Source: Escherichia coli
Lineage (GTDB): Bacteria; Pseudomonadota; Gammaproteobacteria; Enterobacterales; Enterobacteriaceae
Length of the DNA stretch: 64,000 nucleotides
Direction: 5' to 3' (one strand)
NCBI RefSeq assembly: GCF_024502345.1
Contig: NZ_JALDNN010000001.1
The position numbers and the translations under genes were made by a program. Below, one piece after another: positions 1 to 64,000 of this stretch (positions are counted from its first letter, which is position 1; the number at the start of each line of letters is the position of its first letter). The notes beneath the pieces are model-generated. The model worked only from the letters and a program-made list of their open reading frames with translations. It was not told the origin of the DNA and made no database searches.

Positions 1-428
1 AGTTTATGCTGACTTAATTGCTCCAGCAGCATTTCGTGGGTGGATTCGAAGCAGCGAAGATGAATGGGCTCGCCTTCTACCACTGCGGCGTTAAGTACGC
101 TACTGACCAGGCGTTTGGAAAGTGCATCAGCCACGCCAACGTCAAACAATAAATTGGATTCTTTGCGATAGTTCACAATATCCAGCATTTCCTGGCTTAA
201 GGTGAACATTTTATCGGCATAGCGATAGACCAGCTCTCCCAGCTCGCTGGGTTCGAGACCACGTCCCTTGCGCTTAAATAATTTGCCTTGCAGGCGCTCT
301 TCCAGAGCCCGGATCTGTCCGGTAATGGTTTGTGGAGTTAAATAAAGCGCCTCCGCTGCGCCAACCACGGAACCTTCTTTATAGACATGCCAGAAGTAAT
401 ACAAGTGGTTGTAATTGATATGAGACAT
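1..428 (-). CDS. nhaR: LysR-family regulator NhaR, N-terminal part (3' end beyond window start)
   Basis: Minus-strand frame from ATG at 426-428 reads [43 protein letters not shown]... with no stop to position 1; lies downstream of nhaA. Confidence 0.85.
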
Positions 429-493
429 GCTCGTTTCTCTCCCTGATAACAATGAAAAGGGAGCCGTTTATGGCTCCCCGGTAAACCGTCCTG

Positions 494-1660
494 TCACACT
501 GATGGACGCAAACGAACGCGTAACCAGCTGTATCCAATTACCGCCGAAGAGATAGAACCGACCAGGATACCGAGTTTCGCCCAGTTAATCAGTTCTGGAT
601 CTACGCTACCAAAGGCCAGGCTGGCAATAAAGATAGACATAGTAAAACCGATACCGCACAGGATCCCCACCGCCATAATTTGCTGATAAGTCGTTCCCTC
701 TGGCAGATGCGCCAGTTTCAAACGCAGCGCCAACCAGCAGAACAGACTAATCCCCAGCGGTTTGCCAATCAGCAAGCCAGCGATGATCCCCAATGGCAGA
801 ATGGAGGTCAAGCCATCCAGCGTGACGCCTTGCAGTGAAACGCCAGCATTAGCAAATGCAAACAGCGGCAAAATCAGATACGCCACCCACGGGTGTAACA
901 CATGCTCCAGTCGCTTCGCTGGAGAACGCCCATGCTTCTCTTTCAAAGGAATAAAGAAGCCGACAATTACCCCCGCCAGGGTTGCGTGAACCCCCGATTT
1001 CAACACCGCAGTCCACAACACTACGCCAACCAGAATATAGACGCCCGTGCGGCGTACACCACACAGATTCAATACCGCGAGTACCGCAATTGCTACAGCC
1101 GCGACGCCAAGAGAGGCCATCGATAAGTCATTAGTGTAGAACAATGCGATGATAATGATGGCCCCAAGATCGTCGATAATAGCCAGAGCCATCAAAAAGA
1201 TCTTCAGTGCTAACGGAACACGACTTCCCAACAGCGCCAGCACACCAAGTGCAAAGGCAATGTCAGTAGCCGCCGGGATCGCCCACCCTTCGCGGGTAAT
1301 CGGATCGGCATAGTTAAAGGCCAGATAGAGTAATGCCGGAACAATCATCCCACCAATAGCGGCGATAACCGGAAATGCGGCCTGGCGTAAGCTGGCTAGC
1401 GATCCTTGCATCAGTTCACGTTTAACTTCCAGACCGACTAACAGGAAAAATACCGCCATCAGCGCGTCATTTATCCATAACAGCATGTTTTTGTTGATTT
1501 CGAGTGAACCAACCCGGAGCTGAACCGGCGTCTCCAGAAAGTCGTGATACCATCCACTGGTTGCGCCGCTGTTGGCCATCATCATCGCCAGGATAGCGGC
1601 AATGATAAGAATAATGCCTCCCGAGGCATCACTGCTAAAGAATCGATGCAGATGTTTCAC
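494..1660 (-). CDS. nhaA: Na+/H+ antiporter NhaA
   Basis: 388-aa ORF, GTG start, translation matches recalled NhaA. Confidence 0.95.
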
Positions 1661-2142
1661 TTTTTATTTCTCTTTCAGGTGAATAGATCGTTTTTACTAT
1701 TTTACCCCGCACGAATCATCGTTAAAATCAGATTATAGTGTAGGAATAACTCGTTTTTTACGAGCAATTAAAGGATTTGCGCCATCAGCGGTGAGATGAG
1801 TTTTTGACGGCTGTAAGCGCTAACGGGTGACCCTAAGCCCTGATAATCATAGCTTAAGGTCAGGATTTCTGAGGGATTAATTAGGAAAAGTAATAATTAA
1901 TTTCTTGTCAGTCGGCGTTATTTGTTAGGACAATATTTCAAAAATAATCCAGCTTGTCGTCAATAATTGCGATAAAGAGATAAATTAAAGTTAAATAATT
2001 AAATCATTAAAAAATTACGCCACAAAAATGCGAGGCGTCTTCAGGATTAGAATCGATAAAACAGAATGGGTTAAAGAGAGCGATATAATAGCGGCGGGTG
2101 CTTGAGGCTATCTGTCTCAGGCATTAGCTGAACGGCAGATAG

Positions 2143-2197
2143 AGAAAAGCCCCGAGTGATATTTTACTATCAACCCGAGGCCCCCTATATGCTGAAC
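2143..2197 (-). ncRNA. sokC: Putative Sok-type antisense RNA overlapping the mokC start (approximate position)
   Basis: Placed by hok/sok family architecture and recalled K-12 layout; not verified by structure. Confidence 0.4.
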
Positions 2198-2398
2198 ACA
2201 TGTAGAGTGCCTCTTACTGACCGTAAGGTCAAGGAGAAGAGAGCAATGAAGCAGCATAAGGCGATGATTGTCGCCCTGATCGTCATCTGTATCACCGCCG
2301 TAGTGGCGGCGCTGGTAACGAGAAAAGACCTCTGTGAGGTTCACATCCGAACTGGCCAGACGGAGGTTGCTGTTTTCACGGCTTACGAATCCGAGTAA
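2189..2398 (+). CDS. mokC: MokC, in-frame upstream extension of hokC
   Basis: ATG at 2189 in frame with hokC; MLNTCRVPLTDRKVKEKRA-MKQHK... Confidence 0.7.
   Translation: MLNTCRVPLTDRKVKEKRAMKQHKAMIVALIVICITAVVAALVTRKDLCEVHIRTGQTEVAVFTAYESE
2246..2398 (+). CDS. hokC: Type I toxin HokC (Hok/Gef family small membrane peptide)
   Basis: 50-aa MKQHKAMIVALIVICITAVVAALVTRKDLCEVHIRTGQTEVAVFTAYESE. Confidence 0.9.
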   Translation: MKQHKAMIVALIVICITAVVAALVTRKDLCEVHIRTGQTEVAVFTAYESE

Positions 2399-2420
2399 GT
2401 GCAACGGCGGGGAGTGATCC

Positions 2421-3759
2421 CATAAGCGCTAACTTAAGGGTTGTGGTATTACGCCTGATATGATTTAACGTGCCGATGAATTACTCTCACGATAACTGGT
2501 CAGCAATTCTGGCCCATATTGGTAAGCCCGAAGAACTGGATACTTCGGCACGTAATGCCGGGGCTCTAACCCGCCGCCGCGAAATTCGTGATGCTGCAAC
2601 TCTGCTACGTCTGGGGCTGGCTTACGGCCCCGGGGGGATGTCATTACGTGAAGTCACTGCATGGGCTCAGCTCCATGACGTTGCAACATTATCTGACGTG
2701 GCTCTCCTGAAGCGGCTGCGGAATGCCGCCGACTGGTTTGGCATACTTGCCGCACAAACACTTGCTGTGCGCGCCGCAGTTACGGGTTGTACAAGCGGAA
2801 AGAGATTGCGTCTTGTCGATGGAACAGCAATCAGTGCGCCCGGGGGCGGCAGCGCTGAATGGCGACTACATATGGGATATGATCCTCATACCTGTCAGTT
2901 CACTGATTTTGAGCTAACCGACAGCAGAGACGCTGAACGGCTGGACCGATTTGCGCAAACGGCAGACGAGATACGCATTGCTGACCGGGGATTCGGTTCG
3001 CGTCCCGAATGTATCCGCTCACTTGCTTTTGGAGAAGCTGATTATATCGTCCGGGTTCACTGGCGAGGATTGCGCTGGTTAACTGCAGAAGGAATGCGCT
3101 TTGACATGATGGGTTTTCTGCGCGGGCTGGATTGCGGTAAGAACGGTGAAACCACTGTAATGATAGGCAATTCAGGTAATAAAAAAGCCGGAGCTCCCTT
3201 TCCGGCACGTCTCATTGCCGTATCACTTCCTCCCGAAAAAGCATTAATCAGTAAAACCCGACTGCTCAGCGAGAATCGTCGAAAAGGACGAGTAGTTCAG
3301 GCGGAAACGCTGGAAGCAGCGGGCCATGTGCTATTGCTAACATCATTACCGGAAGATGAATATTCAGCAGAGCAAGTGGCTGATTGTTACCGTCTGCGAT
3401 GGCAAATTGAACTGGCTTTTAAGCGGCTCAAAAGTTTGCTGCACCTGGATGCTTTGCGTGCAAAGGAACCTGAACTCGCGAAAGCGTGGATATTTGCTAA
3501 TCTACTCGCCGCATTTTTAATTGACGACATAATCCAGCCATCGCTGGATTTCCCCCCCAGAAGTGCCGGATCCGAAAAGAAGAACTAACTCGTTGTGGAG
3601 AATAACAAAAATGGTCATCTGGAGCTTACAGGTGGCCATTCGTGGGACAGTATCCCTGACAGCCTACAAAACGCAATTGAAGAACGCGAGGCATCGTCTT
3701 AACGAGGCACCGAGGCGTCGCATTCTTCAGATGGTTCAACCCTTAAGTTAGCGCTTATG
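2421..3759 (+). mobile_element. IS186 insertion sequence
   Basis: Perfect 23-bp terminal inverted repeats cataagcgctaacttaagggttg at 2421-2443 and 3737-3759; flanked by 10-bp direct repeat ggagtgatcc at 2411-2420 and 3760-3769. Confidence 0.9.
2470..3588 (+). CDS. insL: IS186 transposase InsL
   Basis: 372-aa ORF inside the IS186 inverted repeats. Confidence 0.9.
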   Translation: MPMNYSHDNWSAILAHIGKPEELDTSARNAGALTRRREIRDAATLLRLGLAYGPGGMSLREVTAWAQLHDVATLSDVALLKRLRNAADWFGILAAQTLAVRAAVTGCTSGKRLRLVDGTAISAPGGGSAEWRLHMGYDPHTCQFTDFELTDSRDAERLDRFAQTADEIRIADRGFGSRPECIRSLAFGEADYIVRVHWRGLRWLTAEGMRFDMMGFLRGLDCGKNGETTVMIGNSGNKKAGAPFPARLIAVSLPPEKALISKTRLLSENRRKGRVVQAETLEAAGHVLLLTSLPEDEYSAEQVADCYRLRWQIELAFKRLKSLLHLDALRAKEPELAKAWIFANLLAAFLIDDIIQPSLDFPPRSAGSEKKN

Positions 3760-3850
3760 GGAGTGATCCCCGCCACTTTTCAGGTGCTCGCATATCTTCA
3801 ACGCACCCTAATTTTACCCAAGCCTGCCCACGGGCAGGCTTTTGGGGAGG

Positions 3851-4981
3851 TTAGCGGGTCAGGTCGTCAAAAAACTTCTTCACACCATCAAAGAAGCTCT
3901 TTGAGCGCGGGCTGTTGTGCTCACCGGTTGGGCCACCGAAGCTTTCTTGCAGCTCTTGCAGCAGCTGTTTCTGCTTCTCGTTCAGGCCTACCGGTGTTTC
4001 GACGACAACGCGGCACAGCAAATCACCCTGTGCGCCACCGCGGACAGACTTGACGCCTTTACCGCGCATACGGAAAAGCTTACCGGTCTGGGTTTCGCCA
4101 GGCACTTTCAGTTTGACGCGACCATCAAGGGTCGGTACTTCGATTTCGCCACCCAGCGCCGCCATAGCGAAGTTGATCGGGACTTCGCAATAGAGGTTGT
4201 TGCCTTCACGCTCGAAAATCGGGTGCTGTTTAACCTGAACCTGAACGTACAGATCGCCTGCCGGTGCGCCATGCTCGCCCGCTTCACCTTCGCCCGCAAG
4301 ACGGATGCGGTCTCCAGTGTCCACCCCTGCCGGGATTTTAACGGACAGCGTTTTGCTGCGCTCAACACGACCATGACCATGACATTTGTTGCACGGATCT
4401 TTGATCAGCGTACCGCGGCCCTGACAGTGTGGACAGGTCTGCTGTACAGCGAAGAATCCCTGACGCATCTGCACCTGACCAGAACCATGACAGGTCGGAC
4501 AGGTCTGCGGCTGTGTACCTGGTTTTGCACCGCTACCGTGGCAAACGTCACACTCTTCCAGAGTCGGAATGCGGATCTCTTTGGTCACGCCACGTACAGC
4601 TTCTTCGAGGGTGAGCTCCATGTTATAGCGTAAATCAGCACCGCGCGCCGCACGTTGACGACCACGTCCGCCGCCAAAAATATCGCCGAAAACGTCACCA
4701 AAAATATCGCTGAAGTCTGCGCCGCCGCCAAAACCGCCGCCGCCCATGCCGCCTTGCTCAAACGCAGCATGACCATACTGATCGTATGCCGCACGTTTTT
4801 GCGAGTCGGTCAGAACTTCATAAGCTTCCTTGATCTCTTTAAATTTCGCCTCGGCCTCTTTGTCACCCTGGTTACGGTCCGGGTGGTATTTCATGGCCAG
4901 GCGTTTGTAGGCCTTTTTGATTTCACGCTCTTCCGCTGTTTTGGAAACGCCTAAAATCTCGTAATAATCTTGCTTAGCCAT
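3851..4981 (-). CDS. dnaJ: Chaperone DnaJ (Hsp40)
   Basis: [13 protein letters not shown]-domain, Gly/Phe-rich region, four CxxCxGxG zinc motifs; start set at the MAKQDYY methionine inside the longer ORF. Confidence 0.95.
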
Positions 4982-5069
4982 CTTTTTTAAATTGCCCCTA
5001 GATGAATGCACGGGCGGAGAGGAAATTCCCCTTCGCCCGTGTCAGTATAATTACCCGTTTATAGGGCGA

Positions 5070-6986
5070 TTATTTTTTGTCTTTGACTTCTTCAAATTCA
5101 GCGTCGACAACATCGTCATCTTTCGCGTTGTTTGCAGAAGCATCAGCACCGGCAGTCTGCTGCTGGGCATGTTGCTGCTGGGCGATTTCCATCAGTTTCT
5201 GGGAAACCTGTGCCAGCTCCTGCATTTTCGCTTCGATAGCGGCTTTGTCTTCACCTTTCAGAGCAGTTTCCAGTGCAGTCAGTGCAGACTCGATAGCAGT
5301 TTTGTCGTCAGCCGGCAGTTTGTCGCCTGCTTCTTCAACCTGCTTACGGGTGCTGTGCAGCAGATGGTCGCCCTGGTTGCGAGTCTGTACCAGCTCTTCA
5401 AACTTACGGTCAGCTTCGGCGTTAGCTTCTGCGTCGCGTACCATTTTCTGGATTTCATCTTCGTTCAGACCAGAAGAAGCCTTGATGGTGATCTTCTGCT
5501 CTTTACCGCTGTTTTTATCTTTCGCGGAAACGTGCAGGATACCGTCAGCATCGATATCGAAGGTAACTTCGATCTGCGGCATGCCGCGCGGTGCCGGGTT
5601 GATACCATCCAGGTTGAACTGACCCAGAGATTTGTTATCAGCCGCACGTTTACGTTCACCCTGCAGCACATGGATGGTTACCGCAGACTGGTTGTCTTCA
5701 GCGGTAGAGAACACCTGGCTGTGCTTGGTCGGGATAGTGGTGTTTTTCGCGATCAGCGTCGTCATCACACCGCCCATGGTTTCGATACCCAGAGACAGCG
5801 GGGTAACGTCCAGCAGCAGTACGTCTTTCACGTCACCAGTCAGAACACCCCCCTGAACAGCAGCACCGATTGCTACAGCTTCGTCCGGGTTAACGTCTTT
5901 ACGCGGCTCTTTACCAAAGAACTCAGCAACTTTCTTCTGAACCATTGGCATACGAGTCTGACCACCAACGAGGATAACGTCGTCGATATCAGATACGGAC
6001 AGGCCAGCGTCCTGCAGTGCAACTTTCAGCGGCTCAATGGAACGGTTTACCAGATCTTCAACCAGGCTTTCCAGTTTCGCACGAGTCACTTTGATGTTCA
6101 TGTGTTTCGGACCGGTCGCATCTGCAGTGATGTACGGCAGGTTAACGTCGGTCTGCTGAGCGGAAGACAGTTCGATTTTCGCTTTTTCTGCCGCTTCTTT
6201 CAGGCGCTGCATTGCCAGCGGATCGTTGCGCAGGTCAATGCCCTGATCTTTCTTGAATTCTTCAACCAGGTAGTTGATCAGACGGCTGTCGAAGTCTTCA
6301 CCACCCAGGTGGGTATCACCGTTGGTAGCCAGAACTTCGAAGGTTTTTTCGCCGTCAACTTCGTCGATTTCGATAATAGAAATATCGAAAGTACCACCAC
6401 CCAGGTCATAAACCGCGATAGTACGGTTGCCAGTACCTTTGTCCAGACCGTAAGCCAGCGCAGCTGCGGTCGGTTCGTTGATGATACGTTTTACTTCCAG
6501 ACCAGCGATACGGCCTGCGTCTTTGGTTGCCTGACGCTGAGCATCGTTAAAGTATGCCGGTACGGTGATAACAGCTTCAGTTACCGGTTCACCCAAGTAA
6601 TCTTCAGCGGTTTTCTTCATTTTTTTCAGCACTTCAGCAGAGATCTGCGGCGGTGCCATTTTCTGGCCTTTAACTTCGACCCATGCGTCGCCGTTATCAG
6701 CAGCAATAATTTTGAACGGCATGATGGAAACATCACGCTGTACTTCTTCGTCCTGGAAGCGGCGGCCAATCAGGCGTTTAATCGCAAACAGGGTGTTTTG
6801 CGGGTTCGTCACTGCCTGACGTTTAGCCGGCTGACCAACCAAAGTTTCACCATCCTGGGTATAGGCAATGATAGAAGGCGTGGTGCGATCGCCTTCGGCG
6901 TTCTCCAGCACACGAGGAGTGGTGCCATCCATAATCGCTACACAAGAGTTGGTAGTACCCAGGTCGATACCAATTATTTTACCCAT
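5070..6986 (-). CDS. dnaK: Chaperone DnaK (Hsp70)
   Basis: 638-aa [21 protein letters not shown]... Confidence 0.97.
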
Positions 6987-7030
6987 CTAAACGTCTCCAC
7001 TATATATTCGGTCATCATGTGGTTGTGAGT

Positions 7031-7140
7031 CTGTAATAGGGGCGAAACGTCTGGTTTCAACTGCCCAATTTCATTTTTTTGCAGACTCACTCACTGCGGT
7101 TGACTACTAAATGGGGTCGTAACCCACGTCATCAAGGGGG
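7031..7140 (-). promoter_or_regulatory. Two sigma-32 heat-shock-type promoters upstream of dnaK
   Basis: Minus strand shows CCCCCTTGATGA...GACCCCATTTA and TTGAAA...CCCCTATTA elements resembling the sigma-32 consensus. Confidence 0.6.
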
Positions 7141-7362
7141 AGATGCAAAAATTTTTTGTGCTTTTGCGCAGAAATTTCGCGATATAGCAGGACAAGACGT
7201 GAAACTGACAGCAATTTTATTCATATAAAGAATGAATCGCAGCCAAGACATTCATCAAAAAATTGTAATAAAAAGAAAACATTACGCACCTGAATCTTCT
7301 CTTTATCAGCAGTAAACTAGTGGGTATCCATCCCCCTACCTCTCCCCACTAAGAGAATCCTT

Positions 7363-7767
7363 ATGAAATCCGTTTTTACGATTTCCGCCAGCCTGGCGAT
7401 TAGTCTGATGCTGTGCTGCACGGCGCAGGCAAACGACCATAAAATCCTCGGCGTCATTGCGATGCCGCGTAACGAAACCAACGATCTGGCGCTGAAACTT
7501 CCTGTTTGCCGAATTGTTAAACGCATACAACTCTCTGCCGACCATGGCGATTTACAGTTAAGCGGTGCATCGGTTTATTTCAAAGCCGCCCGTAGCGCCA
7601 GTCAGAGCCTGAATATTCCTTCAGAAATAAAAGAAGGGCAAACCACTGACTGGATCAACATTAACAGCGATAACGACAATAAACGCTGCGTCTCAAAAAT
7701 CACCTTTTCCGGTCATACGGTGAACTCATCGGATATGGCCACGCTGAAAATTATCGGCGACGACTAA
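7363..7767 (+). CDS. yaaI: Secreted/periplasmic protein YaaI (DUF2541)
   Basis: 134-aa ORF with N-terminal signal peptide; position matches K-12. Confidence 0.85.
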
Positions 7768-7792
7768 CGCCAGAATATAGAAGCCACAAAAA

Positions 7793-8506
7793 ATGAATGT
7801 TAATTACCTGAATGATTCAGATCTGGATTTTCTCCAGCATTGCAGTGAGGAACAGTTGGCAAATTTCGCCCGATTGCTCACCCATAATGAAAAAGGCAAA
7901 ACTCGCCTCTCCAGCGTACTGATGCGCAACGAACTGTTTAAATCGATGGAAGGGCATCCCGAGCAACATCGCCGCAACTGGCAGCTGATTGCTGGAGAAT
8001 TACAGCATTTTGGTGGCGATAGTATCGCCAACAAACTGCGCGGACACGGTAAATTGTATCGGGCCATTTTGCTCGATGTTTCAAAACGATTGAAGCTGAA
8101 AGCCGACAAAGAGATGTCTACGTTTGAGATTGAGCAACAGTTACTGGAACAATTTCTGCGTAACACCTGGAAGAATATGGACGAGGAACATAAACAGGAG
8201 TTTCTGCACGCGGTCGATGCGAGGGTGAATGAGCTGGAAGAGCTGCTGCCGCTGCTGATGAAAGACAAATTATTGGCAAAAGGCGTGTCGCATTTGCTTT
8301 CCAGCCAACTGACCCGCATTTTACGCACCCACGCAGCAATGAGCGTACTTGGGCATGGTTTGCTGCGCGGCGCGGGGCTGGGAGGCCCTGTAGGTGCGGC
8401 ACTAAATGGGGTTAAAGCGGTCAGCGGCAGCGCCTATCGCGTGACGATTCCAGCCGTACTGCAAATCGCCTGCCTGCGCCGGATGGTTAGCGCCACTCAG
8501 GTCTGA
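7793..8506 (+). CDS. yaaW: UPF0174 protein YaaW
   Basis: 237-aa ORF; position matches K-12. Confidence 0.85.
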   Translation: MNVNYLNDSDLDFLQHCSEEQLANFARLLTHNEKGKTRLSSVLMRNELFKSMEGHPEQHRRNWQLIAGELQHFGGDSIANKLRGHGKLYRAILLDVSKRLKLKADKEMSTFEIEQQLLEQFLRNTWKNMDEEHKQEFLHAVDARVNELEELLPLLMKDKLLAKGVSHLLSSQLTRILRTHAAMSVLGHGLLRGAGLGGPVGAALNGVKAVSGSAYRVTIPAVLQIACLRRMVSATQV

Positions 8507-8654
8507 TACCGGAAACCGGGGAAAATTTTCATTTTCCCCTCAAAAGATCGTAGACACTGCCCCACTGGCTGATTATTATGCCGCGCCCTGAAAACACTAC
8601 AGTTATTCAGGGAAATTATTTCACCATTCATTCGATGATGATTTTTGAGGAATT

Positions 8655-9221
8655 ATGGGCAACACTAAGTTGGCTAATCCGGCACCGCTGGGCCTGATGG
8701 GCTTCGGCATGACCACCATTCTGCTTAACCTGCACAACGTGGGTTATTTCGCTCTGGACGGTATTATTCTTGCCATGGGCATTTTCTACGGCGGCATCGC
8801 GCAAATTTTTGCTGGTCTGCTGGAGTACAAAAAAGGCAACACTTTCGGTTTAACCGCATTCACCTCTTACGGTTCTTTCTGGCTGACGCTGGTTGCGATT
8901 CTGCTGATGCCGAAACTGGGTCTGACCGATGCGCCAAATGCACAGTTCCTTGGTGTCTACCTGGGTCTGTGGGGCGTATTTACGCTGTTTATGTTCTTCG
9001 GCACGCTGAAAGGCGCACGCGTTCTGCAATTCGTTTTCTTTAGCCTGACCGTGCTGTTTGCCCTGCTGGCGATCGGTAACATTGCCGGTAACGCCGCAAT
9101 CATCCACTTTGCCGGCTGGATTGGGCTGATCTGCGGTGCCAGCGCAATCTATCTGGCGATGGGTGAAGTACTGAACGAGCAGTTTGGTCGCACCGTTCTG
9201 CCGATTGGTGAATCCCACTAA
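8655..9221 (+). CDS. satP: Succinate-acetate/proton symporter SatP (YaaH)
   Basis: 188-aa polytopic membrane protein MGNTKLANPAPLGLMGFGMTTILLNLHN... Confidence 0.92.
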   Translation: MGNTKLANPAPLGLMGFGMTTILLNLHNVGYFALDGIILAMGIFYGGIAQIFAGLLEYKKGNTFGLTAFTSYGSFWLTLVAILLMPKLGLTDAPNAQFLGVYLGLWGVFTLFMFFGTLKGARVLQFVFFSLTVLFALLAIGNIAGNAAIIHFAGWIGLICGASAIYLAMGEVLNEQFGRTVLPIGESH

Positions 9222-9231
9222 TTGTTTTGAG

Positions 9232-9258
9232 ATCCCCCCGCTCGGGGGGATTTTTTTA
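9232..9258 (+). terminator. Rho-independent terminator (satP; probably bidirectional with mog)
   Basis: ccccccgctcgggggg hairpin followed by a T7 run. Confidence 0.7.
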
Positions 9259-9843
9259 TTCGCTAACGTCGCGTCTTGCACTCTTCGGTCTGAATGCTGC
9301 AACCACTTCCGGTGCCGTTTCAACGTATGGCCCTTCCAGCAACTGAATGCAGTACGGTACGCTGGCAAAAATACCGTGTACCACAACGTTACCCGCAGCG
9401 TCCTTCACACCTTCCAGCGTCTCTTTAATAGACTTCGGCTGACCGGGTAAGTTAAGGATCAGCGCCTGTTTGCGAATCACACCAACCTGACGCGAAAGGA
9501 TCGCAGTTGGTACAAAATGCAGGCTTATCTGGCGCATCTGTTCACCAAAGCCAGGCATCTCGCGGTCCGCTACTGCCAGCGTCGCATCGGGCGTTACGTC
9601 ACGACGCGCCGGGCCAGTTCCGCCCGTGGTGAGCACCAGATGGCAACTCATTTCATCCACTAGCTCACACAACGTTTGCTCGATGATCGCCTGCTCATCG
9701 GGGATTAAGCGGGTTTCCAGTTCAAACGGCGTGGTTAGCGCCGATGTCAGCCATTCTTCCAGCGCAGGGATGCCTTTATCCTGATAAACGCCGCTGGATG
9801 CGCGATCAGAGATGGAAACTAAGCCAATACGTAAAGTATTCAT
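9256..9843 (-). CDS. mog: Molybdopterin adenylyltransferase Mog
   Basis: MNTLRIGLVSISDRAS...; start at second Met of the ORF. Confidence 0.93.
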   Translation of the reverse strand: MNTLRIGLVSISDRASSGVYQDKGIPALEEWLTSALTTPFELETRLIPDEQAIIEQTLCELVDEMSCHLVLTTGGTGPARRDVTPDATLAVADREMPGFGEQMRQISLHFVPTAILSRQVGVIRKQALILNLPGQPKSIKETLEGVKDAAGNVVVHGIFASVPYCIQLLEGPYVETAPEVVAAFRPKSARRDVSE

Positions 9844-9957
9844 CAAGATTTTTCCGTTTAAACAGTCTCGTTAAACAGAATGATACACTGCGAAGGGAGT
9901 GACAGACAGGCTTCAGAAGAGGTAGCGTGACCGACTTCCCGGTCACGCTAAGAATGA

Positions 9958-10911
9958 TTACAGCAGATCGCCGATCATTTTTTCCAGTTTTTCCTGGTCA
10001 ATAGCAAACTTACGGATACCTTCCGCCAGTTTATCTACTGCCATTGGATCCTGGTTGTGCTGCCACAGGAACTCGGACTCAGTGATACGCGCCGGACGCG
10101 CTTTCACTTCGCCGGTGTAAGACAGTTTACGTTCGATAGCCCCTTCGCTCTCAGCCAGCTCTTTCAGCAGTGTAGGTGCGATGGTAAGACGGTCGCAGCC
10201 TGCCAGTTCCAGAATTTCGCCGATGTTACGGAAGCTTGCGCCCATAACCACGGTTTCATAACCGTGCTCTTTGTAGTACTGGTAGATTTCAGATACAGAA
10301 ACCACGCCCGGATCTTCTGCCGGAGCGTACTCTTTCTTATCAGTATTCGCTTTGTACCAGTCAAGAATACGGCCAACAAATGGCGAGATCAGGAACACGC
10401 CTGCTTCCGCACAAGCACGAGCCTGAGCGAAGGAGAACAGCAGGGTCAGGTTACAGTTGATGCCTTCTTTTTCCAGCTGTTCTGCAGCACGGATACCCTG
10501 CCAGGTAGAAGCCAGTTTGATCAGAATACGATCGTTGCTAATACCAGCATCGTTGTAGAGTTTGATCAGGCGTTTTGCTTTCGCAATTGACGCTTCGGTG
10601 TCATAGGAAAGACGCGCATCAACTTCAGTTGAGATACGACCCGGAACCAGTTTCAGGATTTCCAGACCAATATTTACTGCCAGTTTGTCGGTCGCGTCCA
10701 CGATCTGCTGCGCGCGATCGTTGCTCTGCTGTTTCGCCCAGGCGACAGCATCATCAATCAACTTACGGTATTCCGGAATCTGCGCTGCGTTAAGAATGAG
10801 AGAAGGGTTGGTTGTGGCATCCTGCGGTTGATACAGCTTCATTGCCGCGATGTCCCCAGTGTCGGCCACTACGGTGGTGTACTGACGAAGGGAGGTCAAT
10901 TTGTCCGTCAT
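9958..10911 (-). CDS. talB: Transaldolase B
   Basis: [39 protein letters not shown]...; start at the internal MTDKL methionine. Confidence 0.95.
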
Positions 10912-11189
10912 GATAGTATTTCTCTTTAAACAGCTTGTTAGGGGGATGTAACCGGTCTGCCCTGATGATATCACGACGCAACGTCAGCGCAACCGCCGAC
11001 AAGACGGTTATCGCCAGGCGAGACTGTTTCGGATTTCTGACACTGCGTTGATATCGCCCGCCATTTTTATACAAAACCTCATGTATGCTACGCAGAAGTT
11101 ATCAAGTACCTCGTAGCGTATATACTTCTTAAACAATTGGTAACGTTTACACAGGAAAGTCATCGCGACCGGCAATAAGAGGGATATGC

Positions 11190-12620
11190 ATGCCAGATTT
11201 TTTCTCCTTTATTAACAGCGTCCTTTGGGGATCGGTAATGATTTACCTGCTCTTCGGCGCAGGTTGTTGGTTCACTTTTCGCACCGGATTTGTGCAGTTT
11301 CGCTACATCCGCCAGTTTGGCAAAAGTCTTAAAAATAGCATTCATCCACAGCCAGGCGGTTTAACCTCATTTCAGTCATTGTGTACCAGTCTTGCGGCGC
11401 GCGTGGGTAGCGGCAACCTGGCCGGCGTTGCGCTGGCAATTACCGCCGGTGGACCTGGAGCCGTCTTTTGGATGTGGGTTGCCGCGTTTATCGGCATGGC
11501 GACCTCGTTTGCCGAATGTTCTCTGGCACAACTTTATAAAGAACGTGACGTCAATGGGCAGTTTCGTGGCGGACCGGCATGGTATATGGCGCGCGGGCTG
11601 GGGATGCGCTGGATGGGCGTTCTGTTCGCCGTCTTTTTGCTCATCGCCTACGGCATAATTTTCAGCGGAGTTCAGGCAAACGCTGTTGCCCGAGCCCTGA
11701 GTTTTTCTTTTGATTTTCCCCCGCTGGTGACAGGCATTATTCTCGCTGTCTTTGCTCTGCTGGCAATCACTCGCGGTCTTCATGGCGTCGCCCGGCTCAT
11801 GCAGGGGTTTGTCCCGTTGATGGCGATAATCTGGGTACTGACCAGCCTGGTGATTTGCGTAATAAATATCGGGCAACTTCCCCACGTCATTTGGTCTATT
11901 TTTGAGAGTGCTTTTGGCTGGCAGGAAGCGGCAGGCGGCGCGGCGGGATATACCTTAAGCCAGGCGATTACTAACGGTTTTCAGCGCAGTATGTTTTCCA
12001 ATGAGGCGGGAATGGGTTCGACGCCAAACGCGGCAGCGGCAGCGGCGTCCTGGCCTCCGCATCCGGCAGCGCAAGGAATTGTCCAGATGATTGGCATTTT
12101 TATCGACACCCTGGTCATCTGTACGGCAAGCGCCATGCTGATATTACTGGCGGGTAACGGCACAACCTACATGCCGCTGGAAGGTATTCAGCTTATCCAG
12201 AAGGCGATGCGGGTGCTAATGGGTTCCTGGGGTGCTGAGTTTGTTACCCTCGTGGTTATTCTGTTTGCCTTCAGCTCCATCGTTGCCAACTACATTTATG
12301 CCGAAAACAATCTCTTCTTTTTACGCCTGAACAACCCTAAAGCGATCTGGTGTTTGCGGATCTGCACCTTCGCAACGGTCATCGGCGGCACCTTGCTAAG
12401 CCTTCCGCTGATGTGGCAACTGGCAGATATCATAATGGCCTGCATGGCTATTACCAATTTGACCGCCATTTTACTGCTCTCGCCTGTGGTTCATACCATT
12501 GCCAGTGATTATCTACGCCAGCGTAAACTCGGCGTGCGCCCGGTGTTTGATCCGTTGCGTTATCCGGATATCGGTCGCCAGCTTTCTCGGGACGCGTGGG
12601 ATGATGTTTCGCAGGAGTAA
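11190..12620 (+). CDS. yaaJ: Alanine/glycine:cation symporter family transporter YaaJ
   Basis: 476-aa membrane protein; position matches K-12. Confidence 0.9.
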   Translation: MPDFFSFINSVLWGSVMIYLLFGAGCWFTFRTGFVQFRYIRQFGKSLKNSIHPQPGGLTSFQSLCTSLAARVGSGNLAGVALAITAGGPGAVFWMWVAAFIGMATSFAECSLAQLYKERDVNGQFRGGPAWYMARGLGMRWMGVLFAVFLLIAYGIIFSGVQANAVARALSFSFDFPPLVTGIILAVFALLAITRGLHGVARLMQGFVPLMAIIWVLTSLVICVINIGQLPHVIWSIFESAFGWQEAAGGAAGYTLSQAITNGFQRSMFSNEAGMGSTPNAAAAAASWPPHPAAQGIVQMIGIFIDTLVICTASAMLILLAGNGTTYMPLEGIQLIQKAMRVLMGSWGAEFVTLVVILFAFSSIVANYIYAENNLFFLRLNNPKAIWCLRICTFATVIGGTLLSLPLMWQLADIIMACMAITNLTAILLLSPVVHTIASDYLRQRKLGVRPVFDPLRYPDIGRQLSRDAWDDVSQE

Positions 12621-12689
12621 TCACAACTATCGATCAACTCATTCTCGTTTTTTGCTAAAGTCGGCATAAATTTCCTGCAAGGACTGGAT

Positions 12690-13466
12690 ATGCTGATTCT
12701 TATTTCACCTGCGAAAACGCTTGATTACCAAAGCCCGTTGACCACCACGCGATATACACTGCCGGAGCTGTTAGACAATTCCCAGCAGTTGATCCATGAA
12801 GTGCGGAAACTGACGCCTCCGCAGATTAGCACGCTGATGCGTATCAGCGACAAACTGGCAGGTATCAACGCCGCTCGCTTTCATGACTGGCAGCCAGATT
12901 TCACGCCGGAGAATGCCCGCCAGGCGATTCTGGCGTTTAAAGGTGATGTCTACACCGGCTTGCAGGCCGAAACCTTCAGCGAAGACGATTTCGATTTTGC
13001 CCAACAGCATTTGCGAATGCTTTCCGGCTTGTATGGCGTACTGCGCCCACTCGATTTAATGCAGCCTTATCGTCTGGAAATGGGGATCCGTCTTGAGAAT
13101 GCCCGAGGGAAAGATCTGTATCAATTCTGGGGAGATATCATCACCAACAAGCTGAACGAGGCGCTCGCAGCACAAGGCGATAATGTGGTGATTAATCTGG
13201 CGTCAGATGAGTATTTTAAATCGGTGAAGCCGAAGAAATTGAATGCCGAGATTATCAAGCCGGTGTTCCTCGATGAGAAGAACGGCAAATTTAAGATAAT
13301 CAGCTTCTACGCTAAGAAAGCACGCGGTCTGATGAGTCGTTTCATTATTGAAAATCGGCTGACCAAACCAGAGCAACTGACTGGTTTTAATAGCGAAGGT
13401 TACTTCTTTGATGAAGCTTCCTCCAGCAATGGCGAACTGGTGTTTAAACGCTACGAGCAGCGTTAA
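12690..13466 (+). CDS. yaaA: Peroxide stress protein YaaA (UPF0246)
   Basis: 258-aa [17 protein letters not shown]... Confidence 0.92.
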
Positions 13467-13478
13467 GTTTGTAGTCAA

Positions 13479-13600
13479 TGCCGGATGCGGCGTGAACGCC
13501 TTATCCGGCCTACAAAAGCATGCAGATTCAATATATTGCAGAATTCACGTAGGCCTGATAAGACGCGCCAGCGTCGCATCAGGCGCTGAATGCCGGATTG
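13479..13600. repeat. REP/BIME palindromic repeat units
   Basis: gccggatgcggcgtgaacgccttatccggcctaca and gtaggcctgataagacgcg...gtcgcatcaggcg motifs. Confidence 0.8.
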
Positions 13601-13618
13601 TTACCCGGCATTTGTCAT

Positions 13619-13915
13619 TTAGCGGTGATGTTTGCCTGGACCATGACCGCCGTGATGATCATGATGAGCTTTCTTATGGTGACGCGGCGGTGGCGGCGGT
13701 CCGTGTGGGTGCCAGCGATTGCCTCGCCATTCATAATGTTGTTTCCACCAGCCGTGGTCGCGCCAGTGACCGCCATCCCAGTAATAGCCACGATTATCAC
13801 GATCGCCTATCTGTAATTTTACTGACGGGACTAACGTAATTTCCGCAGCCTGCGTTGCCATGGGAGCGACCAGAACCAGGGAAAGTGCGAGTACGATAGA
13901 TTGCATCTTTTTCAC
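13619..13915 (-). CDS. yaaX: His/Gly/Trp-rich secreted protein YaaX (DUF2502)
   Basis: 98-aa ORF with signal peptide; position matches K-12. Confidence 0.85.
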
Positions 13916-14072
13916 AGGTTACTCCTTTTATCATTGCCCGTTATGGGTCGATATCCGGAGATTACGCGATGAGAACGGCGGTTGTTATTCTCCGCAATCC
14001 TAATCTCTAAGTTACCGCATTTATTGAGAATTTCTCCTTTTTCCCTGTCGTTTCTCTCCATATTTTCTTCAC

Positions 14073-14108
14073 AAAAAAGCCGGGCTGCATAAAAGCAAAC
14101 CCGGCCTG
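14073..14108 (-). terminator. Rho-independent terminator downstream of thrC
   Basis: Minus-strand hairpin aggccgggtttgcttttatgcagcccggc followed by a T run. Confidence 0.7.
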
Positions 14109-14128
14109 ATTGAGATAATGAATAGATG

Positions 14129-15415
14129 TTACTGATGATTCATCATCAATTTACGCAACGCAGCAAAATCGGCGGGCAGATTATGCGAAAGCAAGGGTAA
14201 ATCGGCACGTTCTGCCAGCTCTTTTGGCAGATCCAACGTTTCACCGAGAATCGCTTCCACGCTCTCTTTAAATTTCGCCGGATGCGCGGTGCCGAGGAAC
14301 AAGCCATATTCGCCTGGATTCAACTGGTCACGCAGCGCACGATACGCTACGGCAGCGTGCGGCTCCGAGGTGTAGCCCAGTTCTTTTAACTCACGCATTG
14401 TCTGTTGCGTGGTTTCATCATCCACGGCTGCATAACCCAGCTCTTTCAGTTGCCAGATTTTGCGGCGGAACAACTCTTCCACACGCGGCCAGTTGTTCGG
14501 CTGACTCACGTCCATCGCGTTGGATAACGTCGCCTGAGTCGCTTTGGGTGACCACTGACCGTCATGCAGGAAACGTGGCACGGTATCGTTCACGTTGGTC
14601 GCAGCAATAAAACGTTTCACCGGCAGACCGAGTGACTTCGCCAGCAGACCCGCCGTCAAATCGCCGAAGTTTCCGCTTGGCACCGAGACAACCAGCTGGT
14701 TGCGCGCCTCCTGCGGCAGCTGCGCAACAGCTTCAAAGTAGTAGCAAATCTGCGCCAGCAAACGGCTGATGTTAATCGAGTTAGCCGAGTTTAACCCCAG
14801 CGCCACTTTCAGCTCTTCATCATCAAACGCCTGCTTCACCAGCGCCTGACAGGCATCGAAATCGCCGTCGATGGCAACAGTTTCGATATTGCCGCCCAAT
14901 GTACAGAACAGTTTTTCTTGCAGTGGACTGATTTTGCCTCGTGGATAGAGGATAACCACTTTCACATTCGGTAAACCGTAGAAAGCATGAGCCACTGCCG
15001 CTCCGGTATCACCGGAGGTCGCGGTCAGAATGGTCACTGGCTTATCGCCCGCAATATGGGTCAGCATTTGTGCCATAAAGCGACCGCCGAAATCTTTAAA
15101 TGCCAGCGTTGGCCCGTGGAACAATTCCAGACAACCGACATCGCTTTCAACATTGGCGACCGGAGCCGGGAAGGCAAACGCCGCGCGCACGCGCTCTTCC
15201 AGGATTTCCTGCGGGATTTCATCACCAATAAACGCCGAGAGGATCTTCGCACTGCGGGTGACAAAATCCAGCTTCAGCATCTCATCAATTTCAGTCAGGC
15301 TGAATTCCGGCAGGTCGTGCGGAAAAAACAGCCCCTGATTTTTGCCCAACCCCTGGGTTACGGCTTGCGCAAAGCTGACCTGCTCATTGTGATCTTTAAG
15401 ATTGTAGAGTTTCAT
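14129..15415 (-). CDS. thrC: Threonine synthase
   Basis: 428-aa MKLYNLKDHNEQVSFAQAVTQGLGKNQGLFFPHDLPEF... Confidence 0.97.
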   Translation of the reverse strand: MKLYNLKDHNEQVSFAQAVTQGLGKNQGLFFPHDLPEFSLTEIDEMLKLDFVTRSAKILSAFIGDEIPQEILEERVRAAFAFPAPVANVESDVGCLELFHGPTLAFKDFGGRFMAQMLTHIAGDKPVTILTATSGDTGAAVAHAFYGLPNVKVVILYPRGKISPLQEKLFCTLGGNIETVAIDGDFDACQALVKQAFDDEELKVALGLNSANSINISRLLAQICYYFEAVAQLPQEARNQLVVSVPSGNFGDLTAGLLAKSLGLPVKRFIAATNVNDTVPRFLHDGQWSPKATQATLSNAMDVSQPNNWPRVEELFRRKIWQLKELGYAAVDDETTQQTMRELKELGYTSEPHAAVAYRALRDQLNPGEYGLFLGTAHPAKFKESVEAILGETLDLPKELAERADLPLLSHNLPADFAALRKLMMNHQ

Positions 15416-16348
15416 TTAGTTTTCCAGTACTCGTGCGCCCGCCGTATCCAGCCGGCAAATATGAACAAAACCTTCCTGATTTTGCAGGTAGTTCTTACCC
15501 AACCAGTCGGCAACGCGCTGGGCGGTATCCGGCTTGTCACACAGAGCGAACAAGGTCGGGCCGGAGCCGGAGATACCGCTCGCTACCGCGCCGATTTCCG
15601 CGACCGCCTGCCGCGCCTGCCGGAAGCCAGGCAGTAACCGTTCACGGTAGGGTTCTGCGATAACATCTTTCATCAGCTTCGCGGCAAGCTCAGGCTGACG
15701 GGAATAGCAAGCGTGAATGAAGCCTGCCAGATGTCGCCCGTGCGCAATGCAATCCTGGCGGCGATACTGCGCCGGTAAAATAGCCCGGGCTTCTGCCGTC
15801 GAGACTTTAATCCCCGGATACGCCAGCACCCACAGCCACTCATCAAACCCTGGCACTTGCTGGCTGATGATGTCGTTTTCTTCGATCATCAACTGCATAC
15901 CACCAAGAAAACACGGTGCCACGTTGTCGTAATGAATGCTGCCGGAGATTCGTCCTTCCAGCTCGCCCATCAAAGCCAGCAAACGAGTGTCATTAAGCGG
16001 CTTGCCACAGTGTTCATTCATCGCCATCAGCGCCGCGACCACCGAACAGGCGCTGGAGCCTAAGCCCGAACCGATCGGCATATTCTTTTCCAGAGTCATC
16101 GCCACTGGAATTTGCTTCCCAAGCTCCTGGCAAAAACGCTCCCAGCACTGATAAACGATATTTTCCCGTGGTTCTGACGGCAGCTTATCGGCAAAGCGTC
16201 CGAGGTTGTTGAGACTGAATGTCTCTGCCGCCTCAACCGTGACTACATCTCCGAGCAATGCACCATCAACGGGTGTCACCGCCGCCCCGAGCACATCAAA
16301 CCCGACGCTCATATTGGCACTGGAAGCCGGGGCATAAACTTTAACCAT
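15416..16348 (-). CDS. thrB: Homoserine kinase
   Basis: 310-aa [24 protein letters not shown]... Confidence 0.97.
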
Positions 16349-16349
16349 G

Positions 16350-18812
16350 TCAGACTCCTAACTTCCATGAGAGGGTACGTAGCAGATCGGCAAAGACACC
16401 GGCAGCGGTAACGTCATTGCCCGCACCATATCCGCGCAGCACCAACGGCAGCGGCTGATAATAGTGGCTATAGAAGGCCAGGGCGTTTTCGCCATTTTTC
16501 ACTTTGAACAGCGGATCATTACCATCCACTTCGGCAATCTTCACGCGGCAGACGCCATCTTCATCAATATTGCCAACATAGCGCAAAACTTTTCCTTCAT
16601 CACGGGCCTTCGCCACGCGCGCGGCAAAGAGATCGTCGAGCTGTGACAGATTCGCCATAAAAGCGGCAACATCACCCTCGGCGTTAAACTCTGCGGGCAG
16701 CACAGGTTCAATTTCAATATCCGCCAGCTCCAGTTCACGTCCCGTTTCACGAGCGAGAATTAATAGTTTACGCGCTACATCCATACCAGAAAGATCATCT
16801 CGCGGATCCGGTTCGGTATAACCCATTTCCCGCGCCAGCGTAGTCGCCTCGGAGAAACTCATGCCTTCGTCTAACTTGCCGAAGATATAAGAAAGCGAAC
16901 CTGAAAGAATGCCGGAGAACTTCATCAATTCATCACCAGCATTGAGCAGATTTTGCAGGTTCTCAATAACCGGTAATCCAGCCCCAACGTTGGTGTCATA
17001 GAGGAATTTACGCCGCGATTTTTCCGCCGCATGACGCAACAGATGGTAGTAATCCATCGACGAGGTGTTGGCCTTTTTGTTCGGCGTGACAACGTGGAAA
17101 CCTTCGCGCAAGAAGTCGGCATATTGATCCGCCACTGCCTGGCTGGAGGTGCAGTCAACAATGACCGGGTTTAGCAGATGATATTCTTTCACGAGGCGAA
17201 TTAAGCGCCCGAGATTAAACGGCTCTTTGGCTTGCGCCAGTTCTTCCTGCCAGTTTTCCAGATTTAGGCCATGCACATTGGTGAGCAGAGCCTTCGAGTT
17301 AGCAACACCGCAGACACGTAAGTCGATATGTTTATTCTTCAACCAGCTTTGCTGACGCTTCAGTTGCTCCAGCAGCGCACCGCCAACGCCACCGACGCCA
17401 ATCACAAACACTTCGATAACCTGATCGGTATTGAACAGCATCTGATGAGTAACGCGCACGCCAGTGGTCGCATCATCGTTATTTACCACGACAGAGATTG
17501 AGCGTTCAGAAGATCCCTGAGCAATAGCGACAATGTTGATATTGGCGCGGGCCAGCGCGGCAAAGAATTTCGCCGAGATCCCACGCAAGGTACGCATACC
17601 ATCACCTACCACCGAGATAATGGCCAGCCGTTCCGTCACCGCCAGCGGCTCCAGTAAGCCTTCTTTCAGTTCCAGGTAGAACTCTTCCTGCATTGCCCGT
17701 TCAGCTCGCACACAGTCGCTTTGTGGAACGCAGAAACTGATACTGTATTCGGAAGATGATTGCGTAATCAGCACCACGGAAATACGGGCGCGTGACATCG
17801 CTGCAAAGACGCGCGCCGCCATGCCGACCATTCCTTTCATCCCCGGGCCGGAAACGCTGAACATTGCCATGTTATTCAGATTGGAAATGCCCTTGACCGG
17901 TAATTCGTCTTCATCACGACTGGCACCAATGAGCGTACCTGGTGCTTGAGGATTTCCGGTATTTTTAATCAGGCAAGGGATCTGGAACTGGGCGATGGGG
18001 GTAATGGTACGGGGGTGAAGAACTTTAGCGCCGAAGTAAGAAAGCTCCATCGCTTCCTGGTAGGACATCGATTTCAACAACCTCGCATCGGGCACCTGAC
18101 GCGGGTCGCAGGTATATACCCCGTCAACGTCCGTCCAAATCTCGCAACAATCGGCGCGTAAACAGGCAGCCAGCACCGCCGCGGAGTAGTCGGAACCGTT
18201 GCGTCCAAGTACCACCAGTTCGCCTTTTTCATTACCGGCGGTGAAACCTGCCATCAGCACCATGTGATCAGCCGGAATACGACTTGCCGCAATACGGCGG
18301 GTGGACTCAGCAATATCGACGGTAGATTCGAGGTAATGCCCCACTGCCAGCAGTTTTTCGACCGGATCGATAACGGTAACGTTGTGACCACGCGCTTCTA
18401 ACACGCCGGCCATAATGGCGATTGACATTTTCTCGCCACGGCAAATCAGCGCAGCGTTAATGCTATCCGGGCACTGCCCTAACAAACTAATGCCATGCAG
18501 GACATGTTTTATTTGAGCAAATTCCTGGTCGACGAAAGTTTTCAATTGCGCCAGCGGGAATCCCGGCTGGGCGGCGGCGAGTCCCGTCAGAAGTTCGGCA
18601 AAAATACGTTCGGCATCGCTGATATTGGGTAAAGCATCCTGGCCGCTAATGGTTTTTTCAATCATCGCCACCAGGTGGTTGGTGATTTTGGCGGGGGCAG
18701 AGAGGACGGTGGCCACCTGCCCCTGCCTGGCATTGCTTTCCAGAATATCGGCAACCCGCAGAAAACGTTCTGCATTTGCCACTGATGTACCGCCGAACTT
18801 CAACACTCGCAT
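16350..18812 (-). CDS. thrA: Bifunctional aspartokinase I / homoserine dehydrogenase I
   Basis: 820-aa product from the internal [17 protein letters not shown] start; the track ORF is a 14-codon upstream extension. Confidence 0.97.
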
Positions 18813-18840
18813 GGTTGTTACCTCGTTACCTTTGGTCGAA

Positions 18841-18875
18841 AAAAAAGCCCGCACTGTCAGGTGCGGGCTTTTTTC
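18841..18875 (-). terminator. thr operon attenuator terminator
   Basis: Minus-strand agcccgcacctgacagtgcgggct hairpin plus T run, between thrL and thrA. Confidence 0.9.
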
Positions 18876-18892
18876 TGTGTTTCCTGTACGCG

Positions 18893-18961
<69 letters not shown>

Positions 18962-19171
18962 TGTTGTGTACTCTGTAATTTTTATCTGTCTGTGCGCTAT
19001 GCCTATATTGGTTAAAGTATTTAGTGACCTAAGTCAATAAAATTTTAATTTACTCACGGCAGGTAACCAGTTCAGAAGCTGCTGTCAGAGACTCTTTTTT
19101 TAATCCACACAGAGACATATTGCCCGTTGCAGTCAGAATGAAAAGCTGAAAAATACTTACTAAGGCGTTTT

Positions 19172-19858
19172 TTATTTGGTGATATTTTTTTCAATATCAT
19201 GCAGCAAACGGTGCAACATTGCCGTGTCTCGTTGCTCTAAAAGCCCCAGGCGTTGTTGTAACCAGTCGACCAGTTTTATGTCATCTGCCACTGCCAGAGT
19301 CGTCAGCAATGCCATGGCTCGTTCGCGTAAAGCTTGCAGTTGATGTTGGTCTGCCGTTGTGTCACTTTTCGCCGGTTGTTGTATTAATGTTGCTAATTGA
19401 TAGCAATAGACCATCACCGCCTGCCCCAGATTGAGCGAAGGATAATCCGCCACCATCGGCACACCAGTAAGAACGTCAGCCAACGCTAACTCTTCGTTAG
19501 TCAGCCCGGAATCTTCGCGACCAAACACCAGCGCAGCATGGCTCATCCATGAAGATTTTTCCTCTAACAGCGGCACCAGTTCTACTGGCGTGGCGTAGTA
19601 ATGATATTTCGCCCGACTGCGCGCAGTGGTGGCGACAGTGAAATCGACATCGTGTAACGATTCAGCCAGCGTCGGGAAAACTTTAATATTATCAATAATA
19701 TCACCAGATCCATGTGCGACCCAGCGGGTGGCTGGCTCCAGATGCGCCTGACTATCGACAATCCGCAGTTCGCTAAACCCCATCGTTTTCATTGCCCGCG
19801 CCGCTGCCCCAATATTTTCTGCTCTGGCGGGTGCGACCAGAATAATCGTTATACGCAT
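19172..19858 (-). CDS. lasT: SpoU/TrmH-family RNA methyltransferase LasT (YjtD)
   Basis: MRITIILVAPARAENIGAAARAMKTMGF...; start at the internal Met. Confidence 0.9.
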   Translation of the reverse strand: MRITIILVAPARAENIGAAARAMKTMGFSELRIVDSQAHLEPATRWVAHGSGDIIDNIKVFPTLAESLHDVDFTVATTARSRAKYHYYATPVELVPLLEEKSSWMSHAALVFGREDSGLTNEELALADVLTGVPMVADYPSLNLGQAVMVYCYQLATLIQQPAKSDTTADQHQLQALRERAMALLTTLAVADDIKLVDWLQQRLGLLEQRDTAMLHRLLHDIEKNITK

Positions 19859-20257
19859 ATTGCCACTCTTCTTGACCAAATAACCGCGAACAGGGTGATC
19901 ACTGTCAACTTATTACGCGGTGCGAATTTACAAACTCTTAACGTAAGTCGCAGAAAAAGCCCTTTACTTAGCTTAAAAAAGGCTAAACTATTTCCTGACT
20001 GTACTAACGGTTTAATTGTTAAAAAATGCTACATATCCTTCTGTTTACTTAGGATAATTTTATAAAAAATAAATCTCGACAATTGGATTCACCACGTTTA
20101 TTAGTTGTATGATGCAACTAGTTGGATTATTAAAATAATGTGACGAAAGCTAGCATTTAGATACGATGATTTCATCAAACTGTTAACGTGCTACAATTGA
20201 ACTTGATATATGTCAACGAAGCGTAGTTTTATTGGGTGTCCGGCCCCTCTTAGCCTG

Positions 20258-20398
20258 TTATGTTGCTGTTAAAATGGTTAGGATGACAGCCGTTTTTGAC
20301 ACTGTCGGGTCCTGAGGGAAAGTACCCACGACCAAGCTAATGATGTTGTTGACGTTGATGGAAAGTGCATCAAGAACGCAATTACGTACTTTAGTCAT
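20258..20398 (-). CDS. yjjY: Small protein YjjY (46 aa)
   Basis: MTKVRNCVLDALSINVNNIISLVVGTFPQDPTVSKTAVILTILTAT; below the ORF-track length cutoff. Confidence 0.7.
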   Translation of the reverse strand: MTKVRNCVLDALSINVNNIISLVVGTFPQDPTVSKTAVILTILTAT

Positions 20399-20493
20399 GT
20401 TACGCCGATCATGTTAATTTGCAGCATGCATCAGGCAGGTCAGGGACTTTTGTACTTCCTGTTTCGATTTAGTTGGCAATTTAGGTAGCAAAC

Positions 20494-21210
20494 ATGCAGA
20501 CCCCGCACATTCTTATCGTTGAAGACGAGTTGGTAACACGCAACACGTTGAAAAGTATTTTCGAAGCGGAAGGCTATGATGTTTTCGAAGCGACAGATGG
20601 CGCGGAAATGCATCAGATCCTCTCTGAATATGACATCAACCTGGTGATCATGGATATCAATCTGCCGGGTAAGAACGGTCTTCTGTTAGCGCGTGAACTG
20701 CGCGAGCAGGCGAATGTTGCGTTGATGTTCCTGACTGGCCGTGACAACGAAGTCGATAAAATTCTCGGCCTCGAAATCGGTGCAGATGACTACATCACCA
20801 AACCGTTCAACCCGCGTGAACTGACGATTCGTGCACGCAACCTGCTGTCCCGTACCATGAATCTGGGTACTGTCAGCGAAGAACGTCGTAGCGTTGAAAG
20901 CTACAAGTTCAATGGTTGGGAACTGGACATCAACAGCCGTTCATTGATCGGCCCTGATGGCGAGCAGTACAAGCTGCCGCGCAGCGAGTTCCGCGCCATG
21001 CTTCACTTCTGTGAAAACCCAGGCAAAATTCAGTCCCGTGCTGAACTGCTGAAGAAAATGACCGGCCGTGAGCTGAAACCGCACGACCGTACTGTAGACG
21101 TGACGATCCGCCGTATTCGTAAACATTTCGAATCTACGCCGGATACGCCGGAAATCATCGCCACCATTCACGGTGAAGGTTATCGCTTCTGCGGTGATCT
21201 GGAAGATTAA
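20494..21210 (+). CDS. arcA: Aerobic respiration control response regulator ArcA
   Basis: 238-aa [36 protein letters not shown]... Confidence 0.97.
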
Positions 21211-21229
21211 TCGGCTTTACCACCGTCAA

Positions 21230-21263
21230 AAAAAACGGCGCTTTTTAGCGCCGTTTTTATTTT
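21230..21263 (+). terminator. Rho-independent terminator after arcA (bidirectional with creD)
   Basis: aacggcgctttttagcgccgtt hairpin followed by a T run. Confidence 0.75.
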
Positions 21264-21269
21264 TCAACC

Positions 21270-22622
21270 TTATTTCCAGATACGTAATTCATCGTCCGTT
21301 GTAACGTCTTTACTGGCTTTCATTTTCGGCAGTGAAAACGCATACCAGTCGATATTACGGGTCACAAACATCATGCCGGCCAGCGCCACCACCAGCACAC
21401 TGGTTCCCAACAACAGCGCGCTATCGGCAGAGTTGAGCAGTCCCCACATCACACCATCCAGCAACAACAGCGCGAGGGTAAACAACATGCTGTTGCGCCA
21501 ACCTTTCAATACCGCCTGCAAATAAATACCGTTCATTAACGCCCCAATCAGACTGGCGATTATCCATGCCACGGTAAAACCGGTATGTTCAGAAAGCGCC
21601 AGCAAGAGCAAATAAAACATCACCAATGAAAGCCCCACCAGCAAATATTGCATTGGGTGTAAGCGTTGCGCGGTGAGCGTTTCAAAAACAAAGAACGCCA
21701 TAAAAGTCAGCGCAATCAGCAGAATGGCATACTTAGTCGCCCGGTCAGTTAATTGGTATTGATCGGCTGGCGTCGTCACTGCGACGCTAAACGCGGGGAA
21801 GTTTTCCCAGCCGGTATCATTGCCTGAAGCAAAACGATCACCGAGATTATTAGCAAACCAGCTGCTTTGCCATTGCGCCTGAAAACCTGACTCACTAACT
21901 TCCCGTTTGGCTGGTAGAAAATCACCTAAAAAACTGGGATGCGGCCAGTTGCTGGTTAAGGTCATTTCGCTATTACGCCCGGTAGGCACCACAGAAAGAT
22001 CGCCGGTACCGCTTAAATTCAATGCCATATTCAGCTTCAGGTTCTGCTTGCGCCAGTCCCCTTCGGGTAAAGGGATATGCACGCCCTGCCCGCCTTGCTC
22101 TAACCCGGTGCCGGGTTCAATGGTCAGCGCCATTCCGTTAACTTCAGGCGCTTTCACCACACCAATACCACGCGCATCCCCGACGCTAACCACAATAAAT
22201 GGCTTGCCTAAGGTGATATTTGGCGCGTTGAGCTCGCCAAGACGCGAAACATCGAAATCGGCTTTTAGCGTTAAATCACTGTGCCAGACCTGACCGGTAT
22301 AAATCCCTATCTTGCGTTCTTCCACGTTCTGATTGCCATCAACCATCAATGACTCAGGTAACCAAAAATGGATAAAACTTCGTTTCCGCTCCACGGTTTT
22401 ATCCTCTTCCTGCACCGTATAAAGCTCGGTCACAGGAATAGCGATAAGCGGCCCAACGAGTTTTTGCGGCCCGCTGGTACTTTGGCGAATCGCATCTTCC
22501 ACATCGCTACGGTAATCGGCACGTTCGACAATCACCTGCCGAATCAGCATTATCGGAATCAACAACAGCAATACTGCACCAAACAGGGTGGTCATTTTCC
22601 AGAACAGGGGGGATTTCAACAT
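21270..22622 (-). CDS. creD: Inner membrane protein CreD
   Basis: 450-aa ORF; cre operon order creA-creB-creC-creD. Confidence 0.93.
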   Translation of the reverse strand: MLKSPLFWKMTTLFGAVLLLLIPIMLIRQVIVERADYRSDVEDAIRQSTSGPQKLVGPLIAIPVTELYTVQEEDKTVERKRSFIHFWLPESLMVDGNQNVEERKIGIYTGQVWHSDLTLKADFDVSRLGELNAPNITLGKPFIVVSVGDARGIGVVKAPEVNGMALTIEPGTGLEQGGQGVHIPLPEGDWRKQNLKLNMALNLSGTGDLSVVPTGRNSEMTLTSNWPHPSFLGDFLPAKREVSESGFQAQWQSSWFANNLGDRFASGNDTGWENFPAFSVAVTTPADQYQLTDRATKYAILLIALTFMAFFVFETLTAQRLHPMQYLLVGLSLVMFYLLLLALSEHTGFTVAWIIASLIGALMNGIYLQAVLKGWRNSMLFTLALLLLDGVMWGLLNSADSALLLGTSVLVVALAGMMFVTRNIDWYAFSLPKMKASKDVTTDDELRIWK

Positions 22623-22679
22623 AGTCTTCTCCTTTGCAATGGCAGCAGGATACGAAGGCTATGTGGGAAGAATTTGAAG

Positions 22680-24104
22680 CTATGTGAAGTGACGGTGAAG
22701 TCGAAGCGAGGCCAGCACGCCACCTTCCTGCACGTTGCGCAGCGTGACTTCGCCGTTAAACAAACGGGCGACCTCACTGACAAACGCCAACCCCAGACCG
22801 CTGCTTTTTTGCCCATTTGCACGCGGCAAAGAGTAAAAGCGTTCAAAAATACGTGACAGCGCGTAGTCAGGAATACCACTACCGGTATCCAGCACCTTAA
22901 GGGCGACGTGTTCCTGATCCACTTCGGCGCTTAGCGTTATGCGACCGCTCTCGGGGGTAAAATCGATTGCGTTATCCAGTAAATTCCCCAGCGCCTGCTC
23001 CAGTAACGCCGGTTCAGCAGCAACATTAACCTCAGTGGGCATAACATGTAGAGTGATGTTTTTTTCTGCCAACTGCACGGTGCGCGCTTCGCTGACGCGG
23101 CGAAATAATGCCGCCACATCAACAGCAGTCAGAACGACTTCCTGACGATTCTCCAGTCTTGCCTGGCGTAGTAACGTTTCCACCAGCGCCTGCATTCGCG
23201 CATTTTGCGTCAGAATGTTGTCAGTAAAACGAGCTACCACTTCCGGCGGCGGACCTTCGCGTAAAATTTCCGCCGCGCCACGAATCGCCGCCAGTGGGCT
23301 TTTTAGCTCATGGGTTAACGCATAAACATACTGCTCAATATAGTTTTTCCCTTCCAGCTTCACGCGCATACTTTCCAGCGCCTGCGCAAGCTTACGCAAC
23401 TCGCTACTGCCGAGTTCAGGAAGAGGAACGGGCTTATTGTCAGTGACGGAATCGGCATAGCGAGTGAGCCGGGCAATGGAGCGGTTGATCCACCAAACCA
23501 TGCCTGCGCCAATCACCAGTGCAATCCCCAGCAAAATGGCGCTGGCCCATAAAATTCGCCGCTCGCTGCGCTTAATGACCGGAGCCATCGCCGCGTTCGG
23601 TTTGCCTACGCTCAAAACGCCAATAAGCCGCGAGCCGTCCATAATCGGCGCGGCAACATACATCACCGAACTTTCGGGATCGGCAGGATTTTGCAACGTG
23701 CTGCGCGCACCATACTGACCACGCAACGTTAGCCAGACGTCATTCCAGCGCGAATAATCCTGCCCAACGGCTTTATTTGCCGAATCGAACAATACTTTGC
23801 CCTGCGCATCGGTCATATAGACATGATATTCATTGCGCACTTTGTTAATGCCACCGATATTAGCGCGAAACGGGCGATGTTGTAGCTGATTAAACGCCTG
23901 CGCCAGTTGCCCATGCGTTGGGTCCCCAGAGAGCAAATCGGGACGCGCCAGCTCCGCCAGCAACGTTGCGGTGTCGATCAGCGTCCCCTCCGTTGCTCTT
24001 CGCACGCCCGGTTTAACTTCTTTGACAAAAATAGCCAGTACGAACCAGGCCGCCACCGCCACCAGTAAAAAATAGCCCAGCAACAACCGCATGCCGATAC
24101 GCAT
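22680..24104 (-). CDS. creC: Sensor histidine kinase CreC
   Basis: 474-aa ORF with TM segments and HisKA/ATPase motifs. Confidence 0.93.
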   Translation of the reverse strand: MRIGMRLLLGYFLLVAVAAWFVLAIFVKEVKPGVRRATEGTLIDTATLLAELARPDLLSGDPTHGQLAQAFNQLQHRPFRANIGGINKVRNEYHVYMTDAQGKVLFDSANKAVGQDYSRWNDVWLTLRGQYGARSTLQNPADPESSVMYVAAPIMDGSRLIGVLSVGKPNAAMAPVIKRSERRILWASAILLGIALVIGAGMVWWINRSIARLTRYADSVTDNKPVPLPELGSSELRKLAQALESMRVKLEGKNYIEQYVYALTHELKSPLAAIRGAAEILREGPPPEVVARFTDNILTQNARMQALVETLLRQARLENRQEVVLTAVDVAALFRRVSEARTVQLAEKNITLHVMPTEVNVAAEPALLEQALGNLLDNAIDFTPESGRITLSAEVDQEHVALKVLDTGSGIPDYALSRIFERFYSLPRANGQKSSGLGLAFVSEVARLFNGEVTLRNVQEGGVLASLRLHRHFT

Positions 24105-24793
24105 TACAGGCCCCTCAGGCTATATCCCATGCCGCGATGAGTATTAATCGGTGAAAGATCGGGGTTGATGGCGCGCAGCTTGGCACGCAACGTTTTAATG
24201 TGGGTATCGACGGTGCGATCGTAGGTGTCCTGCGCATCTTCCCACACGCTATCCATTAGTTGCTGGCGTGACCAGACGCGGCCTGGCGACTTGAGTAACG
24301 TCTTCAGCAATAAAAACTCATACCGCGTCAGCGTTAATGGCGTGTCAAACCAGCTGATCTGCGCCGCGGGTTCATTCAATTCAAAATGACCAATACGGAT
24401 GACGGGAGACGGCGACGAGAACTTCTTCATCCGACGCAGTAAGGTGCGCACCCTGGCGCACACTTCGCGGGGTGAAAACGGTTTAGCCACATAGTCGTCA
24501 GCGCCAATTTCCAGCCCAAGCAGGCGATCGACCTCTTCACTTCGGGCCGTCAGGAACAGTACAGGTAACGCCGGATGGAGCGCCAGTAACTGGCGGCACA
24601 ATTCAAAGCCGCTGATATCAGGCAAACCAACGTCGAGAATCATGACGTCGGGAACCAGCTGGCGAGCTTTATCCAGCACCGGCAAGCCTCGCTCAAAGAC
24701 CTCGACGGCAAAACCTTCCTGCTGCAACATGTAGACCAGCGTGTCGGCTATCCCTTGCTCATCTTCCACTAACCAGACCGTTTCCCGTTGCAT
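24104..24793 (-). CDS. creB: Response regulator CreB
   Basis: 229-aa OmpR-family regulator; 1-nt overlap with creC. Confidence 0.93.
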   Translation of the reverse strand: MQRETVWLVEDEQGIADTLVYMLQQEGFAVEVFERGLPVLDKARQLVPDVMILDVGLPDISGFELCRQLLALHPALPVLFLTARSEEVDRLLGLEIGADDYVAKPFSPREVCARVRTLLRRMKKFSSPSPVIRIGHFELNEPAAQISWFDTPLTLTRYEFLLLKTLLKSPGRVWSRQQLMDSVWEDAQDTYDRTVDTHIKTLRAKLRAINPDLSPINTHRGMGYSLRGL

Positions 24794-24805
24794 AAATCGC
24801 CTCTG

Positions 24806-25279
24806 TTATTGCCGCCACGGCATAACAGGAACCGCGCTAATCGCGTTTTTCGGCGAACCTTCTACAACTTTGTCGGAGTAAGCCAGATAAGCGAGCGCGT
24901 TGCGTTTGGCGTCATAAAAGCGCACGACCTGTAACGACTTAAAGACCAGGGACGTGCGTTTTTTGAATACTACCTCGCCCTGAGCTTTGCCGTTTTTAAT
25001 ACGATCCGACAGTTCAATCGGCCCGACTTGCTGACAAGAAATGGCCGCATCGGAGGTATCTTCCGCCAAGCCCAATCCCCCTTTAATACCCCCGGTTTTC
25101 GCCCGGCTCACATAACAGGTGACATTTTTCACATCGGGATCGTCAAAGGCTTCCACAACAATTTTGTGATCCGGGCCGATCATTTTAAATACGGTGTCGA
25201 CCGAACCAATCTCTTCTGCATGAGCCAATGGCCCCAGCATTATCAGGCTTAAAGACAGGATCAAATGCTTGTATTTCAT
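24806..25279 (-). CDS. creA: Periplasmic protein CreA
   Basis: 157-aa ORF with signal peptide. Confidence 0.9.
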
Positions 25280-25489
25280 ATTGTTACCATTTTTATCTAT
25301 TACACGAGCAATTAGTTCGTCACGGTAAATAACATATTGATTAAGAACAAAATCTCAATACTTTTATTTCCGTCAAGCCCTAAAACATACTCTACTAAGA
25401 AAAAAACACTGAATGCTAAAACAGCAAAAAATGCTATTATCCAATTACCTGATGTCAGGTGCTCGTTGTTGAAAGGATGAGGATATTTT

Positions 25490-26359
25490 ATGGATCAGGC
25501 CGGCATTATTCGCGACCTTTTAATCTGGCTGGAAGGTCATCTGGATCAGCCCCTGTCGCTCGACAATGTAGCGGCGAAAGCAGGTTATTCCAAGTGGCAC
25601 TTACAGAGAATGTTTAAAGATGTCACTGGCCATGCTATTGGCGCGTATATTCGTGCTCGTCGTTTGTCGAAATCGGCGGTCGCACTACGCCTGACTGCGC
25701 GTCCGATTCTGGACATCGCGCTGCAATACCGCTTCGACTCTCAACAGACATTTACCCGCGCATTCAAGAAGCAGTTTGCCCAGACTCCTGCACTTTACCG
25801 CCGTTCTCCTGAATGGAGCGCCTTTGGTATTCGCCCGCCGCTACGTCTGGGTGAATTCACAATGCCAGAGCACAAATTTGTCACCCTGGAAGATACGCCG
25901 CTGATTGGTGTTACCCAGAGCTACTCCTGTTCGCTGGAGCAAATCTCTGATTTCCGCCATGAAATGCGTTATCAGTTCTGGCACGATTTTCTCGGCAACG
26001 CGCCGACCATTCCGCCAGTGCTCTACGGCCTGAATGAAACGCGTCCGAGTCAGGATAAAGACGACGAACAAGAGGTATTCTATACCACCGCGTTAGCCCA
26101 GGATCAGGCAGATGGCTATGTACTGACGGGGCATCCGGTGATGCTGCAGGGCGGCGAATATGTGATGTTTACCTATGAAGGTCTGGGAACCGGCGTGCAG
26201 GAGTTTATCCTGACAGTATACGGAACGTGCATGCCAATGCTCAACCTGACGCGTCGTAAAGGTCAGGATATTGAGCGATACTACCCGGCAGAAGACGCCA
26301 AAGCGGGAGATCGCCCAATTAATCTGCGCTGTGAACTGCTGATTCCTATCCGCCGTTAA
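25490..26359 (+). CDS. rob: AraC/XylS-family regulator Rob (right origin-binding protein)
   Basis: 289-aa MDQAGIIRDLLIWLEGHLDQPLSLDNVAAKAGYSKWHLQRMFK... Confidence 0.95.
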   Translation: MDQAGIIRDLLIWLEGHLDQPLSLDNVAAKAGYSKWHLQRMFKDVTGHAIGAYIRARRLSKSAVALRLTARPILDIALQYRFDSQQTFTRAFKKQFAQTPALYRRSPEWSAFGIRPPLRLGEFTMPEHKFVTLEDTPLIGVTQSYSCSLEQISDFRHEMRYQFWHDFLGNAPTIPPVLYGLNETRPSQDKDDEQEVFYTTALAQDQADGYVLTGHPVMLQGGEYVMFTYEGLGTGVQEFILTVYGTCMPMLNLTRRKGQDIERYYPAEDAKAGDRPINLRCELLIPIRR

Positions 26360-27003
26360 CGCTGCAGCTCATCTAATGCAGGGGCGTCCAGATGCGAGAT
26401 GTCCCCTGCGGTTTCAACGACCCAGCCAGACGCCAGCCACAGGCTTTCCTGATAATCCACGCGCGAAATAGAACAGTTACGCAGACGTAAGCGGCGCTCT
26501 GCCCATGCTGGTAATCCGAGAATCGTACTCACCAGGCATCCCAGTGCAATACCATGACTCACCAGCAGCGGTCGGCTTTCCTGCGGTAAGTCCCGGCAAG
26601 ATTCCAGTGCCGCATTGACGCGATCGCTGAGCTCCTGCATTGACTCACCTTCAGGAATACGCCCGTCAACGGTGCCATTGACCAGCTGCCGACGCCAGTT
26701 CTCTTCTTCTTCGGTCAGAGAATCGATATGTCTTTTTTCCAGCACACCCATGTTTAATTCACGCAGGCGAGAATCAAAGATGATGTCACAGCCGCAGGCC
26801 TGGGCGATGATTTCCGCCGTACGCCGGGTGCGTCCTAAATCGCTACTGATAATATGCGTAATGCCAAGCTCTTTGGCACGGGTTGCCACCTGCATCGCCT
26901 GTTGCTCACCTTTGGCGGTCAGCGGGCTGTCAGACTGGCCCTGAATACGTTGCTCGGCGTTCCACTGCGTTTCACCGTGGCGGACTAGGTATACCTGTAA
27001 CAT
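26356..27003 (-). CDS. gpmB: Phosphoglycerate mutase family phosphatase GpmB (YtjC)
   Basis: 215-aa MLQVYLVRHGETQWN...; convergent 4-nt overlap with rob. Confidence 0.93.
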   Translation of the reverse strand: MLQVYLVRHGETQWNAEQRIQGQSDSPLTAKGEQQAMQVATRAKELGITHIISSDLGRTRRTAEIIAQACGCDIIFDSRLRELNMGVLEKRHIDSLTEEEENWRRQLVNGTVDGRIPEGESMQELSDRVNAALESCRDLPQESRPLLVSHGIALGCLVSTILGLPAWAERRLRLRNCSISRVDYQESLWLASGWVVETAGDISHLDAPALDELQR

Positions 27004-27042
27004 GCTTTTTTTCCGTATACTGCTGTAACGTTAATTTTCTGA

Positions 27043-27567
<525 letters not shown>

Positions 27568-27574
27568 GCGCCTG

Positions 27575-27705
27575 ATGCGACGCTGCCGCGTCTTATCATG
27601 CCTACCAAACATATTGAAATTACGGGTATTTGTAGGACGGATAAGGCGTTCACGCCGCATCCGGCATTCGGTGCACGATGCCTGATGCGCCACGTCTTAT
27701 CAGGC
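27575..27705. repeat. REP/BIME palindromic repeat units
   Basis: Multiple gccggatgcggcgtgaacgccttatccggcctaca-type units. Confidence 0.8.
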
Positions 27706-27713
27706 CTACAAAA

Positions 27714-28055
<342 letters not shown>

Positions 28056-28087
28056 TTAGCGGGGGAAGCAAAATGCCTCCCCCGGTT

Positions 28088-28105
28088 GTACTCGCTAAAG
28101 AGTAC
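28088..28105 (-). promoter_or_regulatory. TrpR operator in the trpR promoter (autoregulation)
   Basis: Palindrome GTACTCGCTAAAGAGTAC about 50 bp upstream of the trpR start. Confidence 0.65.
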
Positions 28106-28129
28106 GATAGCATATCATAAACGTGCGGA

Positions 28130-30067
28130 TCAGTAACGACGTCCCCATTCCGTGGCGCTCATCAACGTCGGTTTATCCCCCATGAAATAGCGGTAGTAAG
28201 CGTCATAAGCCAGCACGTTCTTCACATAACCACGCGTCTCGGAGAACGGAATACTCTCGACAAATGCCACTGCGTCGATACGCCCGGCGCTGTTGCCAAG
28301 CCAGGTTCGCACCCGTCCAGGTCCGGCGTTATAAGCCGCTGAGGAGAAAATACGGTTATTACCAAATTGCTGATAAACATATTGCAGGTAACTGGTGCCA
28401 ATGTTGATATTCGTTTCCGGATCCAGCAATTGCCCAGGGCTGCTATAACCAGGAATAGAGAACATCTTCACCGTATGGGTCGCCGTGCCCGGCATAATCT
28501 GCATCAGGCCGCTGGCCCCTACCGGTGATTTCACTTTCGGATTCCAGGCGCTCTCCTGACGGGCAATCGCCATCGCATAGCTTTGCGGGATCTCCTTCCC
28601 ACTGGTGTAACGTTTGAAAAGATCGTTGTAAGCCAGCGGGAATCGCTCTTCCAGATGATCCCACAGCTTCCCGGCGATCGTTGCCTGAACGCTAAGATCC
28701 CACCATTGGTTGTTGAAAGCATACCGCGCCAGTTGAGCCTGCTCTGTTTTTGACTTGCTCTTCACCAGATTGGCCCACTCGCTACGCGCGGTGTTATCGA
28801 GATTCCAGTACATCAACTCGCGCACGCGCGCCATCTCCGGCCCCTGAGTCAGGGCGCTGTCAACATTCTGCGGCGCTTTATCAATCTTCAGCTCATACTC
28901 TTCGCCGATGCGTTGTGCTGCAACCATCGGGTAGAAACCACGCTGTTGCATGAGTTGATGCAAAATCTCTTTTGCTTCAGCTTCACGTCCGCGTTCCAGC
29001 AATAAATCCGCCTGCCAGTAACGCCATTCATCTTTCTCTTTCGCCTCCATCGGCAAACGCGCCAGCCAGGTATTCAGGCCGCGACGATCGCCAGTGCCAA
29101 GCGCCATGCGCACACGGCGTTCAATAAGCGAAGTAGATTGCGAGCGCATAATGGCGTCATCGCGCCATTTCGCCTGCTCGTCGGTGACATCGTTGCCCAT
29201 CAAACGCCAGGCGACGATATCGCGCAGCTCCTGAATCTGATCTTCATTAAGCTGCTGCGCCTGGGCAAGCGATGGGATCATCAGCCGTGCATTCTCAGCA
29301 TCCTGCCGCGCCACACTGGCAAACGCCACCGCCGCCATTTGACGGGTAAAATCGGTCGCGCCAGTTGTACGCGCGAAGGTCAGTACCGTATTAGGGTTGT
29401 TCGCCAGTGAAATGATTGCCGAGGCGATAGTCTGGTAATCGGCAGGCATCTGCCCTGCCAGCACTGTTACCAGGCCTGTGTTACCCGCTTTCATCGCCAG
29501 ACGGATACGCTCTAAATACGCCAGCGGATCTTGTTTACCTGACGCACGCCAGACGCTAAATAACTTGTCACAGGCGTTAGGCTGGCTCTTGCCGGTTAGC
29601 CACAGCTCTTTCGCCCCTTGCCAGGCTTCTTCACTCTGCCCGGTGTTCCATTTCGCATAGTAGTAATTACATTGCGCTTCGGTAGTTCCGGGCTTTTCCG
29701 GGCTAAAGGCTAACAAGCCACGCCAGTCTTCACGCCGCGCCAGTTCATTGACGAAACGAGATTGCAGCGTGCGAGCGGGAGGAAGCGTGGGGTTAGCGCG
29801 AACAAAGTTAGTGACCGTCACCGCCGGTTGATTCATCAGATCATCGGTGATCTGGCGGTATTCCAGGTAGGGATAAAGCGGATAATCCTTCAGTCCAGGC
29901 ATCATTTGTTCGACCACATCCATTTGTCGATTATCCCAGGCCTGCTTGATTTGCGCGTAACGGCTACGCTGCTCATCCAGTGAGTCGGCTCGCGCTACGC
30001 TGCTGACCGTCAGCAGACAGACACCGGTAGCCAACAGCCGCCAGGTAACTTGTTTGGCTTTTTCCAC
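28130..30067 (-). CDS. slt: Soluble lytic murein transglycosylase Slt70
   Basis: 645-aa product from MEKAKQVTWRLLA...; the track ORF is a 10-codon extension. Confidence 0.95.
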   Translation of the reverse strand: MEKAKQVTWRLLATGVCLLTVSSVARADSLDEQRSRYAQIKQAWDNRQMDVVEQMMPGLKDYPLYPYLEYRQITDDLMNQPAVTVTNFVRANPTLPPARTLQSRFVNELARREDWRGLLAFSPEKPGTTEAQCNYYYAKWNTGQSEEAWQGAKELWLTGKSQPNACDKLFSVWRASGKQDPLAYLERIRLAMKAGNTGLVTVLAGQMPADYQTIASAIISLANNPNTVLTFARTTGATDFTRQMAAVAFASVARQDAENARLMIPSLAQAQQLNEDQIQELRDIVAWRLMGNDVTDEQAKWRDDAIMRSQSTSLIERRVRMALGTGDRRGLNTWLARLPMEAKEKDEWRYWQADLLLERGREAEAKEILHQLMQQRGFYPMVAAQRIGEEYELKIDKAPQNVDSALTQGPEMARVRELMYWNLDNTARSEWANLVKSKSKTEQAQLARYAFNNQWWDLSVQATIAGKLWDHLEERFPLAYNDLFKRYTSGKEIPQSYAMAIARQESAWNPKVKSPVGASGLMQIMPGTATHTVKMFSIPGYSSPGQLLDPETNINIGTSYLQYVYQQFGNNRIFSSAAYNAGPGRVRTWLGNSAGRIDAVAFVESIPFSETRGYVKNVLAYDAYYRYFMGDKPTLMSATEWGRRY

Positions 30068-30277
30068 AAGCGCATCCTCTAAGTGTAAATACATCAATGC
30101 AGCGTCATGCCGCGTAATAGATTTATGCTAACCAGTCATTGCCGTTTACGCCACGTTACGGACACTTTTTTACTTTTACTGCGAAGGTGATCGACCAACT
30201 GGGATTAGGCGGGGAAAAAGGCTACACTTCGCCTTTGAAAACTCATCATCACGATAAACATAGAGGCGAAGTCCAAC

Positions 30278-31945
30278 GTGGCTCAATTCGTTTATACCAT
30301 GCATCGTGTCGGCAAAGTTGTTCCGCCGAAACGTCATATTTTGAAAAACATCTCTCTGAGTTTCTTCCCTGGGGCAAAAATTGGTGTCCTGGGTCTGAAC
30401 GGCGCGGGTAAGTCCACCCTGCTGCGCATTATGGCGGGCATTGATAAAGACATCGAAGGTGAAGCGCGTCCGCAGCCAGACATCAAGATTGGTTACCTGC
30501 CGCAGGAACCGCAGCTGAACCCGGAACACACCGTGCGTGAGTCCATTGAAGAAGCGGTTTCTGAAGTGGTTAACGCCCTGAAACGCCTGGATGAAGTGTA
30601 TGCGCTGTACGCCGATCCGGATGCCGATTTTGACAAGCTGGCCGCTGAACAAGGCCGTCTGGAAGAGATCATTCAGGCTCACGACGGTCATAACCTGAAC
30701 GTACAGCTGGAGCGTGCGGCGGATGCGCTGCGTCTGCCGGACTGGGACGCGAAAATCGCTAACCTCTCCGGTGGTGAGCGTCGTCGCGTGGCGTTGTGCC
30801 GCCTGCTTCTGGAAAAACCAGACATGCTGCTGCTCGACGAACCGACCAACCACCTGGATGCCGAATCCGTGGCCTGGCTGGAACGCTTCCTGCACGACTT
30901 CGAAGGCACCGTTGTGGCGATTACTCACGACCGTTACTTCCTCGATAACGTTGCAGGCTGGATCCTCGAACTTGACCGCGGTGAAGGTATTCCGTGGGAA
31001 GGCAACTACTCCTCCTGGCTGGAGCAGAAAGATCAGCGCCTGGCGCAGGAAGCTTCACAAGAAGCGGCGCGTCGTAAGTCGATCGAGAAAGAGCTGGAGT
31101 GGGTACGTCAGGGAACTAAAGGCCGCCAGTCGAAAGGTAAAGCACGTCTGGCACGCTTTGAAGAGCTGAACAGCACCGAATATCAGAAACGTAACGAAAC
31201 CAACGAACTGTTTATTCCACCTGGACCGCGTCTGGGTGATAAAGTGCTGGAAGTCAGCAACCTGCGTAAATCCTACGGTGATCGCCTGCTGATTGATGAC
31301 CTGAGCTTCTCGATCCCGAAAGGGGCAATCGTCGGGATCATCGGTCCGAACGGCGCGGGTAAATCGACCCTGTTCCGTATGATCTCTGGTCAGGAACAGC
31401 CGGACAGCGGCACCATCACTTTGGGTGAAACAGTGAAACTGGCATCGGTTGATCAGTTCCGTGACTCAATGGATAACAGCAAAACCGTTTGGGAAGAAGT
31501 TTCCGGCGGGCTGGATATTATGAAGATCGGCAACACCGAGATGCCAAGCCGCGCCTACGTTGGCCGCTTTAACTTTAAAGGGGTTGATCAGGGTAAACGT
31601 GTTGGCGAACTTTCCGGTGGTGAGCGCGGTCGTCTGCATCTGGCGAAGCTGCTGCAGGTTGGCGGCAACATGCTGCTGCTCGACGAACCAACCAACGACC
31701 TGGATATCGAAACCCTGCGCGCGCTGGAAAACGCCCTGCTGGAGTTCCCGGGCTGTGCGATGGTTATCTCGCACGACCGTTGGTTCCTCGACCGTATCGC
31801 CACGCACATCCTGGACTACCAGGATGAAGGTAAAGTTGAGTTCTTCGAAGGTAACTTTACTGAGTACGAAGAGTACAAGAAACGCACGCTGGGCACAGAC
31901 GCACTGGAGCCGAAGCGTATCAAGTACAAGCGTATTGCGAAGTAA
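30278..31945 (+). CDS. ettA: ABC-F translational throttle EttA (YjjK)
   Basis: 555-aa, GTG start, two ABC ATPase cassettes (GLNGAGKST, LSGGERRRV). Confidence 0.96.
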   Translation: MAQFVYTMHRVGKVVPPKRHILKNISLSFFPGAKIGVLGLNGAGKSTLLRIMAGIDKDIEGEARPQPDIKIGYLPQEPQLNPEHTVRESIEEAVSEVVNALKRLDEVYALYADPDADFDKLAAEQGRLEEIIQAHDGHNLNVQLERAADALRLPDWDAKIANLSGGERRRVALCRLLLEKPDMLLLDEPTNHLDAESVAWLERFLHDFEGTVVAITHDRYFLDNVAGWILELDRGEGIPWEGNYSSWLEQKDQRLAQEASQEAARRKSIEKELEWVRQGTKGRQSKGKARLARFEELNSTEYQKRNETNELFIPPGPRLGDKVLEVSNLRKSYGDRLLIDDLSFSIPKGAIVGIIGPNGAGKSTLFRMISGQEQPDSGTITLGETVKLASVDQFRDSMDNSKTVWEEVSGGLDIMKIGNTEMPSRAYVGRFNFKGVDQGKRVGELSGGERGRLHLAKLLQVGGNMLLLDEPTNDLDIETLRALENALLEFPGCAMVISHDRWFLDRIATHILDYQDEGKVEFFEGNFTEYEEYKKRTLGTDALEPKRIKYKRIAK

Positions 31946-31951
31946 TGCGTA

Positions 31952-32105
31952 AAATGCCGGATGCGGCGTGAACGCCTTATCCGGCCTACAAACCAAGAAA
32001 TTTCAATACGTTGTGAATCTCCAGGCCTGATAAGACGCGGTAAGCGTCGCATCAGGCATTGAGCACCGAATGCCGGATACGGCGTGAACGCCTTTTCCGG
32101 CCACA
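31952..32105. repeat. REP/BIME palindromic repeat units
   Basis: tgccggatgcggcgtgaacgccttatccggcctaca and related units. Confidence 0.8.
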
Positions 32106-32250
32106 ACAGCCTTAGTATCCGCAATTTCGTAGCGGGTCACCCGTGCAGGTTTTTTCAAACCTTGTTTAATCTCGACAGCCTCTTCCAGAGAGGTTTTCAA
32201 CTCATCAAAAAACTTATTTTATACCTCGCCTTTGAGCCGTTTCATCGCGG

Positions 32251-33483
32251 TTATCTCTGCTCCCCCATCATCTCCCGCACCAGCTCCACGCAGCGCAGGA
32301 AACGGCTGTCATAATCGTCCTCTTCAACCCGCACGAATTCGATATTGTTCTCTTCCAGCATCTCCACCAGCAAGTTCTGGAACTCTTTGCGATCCACCGA
32401 ACTGCCGAGGCTGCGTAAACCATCCGCCACCCACGGCGTGTTGTTCTCCAGCAGGATCACCAGATCGAAACGGTATTCATCAATCAACGCCTGTACGAAC
32501 GGATGCTCACGCCCTTCGTACTTTTTGCAGAACGCCTGGGTAGTGACAAAATCAGTGTCAATAAACGCCACTTTATTGGCATATTTCACTGCAAAATCAA
32601 TGTATTGTGCGTGGCCCAGCGCGATTTTATCGTAATCGGAATACTGCAATGCGATCTCATCACCGCCGAGGTGTGAAAAGACATAATCGCGACCATATTC
32701 CCACGCACTGGTGGTATTGAAGATATTGGCAAGTTTGTTTACCAGGGTGGATTTACCGCTCGACTCGCCACCAAGGATCGCCACGGTACGTACAAAGAAC
32801 GGCTTCACTTCCGTAGGAATATATTCCCAGTAGCGGAACGGGTTTTCGCGGATCTGCGCACCGCTGATACTCATAAAGGTACGTTTCGGATCGACCAGCA
32901 CCGTCTCGATCCCCAGATGTTCCATATACTGTGGCGCATCGGCTTCTTCCGAGGTGTAGATCAGGTCCGGCTGAATCCCCTTTTCAGCCATAAACTTTTT
33001 GATGCCGTTGCTCCACACATCCCAGCCGTGCGGATACGGCTCCATGCCCTCTTCGTTGAAAGCATGAATGCGAATATTTTTCTGATATTTAAAAGTTTGC
33101 AATAACCAGCGCAGACGATCCGGCACGGTCGGCTGCTGCGACATGGCACTGTCTTCGAACAACGCGCGGTCACGGGTATCGTCAAAACCCATAATGATAT
33201 GCAGCTCGTCAACCTGGCTACAGGCGCGCTGGATAAGGTAGATATGTCCGGTATGCAGTGGGTAGAACTTACCGAATACCACACCAATGGTTTTCTTCTG
33301 CCGGGGAAACTCAAGCCCCAAAAAACGGTGCAACGCCTCCAGCTTTTGCGCGCTGGGGCTTTTGATTTTGGCATTCAGTAACTGGCTTAAATACCCTTTG
33401 GTCATACCGCTGGCATCAGCTACCTGCTGTAGCGTGCAGCCCTGTTGCTTGATGGCAGTTTTCAGGTAATCAAATGACGACAT
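32251..33483 (-). CDS. nadR: Trifunctional NAD biosynthesis/regulator NadR
   Basis: 410-aa from MSSFDYLKTAIKQQGCTLQQVADASG... Confidence 0.95.
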   Translation of the reverse strand: MSSFDYLKTAIKQQGCTLQQVADASGMTKGYLSQLLNAKIKSPSAQKLEALHRFLGLEFPRQKKTIGVVFGKFYPLHTGHIYLIQRACSQVDELHIIMGFDDTRDRALFEDSAMSQQPTVPDRLRWLLQTFKYQKNIRIHAFNEEGMEPYPHGWDVWSNGIKKFMAEKGIQPDLIYTSEEADAPQYMEHLGIETVLVDPKRTFMSISGAQIRENPFRYWEYIPTEVKPFFVRTVAILGGESSGKSTLVNKLANIFNTTSAWEYGRDYVFSHLGGDEIALQYSDYDKIALGHAQYIDFAVKYANKVAFIDTDFVTTQAFCKKYEGREHPFVQALIDEYRFDLVILLENNTPWVADGLRSLGSSVDRKEFQNLLVEMLEENNIEFVRVEEDDYDSRFLRCVELVREMMGEQR

Positions 33484-33503
33484 ATCTCCCTCCGTATTTC
33501 TCA

Positions 33504-34886
33504 TTATAAGTCGTCGAACACGCTAAGCGCGTCGGAGAGTTTTTTAACGCCAAAAATCTGCATCCCTTCCGGCGCTTTTTTCGGTACGTTAGCCGCCGGA
33601 ACAATCGCCCGGCGAAAACCGTGTTTCGCCGCTTCAGAGATTCGTTCCTGACCGCTGGGCACCGGGCGGATCTCCCCTGCCAGCCCGACTTCACCAAACA
33701 CCACCAGATCCTGCGGCAGCGGTCTGTCACGCAGGCTGGAAACCATCGCCAGCAGTAACGCTAAATCAGCGCTGGTTTCGGTCACCTTAACGCCGCCGAC
33801 CACGTTCACAAACACATCCTGATCGGCCATTTGCAGACCACCGTGACGGTGCAACACAGCCAGCAGGATTGCCAGACGGTTTTGTTCCAGCCCCACTGCC
33901 ACGCGGCGTGGGTTCGCCATCATCGAGTGATCGACCAGCGCCTGAATCTCCACCAGCAGTGGACGCGTTCCTTCCCATACCACCATCACTGAGCTACCGG
34001 AGGTCACTTCATCGCCGCGGCTTAAGAAAATTGCCGAAGGGTTGCTGACTTCACGCAGCCCCTGTTCGGTCATCGCGAAGACGCCCAGCTCATTCACCGC
34101 GCCGAAGCGGTTTTTATGGCTGCGCAAGGTGCGAAAACGGGAGTCGGCATCGCCATCCAAAAGCACCGAACAGTCGATACAGTGTTCCAGCACTTTCGGG
34201 CCAGCCAGCGAACCATCTTTGGTTACGTGCCCCACCATGACAATCGCCACACCGCGCGTTTTGGCGAAGCGTGTCAAATAAGCCGCTGTTTCACGCACCT
34301 GCGCCACGCTACCAGGCGATGACTGTACATCCGCCATATGCATCACCTGGATCGAGTCAATTACCATCAGCTTCGGTTGCTCTTCTTCGGCAATCAGGCA
34401 GATCTGTTCGATGCTGGTTTCCGACAACATATTGAGATTGTCAGTCGGCAGGCCAAGGCGATGAGCGCGCATTGCCACCTGTTGCAGCGACTCTTCGCCG
34501 GTGACATACAGCGTTTTCATCTGCTGGGCCAGTTTGCACAGCGTTTGCAGTAGCAGCGTGGATTTCCCCGCACCAGGGTTACCGCCAATCAGAATGGCAC
34601 TTCCTGGCACCACGCCGCCGCCTAGTACGCGGTCGAACTCTTTAAATCCGGTGGAAAAACGCGGCAGCTCTTCAAGGCTGATATCGGAGAGTTTCTGGAC
34701 TTTTGCCACCCCGGCGCTACCGGCATAGCCGCTGAGACGCTCGTTACGCGCCACCGTTGGCGACGCAGCAAGACGCACCTCGGTGATGGTGTTCCAGGCA
34801 TGACAGGCACTGCACTGCCCCTGCCAGCGCGGATAATCGGCCCCGCATTCATTACAAACAAAGGCGCGTTTTGGAGCTTTTGCCAC
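33504..34886 (-). CDS. radA: DNA repair protein RadA (Sms)
   Basis: 460-aa from GTG start (M)AKAPKRAFVCNECGADYPRWQGQCSAC...; Walker A GNPGAGKST. Confidence 0.95.
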   Translation of the reverse strand: MAKAPKRAFVCNECGADYPRWQGQCSACHAWNTITEVRLAASPTVARNERLSGYAGSAGVAKVQKLSDISLEELPRFSTGFKEFDRVLGGGVVPGSAILIGGNPGAGKSTLLLQTLCKLAQQMKTLYVTGEESLQQVAMRAHRLGLPTDNLNMLSETSIEQICLIAEEEQPKLMVIDSIQVMHMADVQSSPGSVAQVRETAAYLTRFAKTRGVAIVMVGHVTKDGSLAGPKVLEHCIDCSVLLDGDADSRFRTLRSHKNRFGAVNELGVFAMTEQGLREVSNPSAIFLSRGDEVTSGSSVMVVWEGTRPLLVEIQALVDHSMMANPRRVAVGLEQNRLAILLAVLHRHGGLQMADQDVFVNVVGGVKVTETSADLALLLAMVSSLRDRPLPQDLVVFGEVGLAGEIRPVPSGQERISEAAKHGFRRAIVPAANVPKKAPEGMQIFGVKKLSDALSVFDDL

Positions 34887-34934
34887 GGTGTACCTCGTTA
34901 ATGCTGTGCCGCCCGCAGGATGGCGGGCGAGCAA

Positions 34935-35903
34935 TTACTTCTGATTCAGGCTGCCTGAGAGGATGCAGAATACCCCCATCAGGTCAGCGTGACGGATGGT
35001 GACTTCCGCCTTTTCATTCACTTTTGGCTTGGCATGGTAGGCAATCCCCAGCCCTGCCGCTTTGATCATCGGCAGGTCATTGGCTCCATCGCCAATCGCC
35101 ACGGTCTGCGCCAGCGGGATTTCATACTCCTGCGCGAGGCGAGTCAGAGTTTTCGCTTTGTACTGCGCGTCTACGATGTCGCCGATCACATTGCCGGTAA
35201 ATTTACCGTCCATGATCTCCAGTTCATTGGCTACCACGGCTGTCAGGCGCAGCTTGTCGCGCAGGTATTCAGCAAAGAAAGTAAAGCCGCCGGAGGCAAT
35301 CGCCACTTTCCAGCCCAGCGTTTCCAGCTTGAGCACCAGTTGCGTTAAGCCTGGCATCAGCGGCAGATTTTCACGCACCTGTTGCAGAATATTGGCGTCA
35401 GCGCCTTTCAGCGCCGCCACACGGCTGCGCAGGCTGGCGGTAAAATCGAGTTCGCCGCGCATCGCCCGTTCGGTTACTTCCGCCACCATCTCGCCCGTTC
35501 CGGCCAGTTTGGCAATTTCATCAATACATTCAATCTGGATGGCGGTGGAATCCATGTCCATCACCAGCAAACCCGGCGTGCGCAGGTGCGGGATTTTCCC
35601 CAGCGGGGCGACATCCAGTTGCGCTTCATGGGCCAGGCGCGTAGCCCGTGCGGTGAGTGAACCTGCCAGACGAATCACCTGATAATCTTCCACGCACCAG
35701 GCGGCAACAATCACCATCGCCGCACCCAGTTTGCTCTGGTATTGGGTCAGACGCTGTTTATCCAGCCCACGACCATACAGCAGCCAGCCGCTACGACCTG
35801 CGTGGTAATCCAGTGGCATCACTTCATCACCACTTAATGAAAGAGGCAGACCCGGCCATAAAGAGACATCTTCAGGCAGGTCGCACCAGGTAATGTTAGG
35901 CAT
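34935..35903 (-). CDS. serB: Phosphoserine phosphatase
   Basis: 322-aa from MPNITWCDLPEDVSLWPGLPLSLSGDEVMPLDY... Confidence 0.95.
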   Translation of the reverse strand: MPNITWCDLPEDVSLWPGLPLSLSGDEVMPLDYHAGRSGWLLYGRGLDKQRLTQYQSKLGAAMVIVAAWCVEDYQVIRLAGSLTARATRLAHEAQLDVAPLGKIPHLRTPGLLVMDMDSTAIQIECIDEIAKLAGTGEMVAEVTERAMRGELDFTASLRSRVAALKGADANILQQVRENLPLMPGLTQLVLKLETLGWKVAIASGGFTFFAEYLRDKLRLTAVVANELEIMDGKFTGNVIGDIVDAQYKAKTLTRLAQEYEIPLAQTVAIGDGANDLPMIKAAGLGIAYHAKPKVNEKAEVTIRHADLMGVFCILSGSLNQK

Positions 35904-36008
35904 TAAGGCTCCTGTAAAATCGTTCGAAGCAGGGAAAATAACGCATGAGGCTACCTTGTATCCATTGCTTCTGGCAACATTAAGTCTCAAATTTTCAAAG
36001 GGTGGAAG

Positions 36009-36653
36009 ATGGCTCGCACAAAACTGAAATTCCGGCTGCATCGGGCAGTGATTGTCCTGTTCTGTCTTGCCTTGTTAGTGGCGCTGATGCAGGGGGCGTC
36101 ATGGTTTAGTCAAAACCACCAGCGACAGCGTAATCCACAGCTGGAAGAACTGGCCCGCACCCTGGCGCGTCAGGTGACGCTGAACGTTGCACCGCTGATG
36201 CGTACCGACTCACCGGATGAAAAACGCATTCAGGCGATCCTCGATCAGTTAACGGATGAAAGCCGTATCCTCGACGCGGGTGTGTATGACGAACAAGGCG
36301 ATCTTATCGCACGTTCTGGCGAAAGCGTCGAAGTGCGCGACCGGCTGGCGCTCGACGGTAAAAAAGCGGGCGGTTATTTTAACCAGCAGATTGTCGAACC
36401 AATTGCCGGGAAAAACGGACCGCTCGGTTATCTGCGCCTGACGCTCGACACCCATACGCTCGCCACCGAAGCCCAACAGGTGGATAACACCACTAACATT
36501 TTACGCCTGATGTTGCTGCTCTCACTGGCAATCGGCGTAGTGCTGACCCGCACGCTGCTACAGGGTAAACGTACCCGCTGGCAGCAATCGCCCTTCCTGT
36601 TAACCGCCAGCAAACCGGTGCCGGAAGAGGAAGAAAGCGAGAAAAAAGAGTGA
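36009..36653 (+). CDS. ytjB: Membrane protein YtjB (Smp)
   Basis: 214-aa MARTKLKFRLHRAVIVLFCLALLVALMQG... Confidence 0.9.
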   Translation: MARTKLKFRLHRAVIVLFCLALLVALMQGASWFSQNHQRQRNPQLEELARTLARQVTLNVAPLMRTDSPDEKRIQAILDQLTDESRILDAGVYDEQGDLIARSGESVEVRDRLALDGKKAGGYFNQQIVEPIAGKNGPLGYLRLTLDTHTLATEAQQVDNTTNILRLMLLLSLAIGVVLTRTLLQGKRTRWQQSPFLLTASKPVPEEEESEKKE

Positions 36654-36680
36654 CCCATTACTACAAGAAAGGAAATCGTT

Positions 36681-37697
36681 ATGTCCACATTACGCCTGCT
36701 CATCTCTGACTCTTACGACCCGTGGTTTAACCTGGCGGTGGAAGAGTGTATTTTTCGCCAAATGCCCGCCACGCAGCGCGTTCTGTTTCTCTGGCGCAAT
36801 GCCGACACGGTAGTAATTGGTCGCGCGCAGAACCCGTGGAAAGAGTGTAATACCCGGCGGATGGAAGAAGATAACGTCCGCCTGGCGCGGCGCAGTAGCG
36901 GTGGCGGCGCGGTGTTCCACGATCTCGGCAATACCTGCTTTACCTTTATGGCTGGCAAGCCGGAGTACGATAAAACCATCTCCACGTCGATTGTGCTCAA
37001 TGCGCTGAACGCGCTCGGCGTCAGCGCCGAAGCGTCCGGACGTAACGATCTGGTGGTGAAAACCGCCGAAGGCGACCGCAAAGTCTCAGGATCGGCCTAT
37101 CGCGAAACCAAAGATCGTGGCTTCCACCACGGCACCTTGCTGCTCAATGCCGACCTTAGCCGCCTGGCAAACTATCTCAACCCAGATAAAAAGAAACTGG
37201 CGGCGAAAGGCATTACCTCAGTGCATTCCCGCGTGACCAACCTCACCGAGCTGCTGCCGGGGATCACCCATGAGCAGGTTTGCGAGGCCATAACCGAGGC
37301 CTTTTTCGCCCATTATGGCGAGCGCGTGGAAGCGGAAATCATCTCCCCGGACAAAACGCCAGACTTGCCAAACTTCGCCGAAACCTTTGCCCGCCAGAGT
37401 AGCTGGGAGTGGAACTTCGGTCAGGCTCCGGCATTCTCGCATCTGCTGGATGAACGCTTTAGCTGGGGCGGCGTGGAACTGCATTTCGACGTTGAAAAAG
37501 GCCATATCACCCGCGCCCAGGTGTTTACCGACAGCCTCAACCCCGCGCCGCTGGAAGGCCTCGCCGGGCGACTGCAAGGCTGCCTGTACCGCGCGGATAT
37601 GCTGCAACAAGAGTGCGAAGCGCTGTTGGTTGACTTCCCGGACCAGGAAAAAGAGCTACGGGAGTTGTCGACGTGGATAGCGGGGGCGGTAAGGTAA
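36681..37697 (+). CDS. lplA: Lipoate-protein ligase A
   Basis: 338-aa [55 protein letters not shown]... Confidence 0.96.
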
Positions 37698-37728
37698 CTC
37701 GCTGATTAAAATACCAAAGGAAGGGAAT

Positions 37729-37992
37729 ATGATCGATCTGGAAAACCAAGAGCGGGAGATTATCAATTTAATGTTAAGCCAGCGTATTTCCTGGCTAGCC
37801 GCCGTGCGTATCAGGCATAAATTATCGCTTGCTGAAGTAAGTAAAATGTTAGGTATCTCGATTAATTCTCTAAAATAGATCGAAAAGACGGAACGGTTTA
37901 GCTCAAACATCAAAAGCAAAATGGCAGAAATTTATGGTTGTCCACCAGAGTTGCTGATATGCCCTTCCTGGATGACGGCTGAACATAAATGA
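37729..37992 (+). pseudogene. Small XRE-type HTH gene interrupted by an in-frame TAG codon (37876-37878)
   Basis: Strong RBS aaaggaagggaatATG; MIDLENQEREIINLMLSQRISWLAAVRIRHKLSLAEVSKMLGISINSLK*IEKTERFSSNIKSKMAEIYGCPPELL...; occupies the slot where K-12 has yjjJ/hipH. Confidence 0.5.
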
Positions 37993-38090
37993 ATAGATTC
38001 GTGAATAGATACTTGAATGTATTTTATTTTCTATCCATATGAAAAATAATAGTAAATCTATAAATCAGTTGCTATTGATGAATAGATACT
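37988..38090. repeat. Three copies of the motif TGAATAGATAC
   Basis: atgaatagatt, gtgaatagatac and gatgaatagatac within about 100 bp. Confidence 0.6.
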
Positions 38091-38120
38091 AAAAAGCCGG
38101 AGCAGTCTCCCGCTCCGGCT
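38091..38120 (-). terminator. Rho-independent terminator downstream of deoD
   Basis: gccggagcagtctcccgctccggc hairpin with a T run on the minus strand. Confidence 0.75.
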
Positions 38121-38152
38121 TAACACAACAATCGTCTTTCAGCGAAACACAA

Positions 38153-38872
38153 TTACTCTTTATCGCCCAGCAGAACGGATTCCAGTGCGATTTTGATCAT
38201 GTCGTTGAAGGTGGTCTGACGCTCAGCGGCAGTGGTTTGCTCGTGAGTGCGGATGTGGTCAGACACGGTGCAGATGGTCAGGGCTTTCGCGCCAAACTCT
38301 GCAGCCACGCCGTAGATACCAGCCGCTTCCATTTCCACGCCGAGAATGCCGTATTTTTCCATCACGTCGAACATTTCGCCGTCCGGAGAGTAGAACAGGT
38401 CAGCGGAGAACAGGTTACCCACGCGAGCATCAACGCCCAGTGCTTTAGCCGCGTCTACCGCGTTACGCACCATGTCAAAGTCAGCGATAGCGGCAAAGTC
38501 ATGATCTTTAAAACGGATGCGGTTAACTTTGGAATCGGTGCAGGCACCCATACCGATAACGACGTCGCGCAGTTTTACGTGCGGCAGAACTGCGCCACAG
38601 GAACCCACGCGGATAATTTTCTTCACGCCGAAATCGGTGATCAGTTCTTTGGTGTAGATGGAGCAGGACGGGATACCCATACCGTGACCCATTACGGAAA
38701 TTTTGCGGCCTTTGTAAGTACCGGTGAAGCCCAGCATACCGCGAACGTTGTTCACTTCACGGGCATCTTCAAGGAAAGTTTCAGCAATATACTTCGCACG
38801 CAGCGGGTCGCCTGGCATCAAAACTACGTCAGCGAAATCGCCCATTTCTGCATTAATGTGTGGGGTAGCCAT
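38153..38872 (-). CDS. deoD: Purine nucleoside phosphorylase DeoD
   Basis: 239-aa [51 protein letters not shown]... Confidence 0.97.
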
Positions 38873-38951
38873 TGTTTTATCCTTATCAACATGTTTTCAC
38901 CCTCTCCCTGTGGGAGAGGGCCGGGGTGAGGGCATCAAGCCGCACCCATTA

Positions 38952-40196
<1,245 letters not shown>

Positions 40197-40226
40197 TCAA
40201 ATTTAAATGATCAGATCAGTATACCG

Positions 40227-41549
40227 TTATTCGCTGATACGGCGATAGACAGTTGGTGTGCTTTCCGGTGCTTTATCGGCAAGTTTAATTGCCGCTTTCA
40301 CCGCTTTCGCCGCTTCCTGCCAGCTGTTTTCGTCTTTCGCGTGGATAACCGCCAGCGGACGCTGACCGTCTACCTGGTCGCCCAGACGCGCCATATCAGT
40401 AAAGCCGACGCTGTAATCGATGGTGTCAGATGCCTGACGGCGTCCACCGCCCATTGCAACCACTGCCATCCCCAGCGCGCGGGTATCCATTTCACTGACA
40501 AAACCTTCGGTATCAGCATAGACTGCTTTCGTCAGCATCGCTGTCGGCAGATACTTCGCGTAGTTCTCAACGAAGTCGGTCGGGCCTTTTTGTGCCGCTA
40601 CCATACGACCAAAGACTTCTGCCGCTTTACCGTTGTCCAGCACCGCCTGCAATTTCGCGCGCGCTTCGGCGTCATCTTTCGCCAGTTTGCCGGAGATCAG
40701 CATCTCCACGCACAGCGCCATCGTGACATCAAACAGACGCGGGTTACGATATTCACCCGTCAGGAACTGCACCGCTTCACGAACTTCAACCGCGTTACCT
40801 GCACTGGAGGCCAGCACCTGATTCATATCGGTGAGCAGCGCGGTGGTGCGCACGCCAGCGCCGTTAGCCACGCCAACAATCGCTTCGGCAAGGGCTTCAG
40901 AGAGTTCGTAGGTCGGCATAAACGCGCCGCTACCCACTTTCACGTCCATCACCAGCGCATCCAGACCTTCCGCAAGTTTCTTCGCCAGAATAGAGGCGGT
41001 GATCAGCGGGATGGAGTCCACGGTTGCGGTAATATCACGGGTCGCGTAGAAACGTTTATCCGCCGGAGCCAGTGAGCTGGTCTGACCGATAATCGCCACG
41101 CCGACGTCTTTAATAATTTCGCGGAAACGGTTGTCATCCGGGAAAATGTCGAAGCCAGGGATGGATTCCAGTTTGTCTAGCGTACCGCCAGTATGACCGA
41201 GGCCACGACCGGAGATCATCGGAATATAGCCGCCGCAGGCAGCGACCATCGGCCCCAACATCAGCGAAGTGACATCGCCGACGCCACCGGTGGAGTGTTT
41301 ATCAACAATCGGTCCATTCAGATGCAGGCTTTTCCAGTCGAGAACGGTTCCTGAATCTCGCATCGCCATGGTCAGCGAGACACGCTCAGGCATTGTCATA
41401 TCGTGGAAGAAAATGGTCATCGCGAGGGCGGCAATCTGCCCTTCGGAGATAGTGTTGTCGCGAATACCGTTGATAAAGAAACGAATTTCTTCATCGCTCA
41501 GCGCATGACCATCACGTTTTTTACGAATAATTTCTTGTGCGAGAAACAA
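40227..41549 (-). CDS. deoA: Thymidine phosphorylase DeoA
   Basis: 440-aa, TTG start, (M)[40 protein letters not shown]... Confidence 0.96.
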
Positions 41550-41580
41550 GGTAACCTCCCGAGGAAAAGAGTATGAGGCG

Positions 41581-41670
41581 GCTTTTGCCGGATGCGTCTA
41601 CGCCTTATCCGGCCTACGGGTAGATACGTCTCGTAGGCCTGATAAGCGCAGCGCATCAGGCGTAAAGCAT
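41581..41670. repeat. REP palindromic repeat units
   Basis: gccggatgcgtctacgccttatccggcctacg and gtaggcctgataagcgcagcgcatcaggcg. Confidence 0.8.
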
Positions 41671-41675
41671 CTTAC

Positions 41676-42455
41676 TTAGTAGCTGCTGGCGCTCTTACCG
41701 TCGCCGTGGCCCAGCGCTTTCAGCAGGCTTGCCAGCAGGCTGGAAGCGCCAAAGCGGTAGTGACGCGCATCTGCCCAGTCAGCACCGAACAGTTCATCTG
41801 CGATGGCGAGATATTTCTGCGCATCTTCCGCAGTACGCACGCCGCCCGCCGGTTTGAAACCAACGTTTTTTTCTACGCCCATATCACGGATCACTTCCAT
41901 CATGATCCGCGCGCTTTCCGGCGTCGCGTTCACTGCCACTTTACCGGTAGAGGTTTTGATGAAGTCAGCACCCGCTTTGATGGAGATTTCAGACGCTTTG
42001 CGGATCAGCGCTTCGTCTTTCAGTTCGCCGGTTTCGATGATCACTTTCAGCAGTACATTCGCTGCCGCGCAAGCCTCTTTACAGGCTTTCACCAGGTCAA
42101 AACCAACCTGCTCGTTACCCGCCATCAGCGCGCGGTACGGGAACACAACGTCAACTTCATCAGCACCGTAGGCGATTGCCGCACGGGTTTCTGCCAGCGC
42201 GATTTCGATGTCGTCGTTACCGTGTGGGAAGTTGGTTACCGTAGCAATACGGATTTCCGGGGTGCCCTGCTCTTTCAGTGTCTTGCGAGCAATCGGGATA
42301 AAGCGAGGATAGATACAGATAGCGGCGGTATTGCCGACCGGCGTTTTGGCCTGATGACACAGGGCGATCACTTTCTCGTCGGTGTCGTCGTCATTCAGGG
42401 TGGTCAGGTCCATCAATTTCAGTGCACGCAGGCTGCTTGCTTTCAGATCAGTCAT
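41676..42455 (-). CDS. deoC: Deoxyribose-phosphate aldolase DeoC
   Basis: 259-aa from [39 protein letters not shown]... Confidence 0.96.
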
Positions 42456-42712
42456 TTCATTCTCCTGGCTTGTCGCCAATAAAATTCACCTTGCGAGTTT
42501 GTTAGTATTCTAACATCTACTCCGCAACACACTTCGATACACATCACAATTAAGGAAATCTACTTACAAGTTTGCATCACTGTAATGCGATCTGGTTCAA
42601 ATAATTCACTTTCAAATGAATGCGTCAGTGGTGGCAAACGCATCAGGATCAAAGTGAACATCACGAAACTTCTTACAATGGCGCATCACCTTCGGCATAA
42701 AAGGAAAAGAAG

Positions 42713-44263
42713 ATGCCCACTTCTCATGAAAATGCACTGCAACAACGTTGCCAGCAAATTGTCACCAGCCCAGTGCTTAGCCCGGAGCAGAAGCGCCATT
42801 TTCTGGCACTGGAAGCAGAAAACAATCTGCCTTACCCACAGCTTCCTGCCGAAGCCCGCCGCGCGCTGGATGAAGGTGTAATCTGCGATATGTTTGAAGG
42901 TCATGCGCCGTACAAACCGCGCTATGTCTTACCCGATTACGCCCGTTTTCTGGCGAACGGTTCCGAATGGCTGGAGCTGGAAGGCGCGAAAGATCTTGAT
43001 GACGCACTCTCTCTGCTGACCATTCTTTACCACCACGTACCGTCGGTCACATCGATGCCGGTCTACCTGGGGCAACTGGATGCGTTGTTGCAACCGTATG
43101 TTAGAATTCTAACACAAGACGAGATCGATCTTCGAATAAAACGTTTCTGGCGTTACCTCGACAGAACCCTGCCAGACGCCTTTATGCACGCCAATATCGG
43201 CCCGTCTGATTCGCCTATTACCCGCGCGATCTTACGTGCAGACGCAGAGTTGAAGCAGGTTTCACCGAACCTGACCTTTATCTACGATCCTGAAATCACC
43301 CCTGATGACCTGCTGCTGGAAGTGGCGAAGAACATCTGTGAATGTAGCAAACCGCACATCGCCAACGGTCCGGTGCATGATAAAATTTTCACAAAAGGGG
43401 GCTACGGGATTGTGAGCTGTTACAACTCACTGCCGCTGGCTGGTGGTGGCAGCACGCTGGTACGCCTTAACCTGAAAGCCATTGCCGAGCGCAGCGAATC
43501 GCTGGATGACTTCTTTACGCGCACTCTACCGCACTACTGCCAGCAGCAGATCGCCATCATCGATGCGCGGTGTGAATTCCTCTATCAACAATCACACTTC
43601 TTTGAGAATAGCTTCCTGGTGAAAGAAGGGCTGATTAACCCTGAACGTTTTGTGCCAATGTTTGGCATGTATGGGCTGGCGGAAGCGGTTAACTTGCTGT
43701 GTGAGAAAGAAGGGATTGCCGCGCGCTACGGTAAAGAAGCCGCCGCAAATGAAGTGGGTTATCGCATCAGCGCGCAACTGGCGGAGTTTGTCGCCAATAC
43801 CCCCGTGAAATATGGCTGGCAAAAACGCGCCATGTTACACGCACAGTCGGGGATCAGTTCCGATATCGGCACCACGCCGGGCGCGCGTTTGCCGTATGGC
43901 GATGAGCCAGATCCGATCACCCATCTGCAAACTGTCGCCCCGCATCATGCTTATTATTATTCCGGCATCAGCGACATTCTGACGCTCGACGAAACCATCA
44001 AACGTAACCCGCAGGCACTGGTACAGCTTTGCCTCGGTGCCTTTAAAGCCGGAATGCGTGAATTTACTGCCAATGTCAGCGGTAACGATCTGGTTCGCGT
44101 TACCGGTTATATGGTGCGTTTGTCGGATTTAGAAAAATATCGCGCCGAAGGTTCACGCACCAACACCACCTGGCTGGGCGAAGAAGCCGCACGCAACACT
44201 CGTATTCTGGAACGCCAGCCGCGCGTGATAAGCCATGAACAGCAGATGCGCTTTAGTCAGTAA
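42713..44263 (+). CDS. yjjI: YjjI, glycine-radical-enzyme-like protein (DUF3029)
   Basis: 516-aa ORF; position and length match K-12 yjjI. Confidence 0.88.
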
Positions 44264-45098
44264 GATTATCCCCTTCTCCTGCGTTGACGGGCCAGGCAGT
44301 CGTCTGGCTCTGTTTTTGCAGGGCTGCAATCTGCGCTGCAAAAACTGTCACAATCCGTGGACGATGGGACGCTGCAATGATTGCGGAGAGTGCGTGCCAC
44401 AGTGTCCGCATCAGGCGTTGCAGATTGTTGACGGCAAAGTGCTGTGGAACGCTGTGGTCTGCGAGCAATGTGATACCTGCCTGAAGAGGTGTCCGCAACA
44501 TGCCACGCCAATGGCGCAATCCATGAGCGTGGATGAGGTGCTTAGCCATATCCGCAAAGCGGTGCTGTTTATTGAAGGGATAACGGTAAGCGGCGGCGAA
44601 GCCACGACCCAACTGTCGTTTGTAGTGGCGCTATTTACAGCCATCAAAAACGATCCGCAACTGCGCCACCTCACCTGCCTCGTGGACAGTAACGGTATGT
44701 TGAGCGAAACCGGCTGGGAAAAATTACTCCCGGTGTGCGACGGCGCGATGCTCGATCTCAAAGCGTGGGGGAGCGAATGTCATCAGCAATTAACCGGACG
44801 CGATAATCAGCAGATTAAGCGCAGCATCTGTTTGCTGGCAGAGCGCGGTAAGCTGGCGGAACTGCGTTTGCTGGTAATTCCAGACCAGGTGGATTATTTG
44901 CATCACATCGATGAGCTGGCGACGTTTATCAAGAGACTTGGCGATGTTCCGGTTCGCCTGAATGTGTTTCATGCCCACGGCGTGTATGGCGAGGCGCAAA
45001 GCTGGGCGAGCGCCACGCCGGAAGACGTTGAGCCGTTGGCTGATGCGTTAAAGGTGCGCGGGGTGAGCCGGTTGATATTTCCGGCGCTCTATTTGTGA
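44235..45098 (+). CDS. yjjW: YjjW, radical-SAM glycyl-radical activating enzyme
   Basis: 287-aa; CxxxCxxC cluster (CNLRCKNC) plus additional Cys motifs; overlaps the yjjI end. Confidence 0.88.
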
Positions 45099-45100
45099 CA

Positions 45101-45285
45101 TGCCGGATACGGCCTACGGTTCGGCACAAACCTGTAGGCATGATAAGACGCGTCAAGCGTCGCATCAGGCATTGTGCGCCAACTGCCGGATGCGGCGTGA
45201 ACGCCTTATCCGGCCTACGGTTCGGCACAAACCTGTAGGCATGATAAGACGCGACAAGCGTCGCATCAGGCATTATGCGCCGACT
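45101..45285. repeat. Tandem duplication of a REP/BIME unit (period about 101 bp)
   Basis: cctacggttcggcacaaacctgtaggcatgataagacgcg[t/a]caagcgtcgcatcaggcatt[g/a]tgcgcc occurs at about 45113 and 45214. Confidence 0.85.
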
Positions 45286-45311
45286 GCCGGATGCTGCCTA
45301 CGAAGGGCAAA

Positions 45312-46094
45312 CTACCCACGAACGTTAAACACCGCATACGTGTTATTAAGCAACACTTCGGCAATCTCATCCGCCGGTTCCCGGCGCAACTCGCAAAGCA
45401 CGTCAAACACCCGCGCAGCCTGTTCCGGGCGGTTAGGCTGCCCTTGAAAGCCGTTGAGCGGCATATCCGGCGCGTCGGTTTCCAGCAACAACGATGCCAG
45501 CGGTAATTTTGCGATGACATCGCGGGTTTTACTGGCGCGTGGATAGGTGATAGTACCGCCTACGCCGATTTTGTAGCCCAGCTGTACAAACCGCTCGGCC
45601 TGTTGCAGGCTGCCGGAAAAACCGTGAACCACGCCAGTGCGCGATAAATCGTGGCGTTTAAGATGCATCGCCAGTTTGTCGTGTGTGCGCCGTGAATGCA
45701 GGATCACCGGCAGATCGTAGCGTTTCGCCAGTTTCAGTTGTTCGTCGAGTAACCACTGCTGCCTCTCAAATTGCGGATCGTCGCCGAAGAGATCCAGACC
45801 GATCTCCCCCACCGCCACCACCTTCGCCGGACGCCTTTCCAGCGCCTGCTGTAGCTGATCAAGAGACACATCGCTATGTTTTTCCAACATCCCCGGATGC
45901 AACCCCAATGCGGCATACAGCGGTTGATATTTTTCCGCTAACGCCTGCACGCGGGCAAAATTTTCCGCCTCTGTCGCCGGAACAATGATCTTGCCTACAC
46001 CCGCTTGTGCCGCGCGTTGCAGGCTGGCCTCTTCATCGCCACTAAACGGCGGAAAATCAAAATGGCAGTGGGTGTCGATAAAACGGCAAATCAA
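45312..46094 (-). CDS. yjjV: TatD-family metal-dependent hydrolase YjjV
   Basis: 260-aa MICRFIDTHCHFDFPPF... (HxH metal motif). Confidence 0.9.
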   Translation of the reverse strand: MICRFIDTHCHFDFPPFSGDEEASLQRAAQAGVGKIIVPATEAENFARVQALAEKYQPLYAALGLHPGMLEKHSDVSLDQLQQALERRPAKVVAVGEIGLDLFGDDPQFERQQWLLDEQLKLAKRYDLPVILHSRRTHDKLAMHLKRHDLSRTGVVHGFSGSLQQAERFVQLGYKIGVGGTITYPRASKTRDVIAKLPLASLLLETDAPDMPLNGFQGQPNRPEQAARVFDVLCELRREPADEIAEVLLNNTYAVFNVRG

Positions 46095-47164
46095 GCCAGA
46101 TCCTCATTGTTAAATGTCGGGTCGTTCGCCTGCGGAGCATCGCTCACTTCGGCAACCAGCGTATCGTTGGCGACTGGCGCAGGCGGAATAACAATCGATT
46201 CCGGCGTCACCACTGGCACCAGATGGCGGGTAAGCGGCGCTTTTTCAGTTAATAGCTTGCCAACCGTGGCGAGGAAATAACGACCGCATAAACGCCCAAG
46301 TTTATAGTCTTCACGCAGCGCCGGAATCCGACTGCCAAGCGCGATACTATGTAATGGCTTCGGCGGATAAATTTCGAATATCCGCAGCTTGCCCGGTGGT
46401 TTCTCAATAAATTGCTGAATGTCACGATAGCTGGTTTCATGATGCTGCACCAGATTGACCAGCGGCTGCAGGCTACTGTCACCCAGCCAGCGTTCCATGC
46501 GTTTGAACCACTGCGGCGTGTAGTACATTTGTGACGGCACAGTGCGGATGACGACCAACGTTTTAGCGCCCTGCCTTGCCGCCTCTTTAACCGGAATCGC
46601 ATCACTGATCCCGCCATCCAGGTAGTTAATGCCTTCCAGCGACACTCCGCTACGATAAAAGCCAGGTATCGCACTGGAGGCGCGAATCACATCCAGCCAG
46701 TTTTGTTTGGTTGGTAAAAAGTAATTCGGCGCGTAGTCATCCTGACGACAGGCGCACATATAAAACGATTTGCCGCTGTCAAACAACCGCGCGGCGGTAT
46801 CCATTTGCAACGGCATCTGGCTTGCGGTGGCCTCCACCAGCCAGTCGAGATCGATAAGATTTCCTCCACGGACAAAGCGCAATGGATCGAAAAATTCGCG
46901 TTTTGTGGTATAGCGCATGATGACTTTGCGCGCGTAACCGGGCTGATTGCAGATAAACGCCGAGAGGTTCTGCGCCCCGGCAGATGTGCCGAGATAAAGA
47001 TCGAAAGGATTAAACTGCGCGCGCATAAACTCATCCAGCACGCCAGCCGTGAAAATTCCACGCTGTCCGCCGCCTTCGCACACCAGAGCTATTCGTCCAG
47101 GCTGGAACGGCCTTAGCGACAACGGCGCAATATTACCCAGCGTTACAGGTATTCGCTGCCCCAC
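46091..47164 (-). CDS. yjjU: Patatin-like phospholipase YjjU
   Basis: GxGxxG...GTSAG patatin motifs; start set at the GTG giving 357 aa, which is uncertain. Confidence 0.85.
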   Translation of the reverse strand: MGQRIPVTLGNIAPLSLRPFQPGRIALVCEGGGQRGIFTAGVLDEFMRAQFNPFDLYLGTSAGAQNLSAFICNQPGYARKVIMRYTTKREFFDPLRFVRGGNLIDLDWLVEATASQMPLQMDTAARLFDSGKSFYMCACRQDDYAPNYFLPTKQNWLDVIRASSAIPGFYRSGVSLEGINYLDGGISDAIPVKEAARQGAKTLVVIRTVPSQMYYTPQWFKRMERWLGDSSLQPLVNLVQHHETSYRDIQQFIEKPPGKLRIFEIYPPKPLHSIALGSRIPALREDYKLGRLCGRYFLATVGKLLTEKAPLTRHLVPVVTPESIVIPPAPVANDTLVAEVSDAPQANDPTFNNEDLA

Positions 47165-47285
47165 CTCTGCCTTCCTGTTTTTGTTGTGAAAGAATGACAA
47201 AGTAACGCAATTTATTATTCGCTAAAACCGCAAAAGCCAGTCCGCTGGACTGGCTTTGGATAAAATTTTCTTAATGGTCTGAAAT

Positions 47286-47447
47286 CTAGGGTCGTTTTCG
47301 GCCCATGAACAAACTCACCAGGAACAGAATAATCCCGACGACAAAGACAATTTTAGCTGCGCCTGCAGCGGTACCGGCCAGACCACCAAACCCAAGTGCG
47401 GCGGCGATTAACGCGATAACCAGAAATATGATGCCCCAACGAAACAT
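47286..47447 (-). CDS. ytjA: Small membrane protein YtjA (DUF1328)
   Basis: 53-aa [53 protein letters not shown]. Confidence 0.85.
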
Positions 47448-47573
47448 AAGCGTCTCCTTTACCATAGTTAATGTCACCGCTTGATATGAGCGTGAAAATC
47501 ACTCAATGCGATATTTTTAGTGTGGTGCACATCGCGCCTCCCGACAAAGTTCGGGAGGACGAATTACGACGAA

Positions 47574-48179
47574 TTACTTAGTTTTCAGATCATTTTTAAC
47601 GCTTTTCACACCATCTACCGCTTTGGCGATACTTTCAGCACGGTCACTTTGTGCCTGAGAATCTACGGTACCGAAGAGCTGAACCACGCCATCGGTGGTT
47701 TCAACTTTCACATGACGGGAAGGGACGATATCGTCCGCCAGCAGTTTGGCTTTGATTTCACTGGTGGTGGCGGTGTCACCCGCGTAGCCCTTCACCGAGC
47801 CTTCTTTAGCGTCGCGAACGTGCAGTTTGTCGCTGACAGAGGTCACCCCTTCAACGCCTTTCGCCACTTTTACTGCCTCTTCGGCCTGGGCCTGGCTTTC
47901 AACGAAACCGCTCAGGGTCACGACTTTTTGATCGGTTTTTACAGAGATATCGGTGCTCTTGATGTTGTCATGATCCACCAGGGCCGCCTTCACTTTCGCG
48001 GTGATGGCGCTGTCATCCATGAAATTACCGACTTTATTCATAGAGCTATCGACTTTTTGCCCTGCGCTTTCATTGGTAGTCTGCGCGTTGTTTTCCGCGT
48101 AGGCAGAGCCGGTCGCGACGGCAGAGGTCAACATTACAGCCAGCAGAGTTTTCGAAATCTTCAGTCTTGTCATAGTCAT
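47574..48179 (-). CDS. osmY: Osmotically inducible periplasmic protein OsmY
   Basis: 201-aa from [28 protein letters not shown]...; two BON domains. Confidence 0.95.
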
Positions 48180-48571
48180 CGATTTATTCCTGTATGTTTG
48201 CTCGTAATTTGAGCCTGGCAACACGAGGTTGCATTGCTGAATAGGGAGAGACTTCACCCTCTACAGAAGTCAATGGTCGCCATCACAAAAGCGATGAGTG
48301 ATAAATAACGACCATTACAGCCTCTGAATCAGTTATTAATATCGGTAGAATGACAATCGACGGCTTTAGATACTGATATCTACGCATTGAACGGTATTTA
48401 ACGCCGTCAGAAATGTCATCACTTTGTTAAATATAGATCACAATTTTGAAACCGCTCGTGATATCAGCGAAAACATAAGCAAAAGTGAATGTTTTAAGAA
48501 CATTCCGTAAGCGGCTAATAAGGAAGGGAAATTGACAGGGCGCAGCGGCTACCGCGCCCTGGAGGCAAGAA

Positions 48572-50158
48572 TTAATGCTCGCGGGTCTGGTGGAACTGAA
48601 CGTCCGGATAACGTTCCTGCGCCAGGCGCAGATTGACCATGCTGGTAGCGATGTAAGCGAGGTTATCGCCGCCATCAAGCGCCAGTTGGCTTTCGTTCTT
48701 ACGCTTGAACTCTTCGAATTTCTTCGCGTCCGCACATTCTACCCAGCGGGCAGTGGCAACGTTGACTGACTCATACACTGCTTCAACGTTGTATTCGCTC
48801 TTCAGGCGCGCTACAACCACATCAAACTGCAGCACACCAACTGCACCAACGATCAGGTCGTTGTTGGAGATCGGACGGAACACCTGCACCGCGCCCTCTT
48901 CGGAAAGCTGTACCAGCCCTTTGAGCAGCTGTTTTTGCTTCAGCGGATCTTTCAGGCGGATACGACGGAACAGTTCTGGTGCGAAGTTCGGAATACCGGT
49001 GAACTTCATCATCTCACCCTGGGTAAAGGTGTCGCCGATCTGAATGGTGCCGTGGTTGTGCAGGCCGAGGATATCGCCAGGATACGCTTCTTCAACGTGC
49101 GAACGGTCACCCGCCATAAAGGTCAGCGCGTCAGAGATCACCACGTCTTTCGCGGTGCGCACCTGGCGCAGCTTCATGCCTTTTTCATATTTACCGGATA
49201 CCACGCGCATAAACGCCACGCGGTCGCGGTGTTTCGGGTCCATGTTGGCCTGAATTTTAAATACGAAGCCGGTAAATTTGTCTTCGCTCGCTTGTACGGT
49301 ACGGGTATCAGTCTGACGCGGCATCGGCGCAGGTGCCCACTCCACCAGGCCATCCAACATATGATCGACGCCGAAGTTACCCAGCGCAGTACCGAAGAAT
49401 ACCGGAGTGATTTCGCCCGCAAGGAACAGCTCTTTGTCGAACTCGTTAGACGCGCCTTTAACCAGTTCCAGTTCGTCACGCAGCTGCTGTGCCAGATCTT
49501 CACCAACCGCAGCATCGAGATCCGGGTTATTCAGCCCTTTAACAATGCGGACTTCCTGAATGGTGTGCCCTTTACCGCTCTGATAGAGATAGGTTTCATC
49601 TTTATAAAGGTGGTAAACGCCTTTAAACAGCTTGCCGCAGCCAATCGGCCAGGTGATCGGCGCACAGCCGATTTTCAGCTCGTTCTCAACTTCATCGAGC
49701 AGTTCCATCGGGTCGCGGATATCACGGTCAAGTTTGTTCATAAAGGTGAGGATCGGCGTGTCGCGCAGACGGGTAACTTCCATCAGCTTACGGGTACGAT
49801 CTTCAACACCTTTTGCGGCGTCGATAACCATCAGGCAGCAGTCCACCGCCGTCAGGGTACGATAGGTATCTTCCGAGAAGTCTTCGTGCCCCGGGGTGTC
49901 TAGCAGGTTAACCAGGCAATCGTGATACGGAAACTGCATCACAGACGTAGTAATGGAGATCCCACGCTGCTTTTCCATCTCCATCCAGTCCGACTTAGCG
50001 TGCTGGTTGGAACCACGGCCTTTTACTGTACCAGCGGTCTGAATGGCCTGTCCGAACAGCAGCACCTTCTCGGTGATGGTAGTTTTACCGGCGTCCGGGT
50101 GAGAAATAATTGCAAAGGTTCTTCTTTTCGCTACCTCTGCGGCCAAAAGGCTTGTCAT
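48572..50158 (-). CDS. prfC: Peptide chain release factor 3 (N-terminus differs from K-12)
   Basis: 528-aa from [27 protein letters not shown]...; K-12 RF3 as recalled begins MTLSPYLQEVAKRR. Confidence 0.93.
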
Positions 50159-50176
50159 AATTGTTGTCTCTTTGAT

Positions 50177-50293
50177 TATGTACAATCATATGTACAAAGA
50201 AAAATTCATGCCGCTGATTGTACATTTTGGAGGTATCAGAGCATAGCAGAACATGATCAGTAGGTGTATTTGTAGCCAAAGAACATTTGTACA
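50177..50293. repeat. Cluster of four TGTACA hexamers (two as TATGTACAA spaced 12 bp)
   Basis: TGTACA at 50179, 50191, 50219 and 50288, far above chance; lies between the prfC start and the dinI-like gene. Confidence 0.6.
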
Positions 50294-50346
50294 TGCAGCA
50301 ATCTTTGTTCTATTGACACTGTTTATTCATACAGTTAAAAATAACA

Positions 50347-50362
50347 CTGTATACAAACACAG
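50347..50362 (+). promoter_or_regulatory. LexA (SOS) box upstream of the dinI-like gene
   Basis: ctgtatacaaacacag = CTGT-N8-ACAG, 16 bp upstream of the start codon. Confidence 0.75.
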
Positions 50363-50377
50363 TGTAGAGGGATTTTT

Positions 50378-50626
50378 ATGCGTATTGAGATCTGCATAGC
50401 CAAAGAGAAAATGACTAAAATGCCAAACGGTGCTGTGGATGCGTTAAAGGAAGAATTAACTCGACGCATCAGTAAGCGTTATGACGATGTAGAGGTGATC
50501 GTAAAAGCCACCAGCAACGATGGCCTTTCTGTTACGCGCACCGCCGATAAAGATTCAGCTAAAACTTTTGTTCAGGAAACTCTGAAAGATACCTGGGAGT
50601 CTGCTGACGAGTGGTTTGTTCACTAA
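50378..50626 (+). CDS. DinI-family DNA-damage-inducible protein
   Basis: 82-aa [31 protein letters not shown]...[15 protein letters not shown]; C-terminus resembles DinI (QETWESADDWF). Confidence 0.85.
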
Positions 50627-51052
50627 TTAACACGTAAAATCGGTAACGGCTGGAAATCATTCAATACTCGCACTATCGGAAGTTCACCAGCCAACCGCAG
50701 CACGTTCTTGCATACGACGTGTCTGCGGTTTTTCAACCATTCAGATACAGCACTCTCATCACATTCATTCTTCCGCATTAAAGTATATATGACCATATCA
50801 CCTTAATATTTTTCTTCTTCAGATAAAAATTGTTATCTATGTATACTTTTAAACCGAATCCGTGTAGAGTCTCTACCTAAGTTAGTTCGCAGCTACCCCT
50901 TCAGTTTGCGCCATTAACCTCCTGACTTTTGCCGCTATCTGTAAGCATTCCTGTATACCTGAAACTACAGGGTTCATCTACGAACTTTAAGAACACCCAG
51001 GATAAAAATTGTCAACTATATTATATATAACACCATACTAATTCGAGGCTAT

Positions 51053-51166
51053 ATGAACAGCATACTGATAATCACTTCACTACTTATCATATTCAGCATT
51101 TTTGGTCATGCTCTAATAAAATTAGGGATTGGCATATCCAATAACCCGGACAAAACCGATGTATAA
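51053..51166 (+). CDS. Hypothetical 37-aa hydrophobic peptide
   Basis: [37 protein letters not shown]; GAGG 5 nt upstream of the ATG; promoter-like AT-rich element upstream. Confidence 0.35.
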
Positions 51167-51234
51167 GTCAACATATCCTGAATCAGACATACAATATTGC
51201 AATGAAAACCAATAATATTTTAAGGAATATCTTC

Positions 51235-51468
51235 ATGAAATCAAAAGACACCCTAAAGTGGTTCCCTGCGCAGCTTCCTGAAGTCAGAATTATCCTGGGA
51301 GATGCTGTCGTGGAAGTAGCAAAACAGGGAAGACCTATCAATACCAGAACATTGCTTGATTACATTGAAGGAAACATAAAGAAAAAGTCATGGCTGGATA
51401 ACAAAGAATTATTACAAACAGCGATATCAGTTCTTAAAGACAACCAAAATTTAAATGGTAAAGTGTAA
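51235..51468 (+). CDS. ydfK: YdfK/YnaE-family prophage protein (cold-shock-inducible family in K-12)
   Basis: 77-aa MKSKDTLKWFPAQLPEVRIILGDAVVEVAKQGRPINTRTLLDYIEG...; AGGAA RBS. Confidence 0.7.
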   Translation: MKSKDTLKWFPAQLPEVRIILGDAVVEVAKQGRPINTRTLLDYIEGNIKKKSWLDNKELLQTAISVLKDNQNLNGKV

Positions 51469-51847
51469 TACCTCCCCTGAAAAATAATTTTTCAATGCAT
51501 TAAAAAAATATCAACAACTACGTTATTCCGCAACAACCTACTTTTTTTACCATTTTTCCACTTTAACAACATTTTGCTCCACTTTTCCACGACCAAACAA
51601 CTTAAAATCTGGTTAAAATAACATACAACACTATTATTCGTCTTCCTCGAGTCCGCCCGGAGTTCGAAAAACAAACCGAGTTAAAGCCATTTTTCAAAAA
51701 ATCGATTTTTGGTTACACCAAAATTACGGGACTGCATCCGAATTCGTTTATTTTCGAACGTATACATACAAATATGTACAATAATAAGCGAAATAATTTT
51801 TGGATATGCATTATGATATGTACACCAATTTCGTATAGAGTCTCACT

Positions 51848-52438
51848 ATGTCTCGAATTTTTGCTTACTGTCGGATATCAACGCTGGATCAGACCCCCGA
51901 AAATCAACGCCGGGAAATCGAAAGTGCAGGTTTTAAAATCAAACCTCAGCAAATAATCGAAGAACACATTAGCGGCTCAGCAGCAACCAGTGAGCGTCCT
52001 GGTTTTAACCGGTTGCTTGCTCGCCTGAAATGTGGTGATCAATTGATTGTGACAAAACTGGATCGCCTTGGTTGTAATGCAATGGATATCAGGAAAACAG
52101 TGGAACAACTGACCGAAACAGGTATCAGAGTGCATTGCTTAGCATTGGGGGGCATTGACCTGACCAGTCCAACAGGAAAAATGATGATGCAAGTAATTTC
52201 AGCAGTCGCTGAATTTGAACGAGACCTTTTACTTGAACGCACTCATTCCGGGATAGTAAGAGCCCGGGGCGCAGGGAAACGTTTTGGTCGACCACCTGTG
52301 TTAAATGAAGAACAGAAACAGGTGGTATTCGAACGAATTAAGTCAGGTGTAAGTATAAGTGCCATTGCCCGGGAATTCAAAACCTCGCGGCAAACCATTT
52401 TAAGAGCCAAAGCAAAACTTCAGACACCTGACATATAA
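51848..52438 (+). CDS. pin: Serine recombinase, Pin-like DNA invertase (PinQ/PinR type)
   Basis: 196-aa [15 protein letters not shown]...; resolvase/invertase catalytic N-domain plus C-terminal HTH. Confidence 0.85.
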
Positions 52439-52535
52439 AAAATAATCTCGGTGTGAGATGCTTTACGTCTTCCAAGCCCCCTTCCTTGCCGTAAATGGAA
52501 AGATACATCTAATTATAGAATTTATATGTTTTACC

Positions 52536-53111
52536 CTACGGCAGTGCTGGCCATTCAATATCCTGTGCAGTTGACGTATCAACACGGTTCAGCAATACCC
52601 GATACTTTTTCCATGCTTCCAGCAACGAGATTTCTTCCTCCGTTGCAATTTCCAGATCTGCAGCATCCTGAAGCGGCGCAATATGCTCACTGGCTACCTG
52701 CATCAGGTTGTTTTTTGTTTCTTCCGCCTCCCGGATCCGGAACAGTTTTTCTGCTTCCGTATCCTTCACCCAGGCTGTGCCGTTCCACTTCTGAAACTCC
52801 CCTTCCGGGGATAACCAAGTGACATTTTCCGGTAATGGGCCAAGTTCAGAAATAAATAACGCGTCGCCGGAAGCCACGTCATAGACGGTTTTACCCCGAT
52901 GGTCTTCAACGAGATGCCACGATGCCTCATCACTGTTGAAAACAGCCACAAAGCCAGCCGGAATATCTGGCGGTGCAATATCGGTACTGTTTGCTGGCAG
53001 ACCTGTATGAGGTGGAATATATGCATCACCTTCACCAATAAATTCATTAGTTCCGGCCAGCAGATTATAAATTGTTATGGTCCGTGGTTGTTCACTCATT
53101 CTGAAATCCAT
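52536..53111 (-). CDS. tfa: Tail fibre assembly protein Tfa
   Basis: 191-aa from the ATG preceded by an AGGTG SD; ...[37 protein letters not shown]... as recalled for TfaQ/TfaR. Confidence 0.85.
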
Positions 53112-53119
53112 GTTCACCT

Positions 53120-54022
53120 CTACTTAATATCAGAGACAGAATATTGTTTATTGAACGTATGGGTGTGAGCACCAATAACGATGCTACTTCCGTGGCTATG
53201 TGCGCCAGAGATGACATTACCTACGGGATTTTCTGGATTAATCCGGTGTATATGCGAACCAGGGCGAAACCGGTTATTAGCCTGATGTTGTATCAGTACA
53301 TCATCAGCCTGATGTTCAGGGTTAATACAGACCTGCCCGGAACGTGAGCAATACGTCCGATAATCGCCGCATCCAATATATTTAGTATCCGCATAACGGC
53401 AAACAGAATTACCCGGACAGTATGCATATGTGCCAAATACTGCCGACTGGCGGGATTGTGCGTATTCCCAGTTAATTGATTCTGTTTTTTTATTAAAGTT
53501 ATCCCATGCCTGCTTCATCTGCCGGGCAACACTTTCAAACGGCACCTGACCACATCCGGCTCCCATTGCAGGGAATACCACCGTTTTTATTTTCCTGTCT
53601 GTCGTTGCGTGTTTATTGTGCTGAAAGATGGCAAGCAGAGCGGCCCAGGTTGCGTTATATACAGCGTCTGTTCCGTCAATTGTCAGCGGAACACGCATTG
53701 TTGGCGCATGTACCAGCCAGGGATGATGATTATGCCCCGTTTCAATAACAAATGCAGAACCTACAGGCTGCTCGCCGAGATATTCACGAAGAATATGATT
53801 CTGAACGCGGGACTGTAACTGAGTACCGAAGAATGCGGTAATGGCGGCATCAACACCGCCATCCATCAGGCCGAAACTGTTTGCCGCACTTACCATGCAG
53901 TCAAATTCCCTGATTGTTTCAAATGGCTTTCCGACAATATTCACATTATCTGCATTTGCGAATACCCGCTTAAATGCTTCAGCCATTTCTGTTACTGGTG
54001 CAGAAAGAATGAGCGTAATCAT
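53120..54022 (-). CDS. Macrodomain protein with tail-fibre-like His-x-His C-terminal region
   Basis: Macrodomain motifs [42 protein letters not shown]; C-terminal ...[18 protein letters not shown]; ATG overlaps the stop of the upstream stf fragment. Confidence 0.6.
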
Positions 54023-54186
54023 GCAAGCCTCACAATATAGTTAAATGCGATGTTTTTGACGGTGTTTTCCGCGTTACCAGCAGCGTTAACGGTGATGGTG
54101 TGTCCATGTGACCCTATCGCAACGGAGTGCGTATGAGCACCAATACCGACAGTATGCGCGTGTGCACCTGCAGATACTGCTGTAAA
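54019..54186 (-). pseudogene. Side tail fibre (Stf) C-terminal fragment
   Basis: ...[51 protein letters not shown]; joined out of frame to the terminase fragment upstream. Confidence 0.7.
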
Positions 54187-54892
54187 AACGCATGAAATGT
54201 GCCGACTCGTTAGCGGCTTTTTCGATCTGGCAGGAGCCTTTGATTTTAGGCGTCGAGCCGCGAATGGATTTTGGCCATACAGAGCCCTCAATACGTTTAT
54301 CCCCCAGCAGGGTTGGCGAACCCTCTTTTTCAACATCCGGTTCGAACGAGGAAAGTTCGTCATAGCAGACCACATCCACGGATTTTTCACGGTAGTTTTT
54401 GGCGGCAGCGCCGCCCAGGCACCATAAACCGACGCCCGATGAAAAGCGTTTCAGCGTGAGGGTATTATCACGATGTTTACGACCCAGCCATGGGGAAAGG
54501 TCTTTCAGGCATGGCACGTCCCTAATCGTCGTCTCCACGTGAGACTTCATAAAATCTTCAGCGGCAGAATCCGTGGGCTGAAAAAGCAGACTGTTTCGGG
54601 ATTTATGCTCAATAAAATACCCGACCACCCCCAGCAACATCTTTGTATAGCCAACACGGGCAGATTTAATCAGATTAACTGTGCGGATCTGATCATTCCC
54701 CATACTGTTCATGATGGCGATCTGGAACGGCAGCGTTTTCCATTCGCCGTCACCGTATGAGGATTCTTTCGGCAGATAATAATACTGATCAGCCCATTCA
54801 ACTGCCGTCATCGGTACAACCCTGACCAGAGGCTGCAGCGCAACCGAAACGGCAGCCATCAGATTATTCAGTTGTTGCTCTGATATATTCAT
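54185..54892 (-). pseudogene. Terminase large subunit (lambda gpA-like) N-terminal fragment, about 235 codons
   Basis: MNISEQQLNNL...PMTAVEWADQYYYLPKESSYGDGEWKTLPFQ...[41 protein letters not shown] closely parallels lambda gpA 1-215, then similarity stops. Confidence 0.85.
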
Positions 54893-55370
54893 CCAGCAAA
54901 TCCGGTAATTTATCCCCTGCCCGCGCACACTGATTTGCGCCCTTCGCAATAAGGGTTTTCAGATGGTCAAGATGACGTGGCGTTAAATCCGGGAACTGTC
55001 GCTGCATGGATAACGGAATAGAATCAAGCGTACTGGACAATGCCATCGCCAGCTTGCTGAGGGCGAAAACGCAGAAGTCTGAATCGATGAGCTTACCTTC
55101 GGTTACCTGATTTTTAAGTTTTTGAGCTACGGCCTGTTCTTCTGTCAGTTCAGCTCTGGCCCGAAGCAGCCTTTCCTCCAGATCGCCCCCGTCATCAGGT
55201 GTTCTATGATTGTGTTGTCGCCGCTCGCGATCTATCTCCAGTACAGTTTTAACGTCATAAAAAACTTCCCTCCCCCGACGCTCGACAGGAGGAACGCCCC
55301 ATTTATCAAATGCCTGAACAGAGATACCGATGGAGGAGGCCATATCACTTTTATTCAATAAAAAGGCCAT
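54864..55370 (-). CDS. noh: Terminase small subunit, Nu1-like (Noh)
   Basis: MAFLLNKSDMASSIGISVQAFDKWGV... resembles lambda Nu1; GGAGAGGAG SD; 3' end overlaps the terminase-A fragment start. Confidence 0.8.
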   Translation of the reverse strand: MAFLLNKSDMASSIGISVQAFDKWGVPPVERRGREVFYDVKTVLEIDRERRQHNHRTPDDGGDLEERLLRARAELTEEQAVAQKLKNQVTEGKLIDSDFCVFALSKLAMALSSTLDSIPLSMQRQFPDLTPRHLDHLKTLIAKGANQCARAGDKLPDLLDEYIRATTE

Positions 55371-55797
55371 CTCCTCTCCATAAGTCATCGATAAAAAGCG
55401 ATACAACAACCATGTGTTTTTACAAAACCATTTGATATCATTTAATTTTTTCACATTAATGACATCAAAGCACATCGTAAGGTTGTTGTATTTATTTTAT
55501 TTTCACCTTACTTATCAATTAGATATACCAAACAATTAAACAACAACCACCCCCTCAAAAAATCTCATAAATAGCGAAAAACCGCGAGGTCGCCGCCCCG
55601 TAACCTGTCGGATCGCCGGAAAGGACCCACAAAATGATAATAATTATCATCTACATATCACAACGTGCGTGTACGCCATCAAACCACGTCAAATAATCAA
55701 TTATGACGCAGGTATCGTATTAATTGATCCGCATCAACTTAACGTAAAAACAACTTCAGACAATACAAATCAGCGACACAGAATACGGGACAACCTC

Positions 55798-55989
55798 ATG
55801 TCAACGAAGAACAGAACCCGCAGAACAACAACCCGCAACATCCGCTTTCCTAACCAAATGATTGAACAAATTAACATCGCTCTTGATCAAAAAGGGTCCG
55901 GGAATTTCTCAGCCTGGGTCATTGAAGCCTGCCGTCGGAGACTAACGTCAGAAAAGAGAGCATCTACATCAATCAAAAGTGATGAATAA
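55798..55989 (+). CDS. YlcI/YnfO-family small prophage protein (DUF3950)
   Basis: 63-aa MSTKNRTRRTTTRNIRFPNQMIEQINIALDQKGSGNFSAWVIEACRRRLTSEKRASTSIKSDE. Confidence 0.7.
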   Translation: MSTKNRTRRTTTRNIRFPNQMIEQINIALDQKGSGNFSAWVIEACRRRLTSEKRASTSIKSDE

Positions 55990-56242
55990 TGAATATCCCG
56001 GTTTCTTTACCTCCCCTCCCACCCCGCACAGGACTGGCGAACGTGTGGGACAAATATGTGAGTCATAAACGCCTTATCTTCAGAAATGCAGTTGGCATCC
56101 GAACAGGACGATATTGTAACTTCACCTAATTACGAGGCATTGCAGTAGTTGAATTGTAGTTCTGTATTAGCCTGACAGTGACAGAATGCGATATTGACTC
56201 TGTCACAGGTGAAATAGTTTGAATGGTTAGCAGTTATGGCGA

Positions 56243-56449
56243 TCAGTCAACCACCAGGGAATAATCCTTCGAATTCTTATCGTGCTTCACCAACGCTGCC
56301 TCAATTGCCCTGAATGCTTCCAGAGACACTTGATGTTCTATACATGCAATTACAACATCCGGATAACTCATAGAAATGGTGCTAGTGAGCATAGTTTTTA
56401 CACGGACCTGATCCAAGGATGAGTCATCAGTGTATTGATCTTTATGCAT
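56243..56449 (-). CDS. Hypothetical 68-aa protein (possibly a truncated YdfO-like gene)
   Basis: ORF only; identity uncertain. Confidence 0.35.
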
Positions 56450-56744
56450 TTTGTCGCTCCATGCGTTTGCTCTTCACTTGCGGCTAAAAATATAACGTCA
56501 AATCACTCAGCATGAAAGTGTGAAAGTTTCAGCGCGTTTCCCTTACATAATCTGTCGTTTGTATTCTCTCCAGGCATACCGGAAAGACTAGGTATTGTCA
56601 CACAACCAATACCACCGACTATCGAGATTTATATCTATTCGGTAATGTTTAAATATAAAAAAACCCCGTAAAAACGAGGTTTATGGGTAAATTGTATTGT
56701 TGAATAGCATCTGATAAGAAATTGATGCTAATACTATAAACACA

Positions 56745-56918
56745 CTAGATTAAATCAATCTTGATATCATAGCTTTCAAGACCAGTCATTTTTTCCCGTG
56801 CAGTAAACTGGATACTGGTAACTTCTTTCCCGGTCTTTTTCTTAAGCTCAATAATTTTTTTTGTTATATATTCAGAAATATCTGCTTCTGTTTTTGTTTT
56901 TAACTCTTCAATGTTCAT
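56745..56918 (-). CDS. gnsB: GnsA/GnsB-family protein
   Basis: 57-aa MNIEELKTKTEADISEYITKKIIELKKKTGKEVTSIQFTAREKMTGLESYDIKIDLI. Confidence 0.85.
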   Translation of the reverse strand: MNIEELKTKTEADISEYITKKIIELKKKTGKEVTSIQFTAREKMTGLESYDIKIDLI

Positions 56919-57090
56919 CATTTCCTCTTTTAGTCTGTTATGACTTTCCTGGTACACAGTAGTGTCAATTATATGGAGCAAACGTATAAAAGATAAGATG
57001 AAACATCGCAATAATCAACATACGACAGTCTAAATTTCGCACAAACAGATAAAGATGATTATCCTTTATTATCAAGGCATTAGAATGAAA

Positions 57091-57321
57091 TCAATTCAAG
57101 AGTCTCATTGCTGCTTCCAGAATTTCTTCTGAAGTTACATGTCGATCCGCTGCTACATAAATGACTTTATGATCTCCGGTCAGAGATGGAAACCCTGCAG
57201 CCATTACAGTGAGATGTGTTGTTTCGCCATTTGGATATTCACGCATGATGGTGTTAACTCCGGTCATCACTGGCACTACCATTGCTGGTTCAGAGTTAAA
57301 AAAAACTATTATTTTTTTCAT
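57091..57321 (-). CDS. Hypothetical 76-aa protein
   Basis: MKKIIVFFNSEPAMVVPVMTGVNTIMREYPNGETTHLTVMAAGFPSLTGDHKVIYVAADRHVTSEEILEAAMRLLN. Confidence 0.45.
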   Translation of the reverse strand: MKKIIVFFNSEPAMVVPVMTGVNTIMREYPNGETTHLTVMAAGFPSLTGDHKVIYVAADRHVTSEEILEAAMRLLN

Positions 57322-57363
57322 GATGTTACCGTAATATGTGAGTATCCATCGACTAGACACTAA

Positions 57364-57386
57364 GCAAAAAAGCTCCCGAAGGAGCC
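57364..57386 (-). terminator. Rho-independent terminator (minus strand)
   Basis: gctcccgaaggagc hairpin followed by TTTTTT on the minus strand. Confidence 0.6.
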
Positions 57387-57592
57387 TTCATTTTCACTTT
57401 CTTAAATCTAACGACAGACGGCTAACATTTAAGTATTGTGAAATATTATCAAATGTAATCATCATTGATTTACAAAAGATACATTTTGCCCCGAAAGGAT
57501 TCCTGTCAGAAACATCAAAAGATGATGTTCTATACTGAGAACCATGGCAACACGGGCATCTAAAGTGAATATGGTTTGTAATATTTTCTACC

Positions 57593-57805
57593 TCAAAGTG
57601 CCACTACATGAACAGCCGCGGGGCCTTTAGGTCCGTTCTCAATACCAAATTCGACTTGCTGATTCTCAGTTAACGTTTTGAAATCGTTGCTCTGAATAGC
57701 TGAGAAATGGACAAACACATCTTTGCTACCATCTTTCGGCGTGATGAAACCAAAACCTTTTTCAGGGTTAAACCATTTCACTAAACCAGTCATTTTGTTA
57801 GACAT
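57593..57805 (-). CDS. cspI: Cold shock protein, CspI-like
   Basis: 70-aa [70 protein letters not shown]. Confidence 0.92.
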
Positions 57806-58174
57806 CATTATTACCTTTTGAAGAAGTGAGCCCTTGGGCAGAATGGTCCGAAAAAAAATATCAGAGAGAAAAACCAACAAGGAAATCTCAAGAGGTACAA
57901 ATAATAAAATTATAACAATGACTGCTTCAGATAATTTTGTAACAAACCAGAACACCATTAACGCATGATTAACCAACCATAGCAAGGATTACTTTTGTAA
58001 AGAAAAACACACGAATGAAACAATAGCTTTATTTATTAATAAAACGTGTCATTCTGTCTAATGACCTTTTATCTTACCCTTAAGATTTCAAGGATTTTGA
58101 CTCATGGAAGAGTCCTTTTTATTTAAATTTCACATTCAGCGCTAAAAATAATCCGATTTAATGTTAATCTACAT

Positions 58175-59196
<1,022 letters not shown>

Positions 59197-59301
59197 GGAT
59201 ATTTATCAGGATTTATCGGTTTCTGAACCCTGGATATGTTTATCTGTCCCGGCCTGTTGAATCAGGCGGGGAAAAGGTAAAGACAATCAAGAGGATTATT
59301 T

Positions 59302-59574
59302 ATGGACAATAACACCATTTCTCTACAGGAGTTGCTCGACTGCATTTCAAAGCTTCGGGATGATGTAAATGCCCTCACTGTTGCATTTTCATATTTGGCC
59401 TTATCAATTCCCAGAGAACAAATGCAACCAACACTGGCATCGCTCCTGCTTGAATCACGCAACCCCAAATGGTCCCAGGAACAACAAAATTCTTTCAAGT
59501 GGCTGGCGGCATTACTGGAAGAAAAATATGCTGGTAAAATTACCATTTCGGTGGAGTCTTCAGAGAATCAGTAA
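59302..59574 (+). CDS. Hypothetical 90-aa protein on the opposite strand within the lysis cassette
   Basis: AGGA 7 nt upstream of the ATG; MDNNTISLQELLDCISKLRDDVNALTVAFSYLALSIPREQMQPTLASLLLE... Confidence 0.35.
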   Translation: MDNNTISLQELLDCISKLRDDVNALTVAFSYLALSIPREQMQPTLASLLLESRNPKWSQEQQNSFKWLAALLEEKYAGKITISVESSENQ

Positions 59575-59884
59575 TTCTTCCTGGTAGCTTTCCTTTGTAG
59601 GTTATCCACACATTCTGCGCCTCTAAAATTACGGGGCGCTTTTCCGGCGACTGCTCATCCCCTTCACATAACCCGGCTGCAACTTCCAGGAAGACCTGTC
59701 TGATGCTCCTTCTGGCTGCTGCCTCATAAAACTCCAGCGCGGCACCTTCAACACGGTCCAGCGAGATGTCCAGGTCAAAAATTTCACCGTCAAAGCGTTT
59801 TTTGTCCCTTAATGCTACAGTTACCGCAACTTTATTCTCAAAATTGCGGATCCCTTTCACAATCAGTTCATAGTTTTGTGTCAT
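59540..59884 (-). CDS. YdfR-like prophage protein (DUF1327)
   Basis: MTQNYELIVKGIRNFENKVAVTVALRDKKRFDGEIFDLDISLDRVEGAALEFYEAAARRS... Confidence 0.65.
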   Translation of the reverse strand: MTQNYELIVKGIRNFENKVAVTVALRDKKRFDGEIFDLDISLDRVEGAALEFYEAAARRSIRQVFLEVAAGLCEGDEQSPEKRPVILEAQNVWITYKGKLPGRITDSLKTPPKW

Positions 59885-59888
59885 TGAA

Positions 59889-60104
59889 TTACTCTCCCCG
59901 TGCAACCTTACGCTTGTCTTCTTTAATCTTGAAATAAAGGTTTGTCAGGTACGTCAGCAAGCCAAATACCAGACTACCCAGCACACCGATTGCAGCCCAC
60001 TGTGACGGAGTTACTTTATCGAGTAACTGCAATGCCCAGAAACCAGCATTACCAGCCGATGTGCCATAGGCGATACCTGTTGTTAACTTATCCATTGATT
60101 TCAT
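59889..60104 (-). CDS. Phage holin (EssQ/EssD type)
   Basis: 71-aa [71 protein letters not shown]. Confidence 0.88.
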
Positions 60105-60322
60105 ATCCTCACCCCGATGTACACAGATGGTGCAATATGTTTGAAAAGATCGGAGTCTATGGGGTAGTTTTTATAGCAAACGTTGTTCTCAACGGCGCTA
60201 AAAAACAGACACATTAAAAATGTGGGTAATTATTTTAAAAGAAAATCATATATTAAATAATAATACGAGATATGTTTTCATATTTAGTGTACTGTATACG
60301 GCCATTTATACAGGAAAAGCCT

Positions 60323-60493
60323 ATGTCAGAACGTAAAGACTCAAAATCACGCCGTAATTATCTCGTTAAATGTTCCTGCCCAAACTGCACCCAAGAGTCA
60401 GAACACAGTTTTTCAAGAGTACAAAAAGGTGCCCTTTTGATCTGCCCTCATTGCAACAAAGTATTCCAGACAAATCTTAAAGCTGTAGCTTGA
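60323..60493 (+). CDS. Small zinc-ribbon protein (56 aa)
   Basis: MSERKDSKSRRNYLVKCSCPNCTQESEHSFSRVQKGALLICPHCNKVFQTNLKAVA; CxCPNC...CPHC; AGGAAAAG RBS. Confidence 0.55.
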   Translation: MSERKDSKSRRNYLVKCSCPNCTQESEHSFSRVQKGALLICPHCNKVFQTNLKAVA

Positions 60494-60552
60494 TTGATTT
60501 TATTCGTAACAAGTATTTTTTATATTTTAATAACATATTTAAAGCAGATAAT

Positions 60553-60576
60553 AAAAAACCCGCCTGAGCGGGTTTA
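60553..60576. terminator. Bidirectional rho-independent terminator
   Basis: aaaaaacccgcctgagcgggttt. Confidence 0.7.
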
Positions 60577-60856
60577 ATATTGTGGTACTTTTTGTGGGAG
60601 TCATCCACTTACGCACTTTGTTTTGCTATGCCAGCAGTTAGCTTCTGCTGTAAAACTATTCATGCAGCAAACCTGCACTTCACCACAATGGTTAGCATAC
60701 TTTTCCTGATTAAGTTATTGCCAAATATGCTGGCCATTGTTTCATGTATTGGACCTCCTTACTCTTTATTAAAGAGATCCAATATTCACCACTCTGTCTG
60801 TATCTCCACTCAGGCATCAGCCTTCTTCGTTATCGTATACAGACAAACTATGAATT

Positions 60857-61072
60857 TTAATCAGTAATTATGACATTTGCTGCTGCAGGACCTTTAGCAC
60901 CACTCTCTACAGAGAAGGTAACCTTTTGACCTTCAAATAAGATTCGATAATTATCATTCTGAATCGCAGAAAAATGCACAAACACATCTTTACTACCATC
61001 AACAGGAGAAATAAAGCCAAAACCTTTATCAGCGTTAAACCATTTTACTAAACCAGTCATTTTATTTGACAT
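60857..61072 (-). CDS. cspB: Cold shock protein, CspB-like
   Basis: 71-aa [71 protein letters not shown]. Confidence 0.92.
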
Positions 61073-61372
61073 TCTACATTCCTTAACTTGAGCCTTTCGG
61101 CATAAATGGCTTGTATAACAGAAACGACTTCGTACTTAATTGGAGAGACTCAAAGAAGGAATAAGTGAATAACACCTGAAATGAGAACTGCTTTAGTAAA
61201 CTACTTCGTATATCGTCTGTTCTTCAAACCGACGCAATCATTAACGCATAGTTGAACATATGAAGCAATGTTTATTTTAGACATCCAGCCATCTTCAACC
61301 CCATCAAAAAACTATAGCTTTCTTCAGGAACGTGTGTATAGTGCGCCAAGTTATCAGTATTAAGGAATTTTT

Positions 61373-61585
61373 TTGTCCCGTAAAATGACAGGAATTCTCA
61401 AAACCTTTGACGGCAAAAGCGGCAAAGGTCTTATAACCCCATCCGATGGTCGTATCGATGTCCAGCTTCATGTTTCAGCGCTCAATCTCCGCGATGCAGA
61501 AGAAATTACCACCGGATTACGCGTGGAATTTTGCCGGATAAATGGTCTGCGTGGACCATCAGCTGCCAATGTTTACCTTTCATGA
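61373..61585 (+). CDS. cspF: Cold shock-like protein, CspF/CspH type
   Basis: 70-aa [70 protein letters not shown]. Confidence 0.88.
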
Positions 61586-61639
61586 GCTATATTAAAGCTT
61601 TAACTTCAAGCCCCATCGAATCAAACATGGAGAGTTTTC

Positions 61640-61729
61640 ATGAATAAACCCGTCTGTCTTGATGACTGGTTGATTGGCTTTAAAAGCTTATGCTGTACTT
61701 TGACCTTAATAGCTCTGCTAATAATGTAA
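61640..61729 (+). CDS. Hypothetical 29-aa hydrophobic peptide
   Basis: [29 protein letters not shown]; GGAGAG SD 6 nt upstream. Confidence 0.3.
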
Positions 61730-61876
61730 TAAGCAGACTCATTGTATCTATGGACATTGTACTGGAAGAAAACATTTTAAACATCAGGCAAAAAACAAAG
61801 TCACCCGATAAATAATAAGTAAACTAACATGAATCCCGTAATGAGATTCAACATCTCTATTACCCTATTTAAAGCA

Positions 61877-61912
61877 CAAAAACCCGCTCATCAGCGGGTT
61901 TTCTACTTTTTC
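61877..61912 (+). terminator. Rho-independent terminator
   Basis: aacccgctcatcagcgggtt hairpin followed by a T run. Confidence 0.7.
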
Positions 61913-62007
61913 TTAACTTCGGGTATACAAAGCCCATCGTTGAAAAAATTTTATCCATATTTTTTGAAAAATGCAAGCATCACGTCGCCATCTTCGGCGA
62001 AAATCAC

Positions 62008-62760
62008 TTATCTCGTCACCTTTCTCAATTGTGCTTCAGCGTAAGATTCCTCCTGCCAGCACTTTGTAACCAGTTTATCAATGACATTTGCATATCCTTT
62101 ATACCACTGATAATCACTCAGGTCCGGTACCAGCTTCTGGACATGATGCCGCGCCAGTGTGGTTGGTAAACGACTAAACCGTTTTCCATTGCAACGCCCA
62201 CAAATCTTATAAACAGGTGTGCCATGAAGCCGGGTCCTTTTTTCATCCAAGACAATACCTTTACCCTTACACCCTCTGCACGCTGTGCTGACTTCTCCCT
62301 TACCATGGCAATGCTGACATAGTTCCTTCACCCACTCTTCTTTGATAACAGATTCCCCGCTTCTGGAGTGTTTCACCACTTCGCGCAATACATTATGAAA
62401 TCCAGTACCAGCACAATGCTCACAACGAGCCTTACTTGCCGCAGACCTGGAATAATCAGCAAAGGCAAAATTCACAAGGTAAGGAATAATCTGTAGCCGG
62501 GTTTCTTCACTCAATTTATTCAATGTCGGGTTATCCAGTGCCATCGCGTAATTGAGCAGACCTTCAATCGCAAACTGAGGATCCTGAACACCAACTTTTG
62601 CCAGGAATAAGGCAAACCCAAGCGGTGCTTTCGACTGCACCATCCCCTGCGCAGCCATCACATCCGTAATCGTTAAACCACCAGAGCCTGTCGCCGGTGC
62701 GTCATCACTCAATTTTGGAGATTTTGGGGAGTAATATTTTGGTAAGGCTTCAAGGTTCAT
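62008..62760 (-). CDS. Late-gene antiterminator Q (QuuQ/YdfT type)
   Basis: 250-aa ORF with Cys-rich zinc-finger-like segment CEHCAGTG...CQHCHGKGE...CRGCKGKG...CGRCNGK. Confidence 0.8.
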   Translation of the reverse strand: MNLEALPKYYSPKSPKLSDDAPATGSGGLTITDVMAAQGMVQSKAPLGFALFLAKVGVQDPQFAIEGLLNYAMALDNPTLNKLSEETRLQIIPYLVNFAFADYSRSAASKARCEHCAGTGFHNVLREVVKHSRSGESVIKEEWVKELCQHCHGKGEVSTACRGCKGKGIVLDEKRTRLHGTPVYKICGRCNGKRFSRLPTTLARHHVQKLVPDLSDYQWYKGYANVIDKLVTKCWQEESYAEAQLRKVTR

Positions 62761-62820
62761 GCTCGTTCTCCACTTACGCCAGTACGCCTATTGCCAGCGC
62801 ACGATCGATAAAACGAAATA

Positions 62821-63171
62821 TCAGCTCCAGCTGGGAGCCATACTTCTCTTCAAATGCCACGGTAAACGCTGGTTAATATCGGCATTGTCCACATCCTCGA
62901 CGTCAGGAAGAGACACAAAGACGCCATTTGCAGACTGCGCCACAGCGTCAGCAATGAAGTGAGTGCCACCAGCACGTTGTAAAATCATTGCCCATCCCAG
63001 CGGGAAAATCTGATCGCCATCGGCACGAAGGCGGTTAAATAATGCGTTCTCTGTTACATCCAGCCACTCAGCAGCTTCAGCGTACCCCACCGGCAACGCC
63101 GCGATAGTTTTTCTGACAGCTTTCACGTACCACTCAGGCTGTTTTTCCACTTTCCAGTGATGATTACCCAC
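62821..63171 (-). CDS. Hypothetical early-region protein, possibly CII-like regulator
   Basis: 116-aa, GTG start, immediately downstream of cro; family not identified. Confidence 0.45.
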   Translation of the reverse strand: MGNHHWKVEKQPEWYVKAVRKTIAALPVGYAEAAEWLDVTENALFNRLRADGDQIFPLGWAMILQRAGGTHFIADAVAQSANGVFVSLPDVEDVDNADINQRLPWHLKRSMAPSWS

Positions 63172-63424
63172 GGCTTACCTCCTGTTCCTGTGGTTTAAAC
63201 CCATTCTGGTTTTGGCTAGATTGAAAACGTGCCGGATAAAGAATCTGCATTTCGCTGATTTCACCCTTAAAAAAATTGGCCAGACGTTCTGCAAGATCGA
63301 TAGATGGAATTTGTTCCAGTCTTTCAATACGACTCAGCGTCGCTGGATTGACCTGAACGCCAGCAGCAACATGCTGCAAAGTAAATCCGTGCGCCTTACG
63401 CACATTCCGTAATGGTGATTGCAT
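63164..63424 (-). CDS. Cro-like HTH (XRE family) regulator
   Basis: 86-aa MQSPLRNVRKAHGFTLQHVAAGVQVNPATLSRIERLEQIPSIDLAERLANFF...; divergent from cI. Confidence 0.75.
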   Translation of the reverse strand: MQSPLRNVRKAHGFTLQHVAAGVQVNPATLSRIERLEQIPSIDLAERLANFFKGEISEMQILYPARFQSSQNQNGFKPQEQEVSRG

Positions 63425-63438
63425 ATGACCTCCACATA

Positions 63439-63501
63439 TTGCGTGATGAGCATATTATTTCACGCAAATATTTTGCGCAAGTTGATTTGCTTAACGCGCA
63501 A
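63439..63501. promoter_or_regulatory. Two dyad-symmetric operator candidates between cro and cI
   Basis: TTGCGTGA-N13-TCACGCAA at 63439-63467 and TTGCGCAA-N13-TTGCGCAA-type dyad at 63473-63501. Confidence 0.6.
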
Positions 63502-63521
63502 TAAAGAAATGTAATAAACGC

Positions 63522-64000
63522 ATGAACATAGGAAACCGAGTCAGACAACTTCGCCAAGCGAAGAACATGAAAATCGCCGATCTCGCTGAAGCAATAGGAG
63601 TGGATGCGGCGAATATCTCACGCCTGGAAACAGGTAAGCAGAAACAATTCACTGAACAAGCCCTGAGTAATATTGCCAGGAGCTTAGGTGTTGATATTGC
63701 TGATCTCTTTACCTCAGACTTCAAAAGTAATACTGTATGTAAAAACAGTGTTAGTGAGGATGTTGCGCAGGTGAAGGATGTATTCCGTATTGAAATGCTG
63801 GATGTCAGTGCCAGTGCGGGAAATGGCCTTATCCAGGGCGGTGATGTCATTGATGTGATTCATGCCATTGAATACAGAACTGATAATGCTGTATCGATGT
63901 TTGGCGGACGGCCAGCCAATCACATTAAAGTTATCAACGTTCGTGGGGACAGTATGTGTCCAACCATTGAGCCAGGAGATCTCATCTTCGTTGATGTCAG
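63522..64000 (+). CDS. CI-like repressor (HTH plus S24 LexA-type peptidase domain), truncated by window end
   Basis: MNIGNRVRQLRQAKNMKIADLAEAIGVDAANISRLETGKQ...VINVRGDSMCPTIEPGDLIFVDV; open to the last base. Confidence 0.8.
   Translation, partial: MNIGNRVRQLRQAKNMKIADLAEAIGVDAANISRLETGKQKQFTEQALSNIARSLGVDIADLFTSDFKSNTVCKNSVSEDVAQVKDVFRIEMLDVSASAGNGLIQGGDVIDVIHAIEYRTDNAVSMFGGRPANHIKVINVRGDSMCPTIEPGDLIFVDV

Follow-up and report, generated by a model that had tools for sequence, protein, structure and literature searches.

The window considered here, i.e., the whole 64,000-nucleotide stretch of Escherichia coli DNA that was analysed (contig NZ_JALDNN010000001.1), runs in the reverse of the K-12 chromosome numbering. 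It harbors the hokC/sokC locus, with a copy of the insertion sequence IS186 directly behind the toxin gene. The genes and features of the region are as follows.

494-1660, minus strand: nhaA, preceding the hokC/sokC locus in the window
2084-2089, plus strand: consensus -10 hexamer TATAAT of the putative hokC promoter, read from the sequence, 7 nt upstream of the deduced 5' end
2097-2107, plus strand: 5'-terminal tac element GGUGCUUGAGG of the hokC mRNA, predicted to pair with fbi or, when fbi is absent, with its ucb partner
2139-2197, minus strand: sokC antisense RNA gene, its position transferred from the K-12 annotation (16952-17010) by means of an alignment without gaps and lying inside the Rfam RF01794 match
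2189-2398, plus strand: mokC reading frame of 69 aa, read from the translation, overlapping hokC and corresponding to the K-12 mokC annotation
2246-2398, plus strand: intact hokC toxin gene of 50 aa (MKQHKAMIV...AYESE), TAA stop at 2396-2398, Pfam HOK_GEF match with E = 4.6e-24
2406-2420, plus strand: left half of the target hairpin that the IS splits, in uninterrupted form GGCGGGGA-GUGA-UCCCCGCC, a structure seen when the uninterrupted RNA is folded; the left copy of GGAGTGATCC takes up 2411-2420
2421-3759, plus strand: IS186/IS421 element of 1339 bp, its left (transposase-proximal) end adjoining hokC, 1 nt from K-12 IS186A
2476-3588, plus strand: InsL-type transposase gene of 370 aa, an uninterrupted reading frame in the direction of hokC, corresponding to K-12 insL1
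3760-3769, plus strand: right copy of the target duplication GGAGTGATCC, read from the sequence
3796-3807, plus strand: fbi (fold-back inhibitory) element CUUCAACGCACC, pairing with tac in the reconstructed mRNA and invariant in the 16 sampled loci
3820-3845, plus strand: putative terminator of the native hokC mRNA, an inverted repeat forming the stem-loop AAGCCTGCCC-AC-GGGCAGGCTT followed by TTTT
from 3851, minus strand: dnaJ, after IS186
5070-6986, minus strand: dnaK, after dnaJ

The locus displays the features of a type I system, namely a Hok/Gef toxin of about 50 aa, an overlapping mok frame and a cis-encoded antisense sok in the 5' leader; the Rfam hok/sok leader RF01794 is matched at 2096-2248 with 122 bits. 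The same set of features, along with a GC hairpin after the stop codon, is found in hok/sok of plasmid R1 (Thisted, Franch, Gultyaev, Gerdes; PMC9841398), and the alternative tac-fbi and tac-ucb pairings of that system are predicted for hokC as well. Unlike its R1 counterpart, hokC lies on the chromosome, and in the window 1349 bp have come between it and its 3' regulatory part. The encoded HokC protein is identical to that of K-12, and loci in each of the three states of the site (IS186 in forward orientation, IS186 in reverse orientation, and uninterrupted) are annotated with the same protein accession, WP_000809168.1. The TATAAT hexamer is kept in 15 of the 16 sampled loci, the exception being 19SZHZ803Rt with TCTAAT. 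Neither the hokC promoter nor the native terminator was called by the promoter/terminator scan, and both are proposed here from the sequence and the fold; the terminator escaped the scan because its T-run is only 4 nt long. It can also be noted that position 2143, the start coordinate given for the region in an earlier sequence-only reading, coincides with no feature boundary, the start of the hokC transcript being placed at approximately 2096-2097.

The element behind hokC begins with CATAAGCGCTAACTTAAGGGTTG (2421-2443) and ends with the exact reverse complement of this 23-mer (3737-3759), so its terminal inverted repeats are perfect. It is identical to the MG1655 copies IS186A and IS186B at 1338 of 1339 nt, and the sole difference, G vs. 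A at position 2769, is synonymous and private to the window copy. Its transposase is assigned to Pfam DDE_Tnp_1 with E = 1.6e-26 and a score of 93.7 bits (cut-off 23), and identical copies carry the PGAP label of an IS4-like IS421 family transposase. The near-identity to the reference, the 23-bp inverted repeats, the single DDE reading frame and the duplication of approximately 10 bp at a GC-rich target are those of the IS186/IS421 group; judging from them, the element is an intact IS186/IS421 copy, predicted to move by the cut-and-paste route of the IS4 family.

The stop codon of hokC and the start of IS186 are separated by 22 nt, GTGCAACGGCGGGGAGTGATCC at 2399-2420, and the direct repeat GGAGTGATCC is found on both sides of the element (2411-2420 and 3760-3769). 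A repeat search returned a longer identical string of 12 nt, GGGAGTGATCCC, at 2410-2421 and 3759-3770, since at either end of the IS the outermost base coincides by chance with the flank; depending on how these bases are assigned, the target duplication measures 10, 11 or 12 bp, and the net insertion of 1349 bp is the sole length that stays fixed whichever size is chosen. When 2421-3769 is taken out, the joined sequence of 452 nt agrees at 100% identity with natural hokC loci that lack the IS, among them those of E. coli W and IAI1 and of many further strains. The uninterrupted form as such is present in 3816 out of 5426 complete genomes. The arrangement is not a chance resemblance, and the IS186 insertion behind hokC is real. 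The comparison with IS-free hokC loci, proposed in the sequence-only reading as a check, thereby bears out the anatomy suggested there, i.e., IS186 located 22 nt after the hokC stop with a 10-bp duplication of GGAGTGATCC, with the reservation that the duplication can equally be taken as up to 12 bp long.

Without the insertion, the target reads as a perfect hairpin, GGCGGGGA-GTGA-TCCCCGCC, with the core GGGG-AGTGAT-CCCC (GGGG-N6-CCCC), and the duplicated GGAGTGATCC sits inside GGGGAGTGATCCCC. The IS186 target consensus is said to be GC-rich, with at least four G and at least four C around three to six arbitrary bases (G>=4 N3-6 C>=4), a finding reportedly due to SaiSree et al. in 2001; the motif used here was derived empirically from three K-12 IS186 copies and the sequence of the lon-promoter hot spot. 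The window, when freed of the IS, contains exactly one G>=4 N3-6 C>=4 site, which is the occupied one at hokC. In K-12, the IS186B copy interrupts a homologous hairpin, GCGGGGAGTAATCCCCGC, behind the paralogue hokE with the duplication GGAGTAATCC and the same cut geometry. It resembles the window copy in the 10-bp length of the duplication and in the codirectionality of transposase and hok genes, and differs from it in the hok paralogue and chromosomal site concerned and in its distance of 21 instead of 22 nt from the stop codon. The third K-12 copy, IS186C, occupies GGGG-ATAATT-CCCC just downstream of nupC, with the duplication GGATAATTCC and, again, the same cut geometry; with its GC hairpin and the T-run behind it, this site has the appearance of the nupC terminator.

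Similar behaviour of IS186 has been documented at the lon promoter (PMC3045373, PMC3861542). Like hokC, this hot spot offers a target of the form G>=4-N6-C>=4, GGGGGAAACATCCCC; the insertions fall on a single site, which can be occupied in either orientation and from which precise excision is possible. Its region contains GGGGG-AAACAT-CCCC, and the lon insertion coordinate in Table 1 of PMC3861542 (+88 from clpX) maps, by our arithmetic, onto this very motif. At lon, the element is reported to enter de novo in either orientation (PMC3045373) and to be excised precisely (PMC3861542). The two cases differ in their outcome: the laboratory-selected lon insertion destroys a promoter, whereas the hokC insertion splits the 3' region of an mRNA.

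An IS186 insertion at hokC is long familiar from K-12, where it is known as gef/hokC::IS186A (Poulsen et al. 1989; Pedersen & Gerdes 1999; both cited by PMC3562002). The K-12 MG1655 copy resides at the same locus, 22 nt after the stop codon, with the same duplication GGAGTGATCC and 1 of 1339 nt differing, and it splits off fbi just as in the window. Its orientation is, however, opposite. In the alignment with K-12, the flanks and terminal repeats align and the IS interior does not; K-12 insL1 is antisense to hokC and points in the direction of dnaJ, whereas the transposase gene of the window is codirectional with hokC, so transcripts arriving from hokC would enter the left end of the IS in the transposase sense. 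The flanks have diverged as well: over 6.1 kb of IS-free flanking sequence, 69 differences (1.13%) separate the window from K-12 and only 7 separate it from HS.

These comparisons bear on the proposal, made in the sequence-only reading, that the arrangement shared with K-12 places the strain in or near the K-12 lineage, i.e., that it was inherited from a common ancestor. The identical site and duplication and the single differing nucleotide of the IS would all agree with such a history, but the inverted element, the flanks that lie 69 of 6100 nt from K-12 and merely 7 of 6100 from HS, and the presence of the window arrangement in 923 genomes, which cover at least phylogroup A and B1-type strains, contradict it. 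A further argument comes from the far end of the window, where a Qin-like prophage remnant lies beside prfC; in K-12, Qin lies at another site, and prfC is not known to carry an insertion. Common K-12 ancestry is hence highly improbable, and, by its orientation and flanks, the window copy is not an indication of it.

At the same time, an orientation opposite to that of the reference could in principle stem from faulty assembly. IS copies are a classic assembly problem, and one whose terminal inverted repeats are perfect might have been placed backwards. Yet the same orientation is encountered in 923 complete genomes, including the references HS and C, and the private synonymous substitution at 2769 speaks against a collapsed consensus copy, which makes such an error scarcely credible.

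The orientation of the window copy proved to be widespread. Junction-specific searches, for which queries with the unique dnaJ-side flank were used, revealed the window orientation in 923 and the K-12 orientation in 681 of the 5426 complete E. coli genomes, with RefSeq complete genomes over-representing laboratory K-12 and B derivatives; together with the 3816 genomes with uninterrupted hokC, the three states account for 5420 of the 5426. These counts replaced those from whole-region BLAST coverage (939 + 817 + 3816), which exceeded 5426 because paralogous hok::IS186 loci had been included. The window orientation is represented by, e.g., HS, C and O111:H8, and that of K-12 by K-12 and B laboratory strains along with some natural isolates.

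A closer view was obtained from a small sample of 16 loci, 10 of them IS-bearing. In all 10 of the latter, the position, the length and the duplication are identical, and the IS copies are almost identical across the sampled loci. The immediate flanks fall into three haplotypes, defined by T/A polymorphisms at 2400 and 3780 (each 21 nt from the IS), and every haplotype occurs in all three states. The states also interleave in a neighbour-joining tree of the 6.1 kb flanks of the 16 loci; thus, AR_0069, which bears the element in the window orientation, differs by only 9 SNPs over 6.1 kb from K-12 with the opposite one. A separate idea, that positions 2400 and 3780 represent a co-varying base pair, was rejected, as it finds no support in the combinations observed (T/T, A/T and A/A).

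One could explain this distribution by one or two ancient insertions followed by in-place inversion via the terminal inverted repeats and by the spread of the alleles through homologous recombination. Together with the palindromic target, the terminal repeats make up an inverted repeat of 38 nt, 89% complementary (2406-2443 / 3737-3774), in which such an inversion might take place. The position and duplication shared by both orientations would then be expected, as would the near-identity of the IS copies everywhere and the opposite orientations in relatives as close as AR_0069 and K-12. Several observations nevertheless point in another direction. Efficient RecA recombination usually requires a minimum length at or above 23 to 38 bp, i.e., the repeats available here are at or under it. 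Empty sites occur on the same three haplotypes and interleave with the occupied ones in the tree, so repeated insertion or precise excision is needed anyway. Import of an inverted copy by recombination should have brought donor flanks along, but as close as 21 nt to the IS, on each side, the SNPs are still those of the recipient haplotype. Finally, the behaviour of IS186 at the lon site, a single site entered de novo in either orientation (PMC3045373), already accounts for the pattern. Although a role of inversion deserves to be kept in mind, we regard it as unlikely. Recurrent insertion into the hot spot, perhaps combined with excision, appears to be the simplest reading of both orientations at one site, and the changes of state would have arisen by independent insertion.

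The consequences for hokC were approached by RNA folding. In the minimum free energy (MFE) fold of the reconstructed uninterrupted RNA of 403 nt, tac (2097-2107) pairs with fbi (3796-3807); two further structures appear in this fold, the target hairpin and, at 3820-3841, the stem of the terminator. When fbi is left out, tac pairs with 2114-2125 instead, and the open form with its tac/ucb hairpin results. Of eight chimeric RNAs that end within the IS in either orientation, five folded into the tac/ucb hairpin, and a 3' partner for tac was absent from all eight. Nor did either strand of the IS contain a tac complement, with up to 2 mismatches allowed, that could serve as a substitute fbi. In the window, tac and fbi are 1349 nt further apart than in the uninterrupted mRNA; the two elements are complementary, but the IS and the duplication lie between the hokC stop and fbi, so that nothing short of a complete read-through transcript would include both. 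These folds are in line with the expectation, voiced in the sequence-only reading, that the insertion cuts hokC off from its 3' fold-back element, and they agree with the tac/fbi model of hok mRNA (PMC9841398) and with the report on K-12 gef/hokC, where separation from fbi by IS186 and loss of the closed full-length form were proposed (PMC3562002). The separation might be incomplete in one respect. The scan predicted no strong intrinsic plus-strand terminator inside the IS, and read-through RNA is therefore possible in the window orientation; in the MFE fold of such an RNA, 1752 nt long and extending to the native terminator, tac pairs with fbi again. On this modelling, control by fbi might not be fully lost.

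Overall, the following picture emerges. IS186 has transposed into the GC-rich hairpin after the hokC stop, at the target GGGG-AGTGAT-CCCC, duplicating GGAGTGATCC and separating the hokC promoter, tac, sokC and the mokC/hokC frames from fbi and the terminator. Transcripts from the hokC promoter should then continue into the IS, reading the transposase gene in its sense direction, and, unless they read through the whole element, would end up without fbi. Such fbi-less transcripts are expected to adopt the open tac/ucb form at once, without passing through the closed, stable and translationally silent full-length form, and the regulated reservoir of toxin mRNA, on which hok/sok systems depend, would be lost with the toxin and antitoxin genes left intact. 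The site itself is an IS186 hot spot, which various E. coli lineages have probably acquired the element at repeatedly and in either orientation. Taken as a whole, the best explanation, to which we assign a probability of approximately 85%, is that an intact IS186 in a hot-spot hairpin splits hokC from fbi, in the orientation opposite to that of the K-12 copy and without being a sign of K-12 ancestry.

The physiological weight of the insertion is a different matter. The gef gene of K-12, with its IS186, is reported to be still transcribed and still controlled by antisense RNA (PMC3562002), and according to a preprint, ECOR24 shows no post-segregational killing by hokC although its copy is free of the IS, a further contrast to hok/sok of R1. 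Because of these two observations, the functional loss caused by IS186 at hokC may be small. The conclusion drawn in the sequence-only reading, that the insertion disables the toxin system, is accordingly plausible but overstated, given the intact hokC, mokC, sokC, tac and fbi, the regulation reportedly retained by K-12 gef and the reported lack of killing by the IS-free hokC of ECOR24.

Insertions of IS186 behind hok genes are of a kind described decades ago (K-12 gef/hokC::IS186, hokE::IS186). What is added here is confined to the inverted orientation relative to K-12 and to the wide, interleaved occurrence of the three allelic states, in keeping with the known hot-spot mechanism of IS186. 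An IS at a hot spot is thus of little use as a marker of lineage, since identical sites and duplications recur independently, and in this case only the orientation gave it away. A more far-reaching view, rather doubtful at present, is that the post-stop hairpins of hokC and paralogues such as hokE act as IS186 landing pads cycling between empty, forward and reverse states via repeated insertion and precise excision; they would then constitute a reversible switch between fbi-controlled and fbi-less hokC mRNA, with the forward state, the one present in the window, feeding sense transcription from the hokC promoter into the transposase gene. For users of hokC/gef alleles, it is relevant that about 30% of the complete E. 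coli genomes possess a hokC split by IS186 in one of the two orientations, which should give rise to different chimeric transcripts.

The IS186/IS421 element inserted 22 nt after the hokC stop codon carries two structural features of its own:

3187-3206, minus strand (antisense strand of the element): terminator-like hairpin GCCGGAAAGGGAGCTCCGGC, followed by TTTTTTATTA
2468-2481 and 2540-2553: 14-nt inverted repeat, arms ACGTGCCGATGAAT and ATACTTCGGCACGT

In the K-12 orientation, where the element lies inverted at the same site, the hairpin would face hokC transcripts approx. 570 nt into the element, whereas in the orientation of the window it does not face them; hence, the ends of hokC transcripts should differ between the two orientations. 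The inverted repeat, in turn, spans the region of the transposase start codon and could sequester this codon in transcripts entering the element from outside, e.g., by hokC read-through. At the level of single bases, the window copy is hallmarked by a private, synonymous G at position 2769; the equivalent base is A in all other sampled hokC-site copies (9 of 9) as well as in the K-12 copies IS186A (at hokC) and IS186B (at hokE).

Among the 16 sampled loci, the sole change in either tac or fbi (the 5′ element of the hokC mRNA and its 3′ partner) was found in an IS-bearing allele, that of the O111:H8 strain 7-54 11A (L005), in the form of a G-to-A substitution in tac at the equivalent of window position 2100 (GGTACTTGAGG). 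This substitution would break one G–C pair of the tac–fbi pairing, and it may be a sign of constraint relaxed once the element had been inserted. Two divergent strains with an empty hokC site, MS8345 (L015) and A25 (L017), harbor ~3.6 kb of extra genes between nhaA and hokC, which both the window and K-12 lack; one of these genes codes for an OmpK-like protein, another for a sulfatase, and a further one is hypothetical or of the IS1 type.

The window spans the start point of the K-12 numbering and continues into the arcA-cre-deo-prfC region. The following Rfam matches are as expected of a K-12-like backbone:

4982-5059: tpke11, upstream of dnaK
18838-18957: thr operon leader
32024-32102 and 45137-45215: two naRNA4 (REP-type) elements

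The whole 20 kb of the 44-64 kb segment was found at high identity in no complete E. coli genome of the collection. Adjoining prfC, a Qin-like defective lambdoid prophage remnant (51848-64000) comprises the following genes:

Pin-type DNA invertase
tail-fibre assembly gene
large terminase, truncated, directly beside the tail genes
small terminase
Rz and endolysin
antiterminator Q
two csp genes, whose 5′ UTRs are of the cspA type (Rfam RF01766 matches at 57566-57963 and 60794-61233)

An Rfam IS009 match (52570-52768) lies inside the tail-fibre assembly gene of this remnant.

Follow-up and report, generated by a model that had tools for sequence, protein, structure and literature searches.

The 264-nt open reading frame (ORF) found between lplA and deoD in the Escherichia coli DNA analysed here (a stretch of 64,000 nucleotides, hereafter the window) is, with a probability that we put at roughly 0.88, a null (nonsense) pseudogene allele of a small accessory helix-turn-helix (HTH) gene of the XRE/Cro-C1 type. 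In Escherichia, it is usually this HTH gene that occupies the space between lplA and deoD. One C-to-T change converted its codon for Gln50 (CAG) to amber, and translation would then end within the predicted recognition helix to yield a 49-residue fragment. Deprived of the rest of helix 3 and of helices 4-5, this fragment would not build the five-helix DNA-binding domain. The mutation appears to have arisen once; it is present in about 31% of the sequenced E. coli genomes and is one of several independent inactivations of the gene. The TAG allele is thus an ordinary, lineage-wide nonsense pseudogene that PGAP has already annotated.

The reading frame, its amber codon and the predicted fold

The ORF lies downstream from lplA (lipoate-protein ligase; 36681..37697, plus strand) and converges with deoD (purine nucleoside phosphorylase; 38153..38872, minus strand), the two neighbours being assigned from the ORF list and the RefSeq annotation of homologous loci. 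It fills the 455-bp gap between them, in agreement with the first-pass annotation, made from the window sequence alone, which had placed an HTH ORF with a strong ribosome binding site (RBS) in an interval of about 450 bp. A Shine-Dalgarno-like sequence, AAGGAAGGG (37717..37725, plus strand; read from the sequence), ends 3 nt 5′ of the ATG at 37729, and the start of the ORF is spaced by 31 nt from the end of lplA. No terminator-like site was found between lplA and the HTH gene, and the sole terminator-like element downstream from the latter is the G+C-rich hairpin of deoD at 38094..38121. The short spacing and the assignment of the only hairpin to deoD make co-transcription of the HTH gene with lplA probable. 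A search of the gap for RNA families returned just one sub-threshold snoRNA match, attributed to chance. The G+C content is 40.5% in the HTH ORF, 58% in lplA and 53% in deoD.

The region around the locus (window positions 30000-46000) has a best identity of 98.7-98.8% over 16 kb among 5426 complete E. coli genomes. The substitutions in lplA and deoD are mostly synonymous, which indicates that the sequence divergence is natural; the DNA probably comes from a lineage outside these 5426 genomes, possibly Shigella or an E. coli clade that is undersampled. Further along the window, collinearity with E. coli strain E2 stops just past prfC. The segment concerned (50328-64000) matches lambdoid prophage genes (among them ydfT antiterminator, KilA-N, Rha, DUF968, terminase and tail fibre), and none of the 5426 complete E. 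coli genomes searched covers 80% or more of it.

The HTH ORF (37729-37992, plus strand) has 87 codons, from the ATG at 37729 to a TGA at 37990-37992. Codons 1-49 (37729..37875) comprise everything that is translatable from the TAG allele. Codon 50 is an in-frame amber TAG (37876..37878), and codons 51-87 with the TGA (37879..37992) form an untranslated remainder that encodes the end of helix 3 and helices 4-5 and whose frame is still open. This reading of 49 sense codons, TAG, 37 sense codons and TGA is the one originally described from the sequence. RefSeq annotates an intact 87-amino-acid allele, the ‘helix-turn-helix domain-containing protein’ WP_000566150.1, in O157:H7 EDL933 as well as in other strains. 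The EDL933 gene is found at the same locus, as a 264-nt ORF with the flanks of the window, and differs from it in nothing essential. Its alignment with the window ORF places CAG (Gln) at codon 50, as the initial reading of the stop had supposed, with TAG resulting from a C-to-T change. Once codon 50 is restored, two residues of the translation (Leu16 and Phe57) distinguish it from WP_000566150.1, the second of which (Phe for Leu) is the sole difference in codons 51-87 relative to the intact O157 protein. The window ORF differs from that of the TAG carrier UTAK-1 by one nucleotide in 264, a synonymous CAA for CAG at codon 7, and five sites differ in the intergenic stretch downstream. A second lesion is absent from the ORF in both the window and UTAK-1, in a haplotype that is nearly invariant and therefore offers little diversity in which decay could be seen. 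The open downstream frame could reflect residual constraint, or else the youth of the haplotype, which recombination would then have spread.

Two further features of the ORF sequence were noted. The C-to-T change that creates TAG also turns AACAGAT into AATAGAT at 37874-37880, which is the 7-nt core of a nearby 12-nt repeat; this is probably a coincidence. The RBS/start region (37718-37730) and codons 77-80 of the ORF (37957-37969) form an inverted repeat in which 12 of 13 nt are complementary. Sequestration of the RBS by this repeat was considered and set aside: the complementarity is weaker in EDL933 and absent from the orthologue in another genus (see below), and it is treated as probably due to chance.

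The restored 87-amino-acid protein matches Pfam family PF01381 (HTH_3) over residues 23-76 with 28.5 bits against a gathering score of 23, which bears out its initial assignment as an XRE-type HTH protein. The 49-residue product scores 16.3 bits, below that cut-off. No NCBIfam model matched the HTH protein above its cut-offs, while PADLOC and PHROGs gave just generic ‘HTH’ or ‘transcriptional regulator’ matches. AlphaFold modelled the restored protein with a mean pLDDT of 87 and predicted helices at residues 4-18, 22-29, 34-41, 45-54, 59-69, 73-76 and 80-86; codon 50 falls within helix 45-54, the recognition helix of the model. The arrangement that characterizes the XRE/Cro-C1 helical bundle (helix 2, turn, helix 3) is seen in this model of the restored protein. 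Foldseek related this model to CylR2, the P22 c2 N-terminal domain and the SinR N-terminal domain with a probability of 1.0 and to C.AhdI with 0.99-1.0. The superpositions comprise 53-61 aligned columns with a TM-score of 0.54-0.59 and an rmsd of 1.5-2.4 Å; the alignment to C.AhdI chain A has 71 columns and an rmsd of 5.6 Å. CylR2 is also the sole match in the PDB at the sequence level, a weak one (E = 0.34). The E. coli protein shares with these XRE/Cro-C1 repressors the HTH_3 match and the helical bundle but differs from them by an extra N-terminal helix (4-18) and a C-terminal tail, with sequence identities of 19-30%. The intact protein is presumed to be a transcriptional regulator. Unlike those repressors, the product encoded in the window is cut at residue 49. 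Judging from the predicted model, the stop would remove half of the recognition helix together with helices 4-5, and we infer that the fragment is non-functional and the allele null.

Frequency, origin and possible read-through of the TAG allele

The distribution of the HTH gene was established in the collection of 5426 complete E. coli genomes. Presence was scored with a 511-nt query spanning the gap, requiring a match over at least 80% of the query length, and codon-50 states were counted with exact 33-mers centred on that codon. The HTH gene, annotated ‘helix-turn-helix domain-containing protein’, occupies the lplA-deoD site in 4056 of the 5426 genomes (~75%). Codon 50 is TAG in 1690 genomes (~31% of the collection) and CAG in 2036; the recurrence of an identical TAG in so many genomes, alongside CAG at the same position in others, shows that the stop is neither a sequencing error nor a chance event. 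A 61-mer identical to that of the window, which includes the linked TTT codon responsible for the Leu57-to-Phe replacement, is present in 1685 genomes. A single origin of the TAG allele is thus likely, and its spread points to a fairly old one. The first-pass annotation had suggested a recent pseudogene as one possibility. The pseudogene part stands, supported by the orthologues with CAG and by the PGAP label (the TAG copies of UTAK-1 and E2, both among the closest matches of the window, are annotated as pseudogenes with an ‘internal stop’). Its recent age does not, in view of the 1690 carriers among 5426 genomes and of the 61-mer common to 1685 of them.

Nor is the stop a property of the family. 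Intact E. coli alleles have CAG, CAA or CGG as codon 50, and the orthologue from another genus has Arg there, which excludes the idea, raised together with the original description, that all orthologues might carry the same stop. The HTH gene is also disrupted in other ways. A 1-bp deletion at codon 63 (AAAAGC to AAAAG), labelled ‘frameshifted’ by PGAP, is found in 141 of the 5426 genomes and is a lesion independent of TAG. Disrupted copies (1690 with TAG and 141 with the frameshift) make up ~45% of the 4056 HTH genes. Inactivation on several independent occasions implies that the gene is dispensable in many lineages. Two 93-amino-acid E. coli variants (P0037 and P0042) have an unrelated carboxyl terminus after residue 57 (LREGANK...), suggestive of some insertion or rearrangement within the HTH gene in these strains.

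The first-pass annotation had also considered that the gene might be read through in an amber-suppressor background. Such a gene would be functional in the window owing to a suppressor tRNA such as supE, or to leaky termination. The frame that remains open for 37 codons past TAG in a haplotype devoid of a second lesion would fit with this, and the residue that supE inserts, Gln, is precisely the ancestral one. The distribution of the suppressor speaks otherwise. A search of the 5426 genomes with a 33-mer that recognizes the CUA-anticodon form of glnX (the supE-type allele) identified 157 genomes, nearly all of them K-12 laboratory derivatives (including C600, DH5alpha, DH1, JM109, XL1-Blue, TG1, HB101 and J53), and K-12-type genomes have yjjJ at the lplA-deoD site. 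TAG, on the other hand, is found in 1690 wild and clinical genomes. Since TAG occurs in natural isolates and glnX(CUA) is nearly limited to K-12 laboratory strains, a suppressor background does not explain a stop carried by so many natural isolates. In addition, no tRNA gene is present in the 64-kb window, and background read-through of UAG in wild-type E. coli is ~1% or less. Synthesis of a functional protein by read-through is accordingly most improbable, and we retain the nonsense pseudogene. The glnX(CUA) 33-mer was also found in porcine ETEC1738 (NZ_CP122768.1), an apparently natural isolate with a genome of 5.58 Mb.

Selective constraint, orthologues and distant relatives

The intact form of the HTH gene is under purifying selection. 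In a small sample of six intact alleles, 16 of the segregating changes are synonymous and 18 nonsynonymous, whereas the 54 synonymous and 207 nonsynonymous sites of the gene would lead one to expect ~21% synonymous changes in the neutral case (binomial p = 5e-4). The dN/dS values of allele pairs are mostly 0.12-0.26, compared to 0.01-0.1 for lplA.

The family is nearly confined to Escherichia. A scan of genome contigs for homologues in other species returned two Escherichia loci only, and an exhaustive HMMER search identified one true orthologue outside the genus, P0079, which is 87 amino acids long and 44% identical. Its contig, from another enterobacterium, codes for an LplA 88% identical immediately upstream and for the 3′ end of deoD downstream. 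A follow-up search with P0079 as query yielded no further orthologues. The exact conservation of length at 44% identity, between lplA and deoD, characterizes the HTH gene as one that evolves rapidly without changing its length and that also resides at this chromosomal position in at least one further lineage of enterobacteria.

These data bear on two other readings of the ORF. The first is that neither allele is a real gene, the frame being open by chance in AT-rich DNA between lplA and deoD and its stop being meaningless. The ORF is indeed short, AT-rich (its G+C content being far from that of lplA), often disrupted and of narrow taxonomic distribution. A chance frame would nevertheless have to account for the significant surplus of synonymous changes that the intact alleles display, for a score above the Pfam HTH_3 gathering threshold, for a confidently predicted fold and for an orthologue in another genus that has exactly 87 codons and the same position; we consider it hardly credible. 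The second is that the 49-residue amino-terminal product is itself functional and retained as a shortened micro-protein. In its favour, the TAG haplotype is widespread and near-invariant (1685 genomes with the 61-mer compared to 1690 with the TAG 33-mer), it keeps the strong RBS, and many assemblies have 49-amino-acid proteins predicted by gene callers (clusters P0053 and P0058). Yet this fragment stops in the middle of the predicted recognition helix, without helices 4-5, and scores below the HTH_3 cut-off, while the 87 codons are kept in all other lineages and in the other-genus orthologue. The loss by frameshift in other lineages fits with dispensability and not with a new function. A selected micro-protein is thus very unlikely, and a null allele of a dispensable regulator gene accounts better for the data.

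The nearest non-orthologous relatives of the HTH protein are P0081 and P0102 (43% and 35% identity, respectively, over residues 8-76). They are HTH antitoxins of ~130 amino acids paired with ParE/RelE-type toxins, composed of a weak RelB-like amino terminus and a carboxyl-terminal HTH; the P0102 gene directly follows a ParE_toxin gene. Their amino-terminal extension of ~55-60 residues starts with the weak RelB-like match (residues 3-30). What corresponds to residue ~55 of these relatives is the first residue of the E. coli protein, which therefore has no such segment in addition to the HTH that might neutralise a toxin. No toxin-like ORF was found in the 455-bp gap where an adjacent co-oriented toxin gene was sought, and the neighbours are lplA and deoD. 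With neither a toxin neighbour nor a RelB-like segment, the protein does not qualify as a type II (ParE/RelE-paired) antitoxin today, but it may have descended from an antitoxin-type HTH protein.

Two occupants of the lplA-deoD site

In K-12 the same chromosomal slot is occupied by yjjJ (hipH), which codes for a HipA-family kinase and lies on the opposite strand to the HTH gene (1.3 kb compared to 0.26 kb). yjjJ/HipH was described as monocistronic and as having its own N-terminal HTH (PMC8262856, PMC9948734). The small HTH gene is mentioned neither in these two publications nor in the results of a keyword literature search for the locus. It was rejected as a yjjJ remnant or an inverted copy of the yjjJ HTH domain, given its opposite orientation and a BLASTP E value of 1.6 against the first 100 residues of YjjJ; the same conclusion had been reached initially on the basis of strand alone. 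The comparison of the lplA-deoD interval across E. coli genomes, recommended with the original description, gave 1348 of the 5426 genomes (~25%) with yjjJ and 4056 with the HTH gene. The two genes are essentially mutually exclusive, together accounting for 5404 of the 5426 genomes (1348 + 4056).

The yjjJ-type and HTH-type alleles share a downstream segment with TGAATAGAT repeats and the deoD terminator. The breakpoint between the two types is positioned exactly at the yjjJ start codon, whose CAT (37984-37986) is kept in both alleles, and K-12 homology from this codon to deoD amounts to 80.7% identity. The ATG at 37984-37986 opens a 27-amino-acid ORF on the minus strand (37903-37986). Should the yjjJ promoter survive, the HTH gene would be transcribed from it in the antisense direction. 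Strain WB61 (NZ_CP020025.1) has just the 5′ 140 nt of yjjJ, annotated ‘transcriptional regulator’; it is a third, truncated state of the slot that keeps only the YjjJ HTH region.

Three tandem 12-nt units TGAATAGATNNN are found at 37990..38025, the first starting with the TGA stop codon of the HTH gene and the third being degenerate in the window (TGAATGTAT). A fourth copy, TGAATAGATACT (38079..38090), is located 77 nt further on, adjoins the terminator and is conserved in K-12. The window contains five exact TGAATAGAT 9-mers in its 64 kb, three of which are found here. The same 12-nt units are present in K-12, 3 nt upstream from the yjjJ start codon. The sequence between the units has diverged between K-12 and the window, and the number of tandem copies is two or three depending on the strain. 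The repeats may act as an operator or be left over from recombination. They can be accommodated in a more elaborate scheme in which lplA-deoD is a two-state regulatory locus and not a site of random insertion, the conserved TGAATAGAT repeats common to both types of allele being a candidate operator that either the small HTH protein or the HTH at the N terminus of HipH would read, and in which TAG, whose C-to-T change puts the repeat core AATAGAT inside the gene, would be a selected loss-of-regulator state. We regard this scheme as a distinctly long shot and keep to the plain nonsense pseudogene.

As such, the TAG case carries little weight for new biology. It illustrates how a gene that looks ‘interrupted’ can turn out to be a null allele, frequent and lineage-wide, and not a recent accident or a recoding event. 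The occupancy of the site shows that K-12 represents the minority state at lplA-deoD, which matters when the biology of YjjJ/HipH is extrapolated from K-12 to other strains.

Follow-up and report, generated by a model that had tools for sequence, protein, structure and literature searches.

HipB operators are palindromes of the form TATCC-N8-GGATA that are bound by an Xre-type dimer. The winged-helix repressors of the ArsR/SmtB and MarR families (NolR, BigR, and CzrA) bind inverted repeats as dimers, and the tor boxes recognized by TorR (CTGTTCATAT) are four short direct repeats around the promoter, in part tandem and in part separated. The CreB site reads TTCAC-N6-TTCAC, with a period of 11. 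Directly repeated half-sites, lying at or downstream of the promoter, form the operators of the C repressors of P2-family phages (PMC1904268). In the hipBA module, HipB2HipA2 binds its operators through the helix-turn-helix (HTH) domains of HipB and autoregulates (PMC8262856). HipH (YjjJ), a Ser/Thr kinase toxin of the HipA family, carries a winged-helix domain fused at its N-terminus. Its HTH ‘may function to bind DNA’, and its operon is monocistronic, without an antitoxin (PMC8262856); the HTH is required for toxicity, HipH is a c-di-GMP-binding protein found at the nucleoid, and the induction of its gene by that nucleotide ‘occurs at the promoter region’ (PMC11452175). Neither an operator of yjjJ/hipH nor the motif string described below is defined in the searchable literature. 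From comparison of sequences, we propose that a group of short repeats next to deoD in an Escherichia coli genome is a cis-regulatory box array of hipH, here orphaned, with HipH as its putative binder and autorepressor, a reading to which we assign a probability of roughly 0.7.

The DNA analyzed, a stretch of 64 kb (the window), carries lplA (36681–37697, plus strand), a small ORF on the same strand (37729–37878), and then deoD, deoB, and deoA on the minus strand. The small ORF reaches 87 codons (37729–37992) if the in-frame TAG at 37876–37878 is read through, and its product matches Pfam HTH_3 (E = 8.5e-7); it is a pseudogene of a small Xre-type HTH gene. The repeats start directly at its end, in agreement with the first-pass annotation, the TGA stop codon providing the first three plus-strand bases of the first repeat. 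On the far side, and again as that annotation had placed it, lies the intrinsic terminator of deoD (38094–38121, minus strand; inverted repeat I9), a hairpin with a 12-bp stem, eight G-C pairs, and a T-tail that abuts the last repeat. A minus-strand ATG at 37984–37986 (CAT on the plus strand) is identified by alignment with K-12 as the vestigial start codon of hipH/yjjJ, and forms the right-hand boundary of a replaced segment.

The array comprises three tandem boxes and one distal box, all on the minus strand, with the 9-bp ATCTATTCA as the minus-strand core of the repeat. Counting from the vestigial ATG, box 1 (37990–37998) reads ATCTATTCA at −12, a position that it also holds in K-12, E. albertii, Salmonella, and others; box 2 (38002–38010) reads GTATCTATTCA at −24; and box 3 (38014–38022) is a degenerate ATACATTCA at −36 (TGAATGTAT on the plus strand), in which the ATTCA core is kept and the ATCT part is altered at two bases (CT to AC). 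The ATTCA core is thus present on the minus strand in the boxes at 37990, 38002, and 38014, giving at least two cores at an exact 12-bp period, and Tandem Repeats Finder reports a 12-bp period over 37990–38018. The distal box (38079–38087) reads GTATCTATTCA at −101, its start lying 65 bp upstream of that of box 3. It is separated from box 3 by a 56-nt spacer (38023–38078, minus strand) that is unrelated to the K-12 spacer and has no convincing −35. Inverted pairing involves a box in one case only, the weak I8 (83% over 12 nt). The repeats had been noticed as three identical copies, of which those at 38002–38012 and 38079–38089 are indeed exact copies of TGAATAGATAC in a search of the window; the remaining one begins at 37990 rather than 37989, and its sequence over 37990–38000, TGAATAGATTC, has one mismatch to TGAATAGATAC.

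The exact core ATCTATTCA occurs five times in the window, against 0.385 expected from 200 first-order Markov simulations, and three of these five copies fall in the array. In composition-matched simulations the maximum was two same-strand matches (≤1 mismatch) within 110 bp, and three were never reached; under an AT-rich null applied to the full 64 kb, 19 of 200 runs yielded clusters of at least three; the AT-rich DNA actually present spans only about 400 bp. The two isolated exact cores lie at 1680–1688 (minus strand), 21 nt 5′ of the nhaA GTG start codon, and at 14119–14127 (minus strand), between the thrC stop codon and its terminator. With about 0.4 copies expected in the window, these two extra cores could be chance occurrences in AT-rich intergenic DNA or weak HipH sites.

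Set beside the systems described above, the array shares with hipBA the presence of several (four) operator copies in the promoter of a HipA-family kinase module, and the expectation that the module's own helix-turn-helix would bind them. Unlike the HipB palindromes, the hipH boxes are 12-bp direct repeats with one distal copy, and binding is presumed to fall to a winged helix that is part of the kinase itself, there being no separate antitoxin gene. We rejected a HipB-type operator: nothing in the array matches the consensus TATCC-N8-GGATA, and the repeats are direct. The likeness to the P2 C operators, compared by description only, lies in direct repeats at or downstream of the promoter, but there are two repeats there against the three-plus-one array here, and the protein fold and sequence are unrelated. 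The head-to-tail boxes also differ from the inverted repeats bound by ArsR/SmtB and MarR proteins, with which sequence identity is only 16–25%; a Pfam search with HipH returned MarR_2 alone, below threshold (E = 0.044). The tor boxes come close in sequence, CTATTCAT resembling CTGTTCAT at 7 of 8 positions. However, A rather than G occupies the differing position in the great majority of boxes in every species compared, and the boxes accompany hipH in hosts and prophages whether or not tor genes are there. None of the CreB, ArgR, IHF, and TorR sites fits the conserved 9-mer together with the 12-bp period.

A megablast search of 5,426 complete E. coli genomes revealed two alleles of the lplA–deoD gap. 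[quoted passage not shown] The annotation of some genomes, among them that of the near-identical strain UTAK-1, marks the small HTH gene as a pseudogene containing an internal stop. In K-12 derivatives, yjjJ is on the opposite strand to lplA, its start at the deoD side and its stop abutting the lplA stop. The replacement of the hipH coding sequence is exact, running from the start codon of hipH to the stop codon of lplA (37698–37983, 286 bp), and homology to K-12 resumes exactly at the vestigial CAT. There the K-12 sequence reads CAT-TAA-TGAATAGATTCG-TGAATAGATACT-TGAATAGATTTA, then 53 nt, TGAATAGATACT, and the deoD terminator. Both alleles share the boxes and the vestigial CAT without a difference, and no alignment is obtained for the sequence that separates the box groups. 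Since window positions 37984–38160 match the deoD–yjjJ intergenic region of K-12, they represent the yjjJ 5′ region. No match to YjjJ was found by tblastn anywhere in the 64-kb window and, with the hipH gene absent downstream of the boxes, the array is orphaned rather than an active member of its class.

The repeats had also been suggested to be remnants of the event that removed yjjJ. What remains is the surviving yjjJ promoter–operator region, not a deletion scar or a target-site duplication. Scars of a yjjJ-removing rearrangement (a target-site duplication or a junction repeat), or repeats arising by chance in AT-rich DNA, would agree with the exact 12-bp TGAATAGATACT found on both sides of a 65-bp segment in the window, and tandem AT-rich 9-mers proved common in phage DNA generally in permuted controls. 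Nevertheless, the presence of the array in hipH-intact K-12 and E. albertii means that it predates the loss of yjjJ, which already refutes a scar; the cluster was not reproduced in the composition-matched simulations, and its conservation across orders cannot be chance. Together these observations leave this explanation scarcely credible. A target-site duplication by a mobile element was likewise rejected, given the repeats in the yjjJ-intact allele and the lack of plasmid or phage similarity of the 121-bp region. The same region speaks against plasmid or phage iterons, as it matched only mislabelled E. coli chromosomes and noise.

The small HTH gene has a narrow distribution. Its homologues number 78 among 5.8 billion proteins, many of them shortened; all named ones are from Escherichia or Shigella, E. 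marmotae included, and every recovered locus sits between lplA and deoD. The gene is often pseudogenized, through an internal stop, a frameshift, or truncation by IS1, the last as in E. coli MB53, where IS1A cuts off its 5′ end (positions 1–200 of the locus). In the hipH-positive E. coli TB354, IS200C lies between the distal box and deoD (2544–3380 of the locus). Read by eye, the minus strand following the vestigial ATG encodes MFSRHPG..., which is unlike HipH, and we therefore discarded the idea that the small HTH segment is a degraded hipH. A 13-nt inverted repeat with 92% complementarity (AGGAAGGGAATAT at 37718–37730 and ATATGCCCTTCCT at 37957–37969) brackets most of the small HTH ORF, one arm covering its ribosome-binding site and start codon; it could represent an mRNA structure or the ends of an inserted cassette.

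We compared the 5′ regions of hipH orthologues with 48–95% identity from E. albertii, a 69% relative, Klebsiella sp. RIT-PI-d, C. freundii, Salmonella, Kosakonia, Pluralibacter, Cedecea, Erwinia, and Pantoea, making, with K-12, 11 hipH-positive Enterobacterales, and called boxes in gene orientation with at most two mismatches to ATCTATTCA. A search of genome contigs with the YjjJ protein alone gave E. albertii only. The boxes are located at −101, −36, −24, and −12 (plus or minus 2) from the hipH ATG, and all four are oriented toward hipH. In most of these species, three tandem (AT)CTATTCA boxes with a 12-bp period end 2–4 nt before the start codon, and the fourth lies 65 bp further upstream. 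Between species (55 pairs), the 36 box positions are 91.8% identical, whereas the spacer, fixed in length at 55–57 nt, is 58.5% identical, equal to the shuffled baseline of 56.8%. Box 2 and the distal box are exact ATCTATTCA in 11 of 11 hipH-positive species, and the box logo is [A/T][G/A][T/A]-ATCTATTCA-[T/A/C]. The window, measured from its vestigial ATG and with its 56-nt spacer, has the same geometry as K-12 and E. albertii, and the 77-bp spacing of the repeat is also found in these two yjjJ-bearing genomes. In Pantoea, the four boxes are all shifted by exactly 12 bp with their internal geometry kept, and a HAD hydrolase gene, not deoD, lies upstream; that the boxes are nevertheless present indicates that they travel with hipH and not with deoD. 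As judged from these alignments, the pattern of conservation is a textbook phylogenetic footprint.

The spacer of hipH-positive genomes contains −35 and −10-like hexamers when the alignment is read by eye. A strict scan found no sigma-70 promoter at the K-12 or Salmonella hipH gene or in the window, but it demands A at position 2 of the −10 element, a base that several of the by-eye candidates (e.g., TTAAAT) do not have. Two further observations concern these genomes: the compared enterobacterial hipH genes have no recognizable Shine–Dalgarno sequence, which puts in question how hipH is translated, and some hipH-positive E. coli bear a mutated distal box (strain 4/1-1).

The same comparison bears on the leading suggestion of the first-pass annotation, namely that the boxes are binding sites for the adjacent HTH regulator. 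The small HTH gene does adjoin the boxes, its stop codon overlapped by box 1, and its product belongs to an Xre-type, HTH_3-matching class. Yet the same boxes in the same geometry are found in 11 species without this gene, which is confined to Escherichia: they are present, among others, in K-12, E. albertii, Salmonella, Citrobacter, Kosakonia, Cedecea, Erwinia, and Pantoea, and in distant metagenomic homologues. Direct repeats 3′ of the gene would be an unusual layout for an Xre-type autoregulator and, where the 87-aa gene is intact, the boxes are still substituted or lack a 12-bp unit; in the window, as in many other strains, that gene has become a pseudogene. We consider it very improbable that the small HTH protein is the cognate factor.

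The association between the boxes and hipH extends well beyond Enterobacterales. Homologues of hipH on viral or prophage contigs, with 33–39% identity and GC contents of 0.45–0.65, have two to three tandem boxes just 5′ of the ATG, for example TTCTATTCAtatATCTATTCAgtaATTTATTCA in a contig of 65% GC. A metagenome scan with the HipH alignment confirmed at least 563 loci, of which the best 80 were analyzed (78 unique, GC 0.44–0.71). Within 130 nt upstream of the gene, on the coding strand, 72 of these 78 hipH-family loci show ATTCA cores spaced at exactly 12 bp in two or more copies, 42 of them in three or more. By comparison, the criterion of two or more cores picked out 2 of 2,298 control windows drawn from these loci, and 1 of 78 when the upstream region was read on its other strand. 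Two individual loci deserve mention. In one (L116, 1150–1260), the hipH-like gene seems to be frameshifted near the HTH and three intact boxes lie upstream; in the other (L119, 1000–1200), the recognition helix is divergent (SQPVMSR) and, in place of a tandem array, there are only two separated CTATTCT-type sites.

We rejected the idea of a widespread phage DNA-binding motif. Matches to ATCTATTCA-N3-ATCTATTCA in viral contigs numbered 89, against 104 and 46 for two permuted controls, the second of which is imperfect in that it partly overlaps the real motif in some loci; the motif is therefore no more frequent in viral contigs than its permuted controls. The genes beside the viral matches are unrelated (a conserved 144-aa protein, a 127-aa protein, and a 137-aa protein, among others), and only those matches that lie beside hipH homologues are meaningful. 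In addition, low-GC viral contigs (L041, L048, L054, L055, L085, L086, and L090) contain long minisatellite-like ATCTATTCATTT arrays with a 12-bp unit and at least 4–6 copies, which are unrelated to hipH and were treated as background.

HipH itself offers a candidate DNA-binding surface. Its winged helix is confidently modelled, and the recognition helix within it hardly varies. Among homologues with identities as low as 34%, residues L8, L18, L22, S25, S30, R31, Y50, L52, and G71 are invariant, and G11, P12, Q26, T28, G43, and R46 are at least 90% conserved; S25, S30, and R31 of the former group and Q26 and T28 of the latter belong to the recognition helix. Variation in this helix partly follows that of the boxes. 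SQPTxTR helices occur in seven of the eight loci with TAATTCA-type (TA-type) boxes, and SQ[PA]SLSR helices are accompanied by all-CCATTCA boxes in three of three loci, with counts that stem from few lineages and carry no phylogenetic correction. Some loci depart from this pattern: one (L295) combines TA-type boxes with an SR helix, and three (L342, L323, and L284) combine CC-type boxes with T28. We take this covariation, read from aligned sequences, as a hint that HipH may be the binder, supportive but not decisive. Sequence searches of the PDB with full-length HipH or its N-terminal domain returned nothing relevant.

The boxes might instead be operators for a separate, trans-encoded factor that controls hipH, such as one responsible for c-di-GMP induction, with HipH not binding them at all. 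c-di-GMP regulation of hipH maps to the promoter region with no factor named (PMC11452175), and both the co-occurrence of the boxes with hipH and their drift after its loss (see below) would fit such a factor equally well. It would, however, have to be conserved or co-transferred with a monocistronic gene among homologues of 33–65% identity, across GC contents of 0.44–0.71 and on prophage and viral contigs, whereas HipH carries its own winged helix, whose near-invariant recognition helix has variants that track those of the boxes. We regard a separate factor as unlikely, although it is the alternative that we take most seriously.

In many of the metagenomic loci, a TAnnAT hexamer (e.g., TATAAT or TAGAAT) directly precedes the first box, which would place the array between the −10 element and the start codon. 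An array so placed, often ending 2–5 nt before the ATG, might act as RNA: AUUCA would then be repeated in the hipH 5′ UTR and would govern how the transcript is translated or how stable it is. No obvious ribosome-binding site separates the last box from the AUG in enterobacteria. Against this stands the enterobacterial distal box, which sits at a constant distance of 65 bp, farther upstream than the inferred −35, and is conserved as strongly as the proximal boxes. The winged helix of HipH is of a DNA-binding type, and Rfam contains no known RNA at the array, the sole match being a sub-threshold eukaryotic snoRNA (E = 0.21) elsewhere in the searched stretch. An RNA element is thus an improbable alternative to operator DNA.

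In strains that carry the HTH allele, the boxes behave as relics. Among 17 such sequences, the boxes have 4 variable columns of 36 and three deletions of a 12-bp unit, and the spacer has 4 of 56 and one indel. Box 3 is the intact TGAATAGAT, TGAATGGAT, or TGAATGTAT, the last being the form in the window; E. marmotae-like sequences have changes in box 2 and, in one case, in the distal box as well. The orphan boxes appear to drift about as fast as their flanks, the reverse of the situation in hipH-positive species, a pattern that fits neutral drift. Boxes 1 and 2 and the distal box are nonetheless intact in the window and in many HTH-allele genomes, and the orphan boxes could still have some residual function. 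A perfect 72-nt proximal array was found in 1742 genomes, which implies that the loss of hipH is recent in many lineages or is tolerated. One strain, A21 (NZ_CP028754.1; positions 391–560 of the locus), has a hybrid allele in which the small HTH gene is followed by a spacer of the K-12/hipH type and a TGAATAAAT distal box, pointing to recombination, with the crossover apparently within the tandem boxes.

In the arrangement that we favor, in which HipH binds the array and represses its own gene, the promoter −10 would lie immediately 5′ of the tandem boxes, and the boxes would cover about +1 to +40. The HipH winged helix, with its recognition helix SQ(A/P)TxSR, would bind the boxes head-to-tail, the distal box providing for cooperative or looped binding, and bound HipH would repress its own monocistronic operon. 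The array would then be the functional counterpart of the HipB operators in hipBA, and in the window the boxes would be left with no binder encoded at the locus. A broader generalization is more tentative, and we think it somewhat doubtful in its full form: that HipH-family kinases across Proteobacteria autoregulate in this head-to-tail manner through 12-bp-periodic (CT)ATTCA boxes between the −10 and the start codon, that the enterobacterial distal box acts cooperatively, and that c-di-GMP-bound HipH leaves the DNA.

As far as we searched, neither the family-wide 12-bp ATTCA signature nor its likely role in HipH autoregulation is described in the searchable literature. The box array provides a sequence signature for annotating hipH-family promoters. 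An odd repeat in the window is explained as a regulatory fossil, and a common two-allele polymorphism, hipH versus a small HTH gene, is documented at the E. coli deoD–lplA locus. HipH is a toxin kinase linked to biofilm persistence that has no antitoxin gene, and the conserved boxes make its autoregulation, and a c-di-GMP switch, testable. If the broader generalization holds, the array would be the promoter element by which c-di-GMP induces hipH, an element that survives without the gene in about 75% of E. coli.

Follow-up and report, generated by a model that had tools for sequence, protein, structure and literature searches.

Characterised glycyl radical enzymes related to the protein described here fall into three mechanistic classes. 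[quoted passage not shown] Members of the superfamily carry a C-terminal R-V-x-G-[FWY] glycyl motif and a conserved catalytic Cys on a finger loop within a ten-stranded alpha/beta barrel, and a dedicated radical-SAM activase is encoded alongside. The PDB entries for PflD and YbiW date from 2024. Among the glycyl radical enzymes predicted in E. coli K-12, YjjI is to our knowledge the only one that still lacks a substrate. A 2025 preprint's list of E. coli glycyl radical enzymes omits YjjI.

The yjjI-yjjW pair examined here lies in a 64,000-nt stretch of E. coli contig NZ_JALDNN010000001.1 (assembly GCF_024502345.1), hereafter the window (Table 1). It is an already known, annotated E. coli gene pair, and RefSeq gives identical boundaries for both genes. 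An AGGA Shine-Dalgarno precedes the yjjI start codon. The product matches Pfam PF11230 (E 3.8e-220; 731.8 bits, cut-off 23) and, over its full length, NCBIfam TIGR04040 (786.8 bits, cut-off 498.3), which together with the reading frame confirms the YjjI family protein proposed in an earlier note on this DNA. The family is small, with 543 clusters (50% identity) among 1.84 billion representatives. Within E. coli, the pair is present in 5422 of 5426 complete genomes at a coverage of at least 80%. Against E. albertii, Salmonella, and Citrobacter, dN/dS is 0.02-0.04 for yjjI and 0.08-0.09 for yjjW, and both genes are under strong purifying selection, far beyond chance. The earlier note also called the substrate unknown, in agreement with the literature, the NCBIfam typing, and a PDB sequence search. 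The full-text literature gave no biochemical function for yjjI or yjjW, with subscription journals thinly covered and a very recent assignment possible, and searches for DUF3029/PF11230/TIGR04040, b4380/HI0521, and glycyl radical with nucleoside found no functional study. NCBIfam types TIGR04040 and TIGR04041 both as 'hypoth_equivalog', and the PDB searched with the single YjjI sequence returned nothing significant and no matching solved structure.

The motif, fold, and activase hallmarks of the superfamily are found at this locus. R462 and G465 of the glycyl motif are invariant across 25 diverse sequences, and YjjI RVTGY aligns with RITGY of NrdD and RVSGY of PFL. Cys236 aligns with PFL Cys419 and the catalytic Cys of YbiW in a profile comparison, and in an AF2 model with a ten-stranded barrel (pLDDT 91.3) it forms the tip of a hairpin between strands 231-234 and 238-241. 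In these profile matches of YjjI to YbiW, NrdD, and PFL, Cys236 and RVTGY fall on the catalytic residues. Judged from conservation and strand positions, R70, H159, N186, K213, N218, R251, E305, H376, Q378, D384, and R392 are candidates for the active-site lining, and the conserved Tyr67, Tyr71, and Tyr237 could be alternative H-atom donors.

The dedicated activase is YjjW, whose gene overlaps yjjI. YjjW scores 393.4 bits against TIGR04041 (cut-off 250.2), also matches the Radical_SAM and 4Fe-4S dicluster families, and has its N-terminal DGPG motif as V-D-G-P-G-S-R. The earlier description of an overlapping radical-SAM partner with CxxxCxxC and ferredoxin-like Cys motifs is borne out by its translation, and the ferredoxin-like insert is predicted to bind two auxiliary [4Fe-4S] clusters. 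Other Enterobacterales loci retain an overlap of 23-26 nt, and the overlap is consistent with translational coupling in a single operon. The 3' boundary of the operon is marked by a REP/BIME array that lies outside the enzyme system.

Table 1. Features of the yjjI-yjjW locus and the adjoining deo control region (window positions).
Feature	Position	Strand	Basis or remark
Divergent deoC-yjjI control region	42456..42712		Operator/promoter motif scans
DeoR operator O2	42500-42515		In deoC-yjjI control region
Two CRP-like sites of deoP2	42533-42548, 42586-42601		In deoC-yjjI control region
Weak FNR-like site, perfect ATCAA half	42639-52		Putative FNR assignment
Candidate yjjI -10 box TACAAT	42674-42679		Putative promoter assignment
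yjjI CDS	42713..44263	+	516 aa, YjjI-family glycyl radical enzyme, ATG start
DeoR operator O1, perfect TGTTAGAATTCTAACA	43099..43114		Within yjjI, codons 129-134
Candidate third DeoR operator OE, TGATAAAATTTTCACA	43378..43393		4 mismatches (weak sequence match), inside yjjI
Cys236 codon (S-C-Y-N finger loop)	43418..43420	+	Sole invariant Cys, predicted thiyl-radical residue; two alignments
R462-V-T-G465-Y codons, glycyl radical motif	44096..44110	+	Invariance, NrdD/PFL alignment
yjjW CDS	44235..45098	+	287 aa, radical-SAM glycyl-radical activase, ATG start
yjjI/yjjW overlap, 29 nt	44235..44263	+	ORF boundaries
YjjW C31-x3-C35-x2-C38, radical-SAM [4Fe-4S] motif	44325..44348	+	Translation; Radical_SAM, Fer4_12 matches
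YjjW ferredoxin-like insert, two CxxCxxCxxxCP (C47-C57, C76-C86)	44373..44492	+	Translation; Fer4_9, Fer4_7 matches
REP/BIME array 3' of yjjW	45110..45294		101-bp unit, 1.8 copies; Rfam naRNA4 (REP-derived) 76.6 bits

The proximity to deo genes had been offered earlier as a possible hint at the substrate, and it is now part of a pattern that recurs in distant lineages. The neighbourhood survey covered 175 loci from 43 YjjI lineages (70% identity), with unbiased clustering of 1882 neighbour ORFs. A contig search with a 13-sequence alignment gave only relatives of at least 63% identity; the distant lineages come from contigs encoding relatives and from one metagenome scan. The activase cluster occurs in 37 of the 43 lineages and adjoins YjjI in 36, followed by ABC ATPase (14), Bmp/PnrA (10), BPD_transp_2 (8), PNP_UDP_1 (6), IU_nuc_hydro (6), and PfkB (5). 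After the activase, YjjI is most often accompanied by ABC transporters of the Bmp/PnrA type, nucleoside phosphorylases/hydrolases, and ribokinase-like kinases, and the pair is often embedded in a transporter operon. In seventeen of 43 lineages, a gene of one of these nucleoside-related types lies within six genes of YjjI and often shares its operon; the figure is 14 of 27 for lineages with sufficient flank and 10 of 18 for deep lineages. The frequency of nucleoside genes falls from 19% at offsets 1-4 to 5% at offsets of at least 8 (Fisher p = 0.009). For example, lineage L173 has the order Udp-Bmp-YjjI-YjjW-ABC-perm-perm-DeoC-Add-DeoB-PNP, L092 has nucleoside hydrolase-ADPRGH-PfkB-PNP-...-YjjI-YjjW-MFS-Bmp, L107 and L099 have YjjI-YjjW-NupC-DeoD, L113 has the pair with a pseudouridine kinase-like gene and YeiN, and Gilliamella has deoB-deoD-nupG-add-ushA-like-cdd-pdp-yjjI-yjjW on one strand. 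YjjI is thus recurrently linked with nucleoside genes. The other 26 of 43 lineages lack nucleoside genes in the vicinity; many of their contigs are short, but L082, L086, L130, L144, L155, and L167 are long-flanked. Bmp-family binding proteins are not exclusively nucleoside-specific, and the NCBIfam model nearest to the Bmp neighbours, a 'putative B6' one, is matched weakly. Neither the PfkB nor the nucleoside-hydrolase neighbours reach NCBIfam equivalog cut-offs. LacI-family neighbours were dropped as CytR/RbsR-like evidence, one in Aliivibrio being IdnR/GntR-like and the others not assignable. No YjjI gene was preceded by a riboswitch in an Rfam scan that took in 16 distant loci (280 kb) and the window; the scan returned only REP-derived naRNA4 matches, a single tRNA, and an FMN riboswitch unrelated to YjjI. 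Many uncultured carriers of YjjI are apparently Firmicutes, judged from SpoIID and similar neighbours.

In E. coli, the reported position next to the deo genes proves to be a divergent one, with deoC-deoA-deoB-deoD directly upstream of yjjI on the opposite strand. The control region resembles the described deo regulon, with its DeoR looping between O1, O2, and OE and its CytR/CRP control at deoP2, in operator spacings, CRP sites, and ChIP peaks. O1 and O2 lie exactly 599 bp apart, which we take to be the spacing of the deo literature, and the candidate OE lies 279 bp beyond O1, presumably the published O1-OE distance. Every taxon with deo next to yjjI retains O1 at this codon position, and O1 is absent elsewhere. 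Because O1 and OE fall within the yjjI reading frame, a location that accounts of the deo regulon seldom stress, the yjjI promoter would lie inside the DeoR loop. An FNR ChIP peak and FNR activation of yjjI have been described (PMC3688515), further support for anaerobic/FNR control exists (PMC2634741, PMC3792023), and a CRP ChIP peak lies in yjjI/deoC (PMC4287617). Scans with FNR, NarL, and NsrR consensus sequences gave no convincing full FNR palindrome upstream of yjjI; the FNR-like half-site is at the right distance from TACAAT. Stronger 'FNR-like' matches in this region are the CRP sites of deoP2. A generic promoter/terminator scan gave no excess over the shuffled expectation. Proteus, Providencia, Aliivibrio, and Photobacterium do not have the deo adjacency. 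Within Enterobacterales it represents a single inherited arrangement, and it is weak evidence when taken alone.

The preferred reading, for which we see about an even chance, is that YjjI is an FNR-induced anaerobic radical enzyme whose substrate is a ribosyl compound derived from nucleosides and whose reaction probably involves no net reduction. The pair would form a two-gene, translationally coupled operon in which YjjW, with one predicted SAM cluster and two auxiliary [4Fe-4S] clusters, would abstract hydrogen from Gly465 of YjjI. From the predicted glycyl radical, a thiyl radical would next arise on Cys236. YjjI may be a reduced form of class III ribonucleotide reductase whose lineage kept the ten-stranded radical barrel but gave up the ATP cone, the zinc ribbon, and the cysteine/methionine used for reduction. 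In anaerobic nucleoside use, it would act on an imported nucleoside or on a ribosyl or pentose-phosphate product. The likeliest chemistry would be the first half of the ribonucleotide reductase reaction, in which H-atom abstraction beside a hydroxyl is followed by elimination of the hydroxyl or the base. The comparative evidence points to nucleosides or ribosyl compounds as the substrate class, and the exact reaction is speculative. Known enzymes already allow E. coli to break down both ribo- and deoxyribonucleosides without oxygen, and thus no missing step demands a radical enzyme. In a fuller version, which we consider unlikely, YjjI descends from anaerobic ribonucleotide reductase and has turned to catabolism, acting directly on imported ribonucleosides or on ribose phosphates. 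Its reaction would be either the first ribonucleotide reductase half-reaction, a 2'-dehydration that yields a 3'-keto-2'-deoxy product and frees the base, or a complete 2'-deoxygenation driven by formate. Both would provide a new radical route of anaerobic pentose/nucleoside breakdown that joins DeoC, and the DeoR loop around its promoter would tie yjjI expression in E. coli to the deo regulon.

NrdD has the closest fold to YjjI. Both have a C-terminal R-[VI]-T-G-Y motif, a thiyl Cys at the finger-loop tip, and gene linkage to nucleoside/nucleotide metabolism; YjjI has a relic H/C-D-L/M-x3-A-P-Y motif, and some family members have weak precomputed PF13597 matches. However, YjjI is shorter (516 versus 600-710 aa), shares just 13-17% sequence identity with NrdD, and lacks the ATP cone and the C-terminal Zn-ribbon cysteines, with no Cys cluster before the Gly motif. 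The window YjjI has no PF13597 match at the gathering score, and YjjW is of the long, ferredoxin-containing activase type rather than NrdG-like. In a weak hhalign alignment (probability 30%, E 5.6e-4), a 15-residue YjjI segment pairs with NrdD HLHDLGLLAPYCCGW and 'APYKPRY' of YjjI with 'APYCCGW' of NrdD, a pairing in which K68-P69 would replace the bottom-face Cys. Val/Ser replace the NrdD Met/Cys preceding the thiyl Cys, and the 25-sequence alignment contains no second conserved Cys besides Cys236. The replaced residues and the lone invariant Cys weakly suggest that YjjI is not a reductase. They weigh against a quite unlikely alternative in which YjjI is a catabolic reductase that, like NrdD, deoxygenates its substrate at the 2' position, here a ribonucleoside or a ribose phosphate, with formate or another donor. 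Its deoxyribosyl product would pass through DeoA/DeoD-DeoB-DeoC to glyceraldehyde-3-P and acetaldehyde. Besides the fold, such a reductase would fit the deoC gene adjoining yjjI in Enterobacteriaceae, the co-operonic DeoC/DeoB of the distant L173, the plentiful formate under the FNR-on conditions of yjjI expression, and the ribonucleotide reductase genes beside the cluster in L163 (NrdD-NrdG) and L125 (class II). However, the bottom-face Cys and the Met that reduction requires are replaced in YjjI, and DeoC is near YjjI in just two of 43 lineages.

The substrate could instead be a nucleobase, a modified nucleoside or C-nucleoside, or another Bmp-imported small molecule, with base-directed or other radical cleavage in place of ribose chemistry; we regard this as rather improbable. 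The minimal clusters of L138 and L163 consist of a transporter and YjjI-YjjW only, and thus YjjI could act on the very compound that is imported. Several accessory neighbours point the same way, including a pseudouridine kinase-like gene with YeiN beside YjjI-YjjW in L113, ADP-ribosylglycohydrolase-family genes in L088, L092, and L159, M20 amidohydrolases in L141 and L163, an Amidohydro_1 protein in L125, and an AlkD-like protein in L141. However, no such gene recurs in more than 2-3 lineages, and what the lineages have in common is nucleoside uptake and the cleavage of glycosidic bonds, both of a generic kind.

It is very unlikely that the nucleoside-gene link is without function in E. coli and that the role of YjjI lies in anaerobic respiration or nitrogen metabolism, a proposal drawn from co-expression with nar genes. 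A bicluster groups yjjI with narG and with FNR/NarL-like motifs (PMC3228777), a dihydroxyacetone-growth transcriptome places it with respiratory genes (PMC6643234), and the deo adjacency was inherited once in Enterobacterales and is missing in Proteus, Providencia, and Vibrionaceae. However, shared FNR control alone explains the co-expression, a consensus scan found no NarL heptamers upstream of yjjI, and no nitrogen-metabolism gene recurs among the neighbours in the 43 lineages. That yjjI-yjjW is a cryptic or decaying remnant, functionless in present E. coli, is hardly credible: a phenotype is unreported and a few truncated variants occur in databases (P0011, P0077, P0111), but the near-universal coverage among complete genomes, dN/dS values of 0.02-0.09, and the FNR binding and anaerobic induction of yjjI all argue against it.

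New here are the reduction of the YjjI catalytic equipment to the Gly465 motif and the invariant Cys236, the nucleoside neighbours across lineages, and the placement of O1/OE inside yjjI. Where any anaerobic metabolite could have been a candidate, the comparative evidence narrows the choice to nucleosides and the pentoses or bases that they yield, a set that can be screened directly with the activated enzyme, which makes an old question testable. Should a nucleoside or pentose phosphate prove to be the substrate, YjjI would define a new anaerobic branch of nucleoside catabolism carried by gut Enterobacteriaceae, bee-gut Gilliamella, and many uncultured apparent Firmicutes, and would illustrate how the machinery of ribonucleotide reductase can be put to catabolic use.

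The remaining classes differ from YjjI at the catalytic loop. In PFL, Cys418-Cys419 aligns with Ser235-Cys236, and thus YjjI has no Cys-Cys pair; it is also about 240 residues shorter, and the PF02901 match is only faint or weak in some relatives. The eliminases resemble YjjI in having one catalytic Cys, YbiW is the best profile-sequence match in the PDB (E 6e-4), and their activases carry two ferredoxin-type clusters, the nearest named models of YjjW being the hydroxyproline dehydratase activase and related proteins. However, YjjI is about 250-300 residues shorter and has S-C-Y-N where the eliminases have G-C-x-E. Asn238, at least 90% conserved, occupies the position of the general-base Glu (Cys+2) and aligns with the Glu of YbiW G-C-I-E. 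The YjjI catalytic loop thus fits none of the three characterised mechanistic classes, and its chemistry may be new.

The yjjI-yjjW pair almost certainly encodes a glycyl radical enzyme and its activase. YjjI matches Pfam PF11230 (E 3.8e-220) and reaches 786.8 bits with the NCBIfam model 'YjjI family glycine radical enzyme' (TIGR04040), whose cut-off is 498. With the model 'YjjW family glycine radical enzyme activase' (TIGR04041; cut-off 250), YjjW scores 393.4 bits, and it also matches Radical_SAM and 4Fe-4S dicluster families. Its translation contains C31-x3-C35-x2-C38 and two ferredoxin motifs, CxxCxxCxxxCP, at C47-C57 and C76-C86. The ORFs share 29 nt, with deoC-deoA-deoB-deoD on the opposite strand to the left of yjjI and yjjV-yjjU to the right of yjjW. 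Thus, the families, the overlap, the cysteine motifs and the deo adjacency that the earlier note had read from the sequence are all borne out. RefSeq gives both genes the same boundaries, and the stretch is E. coli chromosome, found in 5422 of 5426 complete genomes. Both the pair and its family had been known and annotated before. Directly 3' of the yjjW stop lies a REP/BIME array, which hits Rfam naRNA4 at 76.6 bits, a score that exceeds the gathering threshold. The array accounts for about 37 additional BLAST places in each E. coli genome and for a difference of 101 bp in length between strains (2800 versus 2901 bp). In the related locus of E. coli 1919D3 (L001, 3330-3593), the interval between lplA and deoD contains, according to RefSeq, a helix-turn-helix pseudogene with an internal stop.

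Features of yjjI-yjjW and the deo control region in the window
Feature	Position	Strand	Description
DeoR operator O2	42500-42515		16-bp palindrome, one mismatch, at deoP2
FNR half-site	42639-42652		centred ~41 bp upstream of the inferred start
Candidate yjjI -10 box	42674-42679		TACAAT, plausible
yjjI ORF	42713-44263	+	ATG start, 516 codons
CRP ChIP-seq site	43036-43051		CGTACCGTCGGTCACA, inside yjjI
DeoR operator O1	43099-43114		perfect 16-bp palindrome
Candidate OE	43378-43393		degenerate DeoR palindrome copy, 279 bp beyond O1, 878 bp from O2
yjjW ORF	44235-45098	+	ATG start, 287 codons
REP/BIME array	45110-45294		101-bp unit, 1.8 copies, 96% identical

Operators of the deo genes lie inside yjjI. 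O1 and O2 are exactly 599 bp apart, and this spacing and that of OE equal those of the classical deo literature (599 bp, and 279 bp upstream for OE); only 0.18 matches to the DeoR palindrome are expected across the whole window. O1 forms yjjI codons 129-134 (Y-V-R-I-L-T), two of which are thereby forced to be the rare AGA and CTA. All genera with adjacent deo retain it at this codon position with 0-2 mismatches, and none of the genera without that adjacency has it. The distal deo promoter P1 is presumably associated with O1, so that P1 and OE would also fall within yjjI. Since O1 is in the reading frame and O2 at deoP2, the yjjI promoter would lie inside the DeoR repression loop, where it may face P1. 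Control of yjjI by DeoR looping or P1 antisense transcription, if it occurs, offers a simple probe of a functional link. Upstream of yjjI, nothing was found beyond the plausible -10 box and the FNR half-site; the sequences that resemble an FNR site more closely are the CRP sites of deoP2.

Published data place yjjI under anaerobic control, with an FNR ChIP peak and FNR-dependent activation under anaerobiosis (PMC3688515), an entry among the FNR-activated genes of an HU regulon study (PMC2634741) and a 4.3-fold anaerobic induction in Yersinia intermedia (PMC3792023). CRP ChIP-seq peaks occur both within yjjI and in the spacer between it and deoC (PMC4287617); the tabulated site, identical to the internal one of ETEC H10407, is ~50 bp from O1, downstream of it with respect to deo transcription. 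The full-text literature searched, which excludes most subscription journals and so leaves room for a recent assignment elsewhere, contains no biochemical assignment for either gene, in agreement with the earlier note, which knew of no substrate. YjjI is absent from a 2025 preprint's list of E. coli glycyl radical enzymes.

The deoCABD genes are divergent from yjjI in Escherichia, Salmonella, Citrobacter, Enterobacter, Kosakonia, Kluyvera, Hafnia and Edwardsiella and are not next to it in Proteus, Providencia, Aliivibrio, Photobacterium and a betaproteobacterium. This adjacency is a single inherited arrangement in Enterobacterales and is therefore weak evidence taken alone. A wider sample comprised 15 loci of distant representatives and 80 metagenomic loci (42-59% identity to a distant member). 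ORFs were called in 176 loci, YjjI was grouped into 43 lineages at 70% identity and 18 at 60%, and 1882 neighbour ORFs were clustered without prior labels. The activase recurs in 37 of the 43 lineages, followed by a double ABC ATPase (14), a Bmp/PnrA-like binding protein (10), BPD_transp_2 permeases (8), PNP_UDP_1 phosphorylases and IU_nuc_hydro nucleoside hydrolases (6 each), and LacI regulators and PfkB kinases (5 each). The phosphorylases include true DeoD and Udp (NCBIfam); the hydrolases and kinases resemble Rih enzymes, ribokinase or pseudouridine kinase, with scores below NCBIfam equivalog cut-offs. Bmp-family proteins are not strictly nucleoside-specific.

At least one nucleoside-type gene lies within six genes of YjjI in 17/43 lineages, in 14/27 of those with at least six flanking genes and in 10/18 deep lineages; it is on the YjjI strand in 14 lineages. 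Such genes make up 19% of genes at offsets 1-4 versus 5% at offsets of at least 8 (Fisher p = 0.009). The pair often sits within a transporter operon, as in Udp-Bmp-YjjI-YjjW-ATPase-permease-permease-DeoC-Add-DeoB-PNP (L173), Bmp-YjjI-YjjW-ATPase-permeases-pseudouridine-kinase-like-YeiN (L113) and YjjI-YjjW-Bmp-ATPase-permeases (L125, L138, L159). Other orders are nucleoside hydrolase-ADP-ribosylglycohydrolase-PfkB-PNP-...-YjjI-YjjW-MFS-Bmp (L092) and YjjI-YjjW-NupC-DeoD (L107, L099). In Gilliamella, the pair ends a single-strand series, deoB-deoD-nupG-add-5'-nucleotidase-cdd-pyrimidine nucleoside phosphorylase-yjjI-yjjW. A NupC-family transporter gene separates yjjW from yjjV in Kluyvera, Trabulsiella, Pluralibacter, Pseudocitrobacter and Edwardsiella (L037, L040, L043, about 12380-13660, L044, L046, L053-L055, L063), so nucleoside genes flank the pair on both sides there. 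These independent arrangements support the earlier note's tentative hint that proximity to nucleoside catabolism is informative. In L082, L086, L130, L144, L155 and L167, by contrast, the flanks are long but have no nucleoside genes.

Ribonucleotide reductase genes also occur a few genes upstream of YjjI in two distant lineages: NrdD and NrdG in L163, which also has an unrelated FMN riboswitch (L163 114-2733 and 17037-17161), and a class II enzyme in L125 (6591-9017). The activase itself varies. Loci L082-L084, L094, L141 and L163 encode a short PflA-like partner (238-250 aa) without the two-cluster ferredoxin insert; these lineages are distant, so that not every member of the family has the auxiliary clusters of the E. 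coli protein. In one sub-lineage ~56% identical to the YjjI relative P0141 (L100, L101, L102, L110), no activase ORF adjoins YjjI. A conserved opposite-strand gene follows YjjI in L100-L102, and L110 ends just past it; the activase is either encoded elsewhere or was missed in ORF calling.

The YjjI family is small, with 543 clusters (50% identity) among 1.84 billion representatives. Among 25-47 diverse members, Cys236 (S-C-Y-N loop) is the only invariant cysteine, and Gly465 (R-V-T-G-Y), Arg462, Glu305 and Asp123 are invariant or nearly so, as are R70, H159, N186, K213, N218, R251, H376, Q378, D384 and R392. An AlphaFold model from a 47-sequence alignment (mean pLDDT 91.3) places Cys236 and Gly465 each at the tip of one of two beta-hairpins. 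A sequence search of PDB chains gave no match; by fold, class III ribonucleotide reductases score 31.5, 28.7 and 27.9 (9d3x, 4u3e, 8p23), PflD 28.1, other glycyl radical enzymes 23-27 and class I/II reductases 15-23. In a search of PDB sequences with a family profile, Cys236 pairs with PFL Cys419 and the YbiW catalytic Cys, Ser235 with PFL Cys418, Asn238 with the G-C-x-E Glu of the eliminases and RVTGY with NrdD RITGY. Fold ranking and residue pairing thus place YjjI firmly in the glycyl radical superfamily, nearest to NrdD. With hhalign, a 15-residue YjjI stretch pairs with HLHDLGLLAPYCCGW of NrdD from one related locus (E 5.6e-4, probability 30%), so that Lys68-Pro69 would stand where NrdD has its bottom-face reducing cysteine. 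This replacement, and that of the Met two residues before the NrdD thiyl Cys by Val or Ala, are suggestive rather than firm. Two very divergent, GC-rich, likely actinobacterial relatives in the 25-sequence alignment A1 (P0238, P0161) keep Cys236 and the RVTGY glycine, have G-C-G-R or G-C-V-A instead of S-C-Y-N and lack several polar residues that are invariant elsewhere; they could form a sister family whose chemistry differs.

Together, the pair is an operon of a radical enzyme and its activase, with radical-relay residues, an NrdD-like barrel without the NrdD reducing residues, anaerobic/FNR control known from published work and repeated linkage to genes for nucleoside uptake and glycosidic cleavage. 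It probably works in nucleoside utilisation. YjjW would install a radical on Gly465, which would generate a thiyl radical at Cys236, and the substrate would be an imported nucleoside or a ribosyl or pentose-phosphate product of one. A polyhydroxylated, possibly phosphorylated ligand would fit the large number of conserved Arg, Lys, His, Asn and Gln residues. As there is no second redox-active residue, the reaction might proceed without net reduction. It could resemble the first half of ribonucleotide reduction, 3'-H abstraction and 2'-OH loss, giving a keto-deoxy sugar with possible base release; this specific chemistry is a tentative and rather unlikely guess.

Alternatively, YjjI could be a formate-dependent deoxygenase feeding DeoC, or could act on the base or on a modified nucleoside. 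Respiration, nitrogen metabolism or another process away from nucleosides is a further candidate role; the authors of PMC3228777 guessed 'nitrogen metabolism' because the pair shares a co-expression bicluster with nar genes. A cryptic remnant is the weakest reading; both are real, maintained genes, with dN/dS versus E. albertii, Salmonella and Citrobacter of 0.02-0.04 (yjjI) and 0.08-0.09 (yjjW).

The existence of the pair is unsurprising, but a long-standing orphan enzyme can now be tested directly. Added here are its cross-lineage nucleoside context, the deo operators embedded in yjjI and a fold nearest to NrdD. Additionally, YjjI fails all three known catalytic-loop signatures, differing in its auxiliary residues from NrdD-type reductases, PFL-type lyases and Cys-x-Glu eliminases alike.

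Follow-up and report, generated by a model that had tools for sequence, protein, structure and literature searches.

A BIME-2 array of variable unit number between the convergent genes yjjW and yjjV of Escherichia coli

In the 64,000-nt stretch of Escherichia coli DNA analysed here (the window), the convergent genes yjjW and yjjV are separated by a short spacer that is almost filled by a tandem repeat. The question raised by this locus is what kind of element the repeat is, how it came to hold the number of units it does, and what it might do for the two genes that end in it. We consider it highly probable, taking identity, unit change and function together, that the array is the window strain's allele of an ordinary E. 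coli BIME-2, catalogued in K-12 as REP352, that gains and loses units and acts on the neighboring transcripts in the ways set out below.

Structure and identity of the array

A direct-repeat search finds two 95-nt copies, at 45102-45196 and 45203-45297, spaced by 101 bp and 93% identical, and TRF reports 45110-45294 with a period of 101, 1.8 copies, 96% matches and a score of 349; both bear out the 101-bp period given in the initial annotation. The same annotation had described a repeat of about 65 nt at about 98% identity. This corresponds to a core (45110-45173 versus 45211-45274) of 64 nt with one mismatch (98.4%), and the copies remain alignable beyond the core, to 87 nt at 95.4%. The footprint of the array in the window is 45101-45301, within the 213-bp spacer, and it is the only long-period tandem array in the window.

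The tandem repeat between yjjW and yjjV is real. Tandem repeats can be miscounted by short-read assemblers and the window comes from a draft assembly, which might suggest an artefact of assembly or sequencing, or else a chance similarity, but the probability of either is close to nil. The window is identical to NCBI GCA_001484085.1 over 3,864 nt and four further samples, each assembled on its own, yielded the same 2-unit allele, so that the allele, with the same unit haplotypes, is present in five independent assemblies and the repeat is neither chance nor artefact. A 213-bp spacer is also found in about 17% of the sampled complete genomes, many of them long-read assemblies. Moreover, the two units of the window allele differ at three internal positions, so they are neither a collapsed nor a duplicated read, and in 100 shuffles the expected number of REP consensus matches is 0.

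The gene names yjjW and yjjV assigned initially also hold. The yjjW reading frame (44235-45098, plus strand), encoding a glycyl-radical enzyme activase, matches NCBIfam TIGR04041 at 393 bits against a cutoff of 250, in line with the RefSeq annotation of its ortholog, and its TGA stop codon lies at 45096-45098. The yjjV reading frame (45312-46094, minus strand) encodes a TatD-family metal-dependent hydrolase of 260 aa that matches PRK11449 at 576 bits against a cutoff of 481, with its stop codon at 45312-45314. The genes are convergent, the RefSeq annotation of the orthologs agrees for both, and the 3' UTRs of both enter the array, that of yjjV on the minus strand.

Between the two stop codons, the elements follow in the order Y'-16-Z2-12-Y-16-Z2-12-Y', where Y' is a collapsed Y REP and the numbers are linker lengths in nt. 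The left collapsed Y, TGCCGGATACGGCCTAC (45101-45117, plus strand), is a 17-nt remnant that corresponds to a Y REP lacking the 18 nt between CGGC...CGGC direct repeats and carrying one substitution. A small hairpin of this remnant and the adjoining linker (45101-45126, -12.4 kcal/mol) begins 3 nt past the yjjW stop. Unit 1 starts with the 16-nt head-to-head linker GGTTCGGCACAAACCT (45118-45133, plus strand), whose columns are variable. The first Z2 REP follows (45134-45171, plus strand; 0 mismatches to the Z2 pattern; -15.2 kcal/mol, z = -4.7), with GTAG lying 5' on the plus strand, an AA/GC stem bubble and the loop GTCAAG, and is joined by the 12-nt tail-to-tail linker TTGTGCGCCAAC (45172-45183, plus strand) to the only intact Y REP of the window allele (45184-45218, minus strand; 0 mismatches to the Y consensus; -21.3 kcal/mol, z = -5.3). 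The latter has CTAC at its plus-strand 3' end, and hence GTAG 5' on the minus strand. Unit 2 opens with the second copy of the 16-nt linker (45219-45234, plus strand) and continues with the second Z2 REP (45235-45272, plus strand), which again has 0 mismatches to the pattern; its loop is GACAAG, and the two Z2 copies differ at 45153/45254. The second 12-nt tail-to-tail linker, TTATGCGCCGAC (45273-45284, plus strand), is a variant tied to the right end of the array in most alleles. It leads into the right collapsed Y, TGCCGGATGCTGCCTAC (45285-45301, plus strand), and the native spacer tail GAAGGGCAAA (45302-45311), 10 nt that precede the yjjV stop and are deleted in K-12-type alleles. In the predicted folds, Y and Z2 contain internal bubbles, and GTAG or CTAC is left unpaired at the foot.

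We interpret the end elements as Y REPs that have lost the 18 nt between the CGGC repeats, because an intact Y is found at the left end in strain E105 and at the right end in K-12, strain 729, KE26 and STEC346, and because the sequence expected from such a deletion, TGCCGGATGCGGCCTAC, is present without change in Escherichia sp. MOD1-EC7003. In at least 3,233 E. coli genomes the collapsed-Y junction occurs once per genome, which indicates a derived state specific to the yjjW-yjjV locus and not a general BIME motif. In outgroup Escherichia, the corresponding junctions differ from the window pattern at one fixed base.

A REP is an imperfect palindrome, 30-40 nt long, in which a mismatch bubble interrupts the stem and a conserved GTAG lies 5' of the stem foot (PMC3333891). 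Palindromes with GTAG/CTAC feet, stem bubbles and consensus matches are present at 45184-45218, 45134-45171 and 45235-45272. They are extragenic, lying between the two stop codons, and repetitive, with a 601-nt query matching a median of at least 37 places per E. coli genome; further Y copies occur in the window at 13480, 27632 and 31956. BIME-2 elements are tandem copies of y and z2 whose number at a locus varies between strains (PMC3333891). In the array, y and z2 alternate in inverse orientation, with short linkers, in tandem and in numbers that vary between strains, and the REP/BIME identity first proposed is upheld. A BIME-1 is a single y/z1 pair with a long L linker that carries an IHF site; this identity was rejected, as the array has z2 in place of z1, linkers of only 16 and 12 nt, and a tandemly repeated arrangement.

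Two of the other Y REPs in the window are solitary (the 13480-13556 region and 27632-27665). The first directly precedes a match to Rfam ES036 (CssrF) at 13514-13556 (38.8 bits, threshold 37.6), which may be another repeat-derived Rfam family match.

In K-12, the yjjW-yjjV locus has the 101-bp unit in 4.1 copies within a spacer of 419 bp at 4,614,261-4,614,679. The locus is named REP352a-h (EcoCyc) and overlaps yjjV by 2 nt (bioRxiv 10.1101/2024.07.17.603846), and we see the same overlap of the last K-12 REP independently in the K-12 sequence. The name is taken from that preprint, which cites EcoCyc, since the K-12 RefSeq record has no repeat_region entry for the yjjW-yjjV spacer. The window array and REP352a-h of K-12 MG1655 are orthologous: they have the same neighboring genes, Y and Z2 sequences and linkers, and both are built of the 101-bp unit and have a collapsed Y at the left end. 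They differ in that K-12 has 4 units and 8 intact REPs in 419 bp, whereas the window has 2 units and 3 intact REPs in 213 bp, and in that the K-12 array ends on the right with an intact Y abutting yjjV, in place of the collapsed right Y and native 10-nt tail of the window. The element is already catalogued, and copy-number variation of BIME-2 between strains is already published.

The difference at the right end reaches into the protein. In K-12-type alleles (K-12, 729, KE26 and STEC346) the native yjjV 3' tail is missing, and the last intact Y provides the TAG stop codon through its CTAC foot, so that a canonical REP lies at the yjjV stop codon only in some strains. The K-12 protein accordingly has 259 aa, compared with 260 aa and a stop codon of its own in the window, and a comparison of the K-12 W3110 stop with window positions 45302-45314 gives the C-terminus as ...FNVP in K-12-type alleles and ...FNVRG in the window.

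The remainder of the window, which relative to K-12 spans the coordinate origin in reverse orientation, contains features of other kinds. The sok antitoxin RNA (2096-2248), tpke11 near a dnaK-like ORF (4982-5059) and the thr operon leader (minus strand; 18838-18957) are those expected of a K-12-like stretch. A degraded lambdoid prophage (about 50300-64000) adjoins prfC. It carries genes for a Pin-like serine invertase (51848-52438), for tail-fibre assembly (52536-53117, where an Rfam 'IS009' match at 52570-52768 overlaps) and for a macro-domain protein (53120-54022), with a truncated terminase gpA fragment (54086-54949) and Nu1 (54864-55475) following immediately, from which we conclude that the prophage head and tail genes have been deleted. 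A DUF2514 protein and lysozyme (58175-59196) and a Q antiterminator (62008-62760) are also present. Two cspA-thermoregulator matches on the minus strand (57566-57963 and 60794-61233) suggest prophage cold-shock genes.

Unit number across Escherichia and the route of gain and loss

The copy number of the array was compared across strains, as the initial annotation had proposed, and ranges from 0 to 11 units in Escherichia. Two flank-only surveys were run, with coding queries of 300+300 nt and 450+450 nt, and records were sampled evenly down the ranking. This gave about 117 informative complete E. coli genomes, and because they come from the BLAST ranking of a clinically biased collection and are neither a random nor a phylogenetically corrected set, their frequencies are descriptive only. 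Spacer lengths form a ladder of about 30, 112, 213, 314, 415 and 515 bp, corresponding to 0 to 5 units, and sequenced representatives of every length class were dissected. The 1-unit and 5-unit states are represented by 34 and 36 genomes; 20 genomes have 2 units, 16 have 4, seven have 3 and four have none. Among named lineages, O157:H7 has 2 units, K-12 has 4, ST131 has 5, and IAI1 and O111:H8 have 1. The 0-unit allele retains a single intact Y. Both Ys of the 1-unit allele are collapsed, none being intact, and a long direct repeat is absent. In one sampled E. coli, an IS1A insertion splits yjjW beside the array (NZ_CP062826.1, 3951542-3953733).

The distribution of the array beyond E. coli was followed through the junction of Z2 tail, 12-nt linker and Y head, scanned in one genome per species across 100,044 species. 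Only four stretches contain it and all are yjjW-yjjV spacers, in E. coli (1 unit), Escherichia sp. E1V33 (2), E. whittamii (4) and Escherichia sp. MOD1-EC7003 (11). A junction private to this spacer across Escherichia lineages implies an array older than E. coli that was amplified in place. Per E. coli genome the junction occurs 1 to 6 times, consistent with copies within the array only. In the cryptic-clade strain MOD1-EC7003, TRF reports 10.9 copies over 1,094 bp (contig positions 3258-4351), about double the longest allele observed in E. coli. Along this array, Z2 loops of 37 nt alternate with loops of 38 nt and give an equally good TRF period of 201 bp, which suggests that it was amplified as a two-unit block.

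The 'duplication' in the window is thus the 2-unit state of a variable-number tandem repeat. The mechanism of expansion, by RAYT or by slippage, had been left open at first, and the allele series favors in-register unequal recombination or slippage. Alleles with 2 units (the window, 1919D3, UTME7, 729 and KE26) have equal length and differ in their unit haplotypes. Allele L018 contains an exact two-unit duplication of the form ABAB (202 bp), and an identical YjjV protein is encoded on contigs with 2 or with 4 units. The 445-nt spacer of E105 equals the 528-nt spacer of a 5-unit allele less 83 nt, which is the distance from the collapsed Y to the first internal Y. Degenerate Y copies occur only at the array edges, all other Y copies (27 of 27) being full length. 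The ladder, the haplotype differences at equal length, the ABAB duplication, the 2- and 4-unit arrays beside the same YjjV, the degenerate edges and the private junction together argue for recurrent exchange in register. We suggest that units would be gained and lost mostly by unequal homologous recombination or replication slippage between neighbors. With neither an intact Y nor a long direct repeat, the 1-unit allele should be unable to re-expand at the 101-bp period.

The alternative is that the extra unit was made by the RAYT (TnpA-REP, YafM), through single-stranded DNA cleavage at C|T in the inverted REP or linker and rejoining of the equivalent sites of neighboring units. TnpA-REP binds REPs through GTAG and the stem bubble, cleaves sites in the iREP and linker, carries out strand exchange between BIMEs in vitro and has been proposed as the cause of BIME-2 copy-number variation (PMC3333891). 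The GTAG feet and stem bubbles are intact in the window array, and REP352 is among eight REP regions with raised exonuclease-protected coverage under stress (bioRxiv 10.1101/2024.07.17.603846). However, the same study of the mobilome did not find circular intermediates, REP352 alone among the eight regions was not predicted to be a RAYT-associated REPIN, and published rates of REPIN duplication, as quoted there, are about one per 1e8 generations. In-register products would be expected from the enzyme and from homologous slippage alike, but the ABAB duplication, the 83-nt deletion of E105, the degenerate edges and the private linker are signs of unequal exchange for which a transposase is unneeded, and there is no RAYT gene within the 64-kb window. 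We therefore regard the enzyme as an unlikely source of the extra unit, and the comparison of alleles favors unequal recombination or slippage.

REPINs, described in Pseudomonas and E. coli, are REP doublets that form hairpins, are mobilized by RAYTs and are dispersed singly to new loci. The Z2/12-nt linker/Y doublet of the array resembles them in folding into a single long, imperfect hairpin whose base carries GTAG and CTAC; for the doublet at 45134-45218, on the minus strand, this single hairpin has a predicted energy of -45.6 kcal/mol (z = -5.6). In contrast to REPINs, which disperse, the doublets here were amplified in place, and their junction is found only at yjjW-yjjV.

RNA hairpins, the naRNA4 match and the proposed function

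Strong secondary structure at the convergent gene ends, another part of the initial description, is recovered by RNA folding of the spacer on both strands (plus strand, -106 kcal/mol, z = -6.1; minus strand, -109 kcal/mol, z = -5.3). We also considered how sequence variation is distributed over these hairpins, using a Hamming scan that recovered 32 linker, 29+3 Z2 and 27 Y copies. Among the units of 12 alleles, 1 of 46 paired columns varies, compared with 17 of 55 unpaired columns in loops, bubbles and linkers (Fisher p = 1.3e-4, which is indicative only, as the units are related by descent), and the sole varying stem column keeps a G-U pair. Variation that spares the stems matches what is seen for REPs genome-wide (Harris et al.; bioRxiv 10.64898/2026.03.23.713779).

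The Y/12-nt linker/Z2 doublet at 45137-45215 (minus strand) matches the Rfam covariance model for naRNA4 (RF02564) at 76.6 bits, above the gathering score of 59.5. This could be taken to mean that the array is a gene for naRNA4-like nucleoid-associated sRNAs of about 80 nt, processed from the yjjV 3' UTR and condensing the chromosome with HU, and the original work on naRNA4 did use a Y/Z2 doublet of a BIME-2 element, REP325 (PMC4550694). REP325 (yjdM-yjdN) and the window array have in common the Y/Z2 doublet architecture, an above-threshold covariance score and a tandem arrangement in a 3' UTR. They differ in that REP325 has six doublets with other linkers and lies between tandem genes within an operon, whereas the array here lies between convergent genes. 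However, RF02564 gives 76.9 bits for an unrelated BIME of atypical form (32024-32102) and 54 bits for the other strand of the yjjW-yjjV array, so the model recognizes a generic Y/Z2 doublet and we do not infer an sRNA gene from its match. The proposed action of naRNA4 in trans on the nucleoid is itself disputed: Harris et al. (2026; bioRxiv 10.64898/2026.03.23.713779) found REP325/naRNA4 to be without measurable nucleoid compaction, with no stable ternary HU complex and no REP-REP contacts. In addition, strains with 0 units exist, so a specific RNA from this locus is dispensable. An sRNA gene at yjjW-yjjV is, in our judgement, highly unlikely.

The second BIME just mentioned (31956-32102) lies between an ettA-like ORF (30278-31945, plus strand) and a nadR-like ORF (32251-33504, minus strand), and consists of an intact Y, a 31-nt AT-rich linker, a Z-type REP with CCAG for GTAG, a 12-nt linker and a diverged Y. 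In the best-matching complete genome, 1504D004, a block of about 4 kb between ettA and nadR (a LysR regulator, an aldo/keto reductase, an SDR and others) is present that is absent from the window.

Two open reading frames that cross the yjjW-yjjV array (45100-45447, plus strand, 115 aa; 44929-45273, minus strand, 114 aa) were rejected as coding, being made up of REP sequence and the antisense of real genes, with a length that varies with the number of units. On a metagenome contig with a 4-unit allele, a 182-aa gene has been called over the array (2322-2870); it has no Pfam match and looks spurious.

Intrinsic (Rho-independent) terminators consist of a GC-rich hairpin with a U tract directly after it, and a promoter/terminator scan found no such terminator within 45099-45311 on either strand. 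A weak promoter-like match on the minus strand (45300-45272, 9/12) was judged to be due to chance, 0.7 such matches being expected.

By analogy with better-studied REP elements, we consider the array most likely to be a bidirectional 3' UTR hairpin block and partial terminator, with a gyrase site in addition. Two convergent transcription units, yjjI-yjjW and yjjU-yjjV, have their 3' ends in this spacer, and transcripts from both sides would finish in stable REP hairpins. These hairpins would impede 3'-to-5' exonucleases and would give partial, largely Rho-assisted termination, so that less transcription would run on into the opposing gene. REP325 terminates transcription in a partly Rho-dependent manner and stabilizes mRNA, and where REPs lie between convergent genes the expression of both genes tends to be higher (bioRxiv 10.64898/2026.03.23.713779). 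Harris et al. found no global effect of terminal REPs on mRNA half-life, which implies that stabilization depends on context, and in the supplements of the same preprint yjjW appears only in a non-significant row of differential expression (padj 0.16). At the DNA level, the intact Y REP may be a preferred gyrase site, because gyrase cleavage is enriched in BIME-2 elements with a preference for y REPs (PMC6379681). The array resembles the BIME-2 gyrase sites, such as those at sucC-sucB and tldD-yhdP, in being a y/z2 tandem array. The window allele has one intact Y, compared with four in K-12, and therefore fewer candidate sites.

On a stronger reading, the number of units and the type of junction would tune both convergent operons in cis, as a heritable and fast-mutating regulatory dial, and the 1-unit allele would additionally be an evolutionary dead end. 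One form this could take is reduced translation of YjjV from K-12-type alleles, whose stop codon lies inside an intact Y REP; a rule on translation for REPs within 15 nt of a stop codon is cited in bioRxiv 10.1101/2024.07.17.603846. In window-type alleles, the ends are collapsed and the canonical REPs lie more than 15 nt from both stops. We think it rather improbable that the array is such a dial; unit number is probably close to neutral.

Implications for annotation and strain comparison

The correct label for the array is BIME-2 (REP352 ortholog), neither an sRNA gene nor an ORF, and the naRNA4 match and the array-crossing 114-115-aa ORFs arise as side effects of the repeat. The details added here, namely the allele ladder, the collapsed end units, the stop codon supplied by a REP in K-12-type alleles and the 11-unit array of the cryptic clade, refine the picture and do not constitute a new finding. 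The element is of a known type, at a known locus, and behaves as described in the literature, and the result has little significance beyond annotation. The locus is nevertheless a clean bacterial minisatellite that is easily typed, its alleles rising in 101-bp steps from 0 to 11 units, and it could be a strain-typing marker. It could also be a natural allelic series in which to relate REP copy number to termination and mRNA stability between convergent genes.

Follow-up and report, generated by a model that had tools for sequence, protein, structure and literature searches.

A lambdoid prophage junction in prfC of Escherichia coli at which the first 16 codons of the RF3 gene are supplied by the phage

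[quoted passage not shown] In an O103 strain, Ogura et al. (2007; PMC2323221) found prfC occupied by a Stx1 phage, its N terminus changed and its own promoter and ribosome-binding site lost, and stated that transcription and translation of the hybrid prfC were not known. Many Stx1a and Stx2c phages were subsequently mapped at prfC (Nakamura et al. 2023; PMC10132054). The integrase of phage cdtI and Int-SXT fall into one cluster targeting prfC (Smyshlyaev et al. 2021), and the SXT/R391 elements are characterized by an Int-SXT that is almost the same in all of them and by conservation of the conjugative backbone (Wozniak 2009). At this prfC site, SXT has been reported to supply a working promoter. 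Comparable solutions exist at other genes. The dusA-specific islands, inserted at the 5' end of dusA, keep the host gene intact while giving it an altered N terminus and a promoter of their own. Phage 21 and e14 use the 3' end of icd; they carry the displaced gene end, and no promoter replacement is needed.

The DNA analyzed here (the window) is a stretch of 64,000 nucleotides from E. coli. An earlier reading of the letters alone (the original prediction) had called prfC a reported integration site of lambdoid and Stx phages, which agrees with the above literature on Stx and Cdt phages. To what was known, our analysis adds (i) the exact 14-bp core together with the full extent of the replacement, which is 16 codons, (ii) the crossover codons and the arm-site layout that are common to phages and SXT/R391 elements, and (iii) the scoring of prfC in such strains as repaired and not as disrupted.

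The hybrid prfC gene and the attachment core

In the window, prfC is an intact open reading frame (ORF) of 528 codons on the minus strand (48572-50158), with its ATG at 50158. We aligned its 5' end and the encoded protein with K-12 prfC (reference locus L002, 171-1760, minus strand). From the residues EVAKRR to the C terminus, 520 of 521 residues are the same as in K-12 RF3, the sole difference being Q289 in place of E, so that the predicted substitution of the N terminus, with the rest of the protein matching K-12, is confirmed. Only the first 7 residues are visibly changed, whereas the foreign segment comprises 16 codons (50111-50158, 48 nt, minus strand) and has the same sequence in the attP of phage cdtI and at the ends of Stx2c phages. 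Codons 8 to 16 (EVAKRRTFA) are also borne by the phage; they differ from K-12 at 8 nucleotides, all of them synonymous. Because these codons are prfC-like, megablast identity with K-12 reaches as far as about 50138. The original prediction of foreign codons at the prfC 5' end is refined in this respect, the junction lying 48 nt inside the coding sequence. The host-derived part (48572-50096, minus strand), which begins with the codon following the core and runs through the stop codon, is collinear with K-12 prfC. When the core is included (1,539 nt up to the stop codon), the codon differences from K-12 are 21 synonymous and 1 nonsynonymous. At the position of Q289 (49292-49294, minus strand), K-12 and two other lysogens have E; the RF3 of these same two lysogens has S450 where the window has A. 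RefSeq uses the same ATG as the start codon in lysogens, and prfC is annotated as intact in those that we inspected.

The junction was resolved by a four-way alignment, in which the window and K-12 were set against the cdtI attachment region (circular record NC_009514) and a terminal sequence from an Stx2c prophage record; in addition, the flanks of every core copy were compared. Left of GGGTGAGAAATAAT (50097-50110, without strand assignment), the attR of the window is identical to the attB of K-12; on the right side it is identical to the attP of cdtI, and K-12 diverges. The upstream DNA and prfC 5' sequence of K-12 are therefore different from those of the window. Apart from these 14 bp, K-12 attB, cdtI attP, and the window junction have no stretch in common. 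The core, ATTATTTCTCACCC on the coding strand, encodes the residues I-I-S-H-P, with which the GTPase P-loop begins. The cdtI attP sequence left of it bears no relation to prfC. The core occurs once in the 64-kb window (0.03 copies expected by chance), and the same 14 bp are annotated as a “duplication due to insertion” in GenBank record LC727876, one of the CC119 Stx phage records. [quoted passage not shown]

The phage side of the junction is closely related to sequences of known phages. Between 50111 and 50400, the window differs from the cdtI attP at two bases, both near the promoter of the dinI-like gene (see below), with no difference over the ~230 nt next to the core. A 601-nt junction probe showed 98 to 100% identity to phages cdtI, 2H10, and PhiR63_1. 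The attP arm of the window is contained in the free-phage records of cdtI and 2H10, the record of PhiR63_1 ends at the core, and the contiguous attP with both arms was examined in cdtI. Many Stx1a and Stx2c phages are 97% identical to the window in the attachment arm adjoining prfC. The inverted sequences AATTATT and AATAATT stand on either side of the attP core and may belong to core-type sites with an overlap of roughly 7 to 9 bp between them. An ORF of cdtI that runs across attP (orf31) was considered as a prfC-like frame and discarded, as it lies in a different frame and is not meaningful.

The prophage, its other end, and the integrase

Upstream of prfC, where K-12 has yjjG, the window continues with a DinI-like gene and then with lambdoid prophage genes, in agreement with the prophage DNA that the original prediction placed there. 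We transferred annotation by blastn from the three related lysogens described below (L004, L005, and L013), and by this the region from 50111 to 64000, which runs off the window end and has no strand of its own, is a deleted lambdoid (Qin-like) prophage remnant. The gene order starting at prfC is dinI-like, ynfT, ydfK, a pin-type invertase, tail-fibre fragments, and a terminase fragment, followed by gnsB/ynfN/cspI, a lysis cassette, cspB/cspF, Q (62008-62760), and an immunity region at 62862. The Q antiterminator, the lysis cassette of holin, lysozyme, and Rz, the tail-fibre genes, and the terminase stand in lambda order, as in a lambdoid phage. Because many modules are deleted, the prophage is defective. 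No record among complete E. coli genomes or phages contained an unbroken match to at least 80% of 50111-64000. The prophage is a mosaic remnant, in which the tail-fibre fragments adjoin the terminase fragment near 54183; Q directly precedes the immunity region, so that the replication, DUF968, KilA-N, and RusA genes of the relatives are missing. Around the pin-type invertase no convincing inverted repeats were found, and the part of the prophage within the window contains neither stx nor cdt genes.

The first prophage gene (50378-50626, plus strand) is annotated as a member of the DinI-like family in lysogens and in phages cdtI and 2H10. It is preceded by a promoter-like site on the plus strand (50313-50362), divergent from prfC and composed of TTGACA, an 18-nt spacer, and AAAAAT, together with two tandem LexA boxes. 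Both boxes, CTGTTTATTCATACAG and CTGTATACAAACACAG at 50319-50334 and 50347-50362, are perfect and lie between the TTGACA −35 element and the dinI-like start codon. The pattern CTGT-N8-ACAG has three matches in the window, with 0.57 expected by chance. Because two perfect tandem LexA boxes stand before its start codon, the prophage dinI-like gene looks SOS-regulated. The third perfect match (63733-63748) falls close to the end of the window, within the immunity region of the prophage. What resembled a terminator at 50365-50344 turned out to be the palindrome of a LexA box.

The other prophage end lies beyond position 64000, and relatives with complete genomes show how it is built. Three complete genomes have the same junction: CH4799, with a prophage of 44.7 kb, 2013C-4974 (23.5 kb), and Z0117EC0005 (23.8 kb). 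At the far end, each of them has a tyrosine integrase of 407 amino acids, a phage arm of ~230 bp, and a second exact copy of the core, beyond which follow the native prfC start as a 24-codon stub, the native spacer, and yjjG. In these lysogens (L004, L005, and L013), both prophage ends thus hold the core. The shared core repeat and the integrase that had been anticipated at the other end are thus found in the three complete relatives, whereas the window itself has a single core; by analogy with these relatives, the strain analyzed here probably has a second core copy and an integrase end outside the window. In the far-end structure, the native prfC promoter and the 24-codon stub point into the integrase gene (L004, 45451-45519 and 44001-45224; also in L005 and L013), and no terminator-like site was found between the stub and int in L004, nor in L005 and L013. 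Transcription from the host prfC promoter at attL may therefore extend into int in the lysogen.

A junction of the window type, defined by a match to at least 80% of the 601-nt probe, is present in 657 of 5,426 complete E. coli genomes, and 4,717 of the 5,426 have an uninterrupted site of the K-12 type. Where the site is split, the core is the exact starting point of the attL fragments. The O26 strain 11368, in which the alignment stops at 50119, was examined as a possible second junction type and has an empty site.

The integrase-distal arm of the phage attachment site, which forms the new prfC upstream region (50159-50377, no strand), contains TGTACA four times (50179-84, 50191-96, 50219-24, and 50288-93). 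The window has 12 copies of this hexamer, 4 of them within 115 bp (50179-50293). The cdtI attP locus has eight copies, four per arm, none of them farther than 235 bp from the core. The four TGTACA motifs of the window are most likely arm-type binding sites of the integrase. The integrase of the related lysogens has the domains Arm-DNA-bind_3, Phage_int_M, and Phage_integrase, which are typical of tyrosine recombinases of the P4/SXT type, and in the related loci it is 97 to 99% identical to the cdtI integrase. In the phage collection, the integrases of 95 to 99% identity are followed next by that of Gifsy-1 at 45%, and none of the phages in this collection has one of intermediate identity. A Vibrio diabolicus island with a 52% identical integrase interrupts the native prfC at the same ATTATTTCTCACCC, and there, too, TGTACA repeats precede the integrase gene. 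Integrases of ~51% identity were seen elsewhere, on a Morganella contig downstream of trkA (L008, 6001-7209) and in Shewanella downstream of pnp and a TPR lipoprotein gene (L010 to L012, 4001-5206). Since these Morganella and Shewanella integrases sit at other loci, the choice of target changes within this integrase group.

We consider it very probable that a phage of the cdtI type, lambdoid in its gene content, integrated in prfC and that the hybrid gene was rebuilt from a phage-borne start. Strand exchange would have taken place within the 14-bp identity at 50097-50110. The attP holds a prfC-like start of its own beside the core, an ATG plus 16 codons, and integration would have joined this start to the prfC body, giving an intact prfC of 528 codons whose ribosome-binding site and upstream region are phage DNA. 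The native promoter and ribosome-binding site and the first 17 codons would then remain at the other prophage end, beside the integrase gene. Most structural and replication genes would have been lost later, while the hybrid prfC was kept intact.

Promoter and expression of the hybrid prfC gene

A scan with the sigma-70 consensus on the prfC strand between 49900 and 50700 gave no site, and between 50159 and 50700 this strand has no match of at least 9 of 12 positions. A relaxed scan of the minus strand gave three candidates with 8 of 12 positions (50268-50240, 50214-50185, and 50203-50175). The first of these has an extended −10 element, TGCTATGCT, ending at 50240; the −10 elements of the other two, TATGAT (ending at 50185) and CATAAT (ending at 50175), overlap TGTACA motifs. 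The yjjG-prfC spacer of K-12 contains a 9/12 sigma-70 site, which sits at attL after integration. From the SXT precedent and the intact prfC, we infer that the phage DNA may supply a replacement promoter, as the original prediction had proposed, and it is from phage DNA that the hybrid prfC would be transcribed.

A different outcome of the same event would be that the reading frame was restored and the gene is nevertheless silent or strongly down-regulated, a state that could be tolerated as RF3 is not essential. In keeping with such silencing, the candidates upstream on the prfC strand reach 8/12 at best and the 9/12 site of K-12 stays at attL; Ogura et al. (2007; PMC2323221) gave expression as not known and pointed to the absence of prfC from the list of essential genes; and a prophage survey (Bobay 2013) scored prfC as disrupted. 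The coding sequence has a further feature of this kind. Codons 12 and 13 of prfC (50120-50125, minus strand) are AGA AGA from the phage, in place of CGC CGC in K-12. AGA is the rarest Arg codon in E. coli. Two such codons in tandem could lower the translation of RF3 and would also fit silencing. The corresponding codons in SXT/R391 are CGA AGG, likewise rare. Against silencing, the ORF is intact in a prophage old enough for most of its genes to have been lost, and 21 synonymous changes stand against 1 nonsynonymous change. Furthermore, the phage-borne codons 8 to 16 keep the RF3 residues despite 8 nucleotide changes, RefSeq annotates prfC as intact in the lysogens inspected, and SXT is reported to give a working promoter at the same site. 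We counted both the intact ORF and the retained residues in favor of expression of the hybrid gene, and we regard silencing as unlikely.

An expressed hybrid prfC would be read from an upstream region with an unusual content: TGTACA motifs lie within 40 bp of the start codon, and the two LexA boxes are ~160 to 200 bp upstream of it; the tandem AGA codons come in addition. The prophage might accordingly rewire RF3 expression, and the RF3 level in ~12% of E. coli strains could depend on the prophage integrase or on the SOS state, an idea to which we give little credence. For annotation, an RF3 with this altered N terminus marks a prophage or prophage remnant at prfC, and prfC in such strains should be scored as repaired, not as disrupted, contrary to the prophage survey of Bobay (2013).

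Relation to SXT/R391 and other elements at gene ends

To compare the junction with that of SXT/R391 elements, a published SXT right-junction primer was used to collect 35 loci from genomes of 34 species, and the junction was present in 34 of the loci. The elements supply 17 codons ending in KRRTFA; the supplied peptide is MANQDFLNEINKRRTFA in 32 of the 34 junctions and carries single substitutions in the other two. The junctions are conserved up to ATCATCTC. From the Ser codon on they show host-type wobble variation, which places the SXT/R391 crossover in the same I-I-S-H-P codons. The SXT core, said to have been described by Hochhut and Waldor in 1999, is reportedly a near-identity of 17 bp, in contrast to the exact identity of 14 bp in the phage. 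Another likeness is found in the arm: a pair of TGTACA motifs 12 bp apart is located 87 and 75 bp before the core in SXT/R391 (32 of 34 junctions) and 86 and 74 bp before it in the window. Located ~200 to 600 bp before the junction, the SXT/R391 loci (L015 to L048) have a gene whose product has a LexA/CI-type C-terminal region and is presumably SetR.

The same target codons and the paired TGTACA at the same distance from the core are what the right end of an SXT/R391-type integrative conjugative element would show, and the junction could be read as such an end in place of a phage end. However, the peptide of the window differs from MANQDFLNEINKRRTFA, its flank is made up of dinI-like, tail-fibre, lysis, and Q genes instead of a SetR-like repressor gene, and the integrase of the related loci is 97 to 99% identical to that of phage cdtI, so that we give an SXT/R391 end practically no chance. 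Nor does an ordinary prfC allele, or a product of homologous recombination or of a deletion in place of site-specific integration, deserve serious consideration: the prfC-like nature of the phage-borne segment, with K-12 identity to about 50138 by megablast, would suit it, but from 50111 on the window matches a free-phage attP with a sharp switch at the core, three complete genomes have a second core copy at the far prophage end, and the 4,717 genomes with an empty site have an uninterrupted K-12-type prfC 5' end and yjjG.

Integration of a cdtI-type phage thus remains the preferred reading, and the prfC phages carrying stx (Stx1/Stx2c) or cdt (Cdt-I) genes are the closest described relatives (cdtI, AB285204/NC_009514; phages of O103 and CC119 strains). 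With an arm 97 to 100% identical, they share with the window the same core and the same 16 codons. They carry stx or cdt, whereas the window prophage is a heavily deleted Qin-like remnant. The SXT/R391 elements are conjugative elements and not phages, and their arm sequence differs from that of the window. The gene beside prfC differs as well, being a setR-like repressor gene that reads towards prfC in SXT/R391 and a divergent dinI-like gene in the window. Read-through from the SetR-like gene could contribute to prfC expression in SXT/R391, and the phage arm has no equivalent gene. With a lambdoid flank and with a prfC start and an arm that differ from the SXT consensus, the locus is, judged by its sequence, one that would work like SXT but lies outside the SXT/R391 family. 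That lambdoid phages and SXT/R391 have these five codons and the arm-site layout in common points to a shared recombination module. In a wider comparison, the elements at icd and dusA resemble the window prophage in carrying a copy of the displaced gene end, while the target gene differs.
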